Shown piece by piece: positions 1 to 64,000 of a stretch of DNA of 64,000 nucleotides (position 1 is its first letter; each line of letters starts with the position of its first letter). The stretch is taken from the IMG/VR virus record IMGVR_UViG_3300042691_003004, one strand, 5' to 3'. The translations under genes were made by a program, and so were the position numbers. Origin of the DNA: an uncultured virus (IMG/VR IMGVR_UViG_3300042691_003004). Lineage: Duplodnaviria > Heunggongvirae > Uroviricota > Caudoviricetes. The notes beneath the pieces are model-generated. The model did not search any database. It was not told the DNA's origin and saw nothing but the letters and a program-made list of their open reading frames with translations.

Positions 1-448
1 CGCTTTCTGACATATCCGCATTGAACGTGTTGTTCGTGGAATCAACCGTATCAGTAGCGGTCAACGCTTCTGTCAGGTCCACGTTGTACGTAGTTCCAGA
101 GGCGCTGTAGTCATCCCCTGCAACAAGGGTCTCGATAACTGTTTCAACCGCCACCTGTGTGGCGGATACCGCATCGATAGCGGTAACGGCCTCAGTGATC
201 GTCTCAACGACTACTTGCGTAGCAGATACTGCATCGGTTGCAGTAACTGTTTCGGTAATATCAGCGGCTAAAGCCTGCGTAGCAGATACTGCATCTGCTG
301 CGGTTACCGTTTCAGTAAGCGCCGCCGGGAGGGTGCTTACACCAACAACTGAATCGGTTGCGGTTACGCTTTCAGTAACCGTCTCAGAATACGTAGCTGA
401 AGCGAGGGCGGAGTACGGTACTTGTGCGTAGGTATCGGTGCCGAACAT
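1..448 (-). CDS. Repeat-rich tail/virion protein, N-terminal part (runs off left edge)
   Basis: Not in ORF track. ATG at 448 reads MFGTDTYAQVPYSALASATYSETVTESVTATD..., open to the edge; ~20-aa (60-bp) repeats TETVTAxDAVSATQ. Confidence 0.75.
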   Translation of the reverse strand, partial: MFGTDTYAQVPYSALASATYSETVTESVTATDSVVGVSTLPAALTETVTAADAVSATQALAADITETVTATDAVSATQVVVETITEAVTAIDAVSATQVAVETVIETLVAGDDYSASGTTYNVDLTEALTATDTVDSTNNTFNADMSES

Positions 449-468
449 GGCCCATCGCTTTCAGGTGT

Positions 469-942
469 TTAAGAGGGGCGGACCGGCAGATCAACCACCC
501 ATGGGAAGTTAGGTTTATTGGGAATATCACGCAGTGCTTGACGGTACTGCGCCCACTCAGCTTTCTTTTCAACCGTTAGCGCGGCGTCGGCAAGCTGCGT
601 CCAATCAGTCGTAGCAAGCAACGCGTTACGGTCATCCCGGCGCTGTTTAGCCAGTTTGGCCATCGTCTCATCACGAAGCGGCGTAGGCAGTTGCACCCAA
701 TCAACCTTCCAAACACCCCCATCTTCACGGGGTACGCTCATCTCGTAACGATAACCATCTTGCGGATATGGGGGCGCCACTACACGTACAAACCCATGCT
801 CGGCTAATTCAGCATCAGAACAAATATCCAGAGGTTTGTTTAACCCTGTGACTGGCCCTACCGCAGCGCTAAAAATAGGGGCGGAAGGTACACCGTCCGT
901 GAGTTTGCTGTAAAAAAATTGATTCATCATGTTTTTACCCAA
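469..942 (-). CDS. Tail fibre assembly chaperone
   Basis: C-terminal RNALLATTDWTQLADA...WAQYRQALRDIP..FPW signature; directly follows a fibre gene. Confidence 0.8.
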   Translation of the reverse strand: MGKNMMNQFFYSKLTDGVPSAPIFSAAVGPVTGLNKPLDICSDAELAEHGFVRVVAPPYPQDGYRYEMSVPREDGGVWKVDWVQLPTPLRDETMAKLAKQRRDDRNALLATTDWTQLADAALTVEKKAEWAQYRQALRDIPNKPNFPWVVDLPVRPS

Positions 943-2535
943 TCAAGTGTACGTGTACCAAAATACCCAACCAACCCACGTACTTCCCGGGAAGGTTATC
1001 AATCCGTTTGTGTAATTTCGTAAATTATCAACCCCTGTAGCGTCATAATCAATAGCAAATATAGACGCCCCCCAAAAGGGATCGTAAAGGGTATCCATTA
1101 TGGTTGCGCCAGCAGGGGCGGTAGAAGTAGATGTAATATCGGGGCCATACCACGCGTACACTAAAGCGTGGCCTTTCCATGACGAAGGATTACCAAGTGG
1201 CGGGAAACCCCCTACAAATGGTGAATTCGTAAAAGTATTGCTGCTCAATGTTGGAAGATACGCACTAGAGTTAGCGTCAGCAGCAAGGTTGAATGTAAAC
1301 GCAGTTGCGTATCCGTTTGCCGGGGCTATATTATTTAGGCTGACCGGCGACGATGTAGTTGGCCAATCAAGCCCACCTAACGCATACCTATTACCAACAT
1401 AGGTAGTAGTTCCAAATCCATTCCAAGGACCCCCCGGCGAAGGTGGCCCCCATGGCTGATTTAGAGACGCATAAATAAATAGAGATTCACCTGATGTTGC
1501 GGTTGAAGTCCATGCCGCTGGTAAATCAATAGTTTCAGGGCCGGAATTGGTCATTAATTTTAATGACCACCAACCACCACCCCCACCACCAGCGCTAATT
1601 GTTACGACTCCAGTACCACCAGCAGGACTGATTGAGATGCCAGTACCCGCAATAATTTGCGTTACCCCACCACCGCCGCCGATAGGGTCCCATCCAGTAC
1701 CGTTAAAACGATAAAACTTAGGAGTAGCGGTTTCTGCGTCACCAAGGACAATCGCCCCGGGATGCACGGGTAGGGTGGTCCCACCAAACGGTATCTGATC
1801 CCAATACGTAAATGAAGGGACGCCAGTAAACCCAACAAATGTAGTATTACTTAGCGGATAAGTGTTAGTCGTCGTAGTGGGGAAACCACTATTTGTTTGA
1901 ATGCTAGTAATTCGTCTTGATCCACCCCAATATCCATTAGAAACAACCTCAGATTTAGTAAATGAACTTGCGCTATATGTACCTGAGGCGTACATACTTA
2001 CTTCTGCTTGGTAATTAGGATTTCCGCCACTGTTTAACTGAAGGAACCGTGTAAAATATCCATTCGTTTCACTTGGGTCATATGGCGTTTGTTGGCTGGT
2101 AAAAGTATCTGTGTAATTGCCACCCGGAGCAAAAGCAGAAGCAAACCCTCGGGTAAATAGATTTGTAAAACCAGTATTTGTTTGTTCGTACGCTGTCGCA
2201 TCAAAATAATACGTGCCAGAATACGGAGTAAGTTGTTTAGTACCGGGCTGTGTAATAAATACGTCTTTCGTACCCGCACTAAAATTTATTAGGCTAGTGC
2301 CAGAAGAAGAACTATAAACTTGATCGCGTGTAAGTGTAGTCGCCCCAGTAAGGGTGCCAATACCTACTTCCCACTCATTGGCGGTTCGATGAACGATTGC
2401 GTAAAACGTCTGGTCATTTGTTGACAAGACGGAACTGAACGTACGAAACCCGGTAGACGTACCGGCAAGGGTAATATTACCCGTACCGGTAGTCGTGCTA
2501 GTTTCTTTTACGCGGTCATAGACGCCAAAAGCCAT
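943..2535 (-). CDS. Tail fibre / receptor-binding protein
   Basis: N-terminal DRVKETSTTTGTG module typical of phage tail proteins; Gly-rich linkers; T/S/G-rich distal part; followed by chaperone. Confidence 0.7.
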   Translation of the reverse strand: MAFGVYDRVKETSTTTGTGNITLAGTSTGFRTFSSVLSTNDQTFYAIVHRTANEWEVGIGTLTGATTLTRDQVYSSSSGTSLINFSAGTKDVFITQPGTKQLTPYSGTYYFDATAYEQTNTGFTNLFTRGFASAFAPGGNYTDTFTSQQTPYDPSETNGYFTRFLQLNSGGNPNYQAEVSMYASGTYSASSFTKSEVVSNGYWGGSRRITSIQTNSGFPTTTTNTYPLSNTTFVGFTGVPSFTYWDQIPFGGTTLPVHPGAIVLGDAETATPKFYRFNGTGWDPIGGGGGVTQIIAGTGISISPAGGTGVVTISAGGGGGGWWSLKLMTNSGPETIDLPAAWTSTATSGESLFIYASLNQPWGPPSPGGPWNGFGTTTYVGNRYALGGLDWPTTSSPVSLNNIAPANGYATAFTFNLAADANSSAYLPTLSSNTFTNSPFVGGFPPLGNPSSWKGHALVYAWYGPDITSTSTAPAGATIMDTLYDPFWGASIFAIDYDATGVDNLRNYTNGLITFPGSTWVGWVFWYTYT

Positions 2536-2538
2536 GAA

Positions 2539-2718
2539 TTACGCTCCGACCAGTTCGTCTTCCTTGAACCAGCGTTGATGCACTTCACCAGCGGCATCGG
2601 TGTATTCCACGAGATACTGAATGTTGCCCTCTTGGTCCACGTCCAACTGCTTGACTTGCCCTTGAGGGGGGGCCACGTTCAGCTTGACTTGGGCACCGGG
2701 TTTGAAATTTGCGGCCAT
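2539..2718 (-). CDS. Small hypothetical protein (59 aa, MAANFKPGAQV...WFKEDELVGA)
   Basis: Below ORF-track cutoff; AAGGAGA RBS; fills the gap in the operon. Confidence 0.7.
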   Translation of the reverse strand: MAANFKPGAQVKLNVAPPQGQVKQLDVDQEGNIQYLVEYTDAAGEVHQRWFKEDELVGA

Positions 2719-2728
2719 GGGGTTCTCC

Positions 2729-3277
2729 TTAGACAGAGGCGGTGTAAGTGACGTTCAGCGTATCACCAGAAGCCACCGTACGGTTGCCGCCCGTGAAGTT
2801 ACCCGCTGAATACAGAATGCCAGTCGTGCCACCCTTGGTGTTGTTGCTGGTCATAAACGCGCCACCAATCGTGCCAGAAGCGTTGATGCTGAAGGCAGTA
2901 GCAGTAGTGGACTTGGAACCCGACGAGGCAGCATTCCAAGTTGGCGCAGGGCGCGTAGCAGCAGAGTAGCCGGTGTTCTCAGTCCAAGTACCATGCGACG
3001 CCATCGTATCGCCCGCAGAGTACGTACCGCCCGAGTTAATCAGGCCAAGGTACCACGTGGCCGTGTAGCTGGAACCAGTAAAGTACTTATCCAGCAGATC
3101 GTTTTTACCTACGGTGACCACCAGATTTTTGATCTGGTCAGACCACTTAAGTTGCCCATCAGCGTCAAAGCACTCAACGGTGTACACGCCGGAGATAGCA
3201 ATAGTTTCGGATTGACCCGCGTTCTGTGCAACAGCAACAGCAGCGGCGTCTTTGGCAGTGAGTTTTTCGGATTGCAT
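2729..3277 (-). CDS. Virion structural (tail-associated) protein
   Basis: NLVVTVGKNDLLD...GDTLNVTYT pattern; AAGGAG RBS; structural operon context. Confidence 0.6.
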   Translation of the reverse strand: MQSEKLTAKDAAAVAVAQNAGQSETIAISGVYTVECFDADGQLKWSDQIKNLVVTVGKNDLLDKYFTGSSYTATWYLGLINSGGTYSAGDTMASHGTWTENTGYSAATRPAPTWNAASSGSKSTTATAFSINASGTIGGAFMTSNNTKGGTTGILYSAGNFTGGNRTVASGDTLNVTYTASV

Positions 3278-3286
3278 GTGTGCTCC

Positions 3287-3700
3287 TTATGCAATGCGCA
3301 AGATTGCGCTGGTTGCGGTTGCGGGTGGAAATTCCACAGTGAAATTGGACATGGTTTTGTCAGACCCAAAATCCAAAACTAAAACCGCTGCGTCCGCCTG
3401 CGAAGCATTGTAAATTAACGCTCCGCGAGCGGTCAACGCAGCATTGAACACGGCGTCATCAAATGACACAAAAGCAATGCCATTGAGAACGCTTGGTGTT
3501 GGGTTTACGGTGAGGGCGATACCACCGGGCGTGTACCCGACCGCGACAATTTCACCGTTTGTTGTGTACGTCGTAGTGTTTGCCCCAATATCCGCAAAGG
3601 ACGTATACAGCGCCATTTTGAACGTGTTGGCGCTGAAGTTATGCACGCCGTTCAATAGCTGCTGCTTAAAGCTGGAGCAAAGCGTTTGGTAGATAGCCAT
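3287..3700 (-). CDS. Virion structural protein
   Basis: SFKQQLLNGVHNF...FKMALYT...GALIYN...VLDFGSDK pattern common in phage tail regions. Confidence 0.6.
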   Translation of the reverse strand: MAIYQTLCSSFKQQLLNGVHNFSANTFKMALYTSFADIGANTTTYTTNGEIVAVGYTPGGIALTVNPTPSVLNGIAFVSFDDAVFNAALTARGALIYNASQADAAVLVLDFGSDKTMSNFTVEFPPATATSAILRIA

Positions 3701-4350
3701 CAGGTCACCTTAATCCGTGCTTGGCCATCACGATACGCATCCATACGCTGCTTACCGTCACCCAGATTTTTGAGTAGCGCAATAGCTTGTACGTACAGTC
3801 TTTCGTAGTTCTGCACAATGTCAGTTTCACCCTTCATGAAGCGAATAGCTTCAACCAATGCGCCATTCAATAGCGCACTATCAAAGTTATCGCCCAGCCA
3901 CGTTTGCCCTGCGGTCACGATGGACTCAGGATAGTAGTAAAAGTGCAGTTCTACTGTGTACGCAGCGTTGGGTGTTGGCCCAAGAATGAACGACAATTCA
4001 TTGGGATCGTCTGAGCGCGGGCCAAAGATAGCGTAATGGCGTGGCAAACCAGCATCTGATGGACTAGGGTAGGCTTCACGAATGAAGTTGACATCCTTGT
4101 TCAGCAAATACTTGTACTCACCGTTGGGCTGCACAACCGCCAAAGAGTACACAGACAAAAAATCACCCGGCGCGGATAAGTACTTGTTACCCGAAGTCAG
4201 CGTACCCGTCATGTTCTTACGCAGGTTAGCCAACTGCACAGAGTTGTAAATTTTCTGTTCGGCCTGCTGGGTGAACATGGCAAGTTCACCCGATGTGAAT
4301 GTTGATTCACATATCGTTTGAATGTTGGCGCACAGATCGGTGTAGTTCAT
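3700..4350 (-). CDS. Head-tail adaptor / tail tubular protein A-like
   Basis: ~215 aa; PTP..AYTVELHFYYYP and ALLNGALVEA motifs; position in structural operon. Confidence 0.6.
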   Translation of the reverse strand: MNYTDLCANIQTICESTFTSGELAMFTQQAEQKIYNSVQLANLRKNMTGTLTSGNKYLSAPGDFLSVYSLAVVQPNGEYKYLLNKDVNFIREAYPSPSDAGLPRHYAIFGPRSDDPNELSFILGPTPNAAYTVELHFYYYPESIVTAGQTWLGDNFDSALLNGALVEAIRFMKGETDIVQNYERLYVQAIALLKNLGDGKQRMDAYRDGQARIKVT

Positions 4351-4359
4351 GACCGCCTC

Positions 4360-4554
4360 TTAGGCCATTGGCCCCCGGCACATAACGCCTTTGGTAGCCG
4401 CACCAGCGCCACGCATACGGATGCCGCTAGTCTTGGTCTCAGGATACGGATCGGCGCGTTTGTTACCCGCAACCGTACGTGTGTTCTTGAGGTCTTCCTT
4501 CACGGACTCAACGCCCGCTTCGGCCATCTTGAACGGTTTGATTTTTCCAGACAT
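4360..4554 (-). CDS. Small basic protein (likely start 4554, MSGKIKPF)
   Basis: ATG abuts the upstream stop; C-terminal MRGAGAATKG motif. Confidence 0.6.
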   Translation of the reverse strand: MSGKIKPFKMAEAGVESVKEDLKNTRTVAGNKRADPYPETKTSGIRMRGAGAATKGVMCRGPMA

Positions 4555-4555
4555 A

Positions 4556-4693
4556 TCAGCCCCCGCGCTTCTGAGCAGCAATCTTTGCAAGGTTGCGGCC
4601 CATAGTTTTCATATTTTCATTCGTCTTACCCGGGTTGCCCTTGGTGGGGCCTTTTTGAACCGGGACTGTTCCCTGAGCTTGTTTGGTCGCCAT
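4556..4693 (-). CDS. Small basic protein (45 aa, MATKQAQGTVPV...RNLAKIAAQKRGG)
   Basis: Below cutoff; AAGGAG RBS; tiles the operon. Confidence 0.6.
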   Translation of the reverse strand: MATKQAQGTVPVQKGPTKGNPGKTNENMKTMGRNLAKIAAQKRGG

Positions 4694-4703
4694 CTTTTAC
4701 TCC

Positions 4704-5093
4704 TTACGAAGATGTTACTGTGACTGTACCGACATACCCTATGGCCAACAAATTGTTGGGCGTCAGCGCAGTGTCGAACTCCCGTGCACCGCCCACTGGA
4801 GCCCAGCCCCACTGGATGTTGCGACTACCATCGCCAATCGATCCATCAGCCAACTGACCAGATTGACGATACGTATTATCAGGGCGCGGGTTTCGCAGTG
4901 CTTGCGGATCATCCACAGGATACATGCCCAACTGTAGCTGCGGTTGATCAGGTTCCCAGCACTCGTTACACACCAACATGTTCACCTGCTTCGTCTTTAT
5001 GATCAACGTGCGAAGCTCGCGCAGGCGAAAGCGAAAGCCACAGCGATCACAGATCGCAATGGCTATCTTGTTGGATGCGTAACGATTACCCAC
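4704..5093 (-). CDS. Zn-ribbon hypothetical protein
   Basis: CDRC...CNEC; DPQALRNPRPD. Confidence 0.6.
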   Translation of the reverse strand: MGNRYASNKIAIAICDRCGFRFRLRELRTLIIKTKQVNMLVCNECWEPDQPQLQLGMYPVDDPQALRNPRPDNTYRQSGQLADGSIGDGSRNIQWGWAPVGGAREFDTALTPNNLLAIGYVGTVTVTSS

Positions 5094-5803
5094 TACCCAC
5101 CCCCAATGTACGAACGGCGGGGTACAAAGCGCACGGCGGCCTTCTCGCGGTCTTCACCCGCTGCAAGGTTGAACTGCTCGTCATACGCTTCTTTAAGCAT
5201 CGGTACGCGGGGAGCTAGATCGGGGTCTTTCATGGCGATGTGATACGCCAGCCCAGCAACCAGACATGGTAAAAAACGAAAGTTCATGTCAGGCGTCTGC
5301 AATCCAGACCCTGCGTCCTGAATACGGCGCATGCGCCAGTATTTGAAGATGTAGTACGGCGACAGCAACGTGCCCTGATCAGGCACCGGCCATACGACAA
5401 TTTTTGGATTGTCACGCAAGCGACGTACCCACACCTGAATGGGGCGGGCTTGTTGGAGCTTGTTTGGGATGGTCGCGTACGTTGACGAACTAATACGTGT
5501 GATGGCTAAGTCGTACTGTGTGGACACATTACCCGCACCCGTGCGAATAACGTGGTCCATCAAATCAATTGTGTCCGCAGGAAGGTCGTACTCGGCCTGC
5601 CCCTGTGCAAGCGCTAACTGCCCTTCGTCAATCGTCCACATGTTGATGCCACGGTTCTGCCACTCAATGGTCATCAAGTTCATGGAACGACGCGCAGTGC
5701 GTAGGTCATAGCCAGAGCGCATTTCACGTCCGGCTCGCTCCCACGCTTCTTCGGCGACCTCGGTGAACTCAAGGTTGAAATCGTAAGTGCCCGAAGTGCT
5801 CAT
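5093..5803 (-). CDS. Second head-tail adaptor-like virion protein
   Basis: ARRSMNLMTIEWQNRG, WPVPD, RFLPCLVAGLAYHIA motifs; size and context. Confidence 0.55.
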   Translation of the reverse strand: MSTSGTYDFNLEFTEVAEEAWERAGREMRSGYDLRTARRSMNLMTIEWQNRGINMWTIDEGQLALAQGQAEYDLPADTIDLMDHVIRTGAGNVSTQYDLAITRISSSTYATIPNKLQQARPIQVWVRRLRDNPKIVVWPVPDQGTLLSPYYIFKYWRMRRIQDAGSGLQTPDMNFRFLPCLVAGLAYHIAMKDPDLAPRVPMLKEAYDEQFNLAAGEDREKAAVRFVPRRSYIGGG

Positions 5804-6037
5804 TTAGCGAAACCCCGCTGTTTTCTTGGCGATGCTCTTAGGCTGCGCTACAAATTGTTTGCCAGCTTTTTTACCCGCGCGTTTAGCCCGAGTAGTAGCT
5901 GCATACTCGGCGGGGGTCAAAGCCTTGATAGCGTTTTCGGGCAAATATCGCTCCCCCGTCTTGCTCGACGGCTTACCAGACTTTGTGCGCCACTTCTGGG
6001 CGGTCCAGTCTTTGAGCGATTGCTGCGGCGCTTTCAA
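5804..6037 (-). CDS. Small Lys-rich phage protein
   Basis: QSLKDWTAQKWRTKSGK...ERYLP; tiles the operon. Confidence 0.65.
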   Translation of the reverse strand: MKAPQQSLKDWTAQKWRTKSGKPSSKTGERYLPENAIKALTPAEYAATTRAKRAGKKAGKQFVAQPKSIAKKTAGFR

Positions 6038-6354
6038 TCCTTGTACCCCCCGCCCTTTTCTTTATACCGTTTGGCCAACAACTGCGCCTTACGGGCGCTC
6101 CATTGCCCTGCTGCGGTACCTTGCACGGCTTGCCCCTTGATCTGGTTGAACAAGGCTTTGCGCATGCCCGGTTTGGTGTAGTTACCAGCCGCGTTGACTT
6201 TACCGCCATCCGCAAACATGGTGAACGCATCGCCATCCTTACGGCGTGCAACCACCCCGTTGTTGTCGAATTTGTCACCATCCTTACGGCGCATGGTTTT
6301 ACCGCGAGGAATTTTGTCCTCGCGGATTGCTCCCATGCCTCTGCTGGCCATCAT
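6034..6354 (-). CDS. Small basic protein with FADGG motif
   Basis: NYTKPGMRKALF...GQWSARKAQLLAKRYKEKGGGY; overlapping start/stop codons. Confidence 0.65.
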   Translation of the reverse strand: MMASRGMGAIREDKIPRGKTMRRKDGDKFDNNGVVARRKDGDAFTMFADGGKVNAAGNYTKPGMRKALFNQIKGQAVQGTAAGQWSARKAQLLAKRYKEKGGGYKD

Positions 6355-6740
6355 ACAAACGTACCTTTGGTCTTACCTTTTTTGGCAATACCGTCACCAC
6401 GCTTAGAAGCAGTGCCTACACGCCCGCCCGAAGCGTATCCCTTGGGCTGCACTTTTCCACCACGTTTATATTTCCCTGACATTCTGTCAAAAATTTCACC
6501 GATGCCACCCGGTGATGTACCACTACCTTGGGAACTACCTAAACTACTTTGAATGTTATCTAGCGCGTTACCAATAGTTTTTGCGCCGCCACCCACCATG
6601 TCCAACCCACTACGGGCTGTACCTTGTTGAGAGCCGCCAATACCAATAGCTTTCCCGGGAGGCGGAACAGGCTCCCCGATACCCGGAACTTCTAACCCAG
6701 GAATACCGCCACCATCGGCAAATTTACGTTTGCGCTTCAT
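6351..6740 (-). CDS. Small Gly/Lys-rich protein with three xxxGG motifs
   Basis: FADGG, YKRGG, YASGG; C-terminal DGIAKKGKTKG. Confidence 0.65.
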   Translation of the reverse strand: MKRKRKFADGGGIPGLEVPGIGEPVPPPGKAIGIGGSQQGTARSGLDMVGGGAKTIGNALDNIQSSLGSSQGSGTSPGGIGEIFDRMSGKYKRGGKVQPKGYASGGRVGTASKRGDGIAKKGKTKGTFV

Positions 6741-6742
6741 AG

Positions 6743-7003
6743 TTACACCATTTTGCAGTTAGTTTTGCCCTTCTTGGCAATTCCATCAGCACGGGCGGAT
6801 ACGGAGCCACCTTTTTTCATAGCGGGCATACCCGGGGCTCCGGGCGGCGGGGTAACGTCACCAGCGCCTGCTTCGGGCGGCAGCGCAGGGCGTCTACGTA
6901 CAGGCATTGGCGGTTTTTTGGGAGCCATCCCGGGCTTCTTCGCGGGCATGGGGCGGTTCATGAGCATGTCTTCAGGCATGCCACCTTCAGCGTATTTTTT
7001 CAT
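6743..7003 (-). CDS. Small Pro/Lys-rich protein
   Basis: ATGA overlap with upstream stop; YAEGG, MKKGG, DGIAKKGKT. Confidence 0.65.
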   Translation of the reverse strand: MKKYAEGGMPEDMLMNRPMPAKKPGMAPKKPPMPVRRRPALPPEAGAGDVTPPPGAPGMPAMKKGGSVSARADGIAKKGKTNCKMV

Positions 7004-7443
7004 TTGCACATCCCGCCTTTCTTCATAACAACCTGATCAGCTTTGGTCTTGCCTTTTTTAGCAACACCGTCAGCAGCCTTACGGAATACCGACCCACCGG
7101 ACTTTAGGCCAGCGTGAGCTTTTGATGCGGGTTTAGCAGCGTGTTTGGCCAACGCTGCGGGCATACCACCACCAGCGTATCCACCCTTCTTCATACCCTT
7201 CATCTCAGCTTGCTCGTGCTTAATCATTGACTTAGGAGCGCCAGCCTTCTTCATGAAGCCGACCTCTTTTTTCATCATGGCTTTGGACTCTTTCATGTCA
7301 CCACCTTTTGCAAATTTGTGGCCCTTGTCGGCCTTCATGAACTCTTGCCCCACGGACTGTGAGACCCCGGCTTTCTTGGCAAACGCAGGGTTGTTAGCCA
7401 CTGCTGCCATGAAATTGTGCTGCTTTTTGCTAGTTGAGGGCAC
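7000..7443 (-). CDS. Small Lys/Met-rich protein
   Basis: MPSTSKKQHNFMAA; FAKGG, MKKGG, DGVAKKGKTK. Confidence 0.7.
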   Translation of the reverse strand: MPSTSKKQHNFMAAVANNPAFAKKAGVSQSVGQEFMKADKGHKFAKGGDMKESKAMMKKEVGFMKKAGAPKSMIKHEQAEMKGMKKGGYAGGGMPAALAKHAAKPASKAHAGLKSGGSVFRKAADGVAKKGKTKADQVVMKKGGMCK

Positions 7444-7678
7444 TGCGATGCTCCTTGATCAACGCATCAATCTTGTTGTCAAGGCGATCTAGCCGGTCCA
7501 TTACTCGCGCAAAATCGTGATGCACGTCCGCACGTGTGATGTATTCCTTGGCCATCTCCTCGCGTGTTCGATTGAGCAAAATTTGCAGTCGCTTTACTTC
7601 CTCCCAATGCGTCTTCATCGCCCACATAATGAGCGCTGAAACCAATGAAAGTATTGCGTTCCATATCGTCAATTCCAT
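7430..7678 (-). CDS. Membrane-anchored coiled-coil protein
   Basis: N-terminal hydrophobic segment followed by heptad RLDRLDNKID. Confidence 0.6.
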   Translation of the reverse strand: MELTIWNAILSLVSALIMWAMKTHWEEVKRLQILLNRTREEMAKEYITRADVHHDFARVMDRLDRLDNKIDALIKEHRSALN

Positions 7679-7686
7679 AGGCGACC

Positions 7687-7947
7687 TCAACAATTCCATG
7701 CTCTCAGGCTCTTGTTGATTCGGCTGTTGGGGTCCTTCTTAGCTTTCTCACCGGTCAGCTTTGCCTTCATCCCTGACATACGGGCGCAAAAGGACGCACG
7801 GCGTCCTGCATCAGCCTTAGTCTTGGGTTTGGGCGCGGGTGGTTTAAGGTTCATGCCCTGCGCTTTTGCAGAAGCACGCCCTTTGGCGTTGAGCCCACCT
7901 TTGGGGTTCTTACCTTCCGCCCGTTGCCATGCCGGTGATTTAGCCAT
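7687..7947 (-). CDS. Small basic phage protein
   Basis: GGLNAKGRAS...RRASFCARM...SLRAWNC. Confidence 0.7.
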   Translation of the reverse strand: MAKSPAWQRAEGKNPKGGLNAKGRASAKAQGMNLKPPAPKPKTKADAGRRASFCARMSGMKAKLTGEKAKKDPNSRINKSLRAWNC

Positions 7948-8224
7948 AAAACACCGTCACTTTCGCCGCAGCAGGTAACGTCACGTGAATATCCGTCTGA
8001 AACAAAATGCCCTGCCCGGGAATGATGTTGCCAAACGGATTATTTGTGTTTGCGGGAACATTAAATTGCAGACGGATAGGGCCTGATGCCCCACCATCGC
8101 GGAAGATAATATCGCCCGCTGTACCGCCTGAAAGGCACTGATAGCCCTTCAAACGGTAGCGACCAGACACAACAGTGCCCGTAGCTTCCGCATGCGCGGC
8201 TAGTACATCGGTTTGAATCGTCAT
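7940..8224 (-). CDS. Hypothetical virion protein
   Basis: Operon tiling; beta-rich sequence. Confidence 0.6.
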   Translation of the reverse strand: MTIQTDVLAAHAEATGTVVSGRYRLKGYQCLSGGTAGDIIFRDGGASGPIRLQFNVPANTNNPFGNIIPGQGILFQTDIHVTLPAAAKVTVFYG

Positions 8225-8236
8225 GACGGCCCCCGA

Positions 8237-8464
8237 TTAAACAGGAGTGACGGTCGACGCGTTGGAACCTTTCCAAACTGACGCAGCAAGAGCACCGGTC
8301 GCGGTGTAGATGATGCCGGTGGCCAGATCAACAACGCTCTTACCAACGAACTTATTGGTGGTGTTTACCGTTGCGGTAATGTCAGCGAGCGTCGCAGCCG
8401 TAGTGGCTGGAAACAGAAAGCCGTTGTCAGAGGCAACGGGTCCAGAAAACGTAGTGCGTGCCAT
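8237..8464 (-). CDS. Small virion (capsid-fibre-like) protein
   Basis: MARTTFSGPV.S.NGF N-terminus; GAGG RBS; follows MCP. Confidence 0.6.
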   Translation of the reverse strand: MARTTFSGPVASDNGFLFPATTAATLADITATVNTTNKFVGKSVVDLATGIIYTATGALAASVWKGSNASTVTPV

Positions 8465-8471
8465 TTTTAAG

Positions 8472-8550
8472 CCTCACATGCGAGTTGTAGTACATCTGTC
8501 TGCATGTCGTCAGCCGGGACTGTCAGATGTACCGGAAACCCCGGGATGTC
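8472..8550 (-). ncRNA. Candidate structured RNA (double pseudoknot) in 5' leader of 8237-8464
   Basis: 9-bp stem GUACAUCUG/CAGAUGUAC plus two 6-bp pairings from its loop (CCGGGG/UCCCGG; ACAUGC/GCAUGU). Confidence 0.55.
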
Positions 8551-8573
8551 TTGAATATACTCTACCTGCGGTT

Positions 8574-8604
8574 AAAGAAAAAGGGGCCGTAGCCCCTTTT
8601 TCTT
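8574..8604 (-). terminator. Intrinsic terminator after major capsid gene
   Basis: GGGGC-TACG-GCCCC followed by TTTTTCTTT; symmetrical A/T flanks. Confidence 0.8.
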
Positions 8605-8610
8605 CGCCCA

Positions 8611-9519
8611 TTAGGCTCCGGGTGAACCGAAGATACCCAGCGGGTCAGACACGCCGAAGCTATAACGCTCACGTGCCTTATAACGGCTGTTGCCGGTGTC
8701 GAAGTCAGCGTCCATGCCGGTTTGCATCGGCGTACGAACGAAGTGCTTCAGGCCATTAGGTACATCCGTCATCAGGAACCATGCGTTGGTGTCCGTCAGA
8801 TAGTGGTTAATGGCGTAGCCCTCGGGGATAGACCCCATCGACTTCAGCGCGTTGATGTCGTTGTCAGCCGTAGCGACACGCAGTTCGGTTTTGAGCAGAC
8901 GCTCAGCAACGAACTGGAGTGCAGGCGGAACGATCAGCTTGCGCGGCTTAGCAGCAATCAGCAGTCCACGCTCGTCCGTCCACGCAGCGATCTGAATGAC
9001 AGCGGCTTCAAGTGAAGTCTCATTCAGGTCGGCAGCAACCGTGGGACGGTTGCTGTTAACACCGCCGGAAACCAGCGGATGCGCGGTGGAGAACAGGGTC
9101 TGACCGTCACCGTAGGTGGGGCCACCAGCGAAGCCTTGATTCAGGATCGCAGCAGCTTTTACCTGCTTGGTGTAGGCCATGGCGCGAGCCAACGCCTTGG
9201 TGTAGCGGCTGGACAGACTGTCGTACAGGTTGTCCTCGATGGCTTCTTCAGTCAGCGAGAAACCCATAGCGATGGTCTCATGCACGTAACGTGCAGTCCA
9301 TGCTTCCTGAGCATTGTCATACGCCAGCGCAGAACCTTCGTTCTTGACTGGGGCGGCGCTGAAGCCGGAGAGCTTGGTCTCCTCCTCAAACGAACGCTCA
9401 GAGGTTTCGGTTTCGAAAATCTCTTTGTGTTCTTCGCCGTACTTTTTGTACTCCAAGCCAAACAGCGCGTTAAGGCCGGGCAGGAGTTCTTTCAGTAGTT
9501 GGGCACGAGAAATTGCCAT
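8611..9519 (-). CDS. Major capsid protein
   Basis: 302 aa; LLPGLNALFG, PRKLIVPPALQF, YKARERYSFG; downstream of scaffold and followed by terminator. Confidence 0.85.
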   Translation of the reverse strand: MAISRAQLLKELLPGLNALFGLEYKKYGEEHKEIFETETSERSFEEETKLSGFSAAPVKNEGSALAYDNAQEAWTARYVHETIAMGFSLTEEAIEDNLYDSLSSRYTKALARAMAYTKQVKAAAILNQGFAGGPTYGDGQTLFSTAHPLVSGGVNSNRPTVAADLNETSLEAAVIQIAAWTDERGLLIAAKPRKLIVPPALQFVAERLLKTELRVATADNDINALKSMGSIPEGYAINHYLTDTNAWFLMTDVPNGLKHFVRTPMQTGMDADFDTGNSRYKARERYSFGVSDPLGIFGSPGA

Positions 9520-9530
9520 GATTTAACTCC

Positions 9531-10211
9531 TTAGACGCCGGTCGGGTTGTTGTACATGTGACCGCCAGTCATCACCGTGGTCGTGGTGACGGTGATCGGG
9601 GGGCCAGCATCGTACACAGAGGTAGCCACAGGGTACGGGTCATTAAACTTGCAAATGAATTCACAGAATTCACCGGCAGCGTTGGCCGTATCAGGAACAC
9701 CAGCAACGATGCGAATCGGGAGCGATGCGGTAGCAGCAGCAGACGTGCCGTCGATACCAACCGCAGAATCACCCGTGGTGGTCGAACCAGCGTTCTGGAC
9801 CAGCGCGACGTTGTTGCCAATCACGGTCTGGCCGTAGAAGGCGACGGTCGTACCAGCCGACACAGCGGCTACTTTGAACAGCACATCGGGATCATCAGCG
9901 ACATACGCTTGCGCGTCAGAAGCGATGGTGCCAGAGGGCCAGTATTGGCTCCAACGAGGCTGCTTGGTGGAAGGATCGGTGTAGGTGCAGCCAAGGAAAA
10001 TGCCTGCAACGCCGGTCGCCGCCACGGTGGTCGTGCCAGAATCTTTCTCAACGGTGCCAGTATTAACTAGCTTGACCACATCACCGTAGAAGATGTTAGC
10101 AGCGTAACCGCTAGCGATCTTCAGGAGACGAGTCGAACCAGCAAACACCTGACCACCGATCAGATTGACCGGTTTCAAGCCATACGGCTTGTCAACAGTA
10201 GGGTATGCCAT
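9531..10211 (-). CDS. Capsid decoration / minor head protein
   Basis: PYGLKPV...IFYGDVV...GIFLGC; immediately upstream of MCP. Confidence 0.6.
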   Translation of the reverse strand: MAYPTVDKPYGLKPVNLIGGQVFAGSTRLLKIASGYAANIFYGDVVKLVNTGTVEKDSGTTTVAATGVAGIFLGCTYTDPSTKQPRWSQYWPSGTIASDAQAYVADDPDVLFKVAAVSAGTTVAFYGQTVIGNNVALVQNAGSTTTGDSAVGIDGTSAAATASLPIRIVAGVPDTANAAGEFCEFICKFNDPYPVATSVYDAGPPITVTTTTVMTGGHMYNNPTGV

Positions 10212-10229
10212 TTTTAGGACTCCAAAGAG

Positions 10230-10679
10230 TTAAGTGCCTTTTCCGAAAGTGACCTTCGTCTTGCGCTCGTTAAAGAGCGGCATACGTGGGTCATTCTCGC
10301 GCATGAGATTGTTATCCACGGAGGTAATCTGGGTCGTAGACTCGTTCAAAAAGTACTCGTTACGATCCTCAACCATCTCGCGGGGGGCTTTGCACAGCAG
10401 CAAACCACCAATCAAAATGTTGTCCTTGAAGCGCTCGTTCTCGACGCCCGCGACAAAGATTTCTGGGTGATCTGATGCCTTAACGGGTTCCCAACCTTCA
10501 CGGAGTTTGAGGGACACATTCATGGGATCAACTTCACCACGAGTACTAACGCGAACCCAGTGAAATTCATAGCCCTCCACAGGACGTGGGGTCGGCAAAA
10601 CATCAGCACGTTGCCATGCGCGTTTGCGGGCCGTTTTTTCACGAGTTTCTAGTTCACGATTCAGTCGATTTTCAGCCAT
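10230..10679 (-). CDS. Head-module hypothetical protein
   Basis: WVRVS...LREGWEPV...GGLLLCK; between scaffold and capsid genes. Confidence 0.65.
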   Translation of the reverse strand: MAENRLNRELETREKTARKRAWQRADVLPTPRPVEGYEFHWVRVSTRGEVDPMNVSLKLREGWEPVKASDHPEIFVAGVENERFKDNILIGGLLLCKAPREMVEDRNEYFLNESTTQITSVDNNLMRENDPRMPLFNERKTKVTFGKGT

Positions 10680-11709
10680 TTTGTTTCCTCATTTCCATAG
10701 CAACCTGTTTGGCGTATTCGGTCAGCGGTACACCAAGCCGTTTGGCTAATGCCACCTGCGTTTGCGTCAGCACGATTTTTTTGGGTGCAGTGCTGCGTGT
10801 AGCCGGTGCCACGACGTTCGTCTTACGACGAGGCTTAGTATCCTCTGGTTCTTCTTCCTCAGCATCCTCAAAGGAGTCTGGGAAGACTTGGCGCATACGA
10901 GCATTGATCTTCTCGTAGTATTCGTCAGAGCGTGGATTCACACCCTGCTTGACCAACTTCTGGTGCAACCCCAGCGCAAAGCTGGTCATCTCGTCATCCT
11001 GACCAAACCATGAATTGTCTTGTTGCCATTTCACGGCCCGATCATCGACTGCTGGGGCGGTTGTTTGGGGTTGTACCTCACTTTCATCTTCTTGTAAAGC
11101 GGGTAGTTTTATGTTGTTAACGCGTTCTGCTTTGAGTTTTGCGGCAGTAAGTTCTTCTTGCGCTGCAACAACAGCATCAGACTCACCTGCGTCATAAGCA
11201 GCTTTGAACTTTGCCTTGGCGTCCTCAACCTCACGTTCCGCCGTCTTTTTAGCGGCTTCCAACATAGCCTGTTGGTTTTGTCCAACAGTACCTTTGAGTT
11301 TCTTATTTTCTTCGAGCAGACGCGCCGTTAATGCCTCCAGTTCAGCCTTCTCACGTGCAGCTTGCTCAGCGGCACGGCGTTGATCGTGATAGCCCTTACT
11401 AAAGTGCTGAAGGCGCTTTTTAACCTTCTCGGAGTAATTTTCTAACTCCTCATCGGTTAACTCGTCAGGTGGGGCTGATGGCTTTTTACCGCGATCTTTT
11501 TTAGGCGTGTCATCTACGACTTCAATCGCAATATCGTCATCATCGTCGTCCACCTTTTTCTTTGGCGCTTCTTTTTTAGGCTCCTCAACCAAAGAATCCT
11601 TGCGGCCTTCAATAATAATTTCAGCCGTCCCATCCTCCTTCATCTTGACATCTTTACTCGTGTCTCGATCAGGATCGGGAAACTCAAACGCTACTTTTTC
11701 AAACGGCAT
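10672..11709 (-). CDS. Capsid scaffolding protein (likely start 11709)
   Basis: Acidic N-terminus, long coiled coil, C-terminal LTQTQVALAKRLGVPLTEYAK. Confidence 0.7.
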   Translation of the reverse strand: MPFEKVAFEFPDPDRDTSKDVKMKEDGTAEIIIEGRKDSLVEEPKKEAPKKKVDDDDDDIAIEVVDDTPKKDRGKKPSAPPDELTDEELENYSEKVKKRLQHFSKGYHDQRRAAEQAAREKAELEALTARLLEENKKLKGTVGQNQQAMLEAAKKTAEREVEDAKAKFKAAYDAGESDAVVAAQEELTAAKLKAERVNNIKLPALQEDESEVQPQTTAPAVDDRAVKWQQDNSWFGQDDEMTSFALGLHQKLVKQGVNPRSDEYYEKINARMRQVFPDSFEDAEEEEPEDTKPRRKTNVVAPATRSTAPKKIVLTQTQVALAKRLGVPLTEYAKQVAMEMRKQNG

Positions 11710-11711
11710 GA

Positions 11712-12008
11712 TCAGCACTCCTTCCAGTCGTCTGCGAGCATGTCGCTCTGCGACGCCAACCAGCCGGGCAGGTATGCCTGACGGCCATGTGCGTTCACAG
11801 TCCACATGTCAATGTGAGGAAGGATTTCCATTTCGCTGAGCCCCCGCGATTCGAGGAATTCGGCGTTGATCGGGCTGTTGGGGCGAAGGTTCTCTTTGGA
11901 CACCTTGTAACCACCGGCCAGCACGAGGAACATGCCCTTGCCATTCCAGCCCTCACGGGCCACTTTTTTGCCAGCCTTCAAGGCGGCGATTGCATCTCCG
12001 AAGTTCAT
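11712..12008 (-). CDS. tad2: DUF2829 / Tad2-like anti-defence nucleotide-sponge protein
   Basis: MNFGDAIAALKAGKKVAREGWNGKGMF...WLASQSDMLADDW signature; AAGGAGA RBS. Confidence 0.75.
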   Translation of the reverse strand: MNFGDAIAALKAGKKVAREGWNGKGMFLVLAGGYKVSKENLRPNSPINAEFLESRGLSEMEILPHIDMWTVNAHGRQAYLPGWLASQSDMLADDWKEC

Positions 12009-12018
12009 CAGAGTCTCC

Positions 12019-12393
12019 TTACGCACGCGTGATGCCACGCGGATCAGCCACGACTGCTTCGATGGAGTCGTCGTTCATCAGGCGGTATTCCACGCCATTA
12101 ACTCGGATGCGCGTGCCAGAGTTAGCACGGAACACCACAAAGTCACCAACCTTGCACCAAGGGCCATTTGGGAAACGATCCTTGTCCGCATAGGCTTGTT
12201 CGCCCATATCAAGCACTACACCCGTCACAGTCATTAACTGTTCTTCGTACATAGTGCGCTCGGACTTCACGATGCCCAGTTCGTTAAAAGTTTCTTCGAT
12301 CTGGGGCAGCGCAATCAGCAACCTATACCCGACGGGTTTTGGCATTTGAGCTTCAATCTCGTCATCGGTAACGGCGGTCTGGTTTTCACTCAT
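12019..12393 (-). CDS. groES: Co-chaperonin GroES-like protein
   Basis: KPVGYRLLI, GVVLDMG, KVGDFVVF, EYRLMNDDSIEAVV. Confidence 0.8.
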   Translation of the reverse strand: MSENQTAVTDDEIEAQMPKPVGYRLLIALPQIEETFNELGIVKSERTMYEEQLMTVTGVVLDMGEQAYADKDRFPNGPWCKVGDFVVFRANSGTRIRVNGVEYRLMNDDSIEAVVADPRGITRA

Positions 12394-12583
12394 CATCATC
12401 TTCCATTTGAGAACGCGAAAGGTCTTTCGTGGTTTGGATGGCAAGCTGGAGACCTCGAATCCTGCCTACCACTTCCCGGTACTCGTCGAATGATTTACAC
12501 CCGCCGCTTACTAAGAACTGCGTTGAGGAAGCCACATCTTCCTCAAACTTGTTTACAAGCACGTCAAAGACGGTTTTTGCCAT
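12386..12583 (-). CDS. Small head-module protein
   Basis: FDEYREVVGRIRGL; between portal and GroES. Confidence 0.6.
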   Translation of the reverse strand: MAKTVFDVLVNKFEEDVASSTQFLVSGGCKSFDEYREVVGRIRGLQLAIQTTKDLSRSQMEDDDE

Positions 12584-12586
12584 GGA

Positions 12587-15061
12587 TTAATCCTTCTTGC
12601 CGCTGGCTGGCGGCTTCTTGGGCATAGCCAAAACCTTCAACGCATCGAGTTTCAACCGCTGCTGGTTTTGAGTTTCTTGAGAGGCAATACGCTTGCCCTC
12701 TTTCATAGCTTCAATCTGCACGCGCTCACGTTCCAGCATGAGCTTCTGTGCGGCCAACTGCATATCAGCCTGTTGCTTGGCCTGCGCGAGCACAGCGTCG
12801 GCAGACATCTTCTGGGCCTTGGCCTGAACCTCCATCTGCTTAGTCTGGACCTTAGCTTGCTCAAGCTGGAACAGCGGGTCTTGCGCTTGCTGTTGCGCCT
12901 GTTGCTGTGCGGCCTGCTGCTGGTGCGCCTGTGCAACCTGCTTGCCAGCGTCGGCCATGAGCCGTGCCAACTGCACCTCGATGTCCTCGGGCAACTTCTC
13001 GTCGGGCGGGGGCAACTGCACGCCCAGACGCTCCTCGATCTGCTTGCGGTAGCTGAAGCCCAAGTGCTCGGCGATGTGTGCTTGCAAGCTGGCCATGATC
13101 TGCTGGGCCATGGGGTTCTGGCCAATACTGGCCGCGATCATTGGGTCCTGCATGAACGACTGGTGAGTAGCGATGTGCGCGTCGTGATCCTGATAGATGA
13201 ACGCCTTCATGGGCTTGCCCACCAGAGCTGCCATGTTCTCGCTCACAGGGTCCTTGGGCTTAGCATCCTCGCTCGTGGGCACGATCTTGTCGGCGTTCTT
13301 GATGCCCAGCGTCTCAATCATCTGGCGGTGCAAATACGGCAGATCGTAAATCTGCGGTGCGCTCTGGGCCATCTGAAATACGGCCTGATACTGCACCACA
13401 CGTTGAGCCATCGTGCTGCTGTTGGGGTCGCTGACAGGGATGACATCAACTGTTGCGTAGTCGCTTTTGCGAGCCATGATGTGCCCGGTCTCGGGCTCAT
13501 AGCTGTACTCCTCTGGAGCGTAGTCAGCGATGATTGCCTTGAGGAGCTTGAACTCCTGCTTCATCGCGTAGTGCACGCGGCTCTGAACTGCTGCCATCGG
13601 CTTGAGCGTGCGCTCCAGCAGTGCCAGCGTCGTGCCCACAGGAGCGTTTGCGCTCATGTCCGACACGTTCATATCACTGATTGCGCCAAGGCGGCGACCT
13701 TCTTCAGTAATGCGCTGTAACAAAGCAAGAAGCGTCTGGCTCGGCTCCTTGTACGGCAGGGTCATGATGTTGTCTTTGACGCTGCCCGAGGGCACATCAA
13801 CATCACGGAACTCGCCCGGCTGGATGGGCGTATCGTCACCCTTGATGCGCAGGCCCCGCGATTTCAGTCCACCCGGCAGGTTTGACAGCGTGCCAGCATC
13901 AATCAACTGACGAATGATAGAAGTGCCAGCGCGAGCGTATCCACCAATGATGTGGATCAGGCCCAGGCCATAAAAGCCAAAGCCCGGCACGTAGACGTAG
14001 TGCACGAAGTGATTGCGCTTGAGCCTGAGGGGGTCGTCCTCATCCCAGTTACGGCGCACTGCCAGCACCTTGTTTGTACCCTTGTCGATGGTGATGACGT
14101 ATGGCTTAGCGAGGTCGTCCTCCTCGTCGTCCACCCCCTCAATACACATCGTGGCGTGGACTTCTAGCAGCGCATACCGGTCATCATCTTGTAGTGTGTA
14201 CCCACCCTCCTCGGCCTTTTTCTTCTCAATATCGGTGTGGAACTGAGTAGGTTCACCCAGATCACACTCTTTATAGAAGCCTGCGGCCATCAGGCGCTCG
14301 ACCTCATTCTTTGTCTTACGCATCACGTGAGTGATACGTTCGGCTGTCTCGATGTGGCTGGTGCCGTAAGGCACAATCACATCTTCTGCTGGGAGATAAA
14401 TACTGACCTGACGGCCAATGTTGGGGTCGTAGTAGACCTTCTTAAACGCAGAACCCGCAAGGCCCAACGAGTACAGCATTCGCTCATGCTCTGAGCGGTA
14501 CTCCACCATCTTCTCGGTGATCTGGAAGTTCATGTCCTCGCGCACGCGCTCGGCTGATTCTTCCTTCTCCTTAGTCACCTTACCCAGAATCTTTGTCTTG
14601 ACTGGCCCAGCGGCTGGAAAAGTCTCAGCCATGGTCTCAGCTTGGAACCGGATAGCAGCCTCGGCCAGCACGGTTGAGAACACACCTGATGCACCATCCC
14701 ACGGATCAGTGCGCTCCTCGTACTTAAAGCCTAGTACCTCAAGGCCCTTGACGAATGTGTCCGCCCACTCTTTACGTGATGTGATGTCAGCATCAACAAG
14801 CTCAGTGAGTTCACTAGCTAGCGACGATAGTGCAGCCTCATCCATAAACTCAGCGAGGTTGTCACCAAACTCACCTTCACCATCTTTCTCAGAGCTACCA
14901 CCTTCAAGTGATACTTCAACCGTACCGTCGGGCAACTCGGTGATTTCGACTTCGCCTACTGGCGTATCTAGCGCGATCTCGACGGCGATGCCTTCATCCT
15001 CCTCACCGGGCAATCCTTCCGGCGCGGCATACAATCCTTTTTCCATGCTGCTCGTGGCCAT
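12587..15061 (-). CDS. Portal protein
   Basis: 824 aa downstream of TerL; GSAFKKVYYD, GFYGLGL; Q-rich C-terminal coiled coil. Confidence 0.85.
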   Translation of the reverse strand: MATSSMEKGLYAAPEGLPGEEDEGIAVEIALDTPVGEVEITELPDGTVEVSLEGGSSEKDGEGEFGDNLAEFMDEAALSSLASELTELVDADITSRKEWADTFVKGLEVLGFKYEERTDPWDGASGVFSTVLAEAAIRFQAETMAETFPAAGPVKTKILGKVTKEKEESAERVREDMNFQITEKMVEYRSEHERMLYSLGLAGSAFKKVYYDPNIGRQVSIYLPAEDVIVPYGTSHIETAERITHVMRKTKNEVERLMAAGFYKECDLGEPTQFHTDIEKKKAEEGGYTLQDDDRYALLEVHATMCIEGVDDEEDDLAKPYVITIDKGTNKVLAVRRNWDEDDPLRLKRNHFVHYVYVPGFGFYGLGLIHIIGGYARAGTSIIRQLIDAGTLSNLPGGLKSRGLRIKGDDTPIQPGEFRDVDVPSGSVKDNIMTLPYKEPSQTLLALLQRITEEGRRLGAISDMNVSDMSANAPVGTTLALLERTLKPMAAVQSRVHYAMKQEFKLLKAIIADYAPEEYSYEPETGHIMARKSDYATVDVIPVSDPNSSTMAQRVVQYQAVFQMAQSAPQIYDLPYLHRQMIETLGIKNADKIVPTSEDAKPKDPVSENMAALVGKPMKAFIYQDHDAHIATHQSFMQDPMIAASIGQNPMAQQIMASLQAHIAEHLGFSYRKQIEERLGVQLPPPDEKLPEDIEVQLARLMADAGKQVAQAHQQQAAQQQAQQQAQDPLFQLEQAKVQTKQMEVQAKAQKMSADAVLAQAKQQADMQLAAQKLMLERERVQIEAMKEGKRIASQETQNQQRLKLDALKVLAMPKKPPASGKKD

Positions 15062-15063
15062 GG

Positions 15064-15234
15064 TTACTCCTCGTTTTTGGTAACCAAATACGCAAGCACC
15101 TTGCCATCAAGGGCCCCGTTATGGATTCGTACAATATGAAACTTTTCGGGTTCTTCTAACGACGCCCAAAACACTTGCGCTGAGATCAGGTCTGGAAACC
15201 CCACTAGCATTTCGGTAACAGAATTTTCTCTCAT
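15064..15234 (-). CDS. Small hypothetical protein (56 aa, MRENSVTEML...TKNEE)
   Basis: Below cutoff; AAAGGA RBS; fills the TerL-portal gap. Confidence 0.5.
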   Translation of the reverse strand: MRENSVTEMLVGFPDLISAQVFWASLEEPEKFHIVRIHNGALDGKVLAYLVTKNEE

Positions 15235-15245
15235 GCTCAATCCTT

Positions 15246-16826
15246 TCAGTAATAGCGGTTCTTACTCCGCGACTTAAAGTACCTGATTTCTTCAGGCTCA
15301 TCGCTGGGAAGTCTGATGAACCCACCCTGACGGAATCGCATGAGGGCCATCACTGTGGTATCAACCAAGTCATCGTTTGTCATGAACGGAAACCCAGCGA
15401 TCTCCTCGATCACCTCCTCCGCCCATCGTGTTTGAGGTACCCAGCACAGTCCTGATCTCACGATATCCGATACGGAGTTTAACCTTGCTAGCTTGTCACC
15501 GCTACCACGGTGAGGTGTGTATTCCTGCACAAGCACACCAGTGCGTCGCAATTCTTGATAAAGCGCTGTACCGCTGGACTTCTTCTCAACAATAAACGCA
15601 TCGGGCTCCCACTCCCTAAACTCCTCCGTCGCCAACTCTTTAAGCTGGTGGAACTCCACCCGCTTCTTTATCGCATTTAAGAGGATGACGTTGTAGGTAT
15701 TTGCCCCGGGGCCTTCACGCTCCTCGTTGAAGAACACCCCCCACGTCGTGATTGCTGTGAAGTCGGCACGGTTGTGGGTCTCGGCTGCGGCATCCAGCGT
15801 CATGATGATGTACTCACACTCCGGCGGATCGTCCTTCTCCCAGATATTCCACCACTCACGTTTGACGACTGAGGCTTCTTCGGCGGTGGGGTTTTGCTGG
15901 TATTGCGCGTTCCACTGGAACACAGGCATAGATGCCTTTGTCCGGTACAACGCCTTGAGGTCAAAGAACTCAGGCCATAGTGGCTTTTCAATCTGGGTGC
16001 CATCGCGCTCCACAGTCATGATGGCTGGGAACTCCACCACCTCATACTGATCGGCGTCGTCGTTCTGGGCCATATCCCGGGTCACACGCCCGGTCAGGTC
16101 GTCCTGATGCCACCGTGTTTGCACGATGGCCACACGTCCACCCGGCATCAGACGGGTACGGGCACCGTATGTAAACCACTCGTATGCCTTCTCAAACACC
16201 CCAAAGTTGCCGTTGATGATGTCTTGTTCGTTGTGCGGGTCGTCAACAAGAAGGAGGTCGGCACCTCGACCGGCCAAAGCAGAGCCCACACCGCAGGCGA
16301 AGTATTCGCCACCCACGCTTGTGTTCCATCGCCCGGCTGATTTACTGTCGGCTGCAAGGGCTACGTTTGGGAAAATTTGGCGGTATTCATCGCTATCGAT
16401 GATGTTTCGCACCTTCCGTCCAAAGTCCACGGCGAGGTCTGTGGTGTGGGACACCATCAAAACCTTCTTGTTAGGGTAACGTCCTATGAACCATGCCGGG
16501 AAGTAAATACTAACTAACTGCGATTTGCCATGACGTGGTGGCATGTTCACGCACACACGATCTTTGTCGCCCTTGGCAATCGCCATAAGCAGGTCAGCCA
16601 GCACCCTATGGTGCTTACCAACCTTGTAATCGGGCTGCATGTGCTTGCAAAACTCAATCAGATCATCAAAACACGCCTTGGCCTGCTTGCGCTGGGCCAA
16701 AACATCAGCGATTTTTTCAATTTCTACCTGTTCTTCAGGGGTGTATGAGTCGATGTTGTTCAACATCAACTGGACTTCTTCCTCCGTGAAGTCCAAATCT
16801 GGGTCAATCGCAGTATCCGTGGTCAT
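15246..16826 (-). CDS. terL: Terminase large subunit
   Basis: Walker A PPRHGKS, Walker B LLLVDD, coupling VQTRW, nuclease NDDLVD. Confidence 0.92.
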   Translation of the reverse strand: MTTDTAIDPDLDFTEEEVQLMLNNIDSYTPEEQVEIEKIADVLAQRKQAKACFDDLIEFCKHMQPDYKVGKHHRVLADLLMAIAKGDKDRVCVNMPPRHGKSQLVSIYFPAWFIGRYPNKKVLMVSHTTDLAVDFGRKVRNIIDSDEYRQIFPNVALAADSKSAGRWNTSVGGEYFACGVGSALAGRGADLLLVDDPHNEQDIINGNFGVFEKAYEWFTYGARTRLMPGGRVAIVQTRWHQDDLTGRVTRDMAQNDDADQYEVVEFPAIMTVERDGTQIEKPLWPEFFDLKALYRTKASMPVFQWNAQYQQNPTAEEASVVKREWWNIWEKDDPPECEYIIMTLDAAAETHNRADFTAITTWGVFFNEEREGPGANTYNVILLNAIKKRVEFHQLKELATEEFREWEPDAFIVEKKSSGTALYQELRRTGVLVQEYTPHRGSGDKLARLNSVSDIVRSGLCWVPQTRWAEEVIEEIAGFPFMTNDDLVDTTVMALMRFRQGGFIRLPSDEPEEIRYFKSRSKNRYY

Positions 16827-17512
16827 TATTTTTGCGCAGGGGGCAAAATTTCATCGGTTTTTGCAGATTTTTCGCAAATTTCTGGCGAATTTTCGGTTTC
16901 GGGGGGTGTCAACGCTACTTTTTCTACAGTTAGCCCGAGTTCCGCATCAACGTCTATGATCTCACCACCCACAACCACAGCATCTTCCACCGGCTCTGCC
17001 TTTCGCAGCAGCCTTTGCAGCTTATAACGCAGCCTTTCTTTGAGTTCGTCCGTGGTTTGATGCGTAACGGTGAGTTCCTGCTTCTCAGAAAACAGCCCAA
17101 CGTCGCTGTGTTTACCCAAAAGCTCCAACGCACGGATTCTGATGCGTGGATCAGGGTTTCGAGACTCCTCCAGCAGCCTGTTTGTCACCAAATGGCGCAT
17201 CTCCAAAGCATGTGTGACCACAGCTTTGCCATATTCGTCGAGGTAATCGCGGATATTTATTAGCGACGGTGCAGTTAACGTGGATGCACGCACGTGGTTG
17301 ACCGCTTTGGAAGCCTTCTGGGGGTCTTCTGCATACGCCGTGGTCAGCGCAGCGGCTGCTTCTTTATCAGCAGCGGTCGGTTCAAGGTCCAACCCATGTT
17401 TTTCTAGCAAAAGCGCCGAACGGCACGCCGCTTCGGCCCGCTCTCGCAGGTCAATATACGAAATATCAGGCGTTATTTCCACGCCCAATTCAGGCGTCAG
17501 TTCAATTGTCAT
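16826..17512 (-). CDS. terS: Terminase small subunit (putative; likely start 17512)
   Basis: Directly upstream of TerL; RIRALELLGK...VGLF motif. Confidence 0.6.
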   Translation of the reverse strand: MTIELTPELGVEITPDISYIDLRERAEAACRSALLLEKHGLDLEPTAADKEAAAALTTAYAEDPQKASKAVNHVRASTLTAPSLINIRDYLDEYGKAVVTHALEMRHLVTNRLLEESRNPDPRIRIRALELLGKHSDVGLFSEKQELTVTHQTTDELKERLRYKLQRLLRKAEPVEDAVVVGGEIIDVDAELGLTVEKVALTPPETENSPEICEKSAKTDEILPPAQK

Positions 17513-17540
17513 TCGCAAGTCCTTAGACCGGTTATTGCGG

Positions 17541-17570
17541 AGTGTATTTTCTTTTGGCAAAGGATGTCAA
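17541..17570 (-). promoter_or_regulatory. Sigma70-type promoter for packaging/structural arm
   Basis: TTGACA-18 bp-TACACT on - strand upstream of terS. Confidence 0.55.
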
Positions 17571-17860
17571 CGATTGACGGGGGGTGTTGCACAAACCGGA
17601 AGCATGGGGCCGACGGAAAAATAGTGAGTAATTTGGGCGGTGGGGGTACACACAATAATTTGTTTTGGTGAGTGATGTTACGGTTGTAGATAACAAATTA
17701 CGTAGGGTATGGGGTCCCAACGCAAAGAAGTGGGGGGTATTTGAGTGGAATAGCATACCTACGCGGCCACTGGGACTCCAAACTGCGCGCGGGGGGCCGG
17801 GTGCGGGTGGGTCGCCCAGATCGGCTTTTTCCCTTTCGAAGCCGTCCTGCGCCGTCGCCG

Positions 17861-17879
17861 TGTTAGGGATTCCCTAACA
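17861..17879. repeat. Palindrome copy 1 TGTTAGGGATTCCCTAACA
   Basis: Read directly; upstream of promoter P1. Confidence 0.95.
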
Positions 17880-17903
17880 GATCGTGCCAGATCGTGCCAT
17901 TCC

Positions 17904-17932
17904 TTGACAGGTAACACGTTATCGCGTACAGT
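17904..17932 (+). promoter_or_regulatory. Early sigma70 promoter P1
   Basis: TTGACA-17 bp-TACAGT. Confidence 0.7.
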
Positions 17933-17994
17933 TCATCCCATCGAACGACGCATCTAGTTCGATACCAACTCAACCCGATGCACAAGGAAAAACC

Positions 17995-18525
17995 ATGAAA
18001 GCAACTAACAACGTCAAAGTGTCCAACGAAACCCTGAAGGACATCAGTGCTTGGTCTGGCAAGTCTGCGCAAGCTGACAAGGCAAAGACCAAGGCAGTCG
18101 ACGCGCTTCACGCTGATGGGGTAACAGCGGAAATGCTCAAGGCACCGGGCAAGGATGAGCCCCGCGCACTGTACGAAGCGGTGCAAGTTAGCATCGTGCT
18201 CGGGTTCACGACGGCAGTGCAAGTGCTCTTGAAGAAAGACACCAAGACGCTCAGCGAGTCGCAAAAGACGGACAAGCGTTACTGGCAACAGCAGATCGGC
18301 TCGAAGATGAAAGACCTGCGCAATGCCTTGTCAAAGCGTGAGCGTCAGGGTGAGGAATCAGACGGCGCTGGGTCTGATAAGTCGTCATGGGAAGCGACCA
18401 AGCGTAAGGTGCTCGCTGAGATGATTGACCAAGCACAGAAGAAAGAAAGCACCACGATCAAGGACATCAGCGCCTTCATCAAGGACCTGCAAAACGCACT
18501 CGCTCGCATCCCTGCGAATGCGTAA
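17995..18525 (+). CDS. Early hypothetical protein (176 aa), monocistronic
   Basis: AAGGA RBS; own promoter and terminator; flanked by palindromes. Confidence 0.75.
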   Translation: MKATNNVKVSNETLKDISAWSGKSAQADKAKTKAVDALHADGVTAEMLKAPGKDEPRALYEAVQVSIVLGFTTAVQVLLKKDTKTLSESQKTDKRYWQQQIGSKMKDLRNALSKRERQGEESDGAGSDKSSWEATKRKVLAEMIDQAQKKESTTIKDISAFIKDLQNALARIPANA

Positions 18526-18543
18526 GTTAGGGAATCCCTAACA
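18525..18543. repeat. Palindrome copy 2 AGTTAGGGAATCCCTAACA
   Basis: Abuts TAA stop. Confidence 0.95.
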
Positions 18544-18544
18544 G

Positions 18545-18572
18545 AGCCCCGCGAAAGCGGGGCTTTTTTTTT
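18545..18572 (+). terminator. Intrinsic terminator
   Basis: AGCCCCGC-GAAA-GCGGGGCT plus T run. Confidence 0.9.
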
Positions 18573-18641
18573 GTCCAAAAATCCTGCGCGATGACTTCGC
18601 ACCCTGCACCCGTGAGCCTTTGTGAGCCTGATCAACCCGGT

Positions 18642-18660
18642 TGTTAGGGATTCCCTAACA
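18642..18660. repeat. Palindrome copy 3 TGTTAGGGATTCCCTAACA
   Basis: Read directly. Confidence 0.95.
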
Positions 18661-18751
18661 ACCAATGATGCCAGTTCCCAGAGCAGCGGCGAGCGGCAAT
18701 GTTCGAAAACGACAATGTTCTATTGTTCGTTAATCCTAATGTTCGATTGTT

Positions 18752-18770
18752 CGTTAGGGACTCCCTAACA
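18752..18770. repeat. Palindrome copy 4 CGTTAGGGACTCCCTAACA
   Basis: Read directly. Confidence 0.95.
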
Positions 18771-19198
18771 ATGTTCGATTTCAACACACAAACTCGTTGT
18801 TATGGTGTGTTTACAATGTTCGATTTTTCGATAATGTTCTACGAATGTTCCTATAATGTTCTGTTGCTACGGTACATTATAGTTTGATGCCAGTTCCTGA
18901 AGCGGCGTGGCGGGCCGTGCTGTTTTGTGCCTATCAGAACGTGCACTTCTATATCATTTCTTAACAAAGTCATAAATGTTCGATTTTCAAAAAAAACACC
19001 CACTACCTTTTTTATTTTTCCGCGAGCGCGCCCCAAGGCTATGCGTAATCCGCGTCCAACTCGCAGGGGGTAGGGTGTGTCCTTTTTTGCCAGACTTATA
19101 GAACAATATGGCACATCAAGGACTTGCACAACTACATTATAAGAACATTCAGTACATTACACCTTTCAGCAGCCCCTGCCACGCCCCACCAGAAACAC

Positions 19199-19227
19199 TT
19201 GACAAATGTCACGTTTTGATATATAAT
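19199..19227 (+). promoter_or_regulatory. Early sigma70 promoter P2 (consensus)
   Basis: TTGACA-17 bp-TATAAT. Confidence 0.9.
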
Positions 19228-19289
19228 AGAGGTTGATTAGGTGGAAAAAGCGAACAAAGCAAATCGACCGAAATCGAACAAAGGAACAT

Positions 19290-19308
19290 TGTTAGGGACT
19301 CCCTAACA
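19290..19308. repeat. Palindrome copy 5 TGTTAGGGACTCCCTAACA
   Basis: In leader downstream of P2. Confidence 0.95.
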
Positions 19309-19343
19309 GAACATTCGAACTAACCAAAAAAGGAACATTACCC

Positions 19344-19559
19344 GTGGGACACAACCGCCGACTCAAACCCCGGTGCGCCTCGTGCGGCGACACCTACAGC
19401 CCCAAGCGTGCCAACGCGGGCTACCATCTGTGCATGCCTTGCGGCGATACCCAAGCCCGAGCCGTGCGCCACACCATCGCCCCGATGAACAAATCCAACT
19501 ACATGCTGTTCACCGACATCAGCCTGCTCAAACAACTCAATCCAAAACGCACCACGTGA
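19344..19559 (+). CDS. Small Zn-finger early protein
   Basis: CASC...CMPC; AAAGGA RBS. Confidence 0.65.
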   Translation: MGHNRRLKPRCASCGDTYSPKRANAGYHLCMPCGDTQARAVRHTIAPMNKSNYMLFTDISLLKQLNPKRTT

Positions 19560-19566
19560 GAAAAAC

Positions 19567-19731
19567 ATGACCGACCTATTCAACCTACCCTTTCACGAGT
19601 ACATGTCACGGCGCACCAAGTTCGCCGTTGACCGTGCACAACGCGACAACCTGATCACCATCGATTACGCCGGGCTCGCCCTACTCCAAGCAATGTGGGC
19701 ACGCGAATACTGGCTAAACCGCAACATGTGA
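19567..19731 (+). CDS. Small hypothetical protein (54 aa, MTDLFNLPFHEY...)
   Basis: Below cutoff; tiles the operon. Confidence 0.5.
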   Translation: MTDLFNLPFHEYMSRRTKFAVDRAQRDNLITIDYAGLALLQAMWAREYWLNRNM

Positions 19732-19739
19732 GGTACACC

Positions 19740-19913
19740 ATGAAACAACTTATCAAGCGCATCGCATTACGTATGCTCGAACTCATCCTGTGCGTAGCCA
19801 TTGCCATCGTGCTCGCGGTTGCCATACTCGAATGGTTCGCAGGGTGCGGTGAAACGTACATCGACAGCAAGGGCAAACGGCACGCCCATGAGTGCCTGTT
19901 TATCGGAAGGTGA
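19740..19913 (+). CDS. Small membrane protein
   Basis: GAGG RBS; single hydrophobic helix followed by EWFAGCGETY. Confidence 0.6.
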   Translation: MKQLIKRIALRMLELILCVAIAIVLAVAILEWFAGCGETYIDSKGKRHAHECLFIGR

Positions 19914-19930
19914 CAGACCATAGCAAATCA

Positions 19931-19959
19931 TTGACAAACGTGACATCCTGTGTTATACT
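19931..19959 (+). promoter_or_regulatory. Early sigma70 promoter P3
   Basis: TTGACA-17 bp-TATACT with extended -10 TG. Confidence 0.85.
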
Positions 19960-20003
19960 GTAGTCTGTTCAGTCGATAAGCGTCTGGACAAGCAAACCAA
20001 ACC

Positions 20004-20022
20004 CGTTAGGGAATCCCTAACA
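20004..20022. repeat. Palindrome copy 6 CGTTAGGGAATCCCTAACA
   Basis: Upstream of RBS of 20040. Confidence 0.95.
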
Positions 20023-20039
20023 AACCAAAGGAACTAACC

Positions 20040-20957
20040 ATGAACATGCAAGCCCCCACCATCGCCGCCCCGAGCATCTCGTCCTCGGCTGTCCTCATCG
20101 ACCTGTCCATCTCGTGCTGGACTGGGCGCAAGCTCGACAAGCGCGCATCCAATGACATCACCACACAAAACGGTGCCGCCAAGGGTGTAGCCAACGTGCA
20201 CAAAAAGCTCCTCGGTGACTGCGCCGAATTGGATGCGGTGCAGAAGTTCGCAGCCAACGCTCGCAATGCGCACTACGCCATGACGATGCCGTGGTCAGAC
20301 CTTGGCATGCGGCTGTGCCCCACGGCTAAGTACATCGGTACACCAGACCGGGATGGCTACGAGTCGACGATGACCGACCTGCAAAACGAGTTCTGGCGGC
20401 TTGTTCAGTTGTTCCTCGATGCGTACGACTGGGAGCGTGGGCAAGCGCAGGTCAAGCTCGGCGGCATGTGGAACAGCGACGACTACCCCACGCGGGAAGC
20501 AATCGCCTCGAAGTTCAAGTTCCGGTTCGTGGCTATCCCCCTGCCAGATGCGGGTGACTGGCGGCTCGACATCGGCAATGAGGCAGCCGCCGTCATGCGT
20601 GAGCAGTATGAGAAGTTTTACGGTGATCAGTTGACTAAAGCCATGAATGACGTGTGGGGGCGTGCCCACGAGGCGCTGTCTAAGATGTCTGAGCGGCTCG
20701 ACTACGCCGACGACACCACAAAGAAGGTATTCCGTGACACGCTGGTGACCAACGTGCAGGAGATCGTCGACCTGCTGGGCACCATGAACGTGACGGGCGA
20801 CCCGGTGATGGCTGATGCACACCGCCGCCTCGACCAAGCGATGCAAGGCATCACACCCGATGCCCTGCGTGAGGACGCATACCTGCGTGCTCAGACTAAA
20901 CGCCAAGTCGATGAGGTCAAGCGGATCATCGACAACCTGCCCGGGCTGGGGTTCTGA
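20040..20957 (+). CDS. DUF3150-like protein
   Basis: LIDLSISCWTGRKLD N-terminus, DYP...KFKF; adjacent to AAA/VWA pair. Confidence 0.55.
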   Translation: MNMQAPTIAAPSISSSAVLIDLSISCWTGRKLDKRASNDITTQNGAAKGVANVHKKLLGDCAELDAVQKFAANARNAHYAMTMPWSDLGMRLCPTAKYIGTPDRDGYESTMTDLQNEFWRLVQLFLDAYDWERGQAQVKLGGMWNSDDYPTREAIASKFKFRFVAIPLPDAGDWRLDIGNEAAAVMREQYEKFYGDQLTKAMNDVWGRAHEALSKMSERLDYADDTTKKVFRDTLVTNVQEIVDLLGTMNVTGDPVMADAHRRLDQAMQGITPDALREDAYLRAQTKRQVDEVKRIIDNLPGLGF

Positions 20958-20964
20958 CCCGCTA

Positions 20965-20983
20965 CGTTAGGGAATCCCTAACA
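20965..20983. repeat. Palindrome copy 7 CGTTAGGGAATCCCTAACA
   Basis: 7 bp after stop. Confidence 0.95.
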
Positions 20984-21059
20984 TTTCACCATGCCATCAC
21001 ACTCATTGGCGAACCACAAAGTTCACGTAACAAAACTCAACTAACTGAAGGAAAACATC

Positions 21060-22154
21060 ATGGCTAACCAAGCAATCGCAATGTACGCACTGGGCCTCGA
21101 CCAGATCGAAACCGCCATCCGTCTGGGTGGTAACAAGCGAACCATCCTCGTGCAAGGTCACATGGGTACGGGCAAATCATCACTACTCAAGGCATTGGGT
21201 AAGGCACTGCCCGGACACACCATGTGCTACTTCGACTGCACGACCAAGGACCTCGGCGACATCACCATCCCACAACTGCAAACCATCGACGACCAAGGCT
21301 TTGTGCGGTACGTGACCAATGAGGAGTTGGGGTTGCACCTGTCCAAGCCGATCATCCTGATGATCGATGAGTACGGCAAGGCTAACCCTGCGGTGAAGAA
21401 CGCCATGCTCAGGCTCATGCTCGAAGGCAAGCTCGGCTCGTACGAACTGCACCCTGCCTCGTTACGGTTTGCGACCACTAACCTCGGCTCCGAGGGCGTG
21501 GGTGACATCCTGCCGCCGCATGCTCGCAACCGCATGACCGTGATCACTGCACGCAAGCCGTCCAACATGGAATGGATCGAGTGGGGTATCAACAACGGTG
21601 TCGACCACACCTTGCTTGGCTGGTGCAAAGATAACCCGCAACTGTTTCACTCGTTCGAGGACATCAAGGACCCCGACCAGAACCCTTACATCTTTCACCC
21701 CAAGGCGGCACGTACGTCATTCGTGACTCCTCGGTCACTCGAAGCGGCGTCCGACTGGCTGAAGGTGCGGGCGGGCATGGACGACCAGACCCTGACATCT
21801 ATGCTCATGGGCACTATCGGTGAGCGCGGTGCGATGGACTTGATGGCATTCGTTAAGTTGTCAGACCAACTGCCATCGTTGCAGTCAATCAAGGACGACC
21901 CGATGCAAGCGAAGGTACCTGACTCGGATGCTGCCGTGTGTATGGTGGTGTACCGCACCTTGGCAACCATCGACCGCGAGTGGGTCGATCAGTGGATGGA
22001 CTACATGGCGCGTCTGGACAAGGAAGCGCAGGGCCTGTTCGCCAACGGTGTGCGCAACCCGAAGTACAACAAGCAGGCGCTCGTGATGACCAATAAGAAG
22101 TTCACCAAGTGGGCGATGGACAACAACTACATGTTCGCCGCTGACAAGAAGTGA
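21060..22154 (+). CDS. MoxR-type AAA+ ATPase
   Basis: Walker A GHMGTGKS, Walker B ILMIDE, ATTN sensor, TPRS. Confidence 0.8.
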   Translation: MANQAIAMYALGLDQIETAIRLGGNKRTILVQGHMGTGKSSLLKALGKALPGHTMCYFDCTTKDLGDITIPQLQTIDDQGFVRYVTNEELGLHLSKPIILMIDEYGKANPAVKNAMLRLMLEGKLGSYELHPASLRFATTNLGSEGVGDILPPHARNRMTVITARKPSNMEWIEWGINNGVDHTLLGWCKDNPQLFHSFEDIKDPDQNPYIFHPKAARTSFVTPRSLEAASDWLKVRAGMDDQTLTSMLMGTIGERGAMDLMAFVKLSDQLPSLQSIKDDPMQAKVPDSDAAVCMVVYRTLATIDREWVDQWMDYMARLDKEAQGLFANGVRNPKYNKQALVMTNKKFTKWAMDNNYMFAADKK

Positions 22155-22173
22155 TGTTAGGGATTCCCTAACA
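22155..22173. repeat. Palindrome copy 8 TGTTAGGGATTCCCTAACA
   Basis: Abuts TGA stop. Confidence 0.95.
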
Positions 22174-22192
22174 AACCAACCAAGGAACAAAC

Positions 22193-23419
22193 ATGTTAAT
22201 GATCGGTAAACAACTGACCGCTGAACAGCGGTTGACCAAGGCTGTCGTGGACATCATGGCGTCACCCAAGTACGTGGCGCTCGCTGGTGTGCTCATGGTG
22301 GGCAAGCGTGAGATCGACGACAAGGTGCCGACTGCGTGCACTAACGGTCGGGACGAGGCGTACGGGCGTGCGTTCGTCGAATCCCTTAACGATGCTGAAC
22401 TGCGGTTCCTCGTTCTGCACGAGTGCTATCACAAGTTGTACAAGCATCTGACCACGTGGCGTCATCTGTACGACGAGAACCCCGTGCTTGCCAACGTCGC
22501 ATGTGACTACGTGATCAACATCAAGATCACCGACGACAACGGGGATGGGTTTGCCAAGATGCCCATGCGTGGGGGTAAAGCTGTCGGTGTGCTCAATGAG
22601 AAGTATCGGGGCATGGACTCGGCGCAGGTGTACAAGCTGCTCAAGGACGAGCACGAGGGTGGGGGCGGTGGTGGGTCGGGCGACGGCTCGGGAACTGGCA
22701 TCCCGCAGCCCGGCTCAGGCTCTGGGCTTGATGATCACGACTGGGAGGGGGCGCAAGCTCTCACGCAGGAAGAACGCAAGGCGCTTGAGCGTGACCTTGA
22801 CGAAGCCATCAGGCAGGGTGCGTTGATTGCAGGCAAGCTCGGCACGGGTGGTGACCGCGACATCGAGGCGTTGCTTCAAACCAAGGTCGACTGGCGCGAA
22901 GCTCTGCGTGAGTTCATCAGCACCACATGCGCGGGCAATGACTACTCAACATGGCGTAGGCCGAATCGTCGGTTCGTCAGCATGGGCCATTACTTGCCAT
23001 CAGGTGTGAGCGAACAAGTGGGCGAGCTTGTGATTGCCATCGATACATCAGGCTCCATCGGTGGACGCGAGTTGTCGCAGTTTCTCGGTGAGGTCAAAGG
23101 CATCTGCGACAGCGTGCGCCCTGACTGCATCCGACTGCTGTACTGGGACACCAAGGTGTGCGCTGACGAGAAGTACGTGGGCGCAGAGGTTGAGAACATC
23201 GTCAACAGCACCAAGCCTGCGGGGGGTGGGGGCACGAGTGTTGGGTGTGTGCCTGAGTACATGACTGAGCATGCCATCAAGCCGCAAGCTGTGGTGGTGC
23301 TCACCGATGGCTATCTCGGCGGTAGCTGGGGTACGTGGACTGTACCTGTGCTGTGGTGCATCGTCGGTGGTAACAGCGCCGTGGCTGACTGCGGTAAGAC
23401 GATTCACGTGAACGACTAA
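22193..23419 (+). CDS. Metallopeptidase-like + VWA protein (DUF2201-like)
   Basis: HECYH (HExxH), MIDAS DTSGS, GGGT, LTDG. Confidence 0.8.
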   Translation: MLMIGKQLTAEQRLTKAVVDIMASPKYVALAGVLMVGKREIDDKVPTACTNGRDEAYGRAFVESLNDAELRFLVLHECYHKLYKHLTTWRHLYDENPVLANVACDYVINIKITDDNGDGFAKMPMRGGKAVGVLNEKYRGMDSAQVYKLLKDEHEGGGGGGSGDGSGTGIPQPGSGSGLDDHDWEGAQALTQEERKALERDLDEAIRQGALIAGKLGTGGDRDIEALLQTKVDWREALREFISTTCAGNDYSTWRRPNRRFVSMGHYLPSGVSEQVGELVIAIDTSGSIGGRELSQFLGEVKGICDSVRPDCIRLLYWDTKVCADEKYVGAEVENIVNSTKPAGGGGTSVGCVPEYMTEHAIKPQAVVVLTDGYLGGSWGTWTVPVLWCIVGGNSAVADCGKTIHVND

Positions 23420-23438
23420 TGTTAGGGACTCCCTAACA
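23420..23438. repeat. Palindrome copy 9 TGTTAGGGACTCCCTAACA
   Basis: Abuts TAA stop. Confidence 0.95.
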
Positions 23439-23454
23439 ACTTAGGAATTACATC

Positions 23455-23673
23455 ATGACCAATATCCTACAAACGTATTCCATGGCGTACATCACGTTCA
23501 CAGATGGTACGACGCAGGAGTTCAAGGTGAAGGCGGCACCGAGTGTGGTGCCCCACCTCACCAAAGAAATGAAATCTTCAGGGTTCCTGACTCTGTGGAA
23601 CGACACCGACACGTTGTGCATCCGTGCCGATGCGATCAAACAATTTTCGATGCGCGAACTAACCAAGGAGTAA
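23455..23673 (+). CDS. Small early protein (possible paralog of 24625-24912)
   Basis: AGGA RBS; operon tiling. Confidence 0.65.
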   Translation: MTNILQTYSMAYITFTDGTTQEFKVKAAPSVVPHLTKEMKSSGFLTLWNDTDTLCIRADAIKQFSMRELTKE

Positions 23674-23678
23674 CTAAC

Positions 23679-24623
23679 ATGCGATTCAACACATTCGATC
23701 AGGTCGCGGCTGCGTACAACAACATCAAGCCCATCAAGAGCAAGTATCACACGGGTGAGCATGACGTGCGCCCTATCGGCCAACGTCGTCGTAAGTGGGA
23801 ACGTATTAAGAAGATAGACGACAACACCTACGCCCTATGTGATGGTTCGTATGGCAACCACATGTACGGCAACGTGTCGCCTGAGCAGCATGAGTACGAG
23901 AATGCCATGGCACCTATCTTGTGGATGCGGCGCGAGGACGGTGACTTCATCCGTATACGCAATCATCTTCGCGGTGCGTGCAGCTACTCACGCTACAACT
24001 TCTTACGCTGGCAACTGCCGAAGCAGATGTGGTTTGGGTACAACCAGCAAGGGCAGCACTGGATCGAGTACGCAGGTACGCAGTATCACTTACCCAAGAG
24101 CAAGGGGGCATGGAACAACCAGAGCCAAACGTTCACGGATGACAACATGTTCTTGTTGTTCCGTGCGAATGAGGATGGCACGTTCACTCGTGCGGGTAAC
24201 AAGATGCGGTACACGTCTACGCATGTGGACAAGGCGCTCAAGGACGCATGGCGTGCCCGCATCGAATCGTTCTATACGTACTGCGGTGCGCTTGCGCCAA
24301 TCATCAAGACAGACTGGGAGGCACGGCACGAGTACACCAACATGATACGAGGGTACACGTTGGACTGGGGTACGCGGCAAGGCATGGGCAATCTGGTCGG
24401 TGCATACATGCGCCCGGCTACTACGGGAATACCGTCGGACCTTGTGCGTGAGATTGTCACTGAGGAAGATCATCCCATGCGTGTGGCGTTCGCAGCGTTG
24501 GTGGTCTATGAGATCGATGCGAAGCGGGTGATCGAGAGCAAAGCGCAGTTGCAAAGTATCAGATCGGCGTTCAATCGCCTGATGAACAAAACGTTGAACC
24601 TGTACAAAGTTGAGGAGGTGTGA
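23679..24623 (+). CDS. Early hypothetical protein
   Basis: AAGGAG RBS before MRFNTF. Confidence 0.7.
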   Translation: MRFNTFDQVAAAYNNIKPIKSKYHTGEHDVRPIGQRRRKWERIKKIDDNTYALCDGSYGNHMYGNVSPEQHEYENAMAPILWMRREDGDFIRIRNHLRGACSYSRYNFLRWQLPKQMWFGYNQQGQHWIEYAGTQYHLPKSKGAWNNQSQTFTDDNMFLLFRANEDGTFTRAGNKMRYTSTHVDKALKDAWRARIESFYTYCGALAPIIKTDWEARHEYTNMIRGYTLDWGTRQGMGNLVGAYMRPATTGIPSDLVREIVTEEDHPMRVAFAALVVYEIDAKRVIESKAQLQSIRSAFNRLMNKTLNLYKVEEV

Positions 24624-24624
24624 G

Positions 24625-24912
24625 ATGGCGAACTCTATATTGACATCGCAAGAGATGATTAGCAGCGCACGAGAGATGCTAAAGAGGGAGATGCAGCGAA
24701 ACGAAGTGTTCTCGCTTTGTGAGGTCACCCTCAAAGATGGCACCGTGCTTGGGCCGATCATGTTGGAGATGACACCGTATGACATCGAGCGCATTCAAAA
24801 AGTTGCAGATGGGTTCAACATGCTCGCGCTGGCTAATCAAAACGAGTCGCTACTTGTGCCCGTGGCAGATATCAAGCACATCAAGATGATGCGCGTAACG
24901 AGTAAGGAGTAA
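24625..24912 (+). CDS. Small early protein
   Basis: GGAGG RBS before MANSIL. Confidence 0.65.
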   Translation: MANSILTSQEMISSAREMLKREMQRNEVFSLCEVTLKDGTVLGPIMLEMTPYDIERIQKVADGFNMLALANQNESLLVPVADIKHIKMMRVTSKE

Positions 24913-24916
24913 TCAC

Positions 24917-25876
24917 ATGTACAAACACATGCCTGTTGATAAGTTGGAACGTGAGCATCAAGCATCGTTGAAGTTCCGTGAAACGCACATGGATACAACG
25001 GACGAGGAAACGCGGCGGCAACTTGCGCGTGTCAGTGTTGATGTCATGGGGCTACCTGCGACACGACAACTCGCGGAGTTTTGCTATGAGGTACGCAAGA
25101 TCGCACGTGGTGTGAAGTTTGCCGCAACACGTAATGGCAAAGCCACGTGGCTAGAGGGTCACCAACTTGTGTCCGAGGTCTGGGTGTACTACCCGGATGA
25201 TGAGTTCGCATTCGCACGGATTGGGTACGCCGATTACTCCGTGAGCGGCACCAACTCCAAGTACGGTGTGTATTCACGGCACATCGAAAACCAGAAGTTT
25301 GGTGACGACCGAGAGCAACGTCACATGGTGTTGTCGGACGACCTTGCACGCGCTGTGCGTAACTTCAAGAAGTACTTGCGTCGCTATTCACTCCAAGAGA
25401 CAGCAACCATGCGGCTGGGTGACTTCTCATCAAAGATCAGCACGCTGTCGTGGGGTGCATCGACTGAGTATGCCTCTGCGAGGTCTGGGTTGGTCGAGCA
25501 TCCGTCGTTCTATGACGAGATGTGTTCATTGCTTGACCGGGGCTATGAGTTCATCAACCCTGCGTTCAAGCTGCGCGTCGCTGAGATGGTGGAGAAGAAA
25601 AAGATTGCAGCCGCGCGGAGTAACGCCGTACACCACGCGTACTACGTGACTGCGCGAGATCAAAACGGTGAGCAAGTGTTTGATGTGATCTTTGTCTGTG
25701 ATCTCAAACACACGAACAGCACGCAGACTCATTACTCGCTAAGCATGGACGCGGTGGAAGCACTCGAAGCCGAGTTGCCCCATAAACTTGCCGCCCTGTC
25801 CATGCTTGAGGATGGTGGGTTCGTCGAAGGGTTGGGCATGCGCGTGTCTGCCAAAACTTATTGGGTGTTGAAATGA
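24917..25876 (+). CDS. Early hypothetical protein (319 aa)
   Basis: AAGGAG RBS; long ORF. Confidence 0.7.
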   Translation: MYKHMPVDKLEREHQASLKFRETHMDTTDEETRRQLARVSVDVMGLPATRQLAEFCYEVRKIARGVKFAATRNGKATWLEGHQLVSEVWVYYPDDEFAFARIGYADYSVSGTNSKYGVYSRHIENQKFGDDREQRHMVLSDDLARAVRNFKKYLRRYSLQETATMRLGDFSSKISTLSWGASTEYASARSGLVEHPSFYDEMCSLLDRGYEFINPAFKLRVAEMVEKKKIAAARSNAVHHAYYVTARDQNGEQVFDVIFVCDLKHTNSTQTHYSLSMDAVEALEAELPHKLAALSMLEDGGFVEGLGMRVSAKTYWVLK

Positions 25877-26361
25877 CTACCGTCGTTAGGCACAAGGTCG
25901 ATAACTTGTTTGGGTGGAACGACCTGCGTCAGGTTGAGAACGACCCCGACCAGATATCGCGGTACATAATTTCTGCGAAGGGGCAGTTGACCCGAGGCGA
26001 ACGACAAATCTATGTGACCAACATCGTGTCGTTTGAACAATACTTATCAGGGGCGGGAAGCACATCAATGCGCATGGATATGGCTGAGTACCCATCAGAT
26101 GACAGGTTATGGCGCATAGGTATATTCCCCGATGGAGTTGATGTCGTTTGTTTAGGCGTTGATAGTGTTGACTCCAATTTGGAAGGACACTATGATCGTA
26201 TCGACGACTTACCCAACTGGGTTAAGGAGCGACTCGCTGTATTGAGCATGATGTCTGCTACTCCCCCCACTGCAACGGTGGAGGGAGTAGGGCGTCGCAT
26301 CTCTGCGCACGTGTACTGGGTGGTAGCACCGAGTACATCGCAGGCGTCCACGTCCGCTTGA
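25873..26361 (+). CDS. Early hypothetical protein
   Basis: ATGA overlap with previous stop; C-terminus resembles that of previous ORF. Confidence 0.6.
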   Translation: MTTVVRHKVDNLFGWNDLRQVENDPDQISRYIISAKGQLTRGERQIYVTNIVSFEQYLSGAGSTSMRMDMAEYPSDDRLWRIGIFPDGVDVVCLGVDSVDSNLEGHYDRIDDLPNWVKERLAVLSMMSATPPTATVEGVGRRISAHVYWVVAPSTSQASTSA

Positions 26362-26371
26362 CGTGTGTGAC

Positions 26372-26390
26372 TGTTAGGGACTCCCTAACA
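26372..26390. repeat. Palindrome copy 10 TGTTAGGGACTCCCTAACA
   Basis: Immediately upstream of RBS of 26407. Confidence 0.95.
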
Positions 26391-26406
26391 AATTGGAGTA
26401 AGCACG

Positions 26407-26766
26407 ATGAGAAGAAAACTCAGCACCACCGAGAAGGTGCGGCGACTGATCGATCAAGGCTACACAAACAAAGCCATCATCGACAAGTTACGCATCAAGC
26501 CGCAGGCGGTTTACAACATCCGGTATCAAATCAACAAGGCTCGGGGGCTGGGTGCCATTGGCACCCCCACCCCTACGCCCGCTGACGGTATCGGTGCGCC
26601 CCCAAAGCGTAAGTACACACGGCGCATTCGCGCGGGGGAACTGGCATCACCGCCCTTTGAACCCGCCAACTTAAAAGAACCGCCACAGCCGTACACGGCG
26701 ATCATGATCGAACCTGAAGCCAAGCCGACCCTGTGGCAGCGCATCGTCAAACTTTTCAAGAGATAA
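26407..26766 (+). CDS. Putative HTH DNA-binding protein
   Basis: GYTNKAIIDKLRIKPQAVYNIR resembles a helix-turn-helix. Confidence 0.5.
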   Translation: MRRKLSTTEKVRRLIDQGYTNKAIIDKLRIKPQAVYNIRYQINKARGLGAIGTPTPTPADGIGAPPKRKYTRRIRAGELASPPFEPANLKEPPQPYTAIMIEPEAKPTLWQRIVKLFKR

Positions 26767-26769
26767 GCC

Positions 26770-27129
26770 ATGAAAGAGATTCAACTCAAAGAACTGCATC
26801 GTTGCATCAAGTTCATTGCCGGTGTGGGTTGCCGATTCAAGATTATCACTGAGGATGGGCAGGAGTTCGGTGACCTGCAAGTTGTTACTGAACAACCAAA
26901 GGGTAAGCGCGGGCCGCTGAAGTATCCGTATGGCGCACTGACTGCGTGGTTCCGTCCCCGGCTGGACCTCAATGCCGAAGTCGGCAGTGTGCAGACAATC
27001 GAGTGCGGCGAGTTCGATCCCGAGACCCTGCGTGGCAGCTTGTGTTCAGAACTTGGTAAGCGATGGGGCAACGACACCTACACGTCGGCAATCGTAGGTG
27101 ATCACATCGAGATACTGAGGACTGCGTGA
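26770..27129 (+). CDS. Hypothetical protein
   Basis: Operon tiling. Confidence 0.6.
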   Translation: MKEIQLKELHRCIKFIAGVGCRFKIITEDGQEFGDLQVVTEQPKGKRGPLKYPYGALTAWFRPRLDLNAEVGSVQTIECGEFDPETLRGSLCSELGKRWGNDTYTSAIVGDHIEILRTA

Positions 27130-27419
27130 TGGCTGACACCCCAGAGGTCAAGGTGAAGAAGTGCGTGGTGGCGCAACTCAAGTTGCTACAAGCGTACTAC
27201 TTCTACCCGGTTACGGGTGGGTATGGCGGCAGTGGAGTGCCCGACATCGTTGGGTGCTTCAAGGGTAAGTTCTTTGCGATTGAATGCAAGGCGGGCAAGA
27301 ACAAGCCAACACCGCTTCAACAAAAGAACATCGACGCGATCATCGCCCAAGGTGGGGCTGCGATTGTTGTGAACGAAGAAAACATGAAAGGAGTAACAGC
27401 ATGGCTACTATTGCTATGA
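27126..27419 (+). CDS. VRR-NUC / Holliday junction resolvase-like nuclease
   Basis: GVPDIVGC...FFAIECKA...PTPLQ. Confidence 0.85.
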   Translation: MMADTPEVKVKKCVVAQLKLLQAYYFYPVTGGYGGSGVPDIVGCFKGKFFAIECKAGKNKPTPLQQKNIDAIIAQGGAAIVVNEENMKGVTAWLLLL

Positions 27420-27574
27420 ACAGGTACAAGCGGACGACTGACGTACAGCGTACGTGGCGTGAGCACGGATGGACACCCCCAAGCGAGGACCCAGAGGTCA
27501 AAGCTAAGTGGGAGTTTTACCGCAGTCTCAACACGGAGCAAACGCGGGGCGATCTGCATGAGAAAGCGCAGTAA
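27416..27574 (+). CDS. Small hypothetical protein (MNRYKRTTDVQRTW...)
   Basis: ATGA overlap with VRR-NUC stop. Confidence 0.55.
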   Translation: MNRYKRTTDVQRTWREHGWTPPSEDPEVKAKWEFYRSLNTEQTRGDLHEKAQ

Positions 27575-28031
27575 GTATCGACCCAAGCCGGTGCTTGTTA
27601 ATCCACTGGGATACGTCCTTGAAAGTTTGACGCCGCTGTCGAAGCACGACTCGTTTCTCATCGACCTGAAGATAAAGATTCACTATGCGATGACCAACAT
27701 CACTCGGGGTGTTGCTACACGTAAGGACATCGAACAGATGATCGGTGTGGTCAACATTTCTGAGGCGTTGTATCGCATGGGGGTTGGGCGTGAGTATCAA
27801 GATGTGGTGAAGGCTGGGGCAGATGCACTGCAATCCGCAGTACAGCGTGGTGTGGAGAAGGGGCGGTTCGTCTTGCGTGCACAAGAGATGAACGCCCTGA
27901 ACACCATGATGGAACTGTGGGACGAGCAGATGGATGCGATCACAGTCAGGCAGCTAGAGCAAGCAGTGAAGATGGTCGAAGAAGAACACCGCCTCGGTAA
28001 GGTCAAGCACATTTTGGAGAAGAAAACATGA
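27558..28031 (+). CDS. Hypothetical protein (MRKRSKYRPK...)
   Basis: Long ORF tiling the operon. Confidence 0.65.
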   Translation: MRKRSKYRPKPVLVNPLGYVLESLTPLSKHDSFLIDLKIKIHYAMTNITRGVATRKDIEQMIGVVNISEALYRMGVGREYQDVVKAGADALQSAVQRGVEKGRFVLRAQEMNALNTMMELWDEQMDAITVRQLEQAVKMVEEEHRLGKVKHILEKKT

Positions 28032-28453
28032 TTGAAAGATGTTCGATGAAAGGAGGCAGCGCGACGGTGCTGTTCAAGATGATCGGTAAGACGATCACAG
28101 GCATTGCGTTGCAAGACGATGAGTTGTTCATGTCGTTCGGATCACACGGCACACTCAAGCTCAGCGATGAAGGACAGTCATGTTGCGAGCACCGCTACAT
28201 CACAACCGATGACAAGTTAGAGGAGTACGTGGGTGCAGCCCTGCTCAACATCGAAGTCAAGGATGTGCCGATTCCGATTCTGGAGCGCAAGTCCTACGAC
28301 GATGATGACTACAGCATCGACGAGCATGACATTCAGTTTGTTGAAATCAGCACGACCAAGGGCCCACTCGTGCTTGTCACGCACAACGAGCACAACGGGT
28401 ACTACGGGGGGTTCGACGTGCAGCTACGACTTATCGCGGAGGGTAAGTCATGA
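28028..28453 (+). CDS. Hypothetical phage protein
   Basis: QSCCE and NGYYGG motifs. Confidence 0.65.
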   Translation: MIERCSMKGGSATVLFKMIGKTITGIALQDDELFMSFGSHGTLKLSDEGQSCCEHRYITTDDKLEEYVGAALLNIEVKDVPIPILERKSYDDDDYSIDEHDIQFVEISTTKGPLVLVTHNEHNGYYGGFDVQLRLIAEGKS

Positions 28454-28692
28454 ACGACCACGAACGTGAGTTGGACCTGTTGGTCGCCGAGTTAGAAAGT
28501 GAAGTACGCAAGATGAAAGCAGAAAATGACGCGCTCAAAGAAGCAATCAAAGATGCAACCGCTCAACGAGATCGAATCAAAAGATCAATGGAACGCATCT
28601 ATGCCATATCCCTCGTGGCCTTTCGGGACGGTCGACCCGAAGGAGTTAGCGAAGTGGGGACGCAAGCACGCGACAAAGAGCACAACGATTGA
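28450..28692 (+). CDS. Coiled-coil hypothetical protein
   Basis: ATGA overlap; GGAGG RBS. Confidence 0.55.
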   Translation: MNDHERELDLLVAELESEVRKMKAENDALKEAIKDATAQRDRIKRSMERIYAISLVAFRDGRPEGVSEVGTQARDKEHND

Positions 28693-28713
28693 TGACGTAG
28701 AGGAGGCACCCTT

Positions 28714-29031
28714 TTGATTGCCGACCGAGGATGCGCTGAACGGGGGTGCGCATGTTACGACCCCCGAATCGACAAGGATGGAGTTGAGATGACGGAAAAG
28801 ATGAAAGCCGATGAAGTGCAAGTGGGTGGCTCCCACTACAAGGACATGGACCCACAACCGTGGGAGGTCATGCAATCACTGCTGACCCCTGAAGAATTCC
28901 GGGGCTATCTCAAAGGCAACATGATCAAGTACGGCATGCGTCAGGGTAAGAAGGACAGCCCCGATGCCGGTAAGTACTACCACTACAAACAAAAACTAAA
29001 CGAGATCACGGGTGGTGAGACATGGATTTGA
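28714..29031 (+). CDS. DUF3310 family protein
   Basis: QVGGSHYK...GYLKGNMIKY.MRQGKK. Confidence 0.75.
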   Translation: MIADRGCAERGCACYDPRIDKDGVEMTEKMKADEVQVGGSHYKDMDPQPWEVMQSLLTPEEFRGYLKGNMIKYGMRQGKKDSPDAGKYYHYKQKLNEITGGETWI

Positions 29032-30848
29032 TCACCATCGACTTCGAAACGTACTACGACCGCGACTACTCGCTGTCAAAGGTTACGACGGAGGAATACA
29101 TTCGCAGCCCACAGTTTGAAGTGATTGGTGTGGGCGTAAAAGTTAATAATGGAGAAACGGAGTGGGCAAGTGGAACACATGAAGAACTCAAGCAGTGGCT
29201 TCAGAAGTCATTTAAGTGGTCAGACTCTTTTGTCTTGGCGCACAACACCCTTTTTGACGGGGCTATCCTGTCTTGGCGTTTCGGTGTTAATCCTCGGGGT
29301 TGGCTTGACACTCTGTGTATGGGCCGTGCCCTTCACGGTGTGGAAGTTGGGGGTTCACTTAAAGCTCTGGCTGAGCGGTATAACCTCGGACAGAAAGGCA
29401 CTGAAGTCCTCAACGCCATCGGCAAACGGCGACTGAACTTCAGCGAGGCGGACCTGTCACGATACGGCGACTACTGCATCAACGATGTGGAGTTAACGTA
29501 TAGATTGTTTCAGCGCATGGTCAAGAAGTTTCCGAAGCAGGAACTGCGTGTGATCGACACGACCTTGCGCATGTTCATCGAGCCGATCCTCGAACTGGAC
29601 AAGGACCTGCTGGAGGAACACCTGCGCACGGTGCAGTTGAAAAAGGCCGACCTGCTGACATCGTGCGGCGTGGAGAAGGAAGAACTGATGAGCAACGAGA
29701 AGTTCGCGGACTTGTTGCGCTCGTTCGGTGTCACCCCGCCCATGAAGATTAGCCCAACCACGGGCAAGCAGACGTACGCGTTCGCCAAGAATGACGAGGA
29801 GTTCAAGGCGCTGTTGGAGCACGACGACTACCGCGTGCAGGCTATCGTTGCCGCACGGCTTGGTACGAAGTCAACGCTTGAGGAAACCCGCACCCACCGG
29901 TTCATTGAGATCGCATCGCGCGGCAACCTGCCGGTGCCGATTCGCTACTACGCCGCGCACACTGGTCGGTTCGGGGGTGATGACAAGATCAACCTTCAGA
30001 ACCTGCCGAGCCGGGGGGCCAACGCCAACATGCTCAAGAAGGCAATCGTCGCACCCAAAGGGTACGTGATGATTGATGCTGACTCGGCGCAGATCGAGGC
30101 GCGGGTGCTGGCATGGCTTGCGCAACAGGACGACCTAGTGGAGGCGTTTGCCAAGCAGGAAGATGTGTACAAGAAGATGGCTAGCGCCATCTACGCGGTC
30201 AAAGAAGAAGATGTCACCAAGGAGCAGCGGTTCGTGGGTAAGACCACAATCCTTGGCGCAGGCTACGGCATGGGTGCGGTGAAGTTCCAAGCACAGCTCA
30301 AGACGTTCGGTGTAGAGGTAGACATTGACGAGGCACGACGCATCATCGATATCTATCGGCGCACTAACGACGCGATCACCCGCTTGTGGCGTGAAGCTCA
30401 GAACGCGCTGGTGAACTTGTCACGAGGCGATAACGCACCGCTGGGCCGTCCTGGCGTGCTTGAGTTGGCCCCCGAGGAACGTGCCATCAAGCTACCGTCT
30501 GGGTTACTGATGCGCTACGACGACCTGAAGTTTGACCAGACCGACAAGGGTGTGGAGTTTCACTATCAGACCCGTAAGGGGCGCACCCGCATCTACGGTG
30601 GCAAGGTGATCGAAAACGTGTGCCAAGCGATTGCCCGCTGTATTATCGCTGAACAGATGCTCAAGATCAGCAAGCGGTACAAGGTGGTGCTGACTGTGCA
30701 TGATGCCATCGCTGTGTGCGTGCGTGAGTGCGACGCCGAGGAGGCGCAGCAATACGTTGAGCAGTGCATGCGGTGGGTGCCTGAGTGGGCAACTGGACTG
30801 CCCGTTAACTGTGAATCTGGAATGGGGAAAAGTTATGGAGACTGCTGA
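29022..30848 (+). CDS. polA: DNA polymerase family A with 3'-5' exonuclease
   Basis: Exo I IDFET, motif A DSAQIEAR, motif B KTTILGAGYG, motif C TVHD. Confidence 0.92.
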   Translation: MDLITIDFETYYDRDYSLSKVTTEEYIRSPQFEVIGVGVKVNNGETEWASGTHEELKQWLQKSFKWSDSFVLAHNTLFDGAILSWRFGVNPRGWLDTLCMGRALHGVEVGGSLKALAERYNLGQKGTEVLNAIGKRRLNFSEADLSRYGDYCINDVELTYRLFQRMVKKFPKQELRVIDTTLRMFIEPILELDKDLLEEHLRTVQLKKADLLTSCGVEKEELMSNEKFADLLRSFGVTPPMKISPTTGKQTYAFAKNDEEFKALLEHDDYRVQAIVAARLGTKSTLEETRTHRFIEIASRGNLPVPIRYYAAHTGRFGGDDKINLQNLPSRGANANMLKKAIVAPKGYVMIDADSAQIEARVLAWLAQQDDLVEAFAKQEDVYKKMASAIYAVKEEDVTKEQRFVGKTTILGAGYGMGAVKFQAQLKTFGVEVDIDEARRIIDIYRRTNDAITRLWREAQNALVNLSRGDNAPLGRPGVLELAPEERAIKLPSGLLMRYDDLKFDQTDKGVEFHYQTRKGRTRIYGGKVIENVCQAIARCIIAEQMLKISKRYKVVLTVHDAIAVCVRECDAEEAQQYVEQCMRWVPEWATGLPVNCESGMGKSYGDC

Positions 30849-31023
30849 TCTGATCGACTACGCATACCCGACGATGATGGCTGAGAAGTATCTCAAGCAG
30901 ATACATAAAGCCATGCTCGTGCACGACCACGCCGAAGCACGTGAAGCGGCGCTCAAAGCCATGGCAGAGATCAAGCTGGCGCTGAACGCTATCGCGTACA
31001 TGAAAGAGGTATCTCGGCTATGA
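30835..31023 (+). CDS. Small hypothetical protein
   Basis: METADLIDYAYP...; tiling. Confidence 0.55.
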   Translation: METADLIDYAYPTMMAEKYLKQIHKAMLVHDHAEAREAALKAMAEIKLALNAIAYMKEVSRL

Positions 31024-31316
31024 CATTCGACGAATGGTGGGCGACGTTGACGCCGCACGAGCAGAAGGTGATTGGACGCACCAACGCTAAATACGTTTGG
31101 CTGTGTGCGGTTGAGTCGTCCTCAAAGGTGGCGCAGTGGATGATCGAGCGCAGCTATGCGACAGGGCACGGGGATACGGTTGAGGACCTGCTGAAAGAGC
31201 TTGAGTGGCAGGTGAGAGAGGAAGAACGAGAACTCTGTGCTCAAGTGTGTGAAGGATGGCTGCACGCTGATGGAGATCGGTGCGCCGAAGCCATCCGCGC
31301 AAGGGGAGAGAAATGA
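31020..31316 (+). CDS. Hypothetical protein
   Basis: YATGHGDTVEDLL...ERELCA...AIRARG. Confidence 0.6.
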   Translation: MTFDEWWATLTPHEQKVIGRTNAKYVWLCAVESSSKVAQWMIERSYATGHGDTVEDLLKELEWQVREEERELCAQVCEGWLHADGDRCAEAIRARGEK

Positions 31317-31735
31317 CACAACCAGAAGCATTGAGACTGGCTGATTGGCTTGACCATCATGGCGAAAAACTTAGTCACGCGGATGCCGCTGCCGAGCTAC
31401 GCCGGTTGTATCAAGTGAATTTAGACCTGCTGGGTGAACTGTATGTGCTTCGTGCATCGAAACATCTTAAAGATGTGACGGCGGCGTACAAGGCGCAGGA
31501 GCCGGTGGCGTGGATGAACCCATCATGGATCGACCCCGATACGCGAGGTTGGGCAAACGATAGTTTTGAATCAATACCGACTGAAGGATGGATTCCGCTC
31601 TACACCGCCCCACCACAGCGCCAATGGCAAGGGCTGACCAAAGAAGAAGCCAAAGAAATCTGTATGGCCAACCGTCCGTATGTCGTTGACATGGTGGCTG
31701 CGCTGGAGGCACGGCTCAAGGAGAAGAACACGTGA
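31313..31735 (+). CDS. Hypothetical protein (EPVAW...PLYTAPP mosaic type)
   Basis: Motifs typical of proteobacterial phage accessory ORFs. Confidence 0.6.
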   Translation: MTQPEALRLADWLDHHGEKLSHADAAAELRRLYQVNLDLLGELYVLRASKHLKDVTAAYKAQEPVAWMNPSWIDPDTRGWANDSFESIPTEGWIPLYTAPPQRQWQGLTKEEAKEICMANRPYVVDMVAALEARLKEKNT

Positions 31736-32403
31736 CAAAGATACCCGCATGGTCCTTCTCGTCCATCAAGACGTTCGATCAGTGCCCGAAGAAGTTCTAC
31801 CACCTAAAAGTTGCCAAAGACTACAAGGAGGATCAGAACGCTGAGCACCTGATGTACGGCAAACGCTTTCACAAAGCCGCTGAGGACTACATCAAGGACG
31901 ACACGCCACTGCCGCCAGAGTTCAATTACGCCAAGGCTGCACTGGACAAACTAAAGGTCATGCCGGGTGAGAAGCTATGCGAGTACGAGATGGGGTTGAC
32001 CGAGAACCTTGCACCGTGCGGATTCAAAGACTCCAACGTTTGGTGGCGTGGCATCGCAGACTTGATCATCTTACGGGATGACCTTGCGTTCGTGCTGGAC
32101 TACAAGACGGGTAAGAGCGCCAAGTACGCTGACAAGGGCCAGCTTGAGTTGATGGCGTTAGCTGTGTTCAAGCACTTCCCACAGGTCAAGCGCGTGAAAG
32201 CCGGGTTGCTGTTCGTGATTGCCAACGCGTTCCCCAAGGCCGAGTACACCATCGAGGACGAGCCGGGACTGTGGCAGAAGTGGTTGGCTGATCACGGCAA
32301 GATGAAAGCTGCCTATGAGACAAACGTATGGAACCCCCGCACGTCGGGGCTGTGTAAGAAGCACTGTGTTGTCTTATCATGCCCTCATAATGGAAGGAGT
32401 TAG
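31732..32403 (+). CDS. PD-(D/E)XK Cas4/RecB-like exonuclease
   Basis: SFSSIKTFDQCP, GIADL, DYKTGK, QL..MA; three C-terminal Cys (possible Fe-S). Confidence 0.85.
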   Translation: MTKIPAWSFSSIKTFDQCPKKFYHLKVAKDYKEDQNAEHLMYGKRFHKAAEDYIKDDTPLPPEFNYAKAALDKLKVMPGEKLCEYEMGLTENLAPCGFKDSNVWWRGIADLIILRDDLAFVLDYKTGKSAKYADKGQLELMALAVFKHFPQVKRVKAGLLFVIANAFPKAEYTIEDEPGLWQKWLADHGKMKAAYETNVWNPRTSGLCKKHCVVLSCPHNGRS

Positions 32404-32405
32404 TT

Positions 32406-32702
32406 ATGCCCTATACCAAATCACCACGCCCGTATAAGCACGAGTACGAGAAGCAGAAAGCTCGGGGTGAACATGCTGATCGTATGGAGCGCCAACGTGC
32501 ACGTCGCGCTATGGACAAAACCGGTGCCGACAAGAACGGTAACGGTAAGGCCGACAAGCGTGAAGGTAAGGACATCGACCACGTGAAGATGTTATCCAAA
32601 GGTGGGTCAAACAAGACCGGCCTGCGGCTGTTAAGCCCCGCGAAGAACCGTGCACGCAATGGTCACAGCGTGCGTGAACCGGGCGGGAAGAAACCCTCTT
32701 GA
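32406..32702 (+). CDS. HNH endonuclease-like protein
   Basis: DIDHVKMLSKGGSN...NRARN. Confidence 0.7.
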   Translation: MPYTKSPRPYKHEYEKQKARGEHADRMERQRARRAMDKTGADKNGNGKADKREGKDIDHVKMLSKGGSNKTGLRLLSPAKNRARNGHSVREPGGKKPS

Positions 32703-32735
32703 CCAACGCCGGGCGACCGGCTACATTAAAAATTC

Positions 32736-32784
32736 GATGGCAGCGAGCGTGAGTGGGACACCCACTTCACGCCGCTCTGTCATC
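32736..32784 (+). promoter_or_regulatory. Long imperfect hairpin in helicase leader
   Basis: GATGGCAG/CTGTCATC + GCGTGA/TCACGC + GTGGG/CCCAC stems. Confidence 0.55.
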
Positions 32785-32796
32785 TGCGGAGAACCG

Positions 32797-34335
32797 ATGG
32801 AAATCATTGACAACAAGGCTTTGCTGCTGAAGGTACGCAACCCGCAGCAGATTACGACCGTCATCCCCAAGAGCAAAGAACTGCCGGGGAACAAAGTTGT
32901 CGTGCACTGGGGCTTGGACGAGGCACAAGTTCTGCGCAACATGCGCATCAAGAACGTACCCTCCCCCATCATGGGCCGATACGACTGGCCCGGGCAACAC
33001 GCCCCTTTCGATCATCAACGCACCACGGCAGCGTTCTTGACCATGAACCGCCGTGCGTTCTGCCTCAACGAGCAGGGCACGGGTAAGACCGGCTCCGTCA
33101 TCTGGGCGGCTGACTATCTGATGAAGGCTGGCAAGGTCAAGCGCGTACTGGTGATCTGCCCGCTGTCCATCATGGACTCGGCGTGGCGTGCTGACTTGTT
33201 CAAGTTTGCCATGCACCGCAACGTCGACATTGCCTACGGTGCCAAAGACAAGCGCCGTGCTGTGATCAATGGCCCGGCTGAGTTTGTCATCATCAACTAC
33301 GACGGGGTTGAGATCGTGGCTGATGACATCGCACGGGGCGGCTTTGACCTGATCGTGGTGGACGAGGCGAATGCCTATAAGAATGCGCAGACCAAACGCT
33401 GGAAGATACTCAATTCCTTACTGAAAGCTGACACGTGGCTCTGGATGCTGACCGGCACCCCTGCCGCCCAGTCACCACTGGATGCCTACGGGTTGGCGAA
33501 GCTGGTCAACCCCAAGGGTGTACCTACGTACTTCACCTCGTTCAAAGACATGGTGATGTACAAGATATCGAACTACCGCTGGATACCCAAAGAAACCGCC
33601 ACCCAGACGGTGTTCAACGCACTGCAACCTGCCATCCGGTTTACCAAGGACGAGTGCCTTGACCTGCCCGAGATGACCTACGTCAAGCGCACGGTCGAGT
33701 TGACCAAGCAACAGCAGAAGTACTACGACCTGCTCAAGAAGCGCATGGTTATTCAAGCCGCAGGTGAGGAGATCACCTCAGTCAACGCTGCCGTGGCTAT
33801 GTCCAAGCTCCTGCAAATCTCTTGCGGTGCGGTGTACTCCGACACGGGCGAAACGCTGGAGTTCGATATCAGCAAACGGTACAACGTACTCAAAGAAGTT
33901 ATCGACGAGTCCAGTCAGAAGGTGCTGATCTTTGTACCGTATAAGCACGTGATCGGCATCCTGTCTCAGAAGCTAACCGAGGATGGGTACACCAACGCAG
34001 TGATCAGCGGGGATGTGCCAGCGGGTAAACGTGCTGACATCTTTCGTGACTTCCAAAACAACCCCGACCCCCGGGTGCTGGTGATCCAGCCCCAGTCTGC
34101 CGCCCATGGTGTGACCCTGACAGCGGCCAACACAGTGGTGTGGTGGGGGCCAACGGCCAGCCTTGAGACGTATGCACAAGCCAACGCCCGGGTACATCGC
34201 TCCGGGCAGCGCCATCCTTCAACAGTGGTGCAGCTTGTAGGGTCTGGTGTAGAAAGACACGTTTACAACTTACTAGATAACAAAATAGACGTACACGCAA
34301 AAATTGTCGATCTTTACAAAGAAATACTTGAATAA
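32797..34335 (+). CDS. SNF2-family (SF2) helicase
   Basis: EQGTGKT, VVDEA, LTGTP, QANARVHRSGQ; GGAGA RBS. Confidence 0.88.
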   Translation: MEIIDNKALLLKVRNPQQITTVIPKSKELPGNKVVVHWGLDEAQVLRNMRIKNVPSPIMGRYDWPGQHAPFDHQRTTAAFLTMNRRAFCLNEQGTGKTGSVIWAADYLMKAGKVKRVLVICPLSIMDSAWRADLFKFAMHRNVDIAYGAKDKRRAVINGPAEFVIINYDGVEIVADDIARGGFDLIVVDEANAYKNAQTKRWKILNSLLKADTWLWMLTGTPAAQSPLDAYGLAKLVNPKGVPTYFTSFKDMVMYKISNYRWIPKETATQTVFNALQPAIRFTKDECLDLPEMTYVKRTVELTKQQQKYYDLLKKRMVIQAAGEEITSVNAAVAMSKLLQISCGAVYSDTGETLEFDISKRYNVLKEVIDESSQKVLIFVPYKHVIGILSQKLTEDGYTNAVISGDVPAGKRADIFRDFQNNPDPRVLVIQPQSAAHGVTLTAANTVVWWGPTASLETYAQANARVHRSGQRHPSTVVQLVGSGVERHVYNLLDNKIDVHAKIVDLYKEILE

Positions 34336-34356
34336 AGGAGGAAACACCACTATACT
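34328..34356 (+). promoter_or_regulatory. Sigma70-type promoter for replication genes
   Basis: TTGAAT-17 bp-TATACT. Confidence 0.65.
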
Positions 34357-34385
34357 ATCTGTTCCACAACAACTGGAGAAACACG

Positions 34386-34793
34386 ATGACCGAAGAAACT
34401 AAAGACACCGTACCAGTCGAAAAGCTGGTCAAGGTGTATCTCAAGATGAACGCCAAGCTGAGCGAACTTAAAGCGGCTTTTGAGGCTGAGGAGAAGGCGC
34501 TCAAAGAGCAGATGACCAAGGTGAAGGGTGCATTACTGACGTACTGCAAGGAGCAAAACGTCGAGTCCGTGCGTACTGCTGAGGGGCTGTTCTACCGTGG
34601 TGTAACGACCCGCTATTGGACGAACGACTGGGAGTCCATGGGCAGGTTTATCGTCGAGAACAACGCCCCAGAACTGATGGAGAAGCGCCTTCACCAAGGC
34701 AACATGAAACAGTTTCTGGAAAACAACCCTGAACTCCTGCCCCCGGGTCTCAACGTGGACAGCGAGTACACCATCACTGTACGGAGAAAGTAA
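34386..34793 (+). CDS. Replication-module hypothetical protein
   Basis: GGAGA RBS; coiled coil then SVRT..G, LPPGLN. Confidence 0.7.
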   Translation: MTEETKDTVPVEKLVKVYLKMNAKLSELKAAFEAEEKALKEQMTKVKGALLTYCKEQNVESVRTAEGLFYRGVTTRYWTNDWESMGRFIVENNAPELMEKRLHQGNMKQFLENNPELLPPGLNVDSEYTITVRRK

Positions 34794-35065
34794 TGAGCGA
34801 ACCGTTTGTGCCGATTGAAGATTTGGCTAAGCACTTCACGGTCTCGGTATCGACAGTCCGTGCTTGGGTGCGTCAGGATTTGATACCCAAGGATACGTAC
34901 ATCAAGGTGGGTAACACCTACCGATTCAGCATATCCAAAGTTGTCGAAGCACTGACCACAGCACCCAAGGCAGAGCCGCCGACGACCGATACCTCGGCCC
35001 TAGAAGCCGAAAAAGCCCCAGTCCAACTCGAACTTGACTTCACCAACCCCGATAAAGACATCTAA
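34793..35065 (+). CDS. Excisionase-like HTH DNA-binding protein
   Basis: IEDLAKHFTVSVSTVRAWVRQDLIP...KVGNTYRF. Confidence 0.75.
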   Translation: MSEPFVPIEDLAKHFTVSVSTVRAWVRQDLIPKDTYIKVGNTYRFSISKVVEALTTAPKAEPPTTDTSALEAEKAPVQLELDFTNPDKDI

Positions 35066-35076
35066 GGAGAAACATC

Positions 35077-35994
35077 ATGTCAAACGAAATGACCCTGTTT
35101 GGTAACCAGTCCAGCTCTGCCCTTGCCCTGCTCAAAGGGCTTGACGACGACCTGACCAGCAAGATCGCTGGCTCCGGCGGCAGCAAACGTATCAGCCTTG
35201 AGAACAACGTGTTCACCGAAATCATCGGTGGCAAGGCTGTGCGTGTGTCTGAAGAACGCTCTATGCAGGTTGTGATCATCAACGCCGCTGCCGTGTCCCG
35301 CACCTACTACGCTGGCACGTACCAGAAGGGTGTGAAGTCCAAGCCGACCTGCTGGTCGAGCGACACCCAGACGCCGGACGCCTCGGTGCCCGAGGATCAA
35401 CGGCAAGCACGGTTCTGCAAAGACTGCCCTCAGAACATCAAAGGTTCTGCCGCCCAAGGCGATGGTCGCGCATGCCGCTACGCTCAGCGTGTGGCTGTGG
35501 CGTTAGCTAGCGACAACGGTGTGGATGACAACGTATATCAACTGAACCTGCCCGCCACCTCGGTGTTCGGTGATGCTGACGGTCAGAAGATGCCATTGCA
35601 AGCCTACGGGCGTTATCTCAAGGCGCACAACACGCACGTCATCAGTGTCGTGACCGAGATGCGCTTTGACCCCACAGCACAGATGAAGCTGGTGTTTAAG
35701 CCGATTCGTCCGCTGAGCGAGAACGAACTGCGTACTGTGTTGGCATTGCGTGATCATCCAGACACCATCAAGGCCATCACCATGACGGTGAGCCAGATGG
35801 ATCGTGATGAACCCGCTGCACCTGCACCGGCACCTGCACCTGCCGTGAAGAATGCGATCAAAGCCGAGCCGAAGGCTGAGAAAGCTGTTGTCGAGGAGGT
35901 AGCCGAGCCTACCAAGGTTGTGAAGAAATCAGTTGCCGCAGAAGTGACTGAGAAGGCTGACCTGTCTGACATCGTTGGTGAGTGGGACGACTGA
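35077..35994 (+). CDS. Putative ssDNA-binding protein
   Basis: Cys cluster CWS...CKDC...C; acidic tail EWDD; upstream of primase. Confidence 0.5.
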   Translation: MSNEMTLFGNQSSSALALLKGLDDDLTSKIAGSGGSKRISLENNVFTEIIGGKAVRVSEERSMQVVIINAAAVSRTYYAGTYQKGVKSKPTCWSSDTQTPDASVPEDQRQARFCKDCPQNIKGSAAQGDGRACRYAQRVAVALASDNGVDDNVYQLNLPATSVFGDADGQKMPLQAYGRYLKAHNTHVISVVTEMRFDPTAQMKLVFKPIRPLSENELRTVLALRDHPDTIKAITMTVSQMDRDEPAAPAPAPAPAVKNAIKAEPKAEKAVVEEVAEPTKVVKKSVAAEVTEKADLSDIVGEWDD

Positions 35995-36004
35995 TTTTCC
36001 AGTC

Positions 36005-36036
36005 AGGGATGGGGTCGCTCCCCATCCCTTCTTTTT
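36005..36036 (+). terminator. Terminator/attenuator between putative SSB and primase
   Basis: AGGGATGGGG stem pairing with CCCCATCCCT, followed by TCTTTTT. Confidence 0.7.
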
Positions 36037-36070
36037 CAGTTTTCCCTCTCAACACCAATGAACGGCAGCT

Positions 36071-38965
36071 ATGGACACAAGAACATTTCTGGAGGCGGTG
36101 CTGGGAGATGAGGGTACGTATTGTGTGTGGGCCAATCGGATTACCGATGGGCGCAAGGTACAGAAGTTCTACCCTACGATTGAGGCACTGATCCATGCGG
36201 CCAACAATTTAGATGAAGATGGGTACGACGCGTACTTTGCGCTAGGAACTTTTGACGAGGCTGGGTCTCGTGAAGGTAGCCACGTAAAGCAACTCAGGGC
36301 GTTCTTCCTCGACCTAGATTGTGGGCCAACAAAAGAGTACGCATCTCAGAGTGAGGCGCTGACTGCGCTTCGCTCGTTTTGTAAACAAGTAAAGTTACCC
36401 CGACCGACCCTGATCAACTCGGGACGAGGCGTCCATGTGTACTGGGCGCTGACTGCGCCTGTTTCACGTGAAACATGGCAACCTGTTGCCGAGCGCCTCA
36501 AGGCCCTGTGTAAACAGCACAAGCTCTATGCTGACCCCGTAGTGACGGCTGACGCCGCCCGAGTGCTGCGAGTACCCGGTACCCACAATCATAAGGACAC
36601 ACCCCCTACGGAGGTGATCGTCGTTGGGGAGGCAGCAAAGCCGGTCGACTGCACTGCCTTCTCAGAGTTGCTGGGCGACGTAGCAGTTGTCGAAGATATC
36701 TTTAAGGGCGCTCGCAATAAGTTCGTACCGCGAGAGAACGACGCCCTGATGCAGGCGTTGTCCGGCAGTTTTGTCAGCCGCTTTAAGACCATCATGCTCA
36801 AGACGGTGGCGGGCAAAGGCTGTGCACAACTGGCTGAGGTTGTGCAGAACCAAGAAAACATATCAGAACCATTGTGGCGTGCCGGGCTGTCGATTGCGAA
36901 GTTCTGTGTTGATGGTGGCACCGCCATACACCGTATCTCAAACAAGCATCCACAGTACACCGAGAACGCGACCGAAGAAAAAGCGGCTCGTATTCAGGGG
37001 CCGTACTTATGCGAACGGTTCGATGAATACCGTGCTGGGGTGTGTCCGACGTGTCCGCACTGGGGCAAGATCAAATCACCGATCAGTCTTGGGCGTGAGA
37101 TTGAAGAAGCAAGTGAGGACGATAACGTCGTCATACAAAAGCCGCTCGGCGTAACTGATGCGGTGCCAATCAAATACGTAATACCAAAATACCCAGCGCC
37201 ATTCTTTCGTGGCAAATCGGGCGGGGTGTTCAGGCGCGGTAAGCAGGTGTTCAAAGAAAACGGTGAGGTCGACGAAGAAGCGTCCAAGGACAAGCTGGTT
37301 TACTTCAACGACCTGTATGTGGTGCGCAGACTCAAAGACCCGGAGATGGGCGAGTCGCTGGTGATGCGGTTGCATCTACCAAAAGATGGCGTCAGGGAAT
37401 TCACGCTCCCACTGACCGCCGTAGGTTCGAAGGATGAGTTCCGTAAGTACCTTGCTATGCAGGGGGTTGCGGTGCTTGGCGTAGCTGAATTGATGGAGTA
37501 CACGATGCAGTGGGTAAACAACTTACAGTTAACGACCGAAGCTGAAGAAGCTCGGCGACAATTTGGATGGGTCGATGAAAAGTACGAGTCCTTCGCGCTG
37601 GGCAACATGCTCGTGTACAAGGACAGGGTTGAGGTCAACGCACCGTCCGGTGCCACAGTCGGCCTGTTCCCATACTTCCAGCCCAAGGGCACGCTTGCTG
37701 GGTGGAAAGAAACCATGAAGTTCTATGACCGCCCGGGTATGGAGCCACATCAGTTCATGGTGGGCTTAGCTTTCGGTGCCGTGCTCATGGAGTTCCAGCC
37801 GATCAACGCCGCAGCGTTCCACATGTACTCAAAGGAGTCGGGTCTTGGTAAGACCACCGGCATGCTGGCAGGAGCGTCTGTCTGGGGTGACCCCGATCTG
37901 CTGATGATGCAAGAGCGGGACACAATCAATTCGAAGATGAACCGCGCCGAGGTGTACAAGAACGTCGTCTGCTACATGGACGAGTTGACCAACACCAAAC
38001 CACAGGACTTGTCGGACTGGGCGTATCAACTTCCTAGCGGACTTCAACGCAACCGCATGGGGCCTAAGAACAACGTTGAGCGCGTGCGCGGTAAGCCATG
38101 GAAAACCTTATTCGGCACCACGGGCAACACGTCAATGCTGGAGCGTATCGCGCTGTACAAAGCACTCCCAAAAGCAGAAGCGCAGCGTATCTTGGAGCAC
38201 CGAGTTGAGCGCCTGAACTTTGCCAGTAAGTCTGAGACCGATGCGTTTGCTACCGCCATCAAAGAGAACTATGGGGTAGCCGGGGTACCGTACTTACAGT
38301 ACCTACTCAATGACCTTGAAGGCGCGAAGAAGTTAGCCAACGCTGTGCAAGGGAAGATCGACCTGCAAGCCAACCTTACTGCTGAGAACCGATTCTGGTC
38401 TGTCTTGGTATCTCGCCCCATCGCTGGGCTCATGCTGGCTCGGAGAGCAGGGCTTCTGGACTGGAAGATCGAGCCTATCGTTAAGTGGGCCATCCATACC
38501 ATGCAGGTTGCGCAGAGTATGGTGCGGGAGATGAACGCTGATGTGGAAGCGATTCTCACCGACTACTTGGCCGAGCACTACAACAGCATGCTCCGTATCA
38601 AGTCAACAGATGACAGCCGTAAAGGTAACACCGGGCTCGACCATTTAATTCAGCCGGACGCGATTCCCCGAGGTAACTCGTTTATTGCACGGTACGAGTA
38701 CGACGTGAAGAAGTTGTACCTGTTACCGAAACCACTGAAAGAGTGGTGCGGCAAGCAGCAGATCAACTACTCAGGGTTCATTGAGGGGCTGAAAGCTGGG
38801 CGCACCAAAGCCACCCGCACAAAGATACGGCTGTCCAAAGGTACACAAATGAACTTACCGCCGACTGACGTGTTTGTACTGGATTGCACCGAGTTCATGG
38901 ACGATGAAGCTGAGCAAGCTATGGCAACAACCTCCGCGCTTTTTCAAGCACAGAGTTCGGATTGA
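36071..38965 (+). CDS. Primase-helicase (AEP/RepB-like primase + DUF927-like ATPase)
   Basis: FLDLD, SGRGVHVYW, RVLRVPGT; Cys cluster; ESGLGKT, YMDE. Confidence 0.8.
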   Translation: MDTRTFLEAVLGDEGTYCVWANRITDGRKVQKFYPTIEALIHAANNLDEDGYDAYFALGTFDEAGSREGSHVKQLRAFFLDLDCGPTKEYASQSEALTALRSFCKQVKLPRPTLINSGRGVHVYWALTAPVSRETWQPVAERLKALCKQHKLYADPVVTADAARVLRVPGTHNHKDTPPTEVIVVGEAAKPVDCTAFSELLGDVAVVEDIFKGARNKFVPRENDALMQALSGSFVSRFKTIMLKTVAGKGCAQLAEVVQNQENISEPLWRAGLSIAKFCVDGGTAIHRISNKHPQYTENATEEKAARIQGPYLCERFDEYRAGVCPTCPHWGKIKSPISLGREIEEASEDDNVVIQKPLGVTDAVPIKYVIPKYPAPFFRGKSGGVFRRGKQVFKENGEVDEEASKDKLVYFNDLYVVRRLKDPEMGESLVMRLHLPKDGVREFTLPLTAVGSKDEFRKYLAMQGVAVLGVAELMEYTMQWVNNLQLTTEAEEARRQFGWVDEKYESFALGNMLVYKDRVEVNAPSGATVGLFPYFQPKGTLAGWKETMKFYDRPGMEPHQFMVGLAFGAVLMEFQPINAAAFHMYSKESGLGKTTGMLAGASVWGDPDLLMMQERDTINSKMNRAEVYKNVVCYMDELTNTKPQDLSDWAYQLPSGLQRNRMGPKNNVERVRGKPWKTLFGTTGNTSMLERIALYKALPKAEAQRILEHRVERLNFASKSETDAFATAIKENYGVAGVPYLQYLLNDLEGAKKLANAVQGKIDLQANLTAENRFWSVLVSRPIAGLMLARRAGLLDWKIEPIVKWAIHTMQVAQSMVREMNADVEAILTDYLAEHYNSMLRIKSTDDSRKGNTGLDHLIQPDAIPRGNSFIARYEYDVKKLYLLPKPLKEWCGKQQINYSGFIEGLKAGRTKATRTKIRLSKGTQMNLPPTDVFVLDCTEFMDDEAEQAMATTSALFQAQSSD
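36460..36475. promoter_or_regulatory. parS: Perfect parS consensus TGTTTCACGTGAAACA within primase ORF
   Basis: Exact match to canonical 16-bp chromosomal parS; function is inference. Confidence 0.6.
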
Positions 38966-39167
38966 CGACCTTGCCCCGGATGGGGTGCTCATCCGGGTAG
39001 CGTGGGATAAGTTTGTACCCGGGGCGTCAGTGTTCGTCCCGTGCATTAACACGCTTGAATGCGTGCGGCAGTTCTACGATATAGCCCGGCACAAGGACTG
39101 GACGATAGACACCCGCATCGGTATAGAGGGCGGGCGATGGGGGGTTCGCTTTTGGAGGGTGCTGTGA
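38904..39167 (+). CDS. Small hypothetical protein overlapping primase end (start uncertain)
   Basis: WDKFVPGASVFVPC...GVRFWRV. Confidence 0.5.
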   Translation: MKLSKLWQQPPRFFKHRVRIDDLAPDGVLIRVAWDKFVPGASVFVPCINTLECVRQFYDIARHKDWTIDTRIGIEGGRWGVRFWRVL

Positions 39168-39178
39168 TAGGATTTCCG

Positions 39179-39246
39179 TGACGGTGCAGTTGCCGTCATC
39201 GTGTTTCTCCTTCAGACAGCCCCCGGGTTCGCTCGGGGGCTTTTTT
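39179..39246 (+). ncRNA. Candidate trans-acting anti-RBS small RNA
   Basis: Extended -10 TGaTAGGAT (39165-39173), 5' hairpin, linker complementary to phage RBSs, terminator. Confidence 0.6.
39219..39246 (+). terminator. Intrinsic terminator where the two arms converge
   Basis: GCCCCCGGG-TTCG-CTCGGGGGC + T6. Confidence 0.85.
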
Positions 39247-42200
39247 CAATCTTCGTCATCATCGTCAAAGATTGACACGTTGCGGTCGTACTCGGCGGCG
39301 TTAGCCATCAACTCCGCACGTATCACCTTATTTAGGGTGATGCCGTGGTACATCTCGCTTGTGGTACGCATGTGCTGCTTCATAGAACGCACGATGGTAT
39401 CTGCGGTAACCAAGCCCGGGTGTTTGCGCCCAAGCTCCATAAGTTCTTCCATGTACTCCTGTGCCCCGCTGCTGTCGCCAAGCCGGGTGGATATGTAAAA
39501 CTTACGTAGCAGATCGGTGCGCTTCTCAAGCGTACGACGCTCAATGTTCTTGAGCGCGGCGTTCTCCTCCAACTGCCGGGTGTACTCGGCGGGGGCAAAA
39601 CCAAACGCTTGAGCCAATGAGTGACCGGCACCGATCTCACCGACAATCGGGTCACCGCGCAGTGTGTTTGCGCCTTCCGTTGCAAACCGCCCTGCCTTCA
39701 TCAAGTTACCAAACGCAGCCGGTGCCACTTGTTCTAGGCCGCGCTGAGTTTCGCCATCCATGATCATCTTGGCACCACGAGCCACACGATCTGCCACGCC
39801 ATACACGGGGCCACCCACGAGTTGCAGGAAGCTCAGAACAGCGCTGTCTTGGTCGCGGTACCCGGTGCTGTGGAACAGCAGGTCGGACAAACCGATACGG
39901 TTGGCAATAGCAGTGCCGGTCAGGAAGTTCAACGCGCCGTTGAACATGCCCTCACCCAAGTACTTGCGAGTGGCGGTCTCGGCGTCGTCCTCATCATCGT
40001 CTTTGAGGAACAGGTTGTAGAGCGCGGCGGCTACGCCGAACATCGGCACCCCTTGCGCCCCAGCAAGTATCGCGGACGACATGTACACCCCAGCGATTTG
40101 CCGTTTGGCGGCTTTGCGAATCTCTGGGTCCTCCGACACCATGGCGTCGCGGGTGGTCTTAAACAACATGTAATACATCGATACGCCGTATCGCTTGTAC
40201 ATGAACACCATCTTGCCGATTGAGTTCTTAGCCAGCAGAGGTGCACTGTTGGCAGACGCACCGCCGTTTAGCAACTCGGTTGCGTTGATGGCTTCTTGCG
40301 CCGCTTGGGTACGTTGCTCAGGTGTGAGTTCTTTACCTTTGTTCTCTTTGCGCAGACGGTCAAGCTCTAGTCTGTACGCCGCAATCATCGACACTTGGCG
40401 GTTCATACGCTCGCCGTGGTGGAAGATAAACCCAGACCACGCATTGACTTTGGCGAGCGGGCCATCTGCCGCACCTGTGTCGAGGATGTCGCTGGTCAAA
40501 GAGCGGCTAAGCAAGCCGTACTGACTGGACAGGTCGGACAGTTCACGCAGATCAAGGATAGCTTTCTCACCAGCGGTCAGAGTTTTCTTCTTAGCCAGCG
40601 CGTCGAAGTCGTAGTTGTCGAGCGAGTACCCGGCTTTCAGCTCCACGGGGTCACCCCCACCCGTGGTCTTGGCTTTGCGTTTGAGCCCTGAGCCAAAGAA
40701 CAACCGCGTAGCCGCACCGAGTGCTGCGTTAGTTTCACCGTAGCCATACTTCGCCCCGAGGTATGGCATGACGACCATGGGCAACTGAGTCAAGTTGACC
40801 AGTGCGGACGAGACGTTGAAACCCAGCGTCCAGCCAAACGCGGTTGATGTCGCCGCCTTTGCAAGCGGTGAGATGTTTGGCGCGACCATGGACTTGATGT
40901 GCCCGTCCATGACATCAAACAACATCCGCGCTTCTTCGGATTTGTTTTTGACCTTGACGTGTTCTTCCATCTCATCACGCAGCTTGTACATCTTGTTGCC
41001 ATACTCAAGGTTGGCTAACTGATGCGCCATGCTGATGGACTTGGAGTAAAACACTTTTGACGCGTTGGTCTCGGCACCGAGCGTACCAAGACGTGCACGG
41101 AATGACTGTGCGAACGAGGACTCAGGCAGCGTGTCGAGGAACACACGCATGATCTCGTCAGTCACCGTGGGGTCGACACTGTTAGCGTCGAGCACCTTGA
41201 GAATACTGTTGACGAACGATGTCGGCGGGGCGTCCTTGTAGTTACGCTTGGCTGTCGGTGCGGACTTCTGAACTGACTTGGCGTCCACGTTTGCATCGGC
41301 TTTGAGTTCACGTATGGCGCGATCTCGTTCAACCGACGTTTCGAACGCCATCTTGTAATACTCCAAGTTGCCGTTAGGCCCCTTAGCGTTAAACGTGACC
41401 CAGTAGTCACCCTGACGCATCAGCGGGAAGTACGGTTCGACCTTACCTTTGACCGCAAGGCGTTGATAGATTTCTTGCCGTAGCTTCTTTGCATCCGCAG
41501 GGTCTTTGACCGAGGCATCGATACGACTAAACAGCAGTTCCAGCAGCTTCTCATGTGATTCAGCGTATGAGTCGCGCATCTGCTCGTAAACGGCCTGCCC
41601 CTCCGGCCCCAGCGCCTTCCAGTCAACTTGTAGCTTGTCCCAAACTACCTGCTTATCCTCGTTGCCTTTGGTCTGCTTACCCTTGTAGCTGTCGCGCTTC
41701 TTGCTGGGGTCTACCTCAGCTATCGTAGACGCCATGATCAATCTATTCAGCGCGGCTTCTTTCTGGGGGTTACCGTCAGCCCACTTCCGAATCTTGTTGT
41801 ACGTTGCGTCTACCGCACGGCGGCGTACATCGATGGCACCGTTCCACAGCTTTTCCAACGTGTCCAACTGTTTGGCCATCGGGATTTGCTCAACCGCCAC
41901 ATCCGTCAGAGCGTTGAGTGGGAGGCTGCGTAGGATTATGTCTTTGGTGGCGGTAGGAATCTTCTGACGTAACACTTCGTAGATACGGCCAACAAACTGA
42001 TTGTTGACCATAGGCATGCCGACGATCTTGTCGTCCAGTGCACGGAATACGTCTGCCGACGCACCCAGTAACGACGCACGGTACATCGACCCCACCGGTA
42101 CACCGGTCGGAGAGATGATGGACATGATGGCAACATCTGCCGAATCCAGCGCAGACCCGATGCCCTTGGTAGGCAGGCCCACCAGCGTGCGTACGAAGTT

Positions 42201-45200
42201 ACCCACGGCGCTGAAGAACCGAGTCAGCGCGTTGATCGACTCACCCTTCGGGTTGATCTGCGCGAGCTTCTGTTGAAACTCAGGGTTGCTGAACACCTCA
42301 GAGACAAACTCGTCGAGGGAGGTGGCACCATACATGGTGTCGAGCGAACCTTTGACGTTGTTAAACAACTCAGTCAATTGCTTGGTAGCCGGGTGCCCTT
42401 TGTTACCCAGAATCTTGGCAACCGCAGCATGCGTAGCTTCATGCAGCAGCGCATGTGCATTCATGCCGGTTTCAGAGTTCAGCTTGATGGTGTTCGTGGC
42501 AGCATCATAGGAGCCAGCCAGCGAGCGACCCGACGGCGACTTGAGGTCGTCGACGATTTCAACTTTTACCCCACCCAACACCTTAGCCAATGCACGAGCT
42601 ATCTTGGCGTTGCGACTTGTTAACTTACCGCCGAACGTGTTGAGAGCCTGTACGAGGTTGCCTGCTTTCAGGTCAGCGAGCACCTGTGGATGCAATGGCA
42701 TGAACGTACGCACCATGTCGGAGGTAAGTTCTAGGTCCTCATCCATCTGCTTCTGTGTCTCACGATCCAGAAGCTGCCGAGCGGCAAACCAATCGGTGCC
42801 ACGACGCGTCTCAACCTCACCTTTAGTGAAGTACGAGTACATGTGCTTCATCAGCGTTGCGCGATCAGCACTGGATAGCGACTCGTAAAACGACTTAGCG
42901 TACTTCCCGCCACTTGCCGGGTTGATCGACGTAGTGCCTTCACGCCCAAACGCTACCTCGGGCATCTTCCCATCGCGTAGCTGTGCAGTGATGTCAGCGA
43001 GCGTGCCAGTCTTTGTGAGAAGTTTGAACTTCTCAAACATGGCAATGTACATGTCGTAACCCAACGACTGAAGCGCCATGTCTCGATCAGCTACGGCGAA
43101 CTGACCGTAGTATCCAAAGTTGCCCTTAGCTTCGGTCTTGGGCTCAGTCTTTGCCTCGGTCTTGGGCTCAGTCTTTGCCTCGGTCTTGGGCTCAGCCTTC
43201 GTTTCTTGTTCTGCTCGGCGAGCGGCAATCCTTTGCCTAAACCCGGAAAGTTTTGCAGTAATTTCGTTTAGTGCGGCTTCCGTCTTGGGTAGCCCAAGTT
43301 TGGGCGCAGCCTCTGCCTCAGTCTTTGCCTCGGTCTTGGGCTCAGTCTTGGGCTCAGTCTTGGGCGGCTCTTTCTTTAATGCACGTTGCTCCACGCCTTT
43401 TCGTGCGCCAGTGTCGCGTACAGACTGCCCACGATCTCCCAGTCCAGCGGGCTTAGGTGCTTCAGTTCGCTCGGTATCAGCAGCGCGTGTAGTTGGCTTT
43501 CTGGGTTGTGCGCTCGGTTCACCACCTTTAGCGCCAACTCCAGTTGTTCCACCGTCAACTCCTGTGTCCTTACCACGTCCTCCTGCTGGCTCATTTGGCT
43601 TCTCCTGCGCAGGCTTTTTACCGCCTTTGGCTTTGGGTGGGAACAGTTCCTGCTGCTTAGCCATACCACCAAAGGCTTGCATAGCGATGCGCTCGATAGC
43701 ATCTTTGGTGGCAGGTTTGATGTTGGGGTTAGTACGCACCCGCCCAAACACTTCACGCATAGTAGGCCAGTTGGCCTCGTTCGTCATGTCTACGTTGAGC
43801 AGTTGTTTATAGAACCCCGACTGCTTCGGTAAGCCGGTTTTGTCCAACACCTCAGCCGTGAGCGTAGTGGTGAACGGCTTCTCATCTCGCTCAGCTTGCC
43901 CGGCTAACTCCTCCTCAGAGAATGCCTGCGGGGCCTTGCCCTTGGGCTTACCCATGCCCGGGAACCCAATTTGCTCAGGCTCACGAGTAGTTTTCTTCTC
44001 AGGGATCAGCGCCTCCATCTCGGCGTTCTCAGCCGGTGCAGACGGTTCGATGCCGGTATCAGGCTCAGCCTTGGGTTTGATTGCAAAGTAGCGGTCGATC
44101 AGCGCATTGATCTTGGCGCGACGAGTTTCAGCCTCAATGACTTTAGTTTCTGCCTCGGTCGGCTTTGTGTCGGTATAACCTTCGCGCTCCAACCGTTTCA
44201 CAAACGCGGCTTGCAGGTTGGGCACCTCTGATTTAACCAGCGGTTCCAGCAACGCCATACGAGCGGTTGCGGTGCGAGACTTCTGCGCTTGTTCGACACG
44301 CTTATCAGTTTCCGCGATAGCTTTATCGCGCTGCGTAATCAGGTCACGCAACTCAGCGTCTGACACCATCTTCTCGATGTCAGCCGTTTCCAGCTCATCA
44401 ATCATGTCCCGTGTAAGTTCATCACGGGTGGTTGACGGTTTTTCAACATTGGGCGCAGTGACTTCTTCTTGCGCAACACCTTGAATACGCCCACGGCCCG
44501 GCACCTCAACGGTACCGTCAGCCCGCTCAAACCCCGGCAGTTCGAGCTGCCCTTTCTCCGGCTCTTGTGCAAACGTCTCAGCCAGTGCGGCTGCTTTACC
44601 CCTACGTGCAAGGTCGCGCTGCCCTTCAGTCAGGCCAGCCAGCGGATCAGACGTGCGTTGGTCTTCTGCACGTTGCCGTGCCGTGCGTTCCTTGGACTTG
44701 ATGTATTCGTCGTACTCGGCCTTGGTCGTGATGACCGACCCATCCGGTAGCGCCACTGGCGTGAACGGCTCCTTGGTATACCCCAGAAGTTGTTGCTCTG
44801 GGGTCTTGGCCTCAGGCGTAGCAGCGGGTGCTTCTGGCTTTTCACCAAACTTAGCAGCGCGTGCTTTGCGGCCCAGCGTGAGGTCAAGAATGACACTAGC
44901 CATTGCACCGACACCGGCACCGTACGCGCCTTCTTCACCCGATCCGGCCAACACTTCTTGGCTGGGGTCGTACACACCTTTGGCAATGAGGTTCTGTGCA
45001 ATCTTTTGAGCAGCTTCGGTAGCGCCCTCGATCCCACCACGAGCCAGCGCGGTAGTGATGATGCTTTTCATTGGCCCGATGTTCGGGGCCAGAATATCCA
45101 GCAAGCCGGTTGGTGCACCCAACAGGGTAGCGGTGCGACGCTCCTCGGCAGACGCGCCTTTAGACTCGGCAGCTTCACGGGCTTCACCGGCACCAGCAGC

Positions 45201-45683
45201 AACACCAAGACCACCAGCGGCTACACGCCCAGCGACTCCCGCAGGGCCCATCAAGAAGAACGGTATCGTTGAGCCCAGACCTTCACCAAGCCTGCGCCCA
45301 ACTGATTCTTCATATCCACGCCCAGCTTCAAACGGCTTCTTGGCTACGCCTGCGATCTCTTTGATCTTTTCACGCGCAGCCTTTTCCGTCTCGTCGGGAA
45401 GCATGGCTGCGATACCAGTTCCTGCGGTCTCAGCAAGACCGATGGCACCGGGGGCAAGCCCTTTGAAAAACTCTTTGACGTTACCGCCAACCGTGGTCTC
45501 AGGCTCGGGCTCAGGACGCGGAGCCATGCGTGCTTCACGCTGGCGACGCTCTAACTCCCGCAAGCGCTCCTGCGCGGATGACCCACGCATGGACTCCGCA
45601 ATCTGCGCTAACCGCTGCGCTGCTTGGACATCTCCTGCTGCATCTGCGTTACGCAGCGCGGTTAGCACTTCTTGGAGAGTCAT
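39246..45683 (-). CDS. Giant internal virion/ejection protein with zincin-like motif
   Basis: 2145 aa; LLHEATH + DEFVSEVFSNPEF; last gene of late arm. Confidence 0.7.
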   Translation of the reverse strand: MTLQEVLTALRNADAAGDVQAAQRLAQIAESMRGSSAQERLRELERRQREARMAPRPEPEPETTVGGNVKEFFKGLAPGAIGLAETAGTGIAAMLPDETEKAAREKIKEIAGVAKKPFEAGRGYEESVGRRLGEGLGSTIPFFLMGPAGVAGRVAAGGLGVAAGAGEAREAAESKGASAEERRTATLLGAPTGLLDILAPNIGPMKSIITTALARGGIEGATEAAQKIAQNLIAKGVYDPSQEVLAGSGEEGAYGAGVGAMASVILDLTLGRKARAAKFGEKPEAPAATPEAKTPEQQLLGYTKEPFTPVALPDGSVITTKAEYDEYIKSKERTARQRAEDQRTSDPLAGLTEGQRDLARRGKAAALAETFAQEPEKGQLELPGFERADGTVEVPGRGRIQGVAQEEVTAPNVEKPSTTRDELTRDMIDELETADIEKMVSDAELRDLITQRDKAIAETDKRVEQAQKSRTATARMALLEPLVKSEVPNLQAAFVKRLEREGYTDTKPTEAETKVIEAETRRAKINALIDRYFAIKPKAEPDTGIEPSAPAENAEMEALIPEKKTTREPEQIGFPGMGKPKGKAPQAFSEEELAGQAERDEKPFTTTLTAEVLDKTGLPKQSGFYKQLLNVDMTNEANWPTMREVFGRVRTNPNIKPATKDAIERIAMQAFGGMAKQQELFPPKAKGGKKPAQEKPNEPAGGRGKDTGVDGGTTGVGAKGGEPSAQPRKPTTRAADTERTEAPKPAGLGDRGQSVRDTGARKGVEQRALKKEPPKTEPKTEPKTEAKTEAEAAPKLGLPKTEAALNEITAKLSGFRQRIAARRAEQETKAEPKTEAKTEPKTEAKTEPKTEAKGNFGYYGQFAVADRDMALQSLGYDMYIAMFEKFKLLTKTGTLADITAQLRDGKMPEVAFGREGTTSINPASGGKYAKSFYESLSSADRATLMKHMYSYFTKGEVETRRGTDWFAARQLLDRETQKQMDEDLELTSDMVRTFMPLHPQVLADLKAGNLVQALNTFGGKLTSRNAKIARALAKVLGGVKVEIVDDLKSPSGRSLAGSYDAATNTIKLNSETGMNAHALLHEATHAAVAKILGNKGHPATKQLTELFNNVKGSLDTMYGATSLDEFVSEVFSNPEFQQKLAQINPKGESINALTRFFSAVGNFVRTLVGLPTKGIGSALDSADVAIMSIISPTGVPVGSMYRASLLGASADVFRALDDKIVGMPMVNNQFVGRIYEVLRQKIPTATKDIILRSLPLNALTDVAVEQIPMAKQLDTLEKLWNGAIDVRRRAVDATYNKIRKWADGNPQKEAALNRLIMASTIAEVDPSKKRDSYKGKQTKGNEDKQVVWDKLQVDWKALGPEGQAVYEQMRDSYAESHEKLLELLFSRIDASVKDPADAKKLRQEIYQRLAVKGKVEPYFPLMRQGDYWVTFNAKGPNGNLEYYKMAFETSVERDRAIRELKADANVDAKSVQKSAPTAKRNYKDAPPTSFVNSILKVLDANSVDPTVTDEIMRVFLDTLPESSFAQSFRARLGTLGAETNASKVFYSKSISMAHQLANLEYGNKMYKLRDEMEEHVKVKNKSEEARMLFDVMDGHIKSMVAPNISPLAKAATSTAFGWTLGFNVSSALVNLTQLPMVVMPYLGAKYGYGETNAALGAATRLFFGSGLKRKAKTTGGGDPVELKAGYSLDNYDFDALAKKKTLTAGEKAILDLRELSDLSSQYGLLSRSLTSDILDTGAADGPLAKVNAWSGFIFHHGERMNRQVSMIAAYRLELDRLRKENKGKELTPEQRTQAAQEAINATELLNGGASANSAPLLAKNSIGKMVFMYKRYGVSMYYMLFKTTRDAMVSEDPEIRKAAKRQIAGVYMSSAILAGAQGVPMFGVAAALYNLFLKDDDEDDAETATRKYLGEGMFNGALNFLTGTAIANRIGLSDLLFHSTGYRDQDSAVLSFLQLVGGPVYGVADRVARGAKMIMDGETQRGLEQVAPAAFGNLMKAGRFATEGANTLRGDPIVGEIGAGHSLAQAFGFAPAEYTRQLEENAALKNIERRTLEKRTDLLRKFYISTRLGDSSGAQEYMEELMELGRKHPGLVTADTIVRSMKQHMRTTSEMYHGITLNKVIRAELMANAAEYDRNVSIFDDDDED
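43130..43365. repeat. EPKT/EAKT tandem repeats (12-bp units), two blocks
   Basis: GGTCTTGGGCTC/AGTCTTTGCCTC units. Confidence 0.85.
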
Positions 45684-45685
45684 AA

Positions 45686-47575
45686 TTACTTACCTTTCAT
45701 GTACTTATCGACCAGCGCCTTGTCTGCGGCGGATAAATCTGCCGCTGATTTACTGCCACTTATCTGCGAACGATATACGTCCATACGCGCACGAACAATA
45801 TCTTCTAGGTCATTCAACTCTTTACGTTTCGCATCTAGCTCGGCTTGTTCTTCTTTAGTAAACCCCTTGACATTTATTGCCCGTTTTTGTTCAAGCACCT
45901 TGATGGCAGCGGCAACATCAGTTTTCTGTAGCGCTTCAAGCCCACGCTGCTCTAGCCGGTTAACATCCTGCAAAAGGCGTCCACGGTGCGCTTCTGACGT
46001 TTGCGATTGCATCGCCTGCTTAATTTCCAACTGGATGCGATTACTATCGGCTGCGATCTTCTCACGTGAATCGCGGTCGAGCTTACCCTCAACCTGCTTG
46101 AAGTTACGATCAAGTTCACCTTCAACACGCTTATAGCCTGCTTCCAAACCACTACGCTGCCCAGCAGCAGCCTCCCGCAACGCAGCGAGACCACCTTCAA
46201 TGCTGGGCTTGATACCTTCGCGTTCCAAGCTAACCAGACCTTCGCGGCCCTTCTGCATCGCCTCAAAGTCTTTTAAGCGCTGCTCACGTTGTGCGCGCTC
46301 CGTGCCCAAGGACGCTTGTGCTCCGGCACCAAGAACTCCATACCGACGACCCCCTGCACCGGTCAAGAAGGAGATCAACTGGTCCTCCCGCATCTTCTCC
46401 CGGTTATACGCTTCGTCAAACATCTTCTGACGCTCAGCGCTGCCTTTTTCATATACGGCGCGTTGCTCGGGAGTTAGCGCAAAAGCCCTGCGAATTTCTT
46501 CTTGTTTTTGCCGGTCAGCCTCTTGCGGGTTTCTACGCATCAAATCAGCAGCAGTCGTGTCCACGAGCCCAGCCAGCCCCATAGCAGGAGCGTTCATTGA
46601 CGGCGCAGTCGGAGGCGTCGGAGTGGCAGAGGGAGCCGCAGGAGTAGTAGGCGCAGCGGCGGTGGGGGGAGCCGGGGGGCGCGGCGGTGCAGCGGCTGCG
46701 GGAGGCGTAGCGACTGTGGGGGGCGTAGCGACTGCGGGCGGTTGTACGGGCTGTCTTAGCCGAGCCGTTTCAGCAGGGGATTCGTTTAACGCCGCCTCTG
46801 TGGCGGCTTCTGCTCTTTGAAAACGTCCAGCCGCACCTAAATCCTGACGACTCATAACTGGCCGATCTAACCCAGCCGCAGAAGTTTCTGCGCTATAACT
46901 TCTTTGCGCCTCTGCTAATGCTGTTTCGGCTGCACGTAATTCTTCTTGCGCAGCGCGGAATCCTTCAGGGTCTTGTTGTCGTTGACGTAAGCCGTACTTA
47001 TATAGCGCCTCTTGCGCAGTTCGACGACGTTCACGGGCTTTATCTACATCACCACCACTTGAAAACGCAACAATGCCACCAGCGGCCATCATCTTAGGCT
47101 GTGCAGCGGCCTGAGCACCGGGCGCGCGAGCAATCCCACTCATGAGCTTTTGCATCATGCCTTGCTGTTGTGCTTGCTGCTGTTGGGCGGTCTCACCCCG
47201 CTGCTGTGCCAACTCGTTCTTAGTCATTTCCATGACTTCTTTTTCGCGCTGTTGCGCAATAGTCATGGGAGTTTCGCCTTGCGCGGCTTGCTGTTGACCC
47301 ATGGCCAACTGCATCTGCCGAGCGGCAGCTTCTTTTTCTGACTTAATCTTTTGCAGCGCCAGTAGGTCAAGGAGGTCTTGCGACATCTGATAGCGCTGTT
47401 GCAAGGGTGCGGGGTTACCCCGGTATGCGGCCACGCGGTCTTCAACCGAACCAAGTCCCGCCATGGGGCTAGCCTTGTTGGGAGAAGGCATCGGCTGTTG
47501 TGGTTGTTGAGGCTGCTGCGGTGGGCGTCCCTGAGCCATGAGCCCCATGATTCCTTGTGCGTTTGGTGCTTGCAT
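45686..47575 (-). CDS. Internal virion protein
   Basis: Q/A-rich helical; MAAGGIVAFSSGG; position. Confidence 0.6.
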   Translation of the reverse strand: MQAPNAQGIMGLMAQGRPPQQPQQPQQPMPSPNKASPMAGLGSVEDRVAAYRGNPAPLQQRYQMSQDLLDLLALQKIKSEKEAAARQMQLAMGQQQAAQGETPMTIAQQREKEVMEMTKNELAQQRGETAQQQQAQQQGMMQKLMSGIARAPGAQAAAQPKMMAAGGIVAFSSGGDVDKARERRRTAQEALYKYGLRQRQQDPEGFRAAQEELRAAETALAEAQRSYSAETSAAGLDRPVMSRQDLGAAGRFQRAEAATEAALNESPAETARLRQPVQPPAVATPPTVATPPAAAAPPRPPAPPTAAAPTTPAAPSATPTPPTAPSMNAPAMGLAGLVDTTAADLMRRNPQEADRQKQEEIRRAFALTPEQRAVYEKGSAERQKMFDEAYNREKMREDQLISFLTGAGGRRYGVLGAGAQASLGTERAQREQRLKDFEAMQKGREGLVSLEREGIKPSIEGGLAALREAAAGQRSGLEAGYKRVEGELDRNFKQVEGKLDRDSREKIAADSNRIQLEIKQAMQSQTSEAHRGRLLQDVNRLEQRGLEALQKTDVAAAIKVLEQKRAINVKGFTKEEQAELDAKRKELNDLEDIVRARMDVYRSQISGSKSAADLSAADKALVDKYMKGK

Positions 47576-47584
47576 AGTATGTCC

Positions 47585-48526
47585 TTAAGGGCCAGTCGTG
47601 CCGGATGAAGCGGGAGCGGGAGCCGGAGCGGGAGCCGGAGCGGGAGCCGGAGCGGGGGCCGGAGCGGGGGCCGGAGCGGGGGCCGGAGCTGGAGCAGCAG
47701 GCGCAGCGTCTGGGAACAAGAGCCTGTACAGTTGCATCAACCCACCAGACTCACTGAGCATTTGTGATATTGCACTAGGTTGTGAGTACGAGTAAGTTTG
47801 CGCAGCCAGCGGCAACCCTTGAAGGAGCGACTGCATGTACTGCACTTGCTTGTACGGGTAGTCACGTTCTTCTTGGAACTGCTTGAGGTCCGCCGCAATA
47901 CCCTCTTGCTCGATAGCACGCTCTTGCGCACCAAGTTCGGCTTGTTTGCCAAGCGCCGCAAGGCCATAGTTTTGAGCAGCGGCAGTAGCTTGCTGCCTTT
48001 GATCTTGTTCCCGATTGAACTGGGCCATGGCCTGATCGTAGGCTGTTTTGTACCCCTGCCCGGTTATGTTGGACAGGTTAGCCAACAAGGCGCGGTCGCC
48101 CTCAGATTCCATGACTGCCTGCCGACCACCCCCAAACGCACCGGCCCGCGTAAGCCGGGCAGCGTTATTCATACGTTGAATGTCTGCTTGCCGACGAGCT
48201 TCTGCAATCTGGGGGTCCAGCGCCGCAGTCAAATACGGGTTCATCAACCGTTGCGCTTCTTGCGCTGAGAACTGAGTAGGCGTAAACGCCTTCATCTGCT
48301 CGGTGGGGATAGTCAGCCCCGCAATACCTTGAAACGCAGTCTGCTGAGTACCTGACGGCCCCGCAGTTAGGGGGCCTTGGTACGCTTTATAGTCTTGCTC
48401 GGCAAGAGCTTGACCCTTACCCAACATACCGGTGACATAATCACCGGCCCAGTTTGATAGTGAGGATTCGGTGCCAGTTTGCTGGCCCACACCAGTGTTG
48501 GCAGAACTTGCGGCGTTATCAGGCAT
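47585..48526 (-). CDS. Internal virion / DNA transfer protein
   Basis: LMNPY, AGAFGGGRQAV, QF.EERDYP; (AP)n tail. Confidence 0.6.
   Translation of the reverse strand: MPDNAASSANTGVGQQTGTESSLSNWAGDYVTGMLGKGQALAEQDYKAYQGPLTAGPSGTQQTAFQGIAGLTIPTEQMKAFTPTQFSAQEAQRLMNPYLTAALDPQIAEARRQADIQRMNNAARLTRAGAFGGGRQAVMESEGDRALLANLSNITGQGYKTAYDQAMAQFNREQDQRQQATAAAQNYGLAALGKQAELGAQERAIEQEGIAADLKQFQEERDYPYKQVQYMQSLLQGLPLAAQTYSYSQPSAISQMLSESGGLMQLYRLLFPDAAPAAPAPAPAPAPAPAPAPAPAPAPAPAPAPASSGTTGP
47608..47692. repeat. 12-bp tandem repeat encoding (Ala-Pro)n
   Basis: GGAGCGGGRGCC repeated. Confidence 0.9.
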
Positions 48527-48534
48527 GGTTTACC

Positions 48535-49515
48535 TCACACAGGGAGAAACTTATTCGGGTTAATCTGTTTGCCCTGTTTGGTATTACCAGTACGGGCCTT
48601 GCGGATTCGCTCCATCATTTCATAGAGACGTTTAGCACCAGCCTCCGAGTTGCCGTTGCCAAGATGGCCAACAACATCTGCTGGGATGACGAACTCACCG
48701 TGGCTCAACCTAGCTTCCTGTTTCCCATCGATTCGTGCGGGAATTTTATCAGCCATGCCATCGGTTGCGCCACCTAAATATCGGCCTTGGGCAAGCGCAG
48801 TGATACCCCCATCCGCATACTTCGGCACGGGTTTATCTTGAATAACACTAGATGCCGCACGGGGTGGCTCTCGCACTTCTTCAGAAACCTGCCCACGTTC
48901 AACCGCCGCAGTCGTGGGGCTGCGTTCTTCCCGCGCTAAATTAGCCCGATTTATAGCAGCGAGCCCGGCGGCTTGTTCTTTGGCAGCGGCGCGTTTCGTA
49001 GTAGCTTCTTCTGACGCTGGGGCCGCATACGCTATGTCACTAAAGTACCGCTGACCACCACTGCCCGGACGCCGGGTGGGGTCATATTGACTACCTTCAA
49101 CGGATTCACGGATTGCTTCAAGTTTGGGAATCTTGCCTTGATAGCCGGTCTTTTCTTGGGGGCGCGTAGATTGATACAGGCCATACAGCCCACCTGCGGC
49201 AGCAGCTACTTTCTTCCAGTCGGTCGAACCATCAGACTTCGTAAACGCCCCGACAAGCTGTTTGGCGACGCTGGACCCTAGCCTTGATAGTTGATTACCT
49301 ATCGTTAATTGTTCGTTTTCAGTCAGATAACGCAAATCATATGGCGTACCTGTTGGGTCGGTCCAAACCCCGTTCAAGTAAGACCAACCAGTCATAGACT
49401 GCGTGCCGGACGTGTTATCTAGCGGTCCAGTATTTTGTGGCCCCCTACTTATTTCTTCTCCGGAGTCGTCAGTTGTAACGTACTCACCCGTGGTCTCGTC
49501 GTAATAGCCCGCCAT
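48535..49515 (-). CDS. Internal virion protein with YADGG...DGMADKIPA...LSHGEFVIPA domain
   Basis: Motif recognition; context. Confidence 0.6.
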   Translation of the reverse strand: MAGYYDETTGEYVTTDDSGEEISRGPQNTGPLDNTSGTQSMTGWSYLNGVWTDPTGTPYDLRYLTENEQLTIGNQLSRLGSSVAKQLVGAFTKSDGSTDWKKVAAAAGGLYGLYQSTRPQEKTGYQGKIPKLEAIRESVEGSQYDPTRRPGSGGQRYFSDIAYAAPASEEATTKRAAAKEQAAGLAAINRANLAREERSPTTAAVERGQVSEEVREPPRAASSVIQDKPVPKYADGGITALAQGRYLGGATDGMADKIPARIDGKQEARLSHGEFVIPADVVGHLGNGNSEAGAKRLYEMMERIRKARTGNTKQGKQINPNKFLPV

Positions 49516-49516
49516 A

Positions 49517-52500
49517 TCAACCCCTCAGAAGTTTCAGCAGTTCGTCGTTAACATCATCCATTTCATCTCGCACGACGCCCCCTTGGGCATAGGCTCCGTA
49601 TGGTGACGCAAACATCTTTTGCTGCTGCGGATTCGCAAAGATGCTACTCCAGTCGTAAATGTACCCAATCTTGGCTGGATCAGCCTGTTTTACCGTAACT
49701 TGTTGACCGCCAAGGTCCTGAGCTTGGCTGAGCATATTTAGCAGGGTATTGAACCCGCCTCGCCGCTGCGTCGTTAGCGTTTGTGCCGCATTAGCCCGTG
49801 CAAGCGCATCGGTACGTTCTTGCGCCGCAGTAGCAGTATCTGCAATCTGTCTTTGCAGGTCAGCCTGTGTGGTGCCCAACTGCGACAAAACATCTTTGAA
49901 CCCGGCAGCGGTATCGGCCTGCACCGCCTGAATTGCCGTGTTGAGGTCAATACCTTGTTTTGTCAGAAGGTCGGTCAGGTCTTTCTGACCTTGACTGAGC
50001 CCAGCGTACTTAGTCTGAAGGTCAGTTTGAAGGTCAGTAATTTGCTTTTGTGCGGTCTGCGCAGCAGTGCCGATTGCCGCATAGACTCCCGTAGCGGGCA
50101 CAACATTGCCATTCTGGTCAATCGTCTGCGGCGTGCCGATCTGGCTTTGAATGTCCGTCTTGGTTTTGCCAAGCTGTAACGAAACATCATCAATAGCTCG
50201 GCTTAGCGCGTCATCCCGCTTGATGCCCGCCGCTTCATACTCAGCTACCTTGTCGAGTACGGTTTTTTGCACCGTGGCGGCGGACGTTTCCAGCGCCGCG
50301 TAGATACCGGTAGCCGGTACGGCCTTACCTTGTGCATCAACAGATGCAGGAGTGCCGATCTGCCCAAGGATTGAGGCTTCTGTAAGCCCTAGCGCATCTG
50401 ATACATCCTTGACCGCCGCAGCCAGTGCATCATCACGCTTTAACCCTGCGGCTTCATACTCAGCAACCTTATCGAGTACGTTCTTTTGTACCCCAGCTAA
50501 TCCCGTTTCAAGCGTTTTGTATATGCCGGTTGCGGCAACTACGTTGCCACTCGCGTCGGTCGTTGCAGGTGTACCGATCTGTTCAAGAATTTCTGTCTTG
50601 GACTTACCAACACTTGCCGCTACATCGGTGACCGCTTTGTCTAACGCTACATCCCGCCTGATACCCGCCGCCTCGTACTCGGCCATCTTATCGAGTACGT
50701 TCTTTTGTACGCTAGCCAGCCCTGTTTCGAGCGCTTTGTACACCCCAGTTGCAGCGATAGGGTTACCGTCTGCATCGACGGTTGCGGGTGCGCCAATCTG
50801 CCCAAGAATTTCTGTTTTGGACTTACCAACACTTGCAGCTACGTCGGTGATGGCTTTATCCAGTGCCTCATCACGTTTAATACCCGCAGCTTCGTACTCG
50901 GCCATTTTGTCGAGTACGTTCTTTTGCACCGCCGCAACGTCTTTGGAGGTTGCATAACCTTCCAACGCCAGCTCGACTGCGGTCTTTACATCATCCGTAG
51001 TCGTCAGGTCTGCTGTTGCATTGGTGACAACTTCAATAACATCGTCGATGTTGAGGCCGGGGTTGGCCTCCATGTACGTCTTGATAGTGTCTGCGACATC
51101 AGTCTTACTAATCCCGGGAGGGAACTTGATGTTGGCAATTGCAGTGTCGATATCTTCTTTAGTGGCAAACCCTTTGGTAGCCTCAGTAATTGCTGCTGAT
51201 ACATCCGCCTTATTGAGCGGCGGGTTGTCTGTCATGTACTGAGCGATAGCGGCGGTAACGTCTTTCGCGTTCAGCCCCGGGTTGTCCGTCATGTACTTGG
51301 AAATCGCTGCGCTCACATCCTCCTTACTAATGCCAGCCGGGAACTTGATGTTGGCAATCGCAGTATCAATGTCAGCCTTAGTAGCAAAGCCTTTGGTAGC
51401 CTCAGTAATGGTGTCCTTAACATCTTTCGACGTGGCTAGACCTTTTACCGCCTCATTGACGACATTTGTGACATCCGTGGCGTTGAGCCCCGGGTTGTCC
51501 GTCATGTACTTGGTGATTGCGTCAGTGACATCCTGTTGGGTCAAGTTGTCCTTCTGCGACAACGACTCAATCTGTGCAAGCACCGAGTTGTACCGCGCAG
51601 GCTCAAGATTTGCCTCAGCTTTAGCCGCAAGATCAGCTTGCGAGTACTGCCCCACCAGCTTCTGCACGTCTGCATCGGTAGGCTGCTTTAGCCCAAGCGC
51701 GGCGTATGCGTCACGTACTTCCTGCGCACTCACCATGTTTTTGTCGGCGTACTCAGCGATTTTTGTCGCTTGCTCAGCCTCGTTGACTTGGCCAACAAAT
51801 GTACGCACCTCAGCGTCAGTCGGGTTGTAGCCCCTTTCGGTGAGGTACTTTTTAGCCTCATCAAACGTAACTTGGATGGGGTTGATGTACTCACTGATTG
51901 CTTTGCTAGCGTCTTCTTCGGCGCGTGGCCCCGGCGTAGTCCAGCCAGTTTCGGTAGCCGGTACGGGAACGTCGCTTCGTCCACTTGCAGCTTTGAGCAA
52001 GTTCAGTGCATCTACTGCACTAATTGTCCCATCACCATTCCAGTCATACTTTGGGTCATATTTTGCGCTACCACGTTTAACCCCAAAGCGCGCCCTAGCA
52101 GCATCAACATCCGCTCGGGTCGGCAATCCTAGTTTTGTAGTGAACTGCTGAACTTCAGCGTCAGTTGGCACAAACCCACGATCCGTGAAAAATTTCTTGG
52201 CTTCGTCAAACGTCGTAGACGTGGGGTCAAGTGTTGCTGCAAGTTTTGCCGACAACGCCGCTTCGTCACCTTGCTGTACGTATGTCTGCGCTTGATATTC
52301 AGTAAGCTGGATGCCTTCTTTCTTAGCAATCTCTACCACTTCTTTGGCGTCGAGCTTGTTCTGGTCAACAAACTTGTTGATGTTTGTGAACGTTAACGTG
52401 TCAGCAAGCTGACCCACAAACCCCTTAACGGTGTTTTCGTCAGGCACAAAATTACTGGCGCGGAAAATTTCAGCTACCGCAGACTCAGACAACACATCCG

Positions 52501-55500
52501 TGGATCGCACGGCAGTCTGTGCACCGCCTAAAATGTCGCTGAGCTTGACGTTCATGTCCCCAAGATTGACGGTGGAACGTAAATCAACCAATGGGGTTAA
52601 ATCGGCTAAGTCGGCGTTGGCCGTTGGGTTACTAAAATCCGCAACACTTGTAGCGGTTACAAGCTCTGCCAACGTGACGTTGTTGCCTTTTGAATCTCTG
52701 GCAACCACCGTGTCGTACTTCAACGGCGTAACACTAACGCTAGACTCATCACGCAACGCGGTAGATGCGTTGCGCAAGTTGTTAAGCATGGTAGCCGAGC
52801 TAGTCGTACCGCCTACAGCAACCGCCGTCGCAATAACCGTGTCGCCAATTGCCTTAGTGTAGTCAGCAAGTGTGGCGTTCTGAGCAAGACCGAACGACGC
52901 CATCTTGTCAAAAGTAAGCTGCGCAATCGTCGTTGCAATCTCTGTGCCCTGCTCGATACCCATACCAGCGGCGTTTCGTTTGACAGCCGCAACAAACGCT
53001 TCAGTGCCACCGTTCAAAGGCACCCCTTGCATGAGTTTATTCATGCCTGGGATACCGAGTTTTTCAAACGCCATCTCAAAAGAAGTCATTGCCGCTGTAC
53101 GGATAGCGTTTTCGGCATCTGTAAGTTTGCGGTACTCAAACACCCCGTTTTTACGCGCTTCTTCCGCACTGGAAAATGAATTGCCTCGGCTATCGATAAC
53201 AGCGCTACCACCTTCAACCCATGAGTTGTTGGCAGTAATGGAGCCGGTGGTCAGCATTAGCGCAACGGGGCCTCCGACATAGAACGTGCCAAACGATTCG
53301 ATGAACGACGCAATACCCGCAGCTACAGGGCGCTCCATGCCCACCAGCTTTGACATCTCGGTGTCGCGTTTCTCGGCAAACAATTGCTGCATGTTGTTCA
53401 CAGCGGCAGTGTCTAGTCCAAGCGCTTTACCCGCCCACTCTGCTCCCCGCGCTACAACACCACCGATATCCGTAGCTACTGCGGTAAGCCCTGCTTTGAC
53501 TATTTGAGAATAGTTGGTGTAGTCCGAGGCTTTGATTTCCCCCGAGCTTGGAATAATTGACGTAGCAGTACCTTTAGCTTTGATTGCATCTGGGGCTTCT
53601 TTGAGCACCGTGGCGATGACGTTATACGTCATGCTGTCAGCGCCCTTGAGCATCTGCTGCCGCTGGGCGTCAGTAGCGTTTAGGTACGAGTTGATAAAGC
53701 CTTGATACTCAGCCTTAGTCAAATCCGCCGGGTTGATATTGTCATAGTCTTTGATGTTGTTGAGGATACGGTTGCTAACGTACTGCGTAACATCGTCTGT
53801 GACCTTGACCATTGACCCTGCATTTGCGGCAGCGGCAGCTTCTTCTTTTGTCTGGGTAGTAAACGAAGTTGTTTTACCAGTCTCGGGATTGGTCCAGTCA
53901 AACTTAGCACCGGGGCCAAGAGTTTTACGTGCCATCGAGAACGCTTCACCAAACGTAGCCGCGCCCTTGATCTTATCTTTGGTTTCAGCGTCAGACAGAA
54001 TCTTGTAAGTGTTGCCGTCTGGCCCCATGAAATACGTACGCCCCATAGCCGCAGCATTTTTTTGTGCAGCCGCAACTGATGCGTAGTTGGTGCCATCGAA
54101 CACTTCGTCCTTGGGTACAGCGGTGGGGCTAGATTTATCAACAGCAGTGCTTGTTGCCGTATTGTTCACAAGTCCTTTTGCTGCCTCGTTATTCGTGGGC
54201 AAGCCTTTGAACTGTCCTTCCTCAAGGAAGTGAGCATATACGTCGACATCGGCACCCAGCCCGTTGATCTTGCGGTATTCGTCAGCTTTGAACTCAGGGT
54301 TCATAGCCTCAACAAACGCACGGTTGCTGGTGAAGTAGATCGGATCAAGCGCAGCGGTCAGGTTATCAATAGCGTTTTTGAACCCGCTCATTGAGTTGGT
54401 GTACCCCGTAGTCAACTCATCATGGTCCGACTGTAACCCTTTTAGTTTTGTGCTGTACGCATCGAGATTGGGCCGATAAAACTCCGCGTAGTCTTTGTTC
54501 AGCGCCGTGGTGTACGCATCTGCCGTATTTTTTGCCGCTATAGCTGCATCGTAGTTAGCCTGCGTTTTATCGTTGTTGTACGTATTGATAGCAGCGTTTG
54601 CAAGGCCAGCAAGGCGGCTTTGCTCTGTGATACGAATATCGATCTGTGACTTCAGGTTGTTGTAATCATCTGCAACAGCTTCTTGGTCCGAGATATTTTT
54701 CTCAAGAGCCTCAGATTTTTTAACGACTTCGGTGTACTTAGTTGTAGTGTTCGTTGCAGTGCTTTTGAAAGTGCCGTTGATCATCTCACCAAGCGCTTGC
54801 GAACCAGCCTTGAGCAACGCGCCTTTTACAACGCTTGAAGGTTGCCCCCCATTGATAGCTACGCTGGCCGTGTTCATCAACACGTCGGTCACAATTGCAG
54901 TCTGGGTGGGGTCGAGCTTAGCTTTAGCAGTACCGTTATCGGGGTCAACCTGCTTGATAATGTCTTTGACGATATTGGCCCCAGAAATGAGGCCCATAAT
55001 GGCAGCGTTACTTACGTTACCACCGCTTAACGCAGCACCAACCCCGCTAGAGATTGCACTTGCAGCGGCTGGGTTTGTCTTGGCAAACTCTTTGAACCCA
55101 TCAATCTGCCCAAGCGTTGCAGCCGTACCTGCGGTAACGCCACCTGTTACAAGAGCTTTGAGGGGGTCTTGCCCAGTGGCTACAGCGACGGTTGCGCTGC
55201 GTACGCCCGAAGTAACTGCGTCGGTAATGATCTTCTTGGTACCAAGCTCTGCGCCTGCTTCGGTAGCGGCTTCCCCAACAAAACTACCTGCGGCCTTACC
55301 AACGTAGCTACCAACTTGTTGTACGACGTACGCCTTGGCGGTTGCCTCCAGCACATCACCGATATCACCCCCGGCGATTGCTACATCGGCACCTTCGATT
55401 AGGGGTAGCGCCCACGAGTTGCCGGTCGCTACAGCGGCAATCTGCGCGATAGTTTTGATCGGGTCATCAAGCGCGGCCTCAATTACTCCAGATACAGTAT

Positions 55501-55606
55501 TGACCACCGGGTCAATAATTTTATCGATGACGAAGGTAACCGCTTTTTTACCTAAATCTACTACATCTTCAAATGCTTCTTCTACCTTACTTACGACCCA
55601 ACTCAT
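49517..55606 (-). CDS. Giant repeat-containing virion protein (2029 aa)
   Basis: Long ORF; 73-aa repeats; dockerin-like loop. Confidence 0.7.
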   Translation of the reverse strand: MSWVVSKVEEAFEDVVDLGKKAVTFVIDKIIDPVVNTVSGVIEAALDDPIKTIAQIAAVATGNSWALPLIEGADVAIAGGDIGDVLEATAKAYVVQQVGSYVGKAAGSFVGEAATEAGAELGTKKIITDAVTSGVRSATVAVATGQDPLKALVTGGVTAGTAATLGQIDGFKEFAKTNPAAASAISSGVGAALSGGNVSNAAIMGLISGANIVKDIIKQVDPDNGTAKAKLDPTQTAIVTDVLMNTASVAINGGQPSSVVKGALLKAGSQALGEMINGTFKSTATNTTTKYTEVVKKSEALEKNISDQEAVADDYNNLKSQIDIRITEQSRLAGLANAAINTYNNDKTQANYDAAIAAKNTADAYTTALNKDYAEFYRPNLDAYSTKLKGLQSDHDELTTGYTNSMSGFKNAIDNLTAALDPIYFTSNRAFVEAMNPEFKADEYRKINGLGADVDVYAHFLEEGQFKGLPTNNEAAKGLVNNTATSTAVDKSSPTAVPKDEVFDGTNYASVAAAQKNAAAMGRTYFMGPDGNTYKILSDAETKDKIKGAATFGEAFSMARKTLGPGAKFDWTNPETGKTTSFTTQTKEEAAAAANAGSMVKVTDDVTQYVSNRILNNIKDYDNINPADLTKAEYQGFINSYLNATDAQRQQMLKGADSMTYNVIATVLKEAPDAIKAKGTATSIIPSSGEIKASDYTNYSQIVKAGLTAVATDIGGVVARGAEWAGKALGLDTAAVNNMQQLFAEKRDTEMSKLVGMERPVAAGIASFIESFGTFYVGGPVALMLTTGSITANNSWVEGGSAVIDSRGNSFSSAEEARKNGVFEYRKLTDAENAIRTAAMTSFEMAFEKLGIPGMNKLMQGVPLNGGTEAFVAAVKRNAAGMGIEQGTEIATTIAQLTFDKMASFGLAQNATLADYTKAIGDTVIATAVAVGGTTSSATMLNNLRNASTALRDESSVSVTPLKYDTVVARDSKGNNVTLAELVTATSVADFSNPTANADLADLTPLVDLRSTVNLGDMNVKLSDILGGAQTAVRSTDVLSESAVAEIFRASNFVPDENTVKGFVGQLADTLTFTNINKFVDQNKLDAKEVVEIAKKEGIQLTEYQAQTYVQQGDEAALSAKLAATLDPTSTTFDEAKKFFTDRGFVPTDAEVQQFTTKLGLPTRADVDAARARFGVKRGSAKYDPKYDWNGDGTISAVDALNLLKAASGRSDVPVPATETGWTTPGPRAEEDASKAISEYINPIQVTFDEAKKYLTERGYNPTDAEVRTFVGQVNEAEQATKIAEYADKNMVSAQEVRDAYAALGLKQPTDADVQKLVGQYSQADLAAKAEANLEPARYNSVLAQIESLSQKDNLTQQDVTDAITKYMTDNPGLNATDVTNVVNEAVKGLATSKDVKDTITEATKGFATKADIDTAIANIKFPAGISKEDVSAAISKYMTDNPGLNAKDVTAAIAQYMTDNPPLNKADVSAAITEATKGFATKEDIDTAIANIKFPPGISKTDVADTIKTYMEANPGLNIDDVIEVVTNATADLTTTDDVKTAVELALEGYATSKDVAAVQKNVLDKMAEYEAAGIKRDEALDKAITDVAASVGKSKTEILGQIGAPATVDADGNPIAATGVYKALETGLASVQKNVLDKMAEYEAAGIRRDVALDKAVTDVAASVGKSKTEILEQIGTPATTDASGNVVAATGIYKTLETGLAGVQKNVLDKVAEYEAAGLKRDDALAAAVKDVSDALGLTEASILGQIGTPASVDAQGKAVPATGIYAALETSAATVQKTVLDKVAEYEAAGIKRDDALSRAIDDVSLQLGKTKTDIQSQIGTPQTIDQNGNVVPATGVYAAIGTAAQTAQKQITDLQTDLQTKYAGLSQGQKDLTDLLTKQGIDLNTAIQAVQADTAAGFKDVLSQLGTTQADLQRQIADTATAAQERTDALARANAAQTLTTQRRGGFNTLLNMLSQAQDLGGQQVTVKQADPAKIGYIYDWSSIFANPQQQKMFASPYGAYAQGGVVRDEMDDVNDELLKLLRG
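50100..50950. repeat. Four 219-bp (73-aa) repeats
   Basis: TCGAGTAC anchor at 50253, 50472, 50691, 50910; boundaries approximate. Confidence 0.85.
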
Positions 55607-56109
55607 TGCGCACCCCCTTGCATAGCCTGCCGTGTTTGCGCCGCGCTAGCCATACTACCTATATCGATCACTAATGAATATCTGCCTTTATCGGGGTCGT
55701 CTGACTCATCGATATCTACAAAGTCTGCACCAAAAAGTTTTTTAGCCATACGGTACGCATTACGATCGTTTATATAGGTAAACGCAATTTGTGTGCCTTT
55801 TGATTTATTTAGCCCCAAGAAAAACAACAGCATCAAAGTTTGGTACACCTCACCCAAATCAGCCGTTATGGTATGAAATTCAACTTCACTCCAATCCTCG
55901 GCAGGTGTAACCAAAATGAGTGTATTTCTAAGTCGAAAGACCGCCCCACCATTATCAACATGCGCTTTTACTGAAAGTCTTGCGACATCGAGTGGGATTC
56001 CTTTTTTCTCGTAGTGGCGCTCCCAATCCGCTCGCACGATCTCCTCAGCCGTCAGAGTACCTTTGATGGCTGGGTTGTCTTTGTTCGATGCGTATCGCGC
56101 CAATTTCAT
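55603..56109 (-). CDS. Hypothetical protein
   Basis: ORF; ATGA overlap with the next gene. Confidence 0.6.
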   Translation of the reverse strand: MKLARYASNKDNPAIKGTLTAEEIVRADWERHYEKKGIPLDVARLSVKAHVDNGGAVFRLRNTLILVTPAEDWSEVEFHTITADLGEVYQTLMLLFFLGLNKSKGTQIAFTYINDRNAYRMAKKLFGADFVDIDESDDPDKGRYSLVIDIGSMASAAQTRQAMQGGAQ

Positions 56110-56186
56110 ATCGCGCTCACAAAAGTGTCAGTGGCTGCAAATTGTATGCTGAACTGATGATTATGGATACCAGCGCAATGCGACAT

Positions 56187-57071
56187 CTACGGAAGCGCTG
56201 ACACAAACGACGCGGTGAGGATCACTGAAGGGGACGCAGGGTGTTCGGAGCCCGGAACAACGCTCGGTGGGTACGTCGCAATCACGGTGTTGCCAGAATC
56301 AGAAGTCACCATGAGTTCAATATACTGTCCGGCGAGCACATCCACAATGAGGTTCCAAGAGGTGATCATCGCGCCGGGATTAGAGCCATGCTTGGACGGA
56401 ACCGTCACCACACCAGCGGTGTTTGAAATATCTACCCCATCCTTGCGGAACCACATTACCACGTTGTCTTCAGAGGTCGTGAAGTTCAATAGCTGCGCAC
56501 TAAACTGAATGTTGAAGTACCCCGGCTTGAGAAAAACCACATGGGTGTTGTTCAGTGGGTCAAGCTCCACGTCATAGCTTGCGTCAGTTACCGTGAATGC
56601 AATAGATAGGGCCGCCGAAGGTAGGGGAACTATCTGCGCCTCAGAGATCGCTGTACCTGACAAATGCGCAGAGCTACTCGTACCCTTCGCACCGCGAGTA
56701 ATTCCAGTAAACGTGGTTGCCGTTTTCCCCGTATAGAGGATGACTTCATTCTCAATGATAAGCCCCCCGGCGTTCAAAAAGCCAGCGGTTGACACCACCG
56801 GAATCGGCGTAGTTGTGCCGTTGCCGATGTTTGCGGTCAGGGTTGTATGCCCGTCCTGATGGAATGCCCCGTGCGGGAATTTGATGATCGACCCGTCGTT
56901 GGCCCCAGACGTTTGCAACTGATTCAGCGTCGCGCTCAGGCGGTTGAAGTACAGACGCAGAATGTTGTTAAGCTGGTCCTGGTACGCACGCTCGTACTGA
57001 TTCGTGGCCACCGGCAGGGCGGGCGGAGCCACCCGGCTGAGGAGCGTTTCCGTGGTGACAATAAACGTCAT
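56187..57071 (-). CDS. Tail-associated protein
   Basis: QLNNILRLYFN helix followed by beta-rich domain; follows nozzle gene. Confidence 0.55.
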   Translation of the reverse strand: MTFIVTTETLLSRVAPPALPVATNQYERAYQDQLNNILRLYFNRLSATLNQLQTSGANDGSIIKFPHGAFHQDGHTTLTANIGNGTTTPIPVVSTAGFLNAGGLIIENEVILYTGKTATTFTGITRGAKGTSSSAHLSGTAISEAQIVPLPSAALSIAFTVTDASYDVELDPLNNTHVVFLKPGYFNIQFSAQLLNFTTSEDNVVMWFRKDGVDISNTAGVVTVPSKHGSNPGAMITSWNLIVDVLAGQYIELMVTSDSGNTVIATYPPSVVPGSEHPASPSVILTASFVSALP

Positions 57072-58912
57072 TAACGTCTCCCGTCAGGACGCATGTCCAG
57101 ACGTGGTGCGCCAAGTTGCCACGTCACACCCAGCGCCGTTGATTCCAGCTTGATAGACAACTGCCGCCCTCGCACCCGCGTGTAAATCTGCCCTGTGTAG
57201 GCTTCAATCGGCAACACCGCCGTGCGTACAACCTGTGCGTTGTTTGACCCAGATACCGAAGGAGGATTGGTGTACCCCGAACCTGAGTTACGTAAAGGCA
57301 GCAGGTACATGGTTGCCGATGGGTTGCTCACAACTGATCCACGGAACGTCAAATCCGGCAACACCCGCCAGATGTAGGCAAACGTGTGCCCATCATCGAG
57401 GTCAAACTCCGAAGACGTGATGTACGCAGGGATCGGCTGCGGGGTTGACGTGGTAGCGTCGTCAACGCCAATCTCGTGATACACGAGGTTGTTTGCGTAC
57501 GTTGCAGCCAAGGGGTAGTCCAGCGTACCCACATCAATCCACGCTGTACGCGCCAAGCTACCGTAGTACCAGATGTCTTCGAGGTAGTTGTACACCACGT
57601 ACAAATCGTTGTAGTTAGACCCCGCAGATGGGTAGAACCACCAAATCTCATTAAAGCCCTCATTAGTACCGCAACACACTTGGTCAAGCTGGTTTAAGTT
57701 AATGTTGCTATACACGTGGTTGCGCAAGTCACAACGTAAGGTCTGTGTGCGACCATCGTATTTATAAAATTTATCAACCCCCATCCAGAAGGCAGTACCG
57801 CTACCATACGCAACAGCATTCTGACTAACGATAGAGATGTTTTCACCAACAAGCTGCGCACCCCAGCCTTCTTGTGCGCCGATGAACTGAAGCGAATACA
57901 ACGACGAATCAGTCCACGTCAAAATTTCTTGGCGAGCTTGTAAGGCCGTGATGATGCGCGAACCCCGCGATAACCGCAGACTGCCCGCCTGTGTAGTTGC
58001 AGAAGGAGTCCAGTTATTCGCATCCTCTTGGTCGGACCAGCGAATAAGCATCGTGTCCTGAATGACCGACGCGTAGTCATTACAACCAAACGCAAATACG
58101 AATCGGCTTACGTCTGAGACGAGCAAGTAGTTCTGAACAATCGGTACATCGGTGCCAGTAAGCGCGGTTGCTCGAACTGCGACACCTGCGGAAGCATCCC
58201 AGTAATAAATTTTGCCCCCACGCGGGCCAAAGATCAGGTCTTCGCCAAAGTTGGACTGACTCCATAACCGAATCTGTGTTACCGATGGGGTGCCAATACC
58301 CCACGTACCGCTACCCCAGCCGCTAGAGCCCCAGCCACTGATAGGCGTTACGAACTCGGCACCTGGGGCGATTTCGACTTGCCCTGTGGCGGCGCTCAGG
58401 ACAACCCCGCTACTGCTAGCGTTTGTGCCTGTAACGAGATAAAACTCAGTGGTACTAACGATCTCATCACATAGGAAGTTACCGTCCATGTTGATGCCGT
58501 TGATAACCCCTGCTCCGGAGATTGTCACGTACGAGCCTGCCAAGAAGTTCACAAGCGCCGTGGCTTGTACGAGCACGCGGTTGTCACCTGACACTGTGGT
58601 GAAGTCAGCAACCGTAAAGTTGTCAGCGGGGTCGTACGGAGTGATGTCGTAGTACAGCCCGTTTGTCGACAGATAGAACTTGACGTGAGTACCTACTCCA
58701 ATCAAGCTCGCCCCGCCCAAGGTCACCCAGTTCCACAAGGATCGGCATACGCCCAAAAACGTACCGCTAGAAATCCTCTGCCACCCACCGATCTTCTCAG
58801 GGGTACCTTGGCGGAATCGAACCTTGTCACACGAATACCAACCACCCTCAGTCGTATATCGCGTGTTTTCGCGGTTTACTCCCGGCTTCAGTAGGAATTT
58901 TTTGAGCGCCAT
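57071..58912 (-). CDS. Tail nozzle / DNA stabilisation protein (P22 gp10-like)
   Basis: 613 aa; IRWSDQED, EIWWFYPS, YVVYNY; beta-propeller-like. Confidence 0.7.
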   Translation of the reverse strand: MALKKFLLKPGVNRENTRYTTEGGWYSCDKVRFRQGTPEKIGGWQRISSGTFLGVCRSLWNWVTLGGASLIGVGTHVKFYLSTNGLYYDITPYDPADNFTVADFTTVSGDNRVLVQATALVNFLAGSYVTISGAGVINGINMDGNFLCDEIVSTTEFYLVTGTNASSSGVVLSAATGQVEIAPGAEFVTPISGWGSSGWGSGTWGIGTPSVTQIRLWSQSNFGEDLIFGPRGGKIYYWDASAGVAVRATALTGTDVPIVQNYLLVSDVSRFVFAFGCNDYASVIQDTMLIRWSDQEDANNWTPSATTQAGSLRLSRGSRIITALQARQEILTWTDSSLYSLQFIGAQEGWGAQLVGENISIVSQNAVAYGSGTAFWMGVDKFYKYDGRTQTLRCDLRNHVYSNINLNQLDQVCCGTNEGFNEIWWFYPSAGSNYNDLYVVYNYLEDIWYYGSLARTAWIDVGTLDYPLAATYANNLVYHEIGVDDATTSTPQPIPAYITSSEFDLDDGHTFAYIWRVLPDLTFRGSVVSNPSATMYLLPLRNSGSGYTNPPSVSGSNNAQVVRTAVLPIEAYTGQIYTRVRGRQLSIKLESTALGVTWQLGAPRLDMRPDGRR

Positions 58913-58921
58913 CTCGTCACC

Positions 58922-59386
58922 TTATGCGTGGAGCCCCGGCAAGTACACAGTTTTTCCGCCTTCTTTGACGGCTGTCAGGTCCTGTTTTTTCAAGTTTGCA
59001 GGGTCATACGACACATGCACCCACCCTGAATCCGGTACCCCACGAGTATAAAACTCAAGGATCAACTGTGTGTAGGATAAATTTGCCTTGATCCACTCGG
59101 CAAGCTCGTGGTTTGGGACCCCCGGAATCTCAATGTCGGCTGCTAGCCCCCGGCAGTGATCTGACGTACGCGACCCACCCACCCGAGCGTTCACATCTGG
59201 ACTCCGATACCCAGAATTCACCTTGACCCCTTTGGCGTAGTGATCACGCACAGGCTGAAGAACCTTCTCAGCCAACAGTTGCAAGTTGTCGATGACTTCC
59301 TGTGAGGGGGTGTTATCCATGTCATGGCGCAACGCTGTATCGCTCTTTACCATTTCCGCGAGGGTAAAGTTCTTGGTCAGGTTCAT
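58922..59386 (-). CDS. Endolysin, peptidase M15 family
   Basis: SGYRS..VN..VGG...SDH..GLAAD, WVHVS. Confidence 0.88.
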   Translation of the reverse strand: MNLTKNFTLAEMVKSDTALRHDMDNTPSQEVIDNLQLLAEKVLQPVRDHYAKGVKVNSGYRSPDVNARVGGSRTSDHCRGLAADIEIPGVPNHELAEWIKANLSYTQLILEFYTRGVPDSGWVHVSYDPANLKKQDLTAVKEGGKTVYLPGLHA

Positions 59387-59787
59387 TTACGGCTCCGCAT
59401 GTCTGCAAGTTTCTCAACCGTGCGCCCGCCAAAGTACGCTAAAAAGATGATCTGCCCCCACTGCCCAAGTAGCTGTACGTAGGACTCCTGCGCGTTGTAC
59501 CCATATGCGCTCATCATGGTGAACAAGAAGTACGCCACAAAGATGGCGATCAATGCCATGGGGCGGATGTTTTTTGACAGCCATGAGTCCGACGCCATGT
59601 CGGCCTTCCAACGATCTGACACGTTGTTCATCTCAGTCTTGAACAACTCAGTCTCGTTGGCCATCTTGGCCAACTCACCATCTTGAGCGAGCTTGGCTAG
59701 TTCCACTGCTGCTCGTTCTTTGGCCTCAGGGTCAGGGATGAGCTTGTCGATCAATTTACCAGCAAACGGTAGGAGGACGTTCAACAT
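59383..59787 (-). CDS. Holin (3TM/GTA-holin-like)
   Basis: IDKLIPDP, SWLSKNIRP, YFGGRT.EK; TM segments; adjacent to lysin. Confidence 0.75.
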   Translation of the reverse strand: MLNVLLPFAGKLIDKLIPDPEAKERAAVELAKLAQDGELAKMANETELFKTEMNNVSDRWKADMASDSWLSKNIRPMALIAIFVAYFLFTMMSAYGYNAQESYVQLLGQWGQIIFLAYFGGRTVEKLADMRSRK

Positions 59788-59788
59788 C

Positions 59789-60208
59789 TCAAGCTCCTCT
59801 GGACGTGACAACCTGATCGTCACCTCGGGTAACTGTGACCTTATCCCCCTCAACGATAACGCGCATTGGGGGTTCTTTACGATCAAGTCTATCGAGTTTG
59901 TCGATCAACTGTCGCATCACTTCAAACTCAGGTTTATCTTGCTTGGGGTTTGCCCCAGCAATACCATTTAGCATTGCAATTAACGCAGTCAACGCGGCGG
60001 AAACAAGCCCAATCACCGCAGCTATCTTTGATTCTTCCAGCAGCAAACTAGCGCCGACGCCCACAATAACTATCGCAGTGATATACGCTAGTCCATGTTT
60101 ACCAATTGCTTTACCTGCCACTTCTTTTGCAGATGACTGAGCCTCCAACCGATTGAGTTCGGCTTTCGCTTGTGCTCTAAGCAATTTGATATTTGGCGCT
60201 TCAAACAT
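59789..60208 (-). CDS. Two-TM membrane protein in lysis module
   Basis: Two hydrophobic helices. Confidence 0.6.
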   Translation of the reverse strand: MFEAPNIKLLRAQAKAELNRLEAQSSAKEVAGKAIGKHGLAYITAIVIVGVGASLLLEESKIAAVIGLVSAALTALIAMLNGIAGANPKQDKPEFEVMRQLIDKLDRLDRKEPPMRVIVEGDKVTVTRGDDQVVTSRGA

Positions 60209-60217
60209 ACCGCGTCC

Positions 60218-60667
60218 TTATGGCCTATCAGGCCAAATCACATCCCACGGAAACCCGGCCTGTTTGGTGATGTCACGCAGAGCTTGACGATAGACAGAGT
60301 AATTGGCCGGTATGGACGCACCTGTTTCAAACGCCCGAGCAACAACCCAATCAGTCTGTCGAAGCATTGCATCGCGCTCGTTGCGTACGGCGGTTGCTTT
60401 GACTTTTTGCTCGTTGATGATCTGGTCCGGCTCTTTGTTATGAACCTCCCAAACCTGCATCCATGTGCTACCGTTTTTAATCGGCGCACCCTCAATCACG
60501 TACTGCGTACGCCCAACAGATGGCATCGTCGCAGGCTCAACCTTTACAAGTCCGGGTGGCAAATGATGCGCTTCAACTTGTGTCGGGAAGCTGATATTGG
60601 GAAAGCGCTGCCGTAGGTCGATGATTGGGTACTCGACCACTACTTCTTCATTAACAAGTGCGTACAT
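60218..60667 (-). CDS. Second tail fibre assembly chaperone
   Basis: RNERDAMLRQTDW...YRQALRDITKQAGFPWDVIWP. Confidence 0.8.
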   Translation of the reverse strand: MYALVNEEVVVEYPIIDLRQRFPNISFPTQVEAHHLPPGLVKVEPATMPSVGRTQYVIEGAPIKNGSTWMQVWEVHNKEPDQIINEQKVKATAVRNERDAMLRQTDWVVARAFETGASIPANYSVYRQALRDITKQAGFPWDVIWPDRP

Positions 60668-60682
60668 GTTGCGTTCCTTTGC

Positions 60683-62836
60683 TTAAAGCGTATATGAAAA
60701 CCATATACGCCCGTAGTTGCCCGCTGCAAGCCCGATGTTGGCCCCCGGCGTAACCGTACCTACGGAATACGAAACAGGCTGTGTTGGGTAGTATTCCGTG
60801 GCCCCAAGCGCCGGAGACGATACCCGGTAAGTGACCCCAGGCGAAGACCCCCAAGACGCAGATAGCGTAGGTGTAGTCGATATGACACCAGTTCCATTTG
60901 TTTTGATGCCAATAGATATTTTTGGGGTACCAAACGTAAATACACCCGTAGGTTGAGAGTCAGACGCTCCACCAAGGTAGGACGACCCAGCAGTCCACCC
61001 CAACCCATTTGTGCTTGTTGCAACTTGCTGCGAGAAAAGACTTTCATAAAACGCAATAAATAGCCCAGACCCAAACCCAGTTGATGCTCGTGGGTCATAA
61101 GTTATGTTTAACGTCGTAGGCGCAGGTGCAGGGCTACCAAATGGCAACAAGGTAACAAACCACGAGGTACCATCTGTAGTATTTGCTATTTCGTTATTTG
61201 TAGTTCCTACGACTACGCACGTATTGTTCATAGCAACCGTGTACGGCGTTTGGAAGCCACTGAGAACACTTTGCAACGATAAATTTACTGCCCAACTTAT
61301 CGTAGTAGGTGGCGAATACGAACCAATACCTACCTCAGCGTTGTCAGACACCACTATGATGTTGTTTGTAGGTAGTTTAGCGATCCCAATTATTTTCCCA
61401 GTAACACCCGGCAATGCAGCAAGCTGCCATGAACCCGCCCCTAACGGGTTGAAGCGATATGCCACTACCCCAGCAGACAAACCAACAAACGTGCAGTCCA
61501 ACGCCTCGTCGTAGTACGCACTTCCAACAACTGTGTTGTTATACCCAAGTGACACCAAAGAGTTAAACAACAGCAAATCTTGCTGAAAATTAAATGGTGA
61601 CCCGGTGGTCATATATTGCACGCGCCCAGTACCTCCGGCAAAAACCGCACGAATGGTACCCGTGGGGGTTGCGGTAACAGGAGCGGCTACACCTGTGATG
61701 TTTGCGGTACCAAACATGGAGTAGTACCCACTAAATCCGTCGCTCACATCTCCACATGGAGATAGCCCGCCAGTAACTAACGTCTGCCCCCCATAAAAAG
61801 ATATATACAACGCACCGCCTTGTATCCAGCATTTAACTGGAGTTTCGGTAACGGGGTACCCATCATAGCGTTCGTTTATGGTGAACAAGTTATTGGCAGC
61901 AAACCACGTAACACCATAATCCCCAGAAACTGCGAGCGTTCCGTCACCACAAACTACAAAAATTGTTGAGGGGGATGCAGGATCAGCAGCCATAGCAATA
62001 GCGCGGCGCGTACCCCAATTAGCAGTTGTTTGCAGCGCTGTGGATAAAGTAAACGTCTGCCCGTCAGTGGATAGCGCAAGGACACCATTGTCCCCGGCAG
62101 CAAGGCAAGTGTTACCGTCAGTAGTCCACGCTGCGCAACGCAATGTAGTACCAATACCGCTTGGAATAACGGAACCAGACCAGTTAATGCCATCGACGGT
62201 ATAACGCACCCGCCCGTCCACCCCAAGCGCAGTGGTTACCCCCGCTTTACTTGCAAACGCGTATTTAGTAAATCCATCCCCATACGTGGTCGCATCAGAG
62301 AATGAAGCTGTGCCTGATGGGTACGTGTTTGAGTACTTTGCACCGCTTTGAGTTAGTAGAATCGCTCGTGGGTTTGCGTTACCAAACGTATTGGTGTGAA
62401 TAAACATGTCCGCGCTGTAATCAGCGTACGGTACAGAGTTTGTAATAAACGATGTATACCACGTATTGTTGGATGTGCTACGTGTAAACACACCCATTTG
62501 ATTGGTAGCCAACGATTGCACGTATACAAACTCCGTATACCCTGTATATTCCGCCCCTACGGTAACCGTCGGTTGAAACCCAAGCGTACCAATCACGTAC
62601 TTACGTAGATAGGGATCATACGTAGGTATAACCCCGCTGGGGCCACCGGGCACATACGTAGCCGCCCCAGCAAAATCACAAACCACACGAGTCCCACCCA
62701 TAGAACCACGAACCTGTGACAACCGCGCTTGGCCAAGGCTGTAGTTTTCTACGCTGTTCAAATTCCAGTACTTACCGATGTACACATCGGTGTTGTTGCT
62801 GGCAACTGCAAGGGCGGTGGAAAAGTACGTATTCAT
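60683..62836 (-). CDS. Receptor-binding protein with BNR/Asp-box-like repeats
   Basis: TVDGINW, STDGQTF, SGDYGVTW, TTDGTSW, STNGLGW. Confidence 0.7.
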   Translation of the reverse strand: MNTYFSTALAVASNNTDVYIGKYWNLNSVENYSLGQARLSQVRGSMGGTRVVCDFAGAATYVPGGPSGVIPTYDPYLRKYVIGTLGFQPTVTVGAEYTGYTEFVYVQSLATNQMGVFTRSTSNNTWYTSFITNSVPYADYSADMFIHTNTFGNANPRAILLTQSGAKYSNTYPSGTASFSDATTYGDGFTKYAFASKAGVTTALGVDGRVRYTVDGINWSGSVIPSGIGTTLRCAAWTTDGNTCLAAGDNGVLALSTDGQTFTLSTALQTTANWGTRRAIAMAADPASPSTIFVVCGDGTLAVSGDYGVTWFAANNLFTINERYDGYPVTETPVKCWIQGGALYISFYGGQTLVTGGLSPCGDVSDGFSGYYSMFGTANITGVAAPVTATPTGTIRAVFAGGTGRVQYMTTGSPFNFQQDLLLFNSLVSLGYNNTVVGSAYYDEALDCTFVGLSAGVVAYRFNPLGAGSWQLAALPGVTGKIIGIAKLPTNNIIVVSDNAEVGIGSYSPPTTISWAVNLSLQSVLSGFQTPYTVAMNNTCVVVGTTNNEIANTTDGTSWFVTLLPFGSPAPAPTTLNITYDPRASTGFGSGLFIAFYESLFSQQVATSTNGLGWTAGSSYLGGASDSQPTGVFTFGTPKISIGIKTNGTGVISTTPTLSASWGSSPGVTYRVSSPALGATEYYPTQPVSYSVGTVTPGANIGLAAGNYGRIWFSYTL

Positions 62837-62845
62837 TGCCCACCC

Positions 62846-63634
62846 TTACACGTAGTTGTTCAATACTGCGCCGTACCAAATACCTGATGCCGAAAAATCG
62901 GTAAACAAAAATAGGTTAAACGTATTCGAATTGATGATTGGCGCAGTGTTATTGGGCCAACGCACATTACCCGGCCACGTGATCGTCCCAGTGCCGGGGT
63001 TCACTAACAGCGCTAAAAAACTTACATTATCAGTGAGCCCTGACCCACTTGAAGGCGTTAAGGTTACAAACAACGGCCCGCCACCCGTATTCGGCATGTA
63101 ATAAAAATTAGACACTGAAGCGTTGAGTGTGATGCTACCTGCGGGGGGCAACAAAGTGTACGACTGCGTAGTCGCGCCGTTGACAACATCTAGCCCGCTG
63201 GACTCAAAATTTGTAGCGTAGTTGACAGCAAACGTAACCTGCGACCCCGTGCAAGACACGACCACAATCCTGCCGTTTGGGATAGCTAGCGTGGGCGCGA
63301 GCGGGTTTACTGTCGTAAAGTTAAGCACGTTCCCCGTGACATTTTGAATGATGTACACCTTGGGCTGATCAGGCGCAGTCAAGGTAAACGGAAGCCCCGG
63401 TGTGCCGTTACCAAGCTCAACAATAAGCGCGGCAGCACGAGCCTCATCGATGGTGCCGTCCACAGAGGTTAGCGTATGTGCGTTTGCCGTCCACGTCGTG
63501 ATATGAACGTGCCCAGTAATAGCCTGTTCAACCAACTCAGTGATCTGATCGTTGACCACCTGCCCCCAGAGGCCATCTAGTTCGCCCGTACCGGGTAATG
63601 CAAGTCGTAGCGATGGGGTATATTGAGTGCTCAT
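62846..63634 (-). CDS. Tail fibre adapter protein
   Basis: MSTQYT..LRL...G...G.WG N-terminus; ITWPGNVRWPNNTAP C-terminus. Confidence 0.65.
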   Translation of the reverse strand: MSTQYTPSLRLALPGTGELDGLWGQVVNDQITELVEQAITGHVHITTWTANAHTLTSVDGTIDEARAAALIVELGNGTPGLPFTLTAPDQPKVYIIQNVTGNVLNFTTVNPLAPTLAIPNGRIVVVSCTGSQVTFAVNYATNFESSGLDVVNGATTQSYTLLPPAGSITLNASVSNFYYMPNTGGGPLFVTLTPSSGSGLTDNVSFLALLVNPGTGTITWPGNVRWPNNTAPIINSNTFNLFLFTDFSASGIWYGAVLNNYV

Positions 63635-63643
63635 TTCGTTCCC

Positions 63644-64000
63644 TCAAACGGTGTCAACAATGACCCAGTTGTCATTGCTCGGGTTATAGACGTTTTGCCA
63701 GTTTGAAGACTGCGCGTTTACGACATTCTGCCACTGTCCATCTTGCGCGTCATCAATCAGTTCCCAGAGGTACACCCCGGTCTGCACCGCTAACGCTAGT
63801 GCAACTTCAACAACTTGCACGTTGTAAGTACTTCCATCCGCCGCTTCTGTCGCCATAGCGACCACGGATTCCAGAAGGTCCAAATACATATCAACCGTTG
63901 CCGCCACCACATCCGCCGCTGATGCGGATTCACTGATAAACGCAACGTACTCGGCAACGCCGTCCACGGCATCCACTGCCGTAACGGTTTCAGATATGGA
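63644..64000 (-). CDS. C-terminal part of repeat-rich tail protein (enters from right edge)
   Basis: ISETVTAVDAV repeat like that at 1-448; ends LWELIDDAQ..WQNV. Confidence 0.7.
   Translation of the reverse strand, partial: SISETVTAVDAVDGVAEYVAFISESASAADVVAATVDMYLDLLESVVAMATEAADGSTYNVQVVEVALALAVQTGVYLWELIDDAQDGQWQNVVNAQSSNWQNVYNPSNDNWVIVDTV

Follow-up and report, generated by a model that had tools for sequence, protein, structure and literature searches.

Intergenic palindromes and a co-varying early protein, gp1, in an uncultured aquatic phage family: a probable stoperator-like repressor system

The closest described systems are the repressor–stoperator systems of Cluster A mycobacteriophages (L5 gp71, Bxb1, TipsytheTRex; PMC9283540, PMC6550527). 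As in the phage considered here, a single phage-encoded protein (about 180 aa) goes together with many intergenic, non-promoter sites, and the consensus is specific to each genome and diverges with the protein; a block to elongation has been proposed for Cluster A, and is proposed for the protein gp1 below. The Cluster A sites are asymmetric 13-mers that are orientation-dependent, bound by a monomer, distributed genome-wide and inclusive of true operators, whereas the sites here are palindromes of 15–19 bp, restricted to the early arm and without promoter overlap. Cluster A phages carry an integrase or parABS; here, none of 24 near-complete relatives matches the integrase, resolvase or ParA families PF00589, PF00239 or PF13614. 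No homology between gp1 and the Cluster A repressors was detected: a tblastn search of 50,697 phage records gave nothing at E ≤ 1, and gp1 has no Pfam family.

The Cluster O mycobacteriophage Corndog carries a 17-bp repeat for which its authors suggest a dimeric protein (PMC4351075). It resembles the present sites in its 7-bp arms and 3-bp spacer, in the invariance of the arms, in lying mostly off promoters and in the lack of an integrase; it differs in its 34 copies, many within genes, and in its single sequence type. A profile that matches 16 of 24 family genomes detected no gp1 homologue in Corndog; here, the candidate binder is picked out by co-variation. Microbacterium phages of Cluster EG have 18-bp inverted repeats, with neither repressor nor integrase identified (PMC7302621). 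Their 8–10 copies likewise occupy short intergenic gaps, 14–22 bp before start codons, but have another sequence, conserved across the cluster. The promoter/stem-loop cassettes (PeSLs) of T4-type phages (PMC4122927, PMC2839356) are also modules with a regulatory role that recur between variable early genes; they are, however, terminator–promoter composites using homologous recombination, in contrast to a protein-matched palindrome 3′ of promoters. Among the matches listed, mostly open-access main texts, no published description of the motif or of a gp1–palindrome system was found. Repressor c of phiC31 binds repeated inverted repeats of about 17 bp in the early region; phiC31 is temperate and integrase-bearing, unlike the phage here. 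The feature score of gp1 to PF25746 is just 0.78, the level of a lead for the phiC31 comparison, and this family is absent from the 25 that were listed for the gp1 alignment.

The window, i.e. the whole stretch of 64,000 nucleotides analysed, comes from a podovirus-like uncultured phage of about 65 kb that belongs to an aquatic bacterial virus family. Cultured relatives reach at best 29% identity for the AAA ATPase, 37% for PolA and 46% for TerL (HTVC023P-type and similar), have a gene order unlike that of the window, and gave no match in the gp1 search; no relative of the AAA protein was found in GTDB. The relevant features are as follows.

17862..17878, no strand: site 1 palindrome, upstream of the gp1 promoter, centre at about −69
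17904..17932, + strand: P1, sigma-70-type promoter of gp1, 10/12 consensus, leader without a site
17995..18525, + strand: gp1, 176 aa, first early gene, putative cognate DNA-binding protein
18526..18542, no strand: site 2 palindrome, between the gp1 stop codon and the terminator
18543..18576, + strand: intrinsic terminator, end of the gp1 transcript
18643..18659, no strand: site 3 palindrome, within the hub devoid of ORFs; a second motif, conserved and asymmetric, follows at 18667
18753..18769, no strand: site 4 palindrome, in the same ORF-free hub, with AATGTTCG repeats around it
19199..19227, + strand: strong sigma-70-type early promoter, 12/12
19291..19307, no strand: site 5 palindrome, about +65 from the 19199 promoter start, upstream of ORF 19344
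19931..19959, + strand: strong sigma-70-type early promoter, 11/12, extended −10
20005..20021, no strand: site 6 palindrome, about +47 from the 19931 promoter start, 5′ of the RBS of ORF 20040
20966..20982, no strand: site 7 palindrome, between ORF 20040-20957 and the AAA ATPase gene (21060-22154)
22156..22172, no strand: site 8 palindrome, between the stop of the AAA ATPase gene and the gene for the DUF2201 metallopeptidase/vWA protein (22193-23419)
23421..23437, no strand: site 9 palindrome, 3′ of the DUF2201 gene stop
26373..26389, no strand: site 10 palindrome, 5′ of ORF 26407, which by eye looks HTH-like and does not follow the site type

The window contains 10 exact copies of the 17-bp palindrome GTTAGGGA-N-TCCCTAAC, with starts from 17862 to 26373, against a shuffled-sequence expectation of 0.08 copies (maximum 1). 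An earlier note, made from the letters alone, had reported ten copies with invariant arms and none elsewhere; a search of the whole 64 kb allowing up to three mismatches agrees, adding no eleventh copy. The copies it listed are the right ones, although each of its positions is that of the base before the true start. Its description of their setting also holds: all ten are intergenic, three adjoin a stop codon, the centre base is T in three, A in three, C in four and never G, and the 3′ flank is A in 10/10 and the 5′ flank T in 6/10. The strong promoters at 17904, 19199 and 19931 have −35/−10 hexamers that no copy overlaps. Site 1 occupies the gap between two divergent promoters, late (17570, −) and early (17904, +), and is part of neither predicted transcript. 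Sites 2–5 are crowded into an ORF-free hub of about 800 bp together with the second motif and the AATGTTCG repeats. Contigs from public DNA runs, which may include the source sample, span several sites without differences; site-to-site joints in one run, whose short side measured 21–22 letters, were treated as repeat mis-mapping.

Across the family, 74 of 80 relatives have a genome-wide palindrome of their own at the same junctions as the window, one dominant type per genome, with both arms altered together at orthologous positions; about 30 motif types occur. Site 6 orthologues, for example, are of the GTTAGGC- or GTTATAC-type. The span is 15–19 bp in 48 of 53 arm/span classes, and the predominant layout, 7-bp arms with 3–5-bp spacers, forms a perfect dyad with half-sites about one turn apart. 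In 99 de-duplicated loci, 637 of 753 sites are intergenic. The orientation bias is family-wide as well: in 169 distinct oriented contexts the centre is T in 60, A in 55, C in 51 and G in 3, and the +1 flank is A in 153. Hybrid and relic sites are visible in the family.

The sequence comparisons show that gp1 and the site have been passed on together, independently of neighbouring genes. Among site-bearing loci with the region in view, 98 of 107 have gp1, bracketed by sites in 71 of these (G009 lacks a match because the gene falls in a contig gap), and the gp1 family comprises 639 clusters at 50% identity. When twelve genes were compared, gp1 alone tracked the palindrome type rather than the genome backbone, siding with site type in a fraction of 0.66 of discordant triplets (ten other genes, 0.03–0.46; AAA, 0 by construction). 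Thus the window's nearest relatives by terS (78–79%), terL (88–90%), ORF 20040 (82–83%) and AAA (87–89%) have GTTAGGC sites and a gp1 just 24–28% identical to that of the window, whereas more distant GTTAGGG phages have a gp1 that is 58–71% identical (L188: 37%). This supports the earlier proposal of a binding site for a dimeric protein, and one of the three candidates named with it, 17995-18525. The other two follow the backbone: ORF 26407-26766 is closer to same-type genomes in only 2 of 58 discordant triplets and gave no tblastn match in many site-bearing relatives, and ORF 34793-35065, also of HTH type, is 77 and 75% similar in GTTAGGC genomes against 70% in a GTTAGGG genome. Both were rejected as binders, as was terS.

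gp1 is all-helical, with a long helix (88–120) in which K91, Q99 and G102 are conserved and S103 and D107 are linked to palindrome type. The class of residue 107 (Asp versus Lys/Arg) predicts arm base 7 (G versus C) without error in 50/50 genomes: all 15 base-7 C genomes have K/R, and the 35 base-7 G genomes have D in 32, Q in one and T in two. The ten top predictor columns for base 7 are all in gp1, with none among 656 AAA/ORF 20040 columns. Five of five independent pairs agree, for which the floor of the test is p = 0.0625. As base 7 changes only twice (two origins) on a gp1 tree built without the helix, this apparent code may in part reflect co-inheritance of whole alleles. Out of sample, Asp107 went with G in 10/10 and Arg107 with C in 3/3; 12 of 26 had neither D nor K/R, and one exception is L366, with a G arm but Lys at 107, the automatic alignment there being gappy. 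Residue 103 (S/A) is partly predictive of arm base 6 (11 errors in 50; 2–3 of 5 pairs).

For residues 53–114 of gp1 the best structural match is 3mzy (Z 6.2, rmsd 2.7, 61 aligned), and sigma-4 HTH domains recur among the top matches (3mzy, 9n9q, 6dv9, 2h27, 7lq4), several chains at Z 4.4–6.0; all scores are below Z 8, and chorismate mutases and unrelated helical proteins tie with them. The VIA list for full-length gp1 is filled by matches to the C-terminal helical hairpin (132–170), which is a possible dimerisation part. Foldseek gave no match at E ≤ 0.001 for full gp1 or its N-domain, and the ESM Atlas returned high scores to unnamed viral clusters only.

Not one of 147 intergenic sigma-70 promoters is overlapped by a site (null 29.9 ± 4.7), part of which is due to sequence incompatibility that the null ignores, yet 72 of the 147 have a site at +30 to +70 (null 17.0 ± 3.7). 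The interval from −95 to −45 shows no general enrichment (17 versus null 24). The gp1 promoter has a site upstream in 16 of 17 loci, at −68 to −91 and not in one helical phase, and in its leader in none of 17. Together, the downstream pile-up and the absence from the gp1 leader suggest a transcriptional logic. Classical dimeric phage operators of the lambda CI/Cro type likewise have a dyad with half-sites about one turn apart, but they overlap early promoters, which the present sites do not. N4-type hairpin promoters were rejected, as near-consensus sigma-70 promoters are present and none of 60 proteins scanned matches an RNA polymerase family.

These findings point to gp1 as a DNA-binding repressor not described before, which probably keeps early genes silent by stopping transcription 3′ of their promoters. 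That it binds the palindromes as DNA appears likely; the full sequence of events, with gp1 at the sites blocking elongation through the early arm while sparing its own gene, is given a probability of roughly 0.55. The palindromes would be duplex-DNA sites for an unclassified all-helical protein with a recognition helix at about 88–120, whose dimer would read two half-sites one helical turn apart, with Asp107 or Lys/Arg107 helping to discriminate G from C at arm position 7. Expressed at once from its monocistronic sigma-70 unit, gp1 would not shut itself off because, it is proposed, the sole nearby upstream site lies outside its promoter. On accumulating, it would fill the sites found +30 to +70 from the other early promoters, as well as those at gene junctions further along, and halt elongation by the host RNA polymerase through the early arm in a stoperator-like manner. 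The outcome would be a timed shut-off of early genes, or a non-integrated genome held quiet. Superinfecting phages of the same type would also be silenced, which is proposed as the reason for roughly 30 specificity types. Against the model counts that stoperator repression depends on the orientation of the site (PMC9283540), and a palindrome has none. The strand-biased centre and flanks, which a symmetric dimer on DNA would not need, also count against it.

The same bias, together with 5′ hairpins nearby, would suit an element that acts as a hairpin in the RNA of early leaders and of gaps between cistrons and is recognised by gp1, for translational control or stabilisation or as a processing or antitermination mark. 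The earlier note had considered hairpins as processing or antitermination marks; the 7-bp stem does fold in RNA (about −7.7 kcal/mol per site), its arms change together, in 335 of 906 site contexts a start codon follows 20–35 nt after the centre, and RNA structure matters in early leaders, as 42 of 102 have a second hairpin at the 5′ side, outscoring every one of 30 shuffles. This reading is nevertheless rather improbable. Of 33 single-mismatch sites, many of which are orthologous copies and hence fewer independent events, only three are G·U-compatible; most break pairing, and most are hybrids of known half-sites, so duplex-DNA readout is favoured. Loops are arbitrary (3–7 nt), neither predicted transcript includes site 1 in 16 of 17 loci, the window has no Rfam match at the gathering threshold, and avoidance of a central G fits avoidance of a Shine–Dalgarno mimic (−8.4 versus −5.5 to −5.8 kcal/mol), for GGGA-type sites only. 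An architectural role, in which gp1 would fold the early arm into loops, make it more compact, or arrange the hub for replication or DNA protection, accommodates the co-variation equally well, the crowding of four sites among other repeats, and the complete avoidance of promoters; sites would lie between genes only because room exists there. The pile-up at +30 to +70 and the empty gp1 leader speak against it, and it is judged unlikely.

A positive regulator, activating its own promoter from upstream and, downstream, loading onto or modifying RNA polymerase for read-through, would be in keeping with the upstream site and the weak sigma-4-like resemblance of gp1, but the upstream distances are out of a single helical phase, upstream positions are not enriched, and an activator is not needed because early promoters are near-consensus (10–12 of 12); this is decidedly improbable. 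Integron-like or PeSL-like exchange of early genes, which the earlier note had raised along with gain and loss at the sites, did not stand up. Sites do mark variable junctions, and Cluster O phages are reported to recombine at repeats of this kind (PMC4351075), which may happen as a by-product, but, unlike in PeSLs, inserts are seldom flanked by two copies (at least two perfect sites at only 7 of 99 insert-bearing junctions), the tyrosine and serine recombinase families have no match in 24 genomes, and the co-variation with gp1 is left unexplained, so that exchange is highly improbable. Scarcely credible, finally, is a host-regulator site or host methylase target. All ten copies in the window have GANTC at their centre, but it is missing from the other motif types and occurs 155 times across the window; a GTDB scan returned 34 single scattered matches and no multi-copy genome, and the site tracks a phage gene.

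The best reading of the gp1–palindrome system is a stoperator-like one, with palindromic sites and a different protein. The palindromes of the integrase-less Clusters O and EG were described without a binder or function; the same architecture comes here with a candidate protein, and to check the residue-level predictions a single small recombinant protein and some oligonucleotides suffice, phage culture being unnecessary. If true, the reading would contribute a so far unclassified family of DNA-binding proteins that has many natural specificities and might serve as a set of orthogonal elongation roadblocks, and would show a joint switch of specificity by one protein and ten dispersed sites. 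A far-reaching version, which must be called doubtful, would make gp1 the master repressor of dormancy and superinfection immunity in a widespread aquatic phage family without integrase or partition genes: a new DNA-binding family with some 30 orthogonal specificities from few helix residues, acting through downstream roadblocks only, its gene swapped between lineages and ten sites re-tuned. The finding bears on repressor-based immunity or dormancy in apparently lytic aquatic phages.

The window represents most of a phage genome of ~65 kb (the longest contig carrying this gp1 has 64,896 bp), for which no close cultured phage was found. Its genes are arranged in two arms:

leftward from 17560, − strand: terminase, capsid and adaptor genes
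rightward from 17904, + strand: early/replication arm, with AAA ATPase, DUF2201, PolA, SNF2 helicase and DUF927 primase

The AAA ATPase has no relative in GTDB, and tyrosine integrase, serine resolvase and ParA families give 0 matches among 24 near-complete relatives. The pair formed by this ATPase and the DUF2201 metallopeptidase/vWA protein (21060–23419) is conserved family-wide, is flanked by palindromes on both sides, and bears a distant likeness to N4 gp24-type ATPases (25% identity). Elsewhere, the head module includes a GroES/Cpn10-like gene (12019–12444), and the virion module encodes two very large proteins (39246–45683, 2145 aa, with LPD39; 49517–55606, 2029 aa, without a Pfam family). 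Where both arms converge (region 38965–39241), there are a bidirectional-looking terminator (39218–39241) and a possible unannotated small ORF (38874–39167).

A pattern scan of the window for GTTAGGGA-N-TCCCTAAC returns exactly ten matches, spanning 17862–26389, against 0.08 expected from shuffles; no further copies occur in the window at up to three mismatches. The ten copies reported in the earlier note are all recovered, its flank and centre-base counts are reproduced on recount, and the intergenic position it gave for every copy is confirmed (10/10). The element is real, conserved, and tied to one specific unclassified phage protein, gp1 (17995–18525, + strand, 176 aa), the product of the earliest ORF in the early arm.

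The palindrome is family-wide, yet genome-specific. The exact motif of the window has 250 site occurrences in 118 IMG/VR stretches. Among 80 relative loci picked by AAA similarity, independently of the motif, the scan of related genomes that the earlier note proposed finds at least three copies of a single palindrome in 74 (own count); only 9/80 carry the window's own type (GTTAGGG arms) at six or more copies. The others have GTTAGGC, GTTAGTG, GTTAGTC, GTTATAC, GTTATCC, TCTAGTC or TTTACGG arms, and more distant relatives add TTCGGGC, CCTTAC, TTATGC, GCGTGG and others. A dominant palindrome with at least four copies is present in 177/259 oriented loci, a set that includes motif-selected loci; these 177 form 99 clusters with 37 six-letter arm labels, some of which are shifted views of one motif. 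Orthologous sites keep their position between relatives while both arms are altered, and in complete records the sites gather in one genome arm, among the matches listed.

One relative (L215) has a single perfect GTTAGGG-type site (G004:C1:31257–31273) at the last position among six GTTAGGC sites, which reads as a remnant, or a mosaic, left by a change of specificity. Hybrid sites uniting half-sites of two types (L233, L234, L240, L244, L248, L249, L196) may be intermediates in such changes. Few or no perfect repeated palindromes are in view in family members L194, L195, L214, L220, L222 and L359, whose sites are possibly degenerate or mixed-type; L194 and L220 still encode gp1.

A gp1 homologue is found in 98 of the 107 site-bearing loci with the gp1 region in view (loci not de-duplicated), and an unassigned first ORF of 180–300 aa takes its place in the remaining nine. 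Homologues number 639 clusters at E ≤ 0.001, with no Pfam family for gp1. One, in a distant AAA-bearing phage (L321:613–1167), lies on the − strand, opposite to the usual one; the fetched region has no dominant palindrome. By terS, terL, ORF 20040, AAA and vWA, the nearest relatives of the window are GTTAGGC phages. Its gp1 shares only 24–28% identity with theirs, versus 58–71% with that of backbone-distant GTTAGGG phages (37% for locus L188). Among triplets that set site type against backbone, which are mutually non-independent, gp1 goes with site type in 2329/3509 cases, terS in 549/2162, and other genes at a fraction of at most 0.46. Of the three binder candidates named earlier, gp1 stands, while the HTH proteins encoded at 26407–26766 (2/58 conflicting triplets) and 34793–35065 (which tracks the genome backbone) are rejected.

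Within gp1, the class of residue 107 predicts arm base 7 (G or C) without error in 50 genomes, namely those of 68 aligned that have at least three sites and both control genes. The ten best predictor columns all lie in gp1, and 0/656 in the control genes. The control tree places six changes at base 7, with independent pairs agreeing 5/5 (p = 0.0625, the floor of the test); the prediction is open to over-reading, because only two changes occur on gp1's own tree built without the helix. In 26 new gp1 proteins, Asp accompanies G in 10/10 and Arg accompanies C in 3/3 (these three near-identical); another residue occupies position 107 in 12, and a Lys is aligned with G in one. Asp contacting C, and Arg or Lys contacting G, on the partner strand is consistent with general knowledge of protein–DNA recognition.

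The AlphaFold2 model of gp1 is all-helical (pLDDT 87.9, pTM 0.59; N-domain, 92.8 and 0.77), with a long helix, 88–120, that includes residue 107, and a C-terminal helical hairpin. Foldseek gave no significant match with gp1. Sigma-4 domains recur among the top structural matches of residues 53–114 (best Z 6.2, under the tool's bar and tied by unrelated proteins); the predicted likeness to HTH proteins is a lead. The dyad of the site suggests a gp1 dimer.

We estimate a probability of about 0.8 that gp1 binds the palindromes as DNA. A role at the RNA level is possible: the site folds as a hairpin, sense-strand centre G is avoided (3/169), and many early leaders contain another 5′ hairpin. The latter, positioned exactly where transcription from early promoters is estimated to begin (19966–19991 and relatives), beats all 30 shuffles in 42/102 leaders and has a GGAAUUCGC-like loop in 28. 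However, only 3/33 single-mismatch site variants are G·U-compatible; most join one known half-site to another and break the stem (several being orthologous copies), and the site upstream of the gp1 promoter lies outside both predicted transcripts. Spacers of three and four bases are found together, with a total span of 15–19 bp in 48/53 classes. Centre G would make a stronger predicted Shine–Dalgarno mimic (−8.4 vs about −5.6 kcal/mol); it is not avoided in GTTAGTG sites (79 C, 58 G), and its avoidance in the three-base spacers of GTTAGGC (16:0) and GTTATAC (12:0) falls outside this account.

The earlier reading as recombination sites for gene exchange is rejected, with at least two perfect sites at just 7/99 insert-bearing junctions. 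A host regulon site is likewise rejected; a GTDB scan gave 34 single, scattered matches.

Two further repeats occur in the early arm. An asymmetric motif, GA(T/A)RCCAGTT...GCGGCG, in the ORF-free hub (18667–18690, 18887–18910) is constant across palindrome types; relatives show 327 sense and 84 antisense contexts, 93 of them 10–19 nt past a palindrome centre and others directly after terminator U-tracts. AATGTTCG-type direct repeats (18712–18987, 19273–19340), with inverted counterparts ~500 bp off, surround an AT-rich stretch and give the region an origin-like appearance.

The CIRs of phiC31 are one system for comparison. The leading search results gave no description of this family's motif. 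In the parts of the sources available, orphan palindromes of Cluster O (PMC4351075) and Cluster EG (PMC7302621) share the architecture of these sites, with no binder named there, and PeSLs (PMC4122927) are unlike them. A search of the Cluster O phage Corndog returned no gp1 homologue. The mode of working proposed here resembles the Cluster A repressor–stoperator system, as far as described in the portions available (PMC9283540, PMC6550527). The window departs from that system on three counts: the symmetry of the site, the homology of the protein and the genes for lysogeny.

Across de-duplicated loci with 147 intergenic sigma-70-type promoters (500 null draws), where transcription starts are approximated from the −10 box and sequence incompatibility does not enter the null, no site is centred at −45 to +10 (null 29.9, minimum 18), and 72 promoters have one at +30 to +70 (null 17.0, maximum 28). 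The exception is gp1's own promoter, with a site upstream in 16/17 loci and in the leader in 0/17; in the window, another lies between the gp1 stop codon and its terminator. By analogy with stoperators, this arrangement would suit a repressor that leaves its own transcription untouched and halts elongation in other units. An architectural role of gp1 and its sites is also possible. Under the stoperator-like mechanism, which we hold at slightly better than even odds, gp1 bound at its sites would block elongation and silence the early arm by roadblock, while its own unit, with a site upstream of the promoter and none in the leader, would be spared.

What the first reader, a model, noticed from the sequence alone, without database searches (positions are those of the whole stretch)
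39145..39246. Candidate phage trans-acting sRNA antisense to the RBSs of several replication genes
Seen: after the replication arm there is a promoter-like element (TTCGCT-17-TAGGAT with extended -10 TG), a 5' hairpin (GTGACGGTG-CAGT-TGCCGTCAT), a linker and a terminator, giving ~68 nt. Bases 39195-39210 (GTCATCGTGTTTCTCC) are the exact reverse complement of 34375-34390 (GGAGAAACACGATGAC), the SD and start codon of gene 34386, ~4.8 kb away. Bases 39202-39212 pair 11/11 with the SD of the putative SSB gene (35064-35074), extending through a G-U pair and the AUG. Bases 39188-39196 pair 9/9 (one G-U) with 36062-36070, directly before the primase ATG. The helicase RBS (GGAGAACCGATG, ~32788-32799) pairs in two blocks. 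Inference: one sRNA represses or times translation of the replication module, acting as a copy-number or early-to-late switch.
Basis: partly seen in the sequence, partly recalled or inferred. Interest (0 to 1): 0.88.

Follow-up and report, generated by a model that had tools for sequence, protein, structure and literature searches.

The report
Phage small RNA pairing with two ribosome sites
An uncultivated phage family carries a conserved, roughly 67-base RNA gene whose exposed stretch has co-evolved with the ribosome-binding sites of two upstream genes, which suggests that it controls how much of those two proteins is made.

Summary
Bases 39195-39210 are the exact reverse complement of 34375-34390, the SD and start codon of gene 34386 (g1).

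Comparative evidence backs an RNA element. All 37 relatives found by the neighbouring 87-aa protein alone carry the same layout after a TGA stop: a TAnnAT hexamer, a 5' hairpin starting 6-7 nt later, a CUCC seed and a terminator. All 5 pairs of the main hairpin helix show compensatory changes.

The seed tracks lineage-specific variants of the g1 ribosome site. In 36 distinct genome pairs the cognate longest pairing run averages 11.1 nt against 8.5 when permuted (0 of 5000). The same holds more weakly for gene 35077, g3 (1 of 5000). It does not hold for the primase, helicase, g2, g5 or internal control regions.

So the claim of several replication genes shrinks to two. g1, g2 and g3 form their own unit, with a conserved sigma-70-type promoter and a conserved terminator.

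Best reading: a trans-acting, probably repressing sRNA. No expression data could be obtained. It matches no Rfam family and has no cultured relative. I rate it a new variant of a known kind.

The parts
39145..39150 (+). -35-like hexamer of the proposed sRNA promoter. It is weak (3 of 6) and lies inside the 87-aa gene.
   Evidence: Sequence. Not called by the promoter scan. Its conservation is confounded by the coding sequence.
39165..39173 (+). TGA stop of the 87-aa gene followed by the TAGGAT hexamer, together forming an extended -10-like element (TGnTAnnAT).
   Evidence: TGA in 37 of 37 distinct elements, against 39 of 77 genes in the window. Hexamer TAnnAT in 35 of 37, TACTTT in 2.
39180..39197 (+). 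5' hairpin (HP1) at the predicted transcript start. Its 3' arm is antisense to the g1 start codon and codon 2.
   Evidence: MFE fold, z = -3.39. The hairpin starts at nt 16-17 after the stop in 28 of 29 distinct sequences. All 5 pairs of the main helix show changes on both sides, 86% of cells paired.
39195..39212 (+). Seed: a C/U-rich anti-SD stretch. 39195-39210 is antisense to the g1 ribosome site and 39202-39212 to the g3 SD region.
   Evidence: Unpaired in the MFE from 39198 on. Co-variation with the targets.
39218..39246 (+). Intrinsic terminator: a 10-pair stem and a T-run on the + strand only.
   Evidence: Conserved in relatives, with both-side changes in 5 of 9 pairs.
34328..34356 (+). 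Sigma-70-type promoter of the g1-g2-g3 unit (TTGAAT, 17 nt, TATACT), overlapping the helicase stop codon.
   Evidence: Promoter scan. Present in 21 of the 23 distinct upstream regions printed, absent in L104 and L111. Coordinates.
34375..34390 (+). Target 1: SD, spacer, start codon and 2 nt of gene g1 (34386-34793, 135 aa, function unknown).
   Evidence: Exact 16-nt complement. Rank 1 of 77 ribosome sites by duplex energy and by cofold ddG. Cognate excess, 0 of 5000 permutations.
35064..35074 (+). Target 2 (weaker): SD region of gene g3 (35077-35994, 305 aa, acidic C-terminal tail).
   Evidence: 11-nt complement. Rank 8 by duplex energy and rank 4 by cofold. Cognate excess, 1 of 5000 permutations.
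36005..36035 (+). Terminator-like hairpin after g3, which closes the g1-g2-g3 unit.
   Evidence: A G/C-rich hairpin with a T-rich tail follows the g3 stop in most relatives printed.
38904..39167 (+). 87-aa gene (g5), whose stop codon supplies the TG of the -10-like element.
   Evidence: 37 relatives, 31 of them matched over residues 1-87. No Pfam or PHROG family.
39246..45683 (-). Convergent 2145-aa gene (LPD39 / DarB-like polyvalent protein) that ends at the terminator.

Best explanation
The stretch 39165-39246 encodes a small RNA of about 67 nt on the + strand, at the end of the replication arm.

Inferred from conservation: transcription starts near 39180 from an extended -10-type promoter whose TG is the stop codon of the preceding gene. 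Transcription ends at the intrinsic terminator 39218-39246. The same RNA end could also arise by processing of read-through mRNA.

The RNA has a 5' hairpin, an exposed C/U-rich seed and a terminator hairpin.

Shown by sequence and co-variation: the seed, together with the 3' arm of the 5' hairpin, is complementary to the SD, spacer, start codon and first codons of g1 (34375-34390). It is complementary more weakly to the SD region of g3 (35064-35074). g1 and g3 are the first and last genes of a short unit that has its own promoter and terminator.

Inferred mechanism: pairing nucleates on the SD and then opens the 5' hairpin, whose 5' arm resembles the target. This occludes the ribosome-binding site and lowers translation of g1 and g3. 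The RNA would thus act as a post-transcriptional brake inside the replication module.
For: 1. Conserved layout.
- All 37 loci retrieved by the 87-aa protein alone, with no RNA pattern imposed, show TGA + TAnn(A/T)T, a hairpin and a CUCC motif. 36 also show the complete terminator; L008 ends at its contig end.
- Covariance model R1 finds exactly one hit per locus in 48 of 92 sources, and one in the 64-kb window.

2. RNA structure.
- All 5 pairs of the main hairpin helix change on both sides. The covariation score is 0.263 against 0.126 when shuffled (0 of 500) and at most 0.124 when slid.
- The hairpin starts 6-7 nt after the hexamer in 28 of 29 distinct sequences.

3. Target pairing in the window.
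- The 16-nt exact complement exceeds 300 of 300 shuffles.
- g1 ranks 1 of 77 heuristic ribosome sites by duplex energy (-29.3; mean -16.2, sd 4.3). It also ranks 1 by cofold ddG (-25.9; mean -8.8, sd 4.5).

4. Co-variation.
- Spacer, SD-flank and early-codon variants are mirrored in the seed in many lineages.
- In an ungapped register, 232 cells pair against 198.9 +/- 8.9 when shuffled (0 of 2000).
- Across 36 distinct pairs the cognate longest run averages 11.14 against 8.48 +/- 0.26 when permuted (0 of 5000). Runs of 12 or more occur in 11 of 36 cognate pairs against 4.7% of non-cognate cells.
- For g3 the figures are 9.85 against 8.81 +/- 0.26 (1 of 5000).

5. Negative controls with the same genomes show no excess: primase 1917, g5 2273, g2 4229, two internal regions 3805 and 3992 (all of 5000), and helicase 723 of 5000.

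6. The longest exact complement in the whole locus falls on the g1 RBS in 10 of 27 distinct genomes and on the g3 RBS in 6 of 27.
Against: - No expression evidence of any kind.
- The promoter fails the consensus scan. Its -35 lies in coding sequence.
- In the L009-L011 type the hairpin overlaps the -10 hexamer, so a transcript from that promoter would lack the 5' hairpin.
- In 9 of 36 pairs the cognate run is 9 nt or less, which is SD level only. L104, L111 and L112 show no extended match to g1.
- A plain sliding duplex scan of the whole window does not single out the site: -30.1, about 20th among the non-overlapping sites printed, from 12,790 windows scored.
- Isolated mismatches are not enriched for G-U-compatible ones: 6, against 7 incompatible transitions and 28 transversions. 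That test gives no extra support for RNA-level selection.
- The permutation tests ignore phylogeny. Only the negative controls address that.
- The direction of the effect (repression) is inferred from the position of the pairing, not shown.
Confidence: 0.62

Rival explanations
1. The element acts in cis, not as a separate RNA. It would be the 3' UTR of a long read-through mRNA from the g1 promoter, folding back onto its own 5' ribosome-binding site. That long-range 5'-3' pairing, as in icaR, would shut off g1 once the transcript is complete.
For: The element lies downstream on the same strand as g1, 4.8 kb away, with the same gene order in all 27 genomes examined. The complementarity and co-variation fit cis pairing as well as trans pairing. 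A 3'-UTR anti-SD motif that pairs with the SD of the same mRNA is described for icaR (PMC3868564, search listing and start of abstract only).
Against: A terminator-like hairpin with a T-rich tail follows g3 in the window and in most relatives printed, so most transcripts from the g1 promoter should end 3.1 kb before the element. The invariant TGA + TAnnAT at a fixed distance from the hairpin has no role in this model.
Confidence: 0.12
2. The RNA is made only by endonucleolytic processing of the primase/g5 mRNA 3' end (the OppZ/CarZ route), not from its own promoter. The conserved A/U-rich motif after the stop codon would be the cleavage site.
For: Its position at the 3' end of an mRNA, sharing that mRNA's terminator. 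OppZ and CarZ are made this way and pair with their own transcripts (PMC7398697, abstract). The weak -35 and the failure of the promoter scan. The L009 type, where the hairpin covers the hexamer.
Against: The pattern of conservation is that of a -10 element. T, A, A and T are fixed, or nearly so, while the two middle bases vary freely, and TG sits one base upstream in 37 of 37.
Confidence: 0.15
3. The signal lies on the other strand or in the DNA. The minus strand would carry a copy of the g1 ribosome site serving a small ORF (39199..39074, 41 aa), or acting as a decoy site. Alternatively the two copies are an inverted DNA repeat kept alike by recombination or by a shared binding protein.
For: Read on the minus strand, the window has SD, spacer and ATG identical to those of g1, and a 41-aa ORF. 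The mismatch spectrum shows no preference for G-U, as expected if sequence identity rather than pairing were selected.
Against: The minus-strand start codon is not conserved: it is absent or altered in the L006 type, L042, L076 and the whole L013-L025 group. The ORF runs antisense through the conserved 87-aa gene. The T-run of the terminator and the TAnnAT are + strand features. Hairpin and terminator pairs include G-U pairs on the + strand. Repeats of 16-20 nt are very short for recombinational homogenisation (general knowledge).
Confidence: 0.06
4. It is an ordinary 3' UTR with a terminator. The complementarity is chance plus the generic likeness of any CUCC-containing stretch to strong SD sequences.
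For: One 16-nt inverted repeat somewhere in 64 kb is about what chance gives (my estimate, roughly 0.5 expected pairs). Several unrelated genes with strong SDs also score well: 2718, 26407 and 21060. The 9-11 nt matches are within the shuffle range.
Against: Chance in one genome cannot give matched lineage-specific variants in dozens of genomes. The control ribosome sites show none. The linker next to the seed diverges freely.
Confidence: 0.05

Closest known systems
OppZ and CarZ, autoregulatory 3'-UTR-derived sRNAs of Vibrio cholerae (PMC7398697; abstract and outline read)
   Same: A small RNA at the 3' end of an mRNA that shares its terminator. It base-pairs with a ribosome site upstream in the same gene cluster and inhibits translation.
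   Different: OppZ and CarZ are cut out by RNase E and have no promoter of their own. Here a -10-like element is conserved. Here the targets lie in a unit that appears to have its own terminator, so strict self-regulation of one operon is not established. The host factors are unknown, and the carrier is a phage.
icaR mRNA 5'/3'-UTR pairing in Staphylococcus aureus (PMC3868564; search listing and start of abstract only)
   Same: A C/U-rich anti-SD motif in a 3' UTR that pairs with an SD and controls translation.
   Different: icaR acts within or between copies of a single mRNA. Here the complementary sites are 4.8 kb apart with a terminator between them, and a discrete small RNA is predicted.
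Phage antisense RNAs that block an RBS: c4 of P1/P7, sar of P22, OOP of lambda (review PMC12197685, passages read)
   Same: A phage-encoded RNA of about 70 nt that controls a phage gene by pairing around its ribosome-binding site.
   Different: sar and OOP are encoded opposite their targets. c4 controls the antirepressor and immunity. Here the RNA is encoded 4.8 kb from its targets, at the end of the replication arm of a phage family with no sign of lysogeny genes among the genes examined. In that review the words 'autoregul' and 'feedback' do not occur.
Rfam RF00519 suhB/MmgR (alphaproteobacterial sRNA)
   Same: A partial sequence match over a C/U-rich motif and the terminator (alignment).
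   Different: 23.3 bits against a gathering score of 41. The family's hairpin is not matched (non-standard pairs are marked). Not a member.
3'-UTR sRNAs with their own promoter inside the upstream gene, such as DapZ and MicL (recalled, not checked here), and plasmid copy-number antisense RNAs such as CopA and RNA I (recalled)
   Same: A promoter inside or at the end of the upstream coding sequence, a shared terminator, and a dosage-linked brake on replication functions.
   Different: These are bacterial or plasmid systems. The plasmid RNAs are encoded opposite their targets.

Membership tests
Rfam RF00519 (suhB/MmgR) | Score at or above the family's gathering threshold (41 bits) | tested here: not met
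   23.3 bits, with E 0.068 on 2.5 kb and 0.0054 on 201 nt. No other Rfam family comes closer.
Trans-acting base-pairing sRNA | A discrete transcript with defined 5' and 3' ends | not testable with these tools
   The 3' end is predicted by the intrinsic terminator. The 5' end is inferred from the conserved -10-like element and the hairpin position. No RNA data were available.
Trans-acting base-pairing sRNA | Conserved secondary structure supported by compensatory changes | tested here: met
   5 of 5 main-helix hairpin pairs and 5 of 9 terminator pairs change on both sides. Covariation score 0.263 against 0.126 shuffled (0 of 500). Caveat: the alignment was fitted to the model.
Trans-acting base-pairing sRNA | A seed complementary to a target encoded elsewhere, kept through evolution | tested here: met
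   g1: 0 of 5000 permutations. g3: 1 of 5000. Controls show no excess.
Trans-acting base-pairing sRNA | A regulatory effect on the target | not testable with these tools
   Needs a reporter assay or infection data.
Autoregulatory 3'-UTR-derived sRNA (OppZ/CarZ kind) | The sRNA and its target are parts of one transcript | tested here: inconclusive
   Same strand and conserved gene order, but a conserved terminator-like hairpin separates g3 from the primase. Read-through is unknown.
Autoregulatory 3'-UTR-derived sRNA (OppZ/CarZ kind) | Release by RNase E processing | not testable with these tools
   No RNA end data.
Cis-encoded antisense RNA (OOP/sar kind) | Encoded on the strand opposite its target, overlapping it | tested here: not met
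   The targets lie at 34375-34390 and 35064-35074 on the same strand, 4.1-4.8 kb away.
Intrinsic (Rho-independent) terminator | A G+C-rich stem-loop followed by a T-run | tested here: met
   10 pairs, 8 of them G-C, 4-nt loop, T-run on the + strand. Conserved in relatives.
Sigma-70 extended -10 promoter | TGn upstream of a TAnnnT-type hexamer, at the right distance from the transcript start | tested here: inconclusive
   The motif is invariant or nearly so, and the hairpin begins 6-7 nt after it. The consensus scan does not call it, and no start site is mapped.

The most novel reading that the evidence does not exclude
The RNA and its two ribosome sites form a co-evolving lock-and-key set that works as a natural toehold switch. 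The exposed CUCC seed docks on the SD. The 5' hairpin, whose 5' arm imitates the target's start region, is then displaced so that the start codon is covered.

If the RNA is made from a constitutive promoter on every genome copy, it would act as a gene-dosage sensor. It would cap synthesis of g1 and g3 as genomes accumulate. g1 has a weak, sub-threshold Mu Gam-like lead. g3 has SSB-like features that were not tested.

That would be a lytic-phage counterpart of plasmid copy-number antisense control, but acting in trans over 4.8 kb. The many lineage-specific variants would be ready-made orthogonal regulator/RBS pairs.
Probability: 0.2. Interest if true: 0.8.

Novelty: new variant of a known kind. 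Interest (0 to 1): 0.66.

Why it matters
Very few phage small RNAs are known to regulate phage genes, and most of those are antisense RNAs of temperate model phages. This is a candidate trans-acting regulator of replication-module genes in a large family known only from metagenomes.

Size and standing of the family:
- No relative was found among 50,697 cultured-phage records.

The case also shows that an sRNA-target pair can be identified from metagenomic contigs alone, by intermolecular co-variation with internal negative controls.

The natural variants give a direct experimental design: swap cognate and non-cognate RNA/RBS pairs. They could also serve as orthogonal riboregulator parts.

Tried and rejected
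- Rfam, 4227 families: nothing at gathering score. The best was RF00519 at 23.3 bits against 41.
- Cultured phages (INPHARED): no blastn match of 38000-40500 and no tblastn match of g1 or the 87-aa protein.
- No whole genome is held for the window.
- RNA runs: no RNA holder was listed.
- MAFFT plus RNAalifold on A1 recovered only the terminator, because MAFFT misaligned the variable hairpin. I replaced this with a covariance-model alignment.
- A sliding RNAduplex scan of the whole window was not discriminating.
- The G-U asymmetry test was inconclusive.
- Minus-strand 41-aa ORF: rejected, because its start codon is not conserved.
- Primase and helicase as targets: rejected.
- Function of g1:
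  - Pfam gave only sub-threshold hits: Phage_Mu_Gam 18.0 bits against 28.3, and DUF7307 17.1 against 27.
  - The PHROG family is named 'minor head protein', which is doubtful in a replication arm.
  - The PDB sequence search gave a best E of 0.28.
  - The AlphaFold model has pLDDT 85.8.
  - Foldseek against PDB and the VIA wide search matched only the long helix.
- g3 as an SSB: only an acidic C-terminal tail, a Cys cluster and an Atlas lead to Pam3_Gp34 on 10% of one cluster's members. Not tested further.
- Host: two MAG contigs, labelled Actinomycetota and Rhodobacteraceae, carry relatives. They are probably binned phage contigs and I do not take them as host evidence.
- A per-column tally of intermolecular pair types was dropped.

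Full report
**Setting.** The window is phage-like. A + strand arm (about 18.0-39.2 kb) carries replication genes:
- family-A DNA polymerase 29022-30848
- PD-(D/E)XK nuclease 31732-32403
- SNF2-type helicase 32650-34335
- DUF927 primase 36071-38965

A - strand arm starts with a 2145-aa LPD39/DarB-like protein (45683..39246) and includes a virion structural protein. No cultured relative was found, and no whole genome is held. The finding lies in the 78-nt gap between the convergent ends of the two arms.

**Observation.** By length alone only the 16-nt complement to 34375-34390 is unusual. It exceeds the longest match of 300 of 300 shuffles, whose maxima were 9-14. The 11-nt match (35064-35074) and the 9-nt match (36062-36070) are within the chance range. 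The consensus scan does not call the proposed promoter.

**Conservation of the element.**
- I searched IMG/VR with the 87-aa protein encoded just upstream (38904-39167). This gave 37 loci at 44-82% protein identity.
- No RNA pattern was imposed, yet all 37 show the same order after the stop codon: TGA, then TAnn(A/T)T, a hairpin of variable sequence, a conserved C/U-rich motif containing CUCC, a variable linker, a G/C-rich terminator with a T-run, and then the end of the convergent gene. L008 is cut by its contig end before the T-run; the other 36 loci give 28 distinct sequences.
- Folded one by one from the start predicted 7 nt after the hexamer, 28 of 29 distinct sequences place the hairpin at nt +1/+2. 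The exception is the L009-L011 type, where the hairpin overlaps the hexamer.
- A covariance model built from these (R1) finds exactly one hit per locus in 48 of 92 sources, and a single hit in the window at 39165-39246 (50.6 bits). Many of the other loci end before the site.
- On the model-fitted alignment, all 5 pairs of the main hairpin helix show changes on both sides, with 86% of cells paired. The covariation score is 0.263, against 0.126 when shuffled (0 of 500) and at most 0.124 when slid.
- The stop codon is TGA in 37 of 37 distinct elements, against 39 of 77 genes in the window. The hexamer is TAnnAT in 35 of 37.
- The window RNA folds as hairpin, 20 unpaired nt, then terminator (z = -3.39).

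**The target.** Gene 34386 (g1, 135 aa) has at least 584 relatives in IMG/VR.
- On contigs that hold both g1 and the element, the seed mirrors the local version of the g1 ribosome site: the bases flanking the SD, the spacer (which is otherwise free to vary), the start codon and the first codons.
- Examples of perfect or near-perfect duplexes: 16 nt in the window, 19 nt in L045, and 20 nt with one G-U in L042.
- Other lineages have their own spacer or SD-flank variants present on both sides: L044/L033, L052, L061, L068, L076, L080 and L117.
- The same holds for L003, L027, L031, L034 and L026, after I fetched their g1 genes. It also holds for the two distant MAG contigs L118 and L119.
- The 3' arm of the hairpin is antisense to the start codon and codon 2. 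The 5' arm therefore resembles the target.

*Statistics for g1:*
- In an ungapped register, 232 cells pair against 198.9 +/- 8.9 when seeds are shuffled among 25 distinct pairs (0 of 2000).
- Across 36 distinct pairs the cognate longest run averages 11.14 nt, against 8.48 +/- 0.26 permuted (0 of 5000).
- Runs of 12 or more occur in 11 of 36 cognate pairs, and runs of 10 or more in 27 of 36. The non-cognate figures are 4.7% and 27.1%.

*In the window:* g1 ranks first of 77 heuristically called ribosome sites by duplex energy and by cofold ddG.

**Other proposed targets.**
- g3 (35077) shows a smaller but specific cognate excess: 9.85 against 8.81 +/- 0.26 (1 of 5000).
- The same test gives nothing for the primase (1917 of 5000), g5 (2273), g2 (4229), two internal coding regions (3805 and 3992) or the helicase 5' region (723 of 5000, 19 genomes).
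- These controls also show that shared ancestry alone does not produce the signal.
- The 'several replication genes' therefore reduce to two.

**Transcription units.**
- A canonical promoter, TTGAAT-17-TATACT at 34328-34356, overlaps the helicase stop codon. It is present in 21 of the 23 distinct upstream regions printed.
- It is missing in L104 and L111, which are also among the genomes without extended complementarity to g1.
- A terminator-like hairpin follows g3 at 36005-36029. A G/C-rich hairpin with a T-rich tail follows the g3 stop in most relatives printed.
- So g1-g2-g3 looks like a unit of its own, and the RNA targets its first and last cistrons.
- The RNA gene lies 3.1 kb further on, after the primase and g5. 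This weakens both a strict 'own-operon' feedback reading and a cis 5'-3' pairing reading.

**Results against my reading.**
- There is no expression evidence.
- The promoter rests on conservation only.
- The L009 type does not fit the 5'-hairpin rule.
- 9 of 36 pairs show SD-level complementarity only.
- A whole-window duplex scan does not single out the site.
- Isolated mismatches show no preference for G-U-compatible changes: 6, against 7 incompatible transitions and 28 transversions.
- The longest exact complement in the whole locus falls on the g1 RBS in only 10 of 27 genomes and on the g3 RBS in 6 of 27.

**Mechanism.**
- Shown: a conserved structured element, and a seed that co-evolves with two ribosome sites.
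- Inferred: it is transcribed from about 39180 to 39246; it pairs with the SD through the start codon; it blocks ribosome loading.
- Open: whether it has its own promoter or is processed; which host factors it needs; its timing role; and what g1 and g3 do. For g1 there are only sub-threshold Mu Gam-like and DUF7307 hits and an uninformative fold search. For g3 there is an acidic tail and a Cys cluster.

**Comparison with known systems.** The closest known kinds are:
- 3'-end-derived sRNAs that regulate their own cluster, OppZ/CarZ (PMC7398697, abstract).
- 3'-UTR anti-SD pairing in icaR (PMC3868564, listing).
- Phage RBS-blocking antisense RNAs, c4, sar and OOP (PMC12197685, passages).

It is not a member of any Rfam family. 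My literature searches listed no description of such an element in a phage replication module. They cover open-access text only.

**Verdict.** This is a real, conserved RNA element and very probably a base-pairing regulator of g1 and g3. It is a new variant of a known kind, found in an uncultivated phage family.

Noticed in passing
window 36005-36035 (+): Terminator-like hairpin between g3 and the primase gene. A G/C-rich hairpin with a T-rich tail follows the g3 stop in most relatives printed. It implies that the primase is expressed by read-through or from an unrecognised promoter.
   Followed up: partly
window 34328-34356 (+): Canonical sigma-70-type promoter for g1, whose -35 overlaps the helicase stop codon. 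This is the same 'promoter over a stop codon' design as proposed for the small RNA.
   Followed up: partly
L013-L025 group and others: Many relatives have a small second hairpin in which the CUCC seed pairs with a downstream GGAG/AGGA. The seed is then partly masked. The window itself lacks this hairpin.
   Followed up: partly
L044, about 676-692 nt after its g1 start: This relative has extra genes inserted between g2 and g3. The first inserted gene has a ribosome site almost identical to that of g1 and is complementary to the local seed.
   Followed up: no
window 26407 and 21060 (+): The ribosome sites of these two + arm genes rank 2nd and 3rd by cofold ddG with the RNA (-21.8 and -20.1). They could not be checked in relatives because the loci do not reach that far.
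   Followed up: no
window 35077-35994 (+): The g3 protein has a Cys cluster, a long Pro/Ala/Lys-rich linker and an acidic C-terminal tip. This recalls phage single-strand DNA-binding proteins (recalled), but no family matched.
   Followed up: partly
window 39246-45683 (-) and 49517-55606 (-): Two giant genes of 2145 and 2029 aa. The first has an LPD39 domain and a DarB-like region. The second matches almost nothing.
   Followed up: no
L118, L119: The only matches in 185,579 species genomes are two MAG contigs from one estuary, binned to Actinomycetota and Rhodobacteraceae. They are probably phage contigs carried into the bins.
   Followed up: partly
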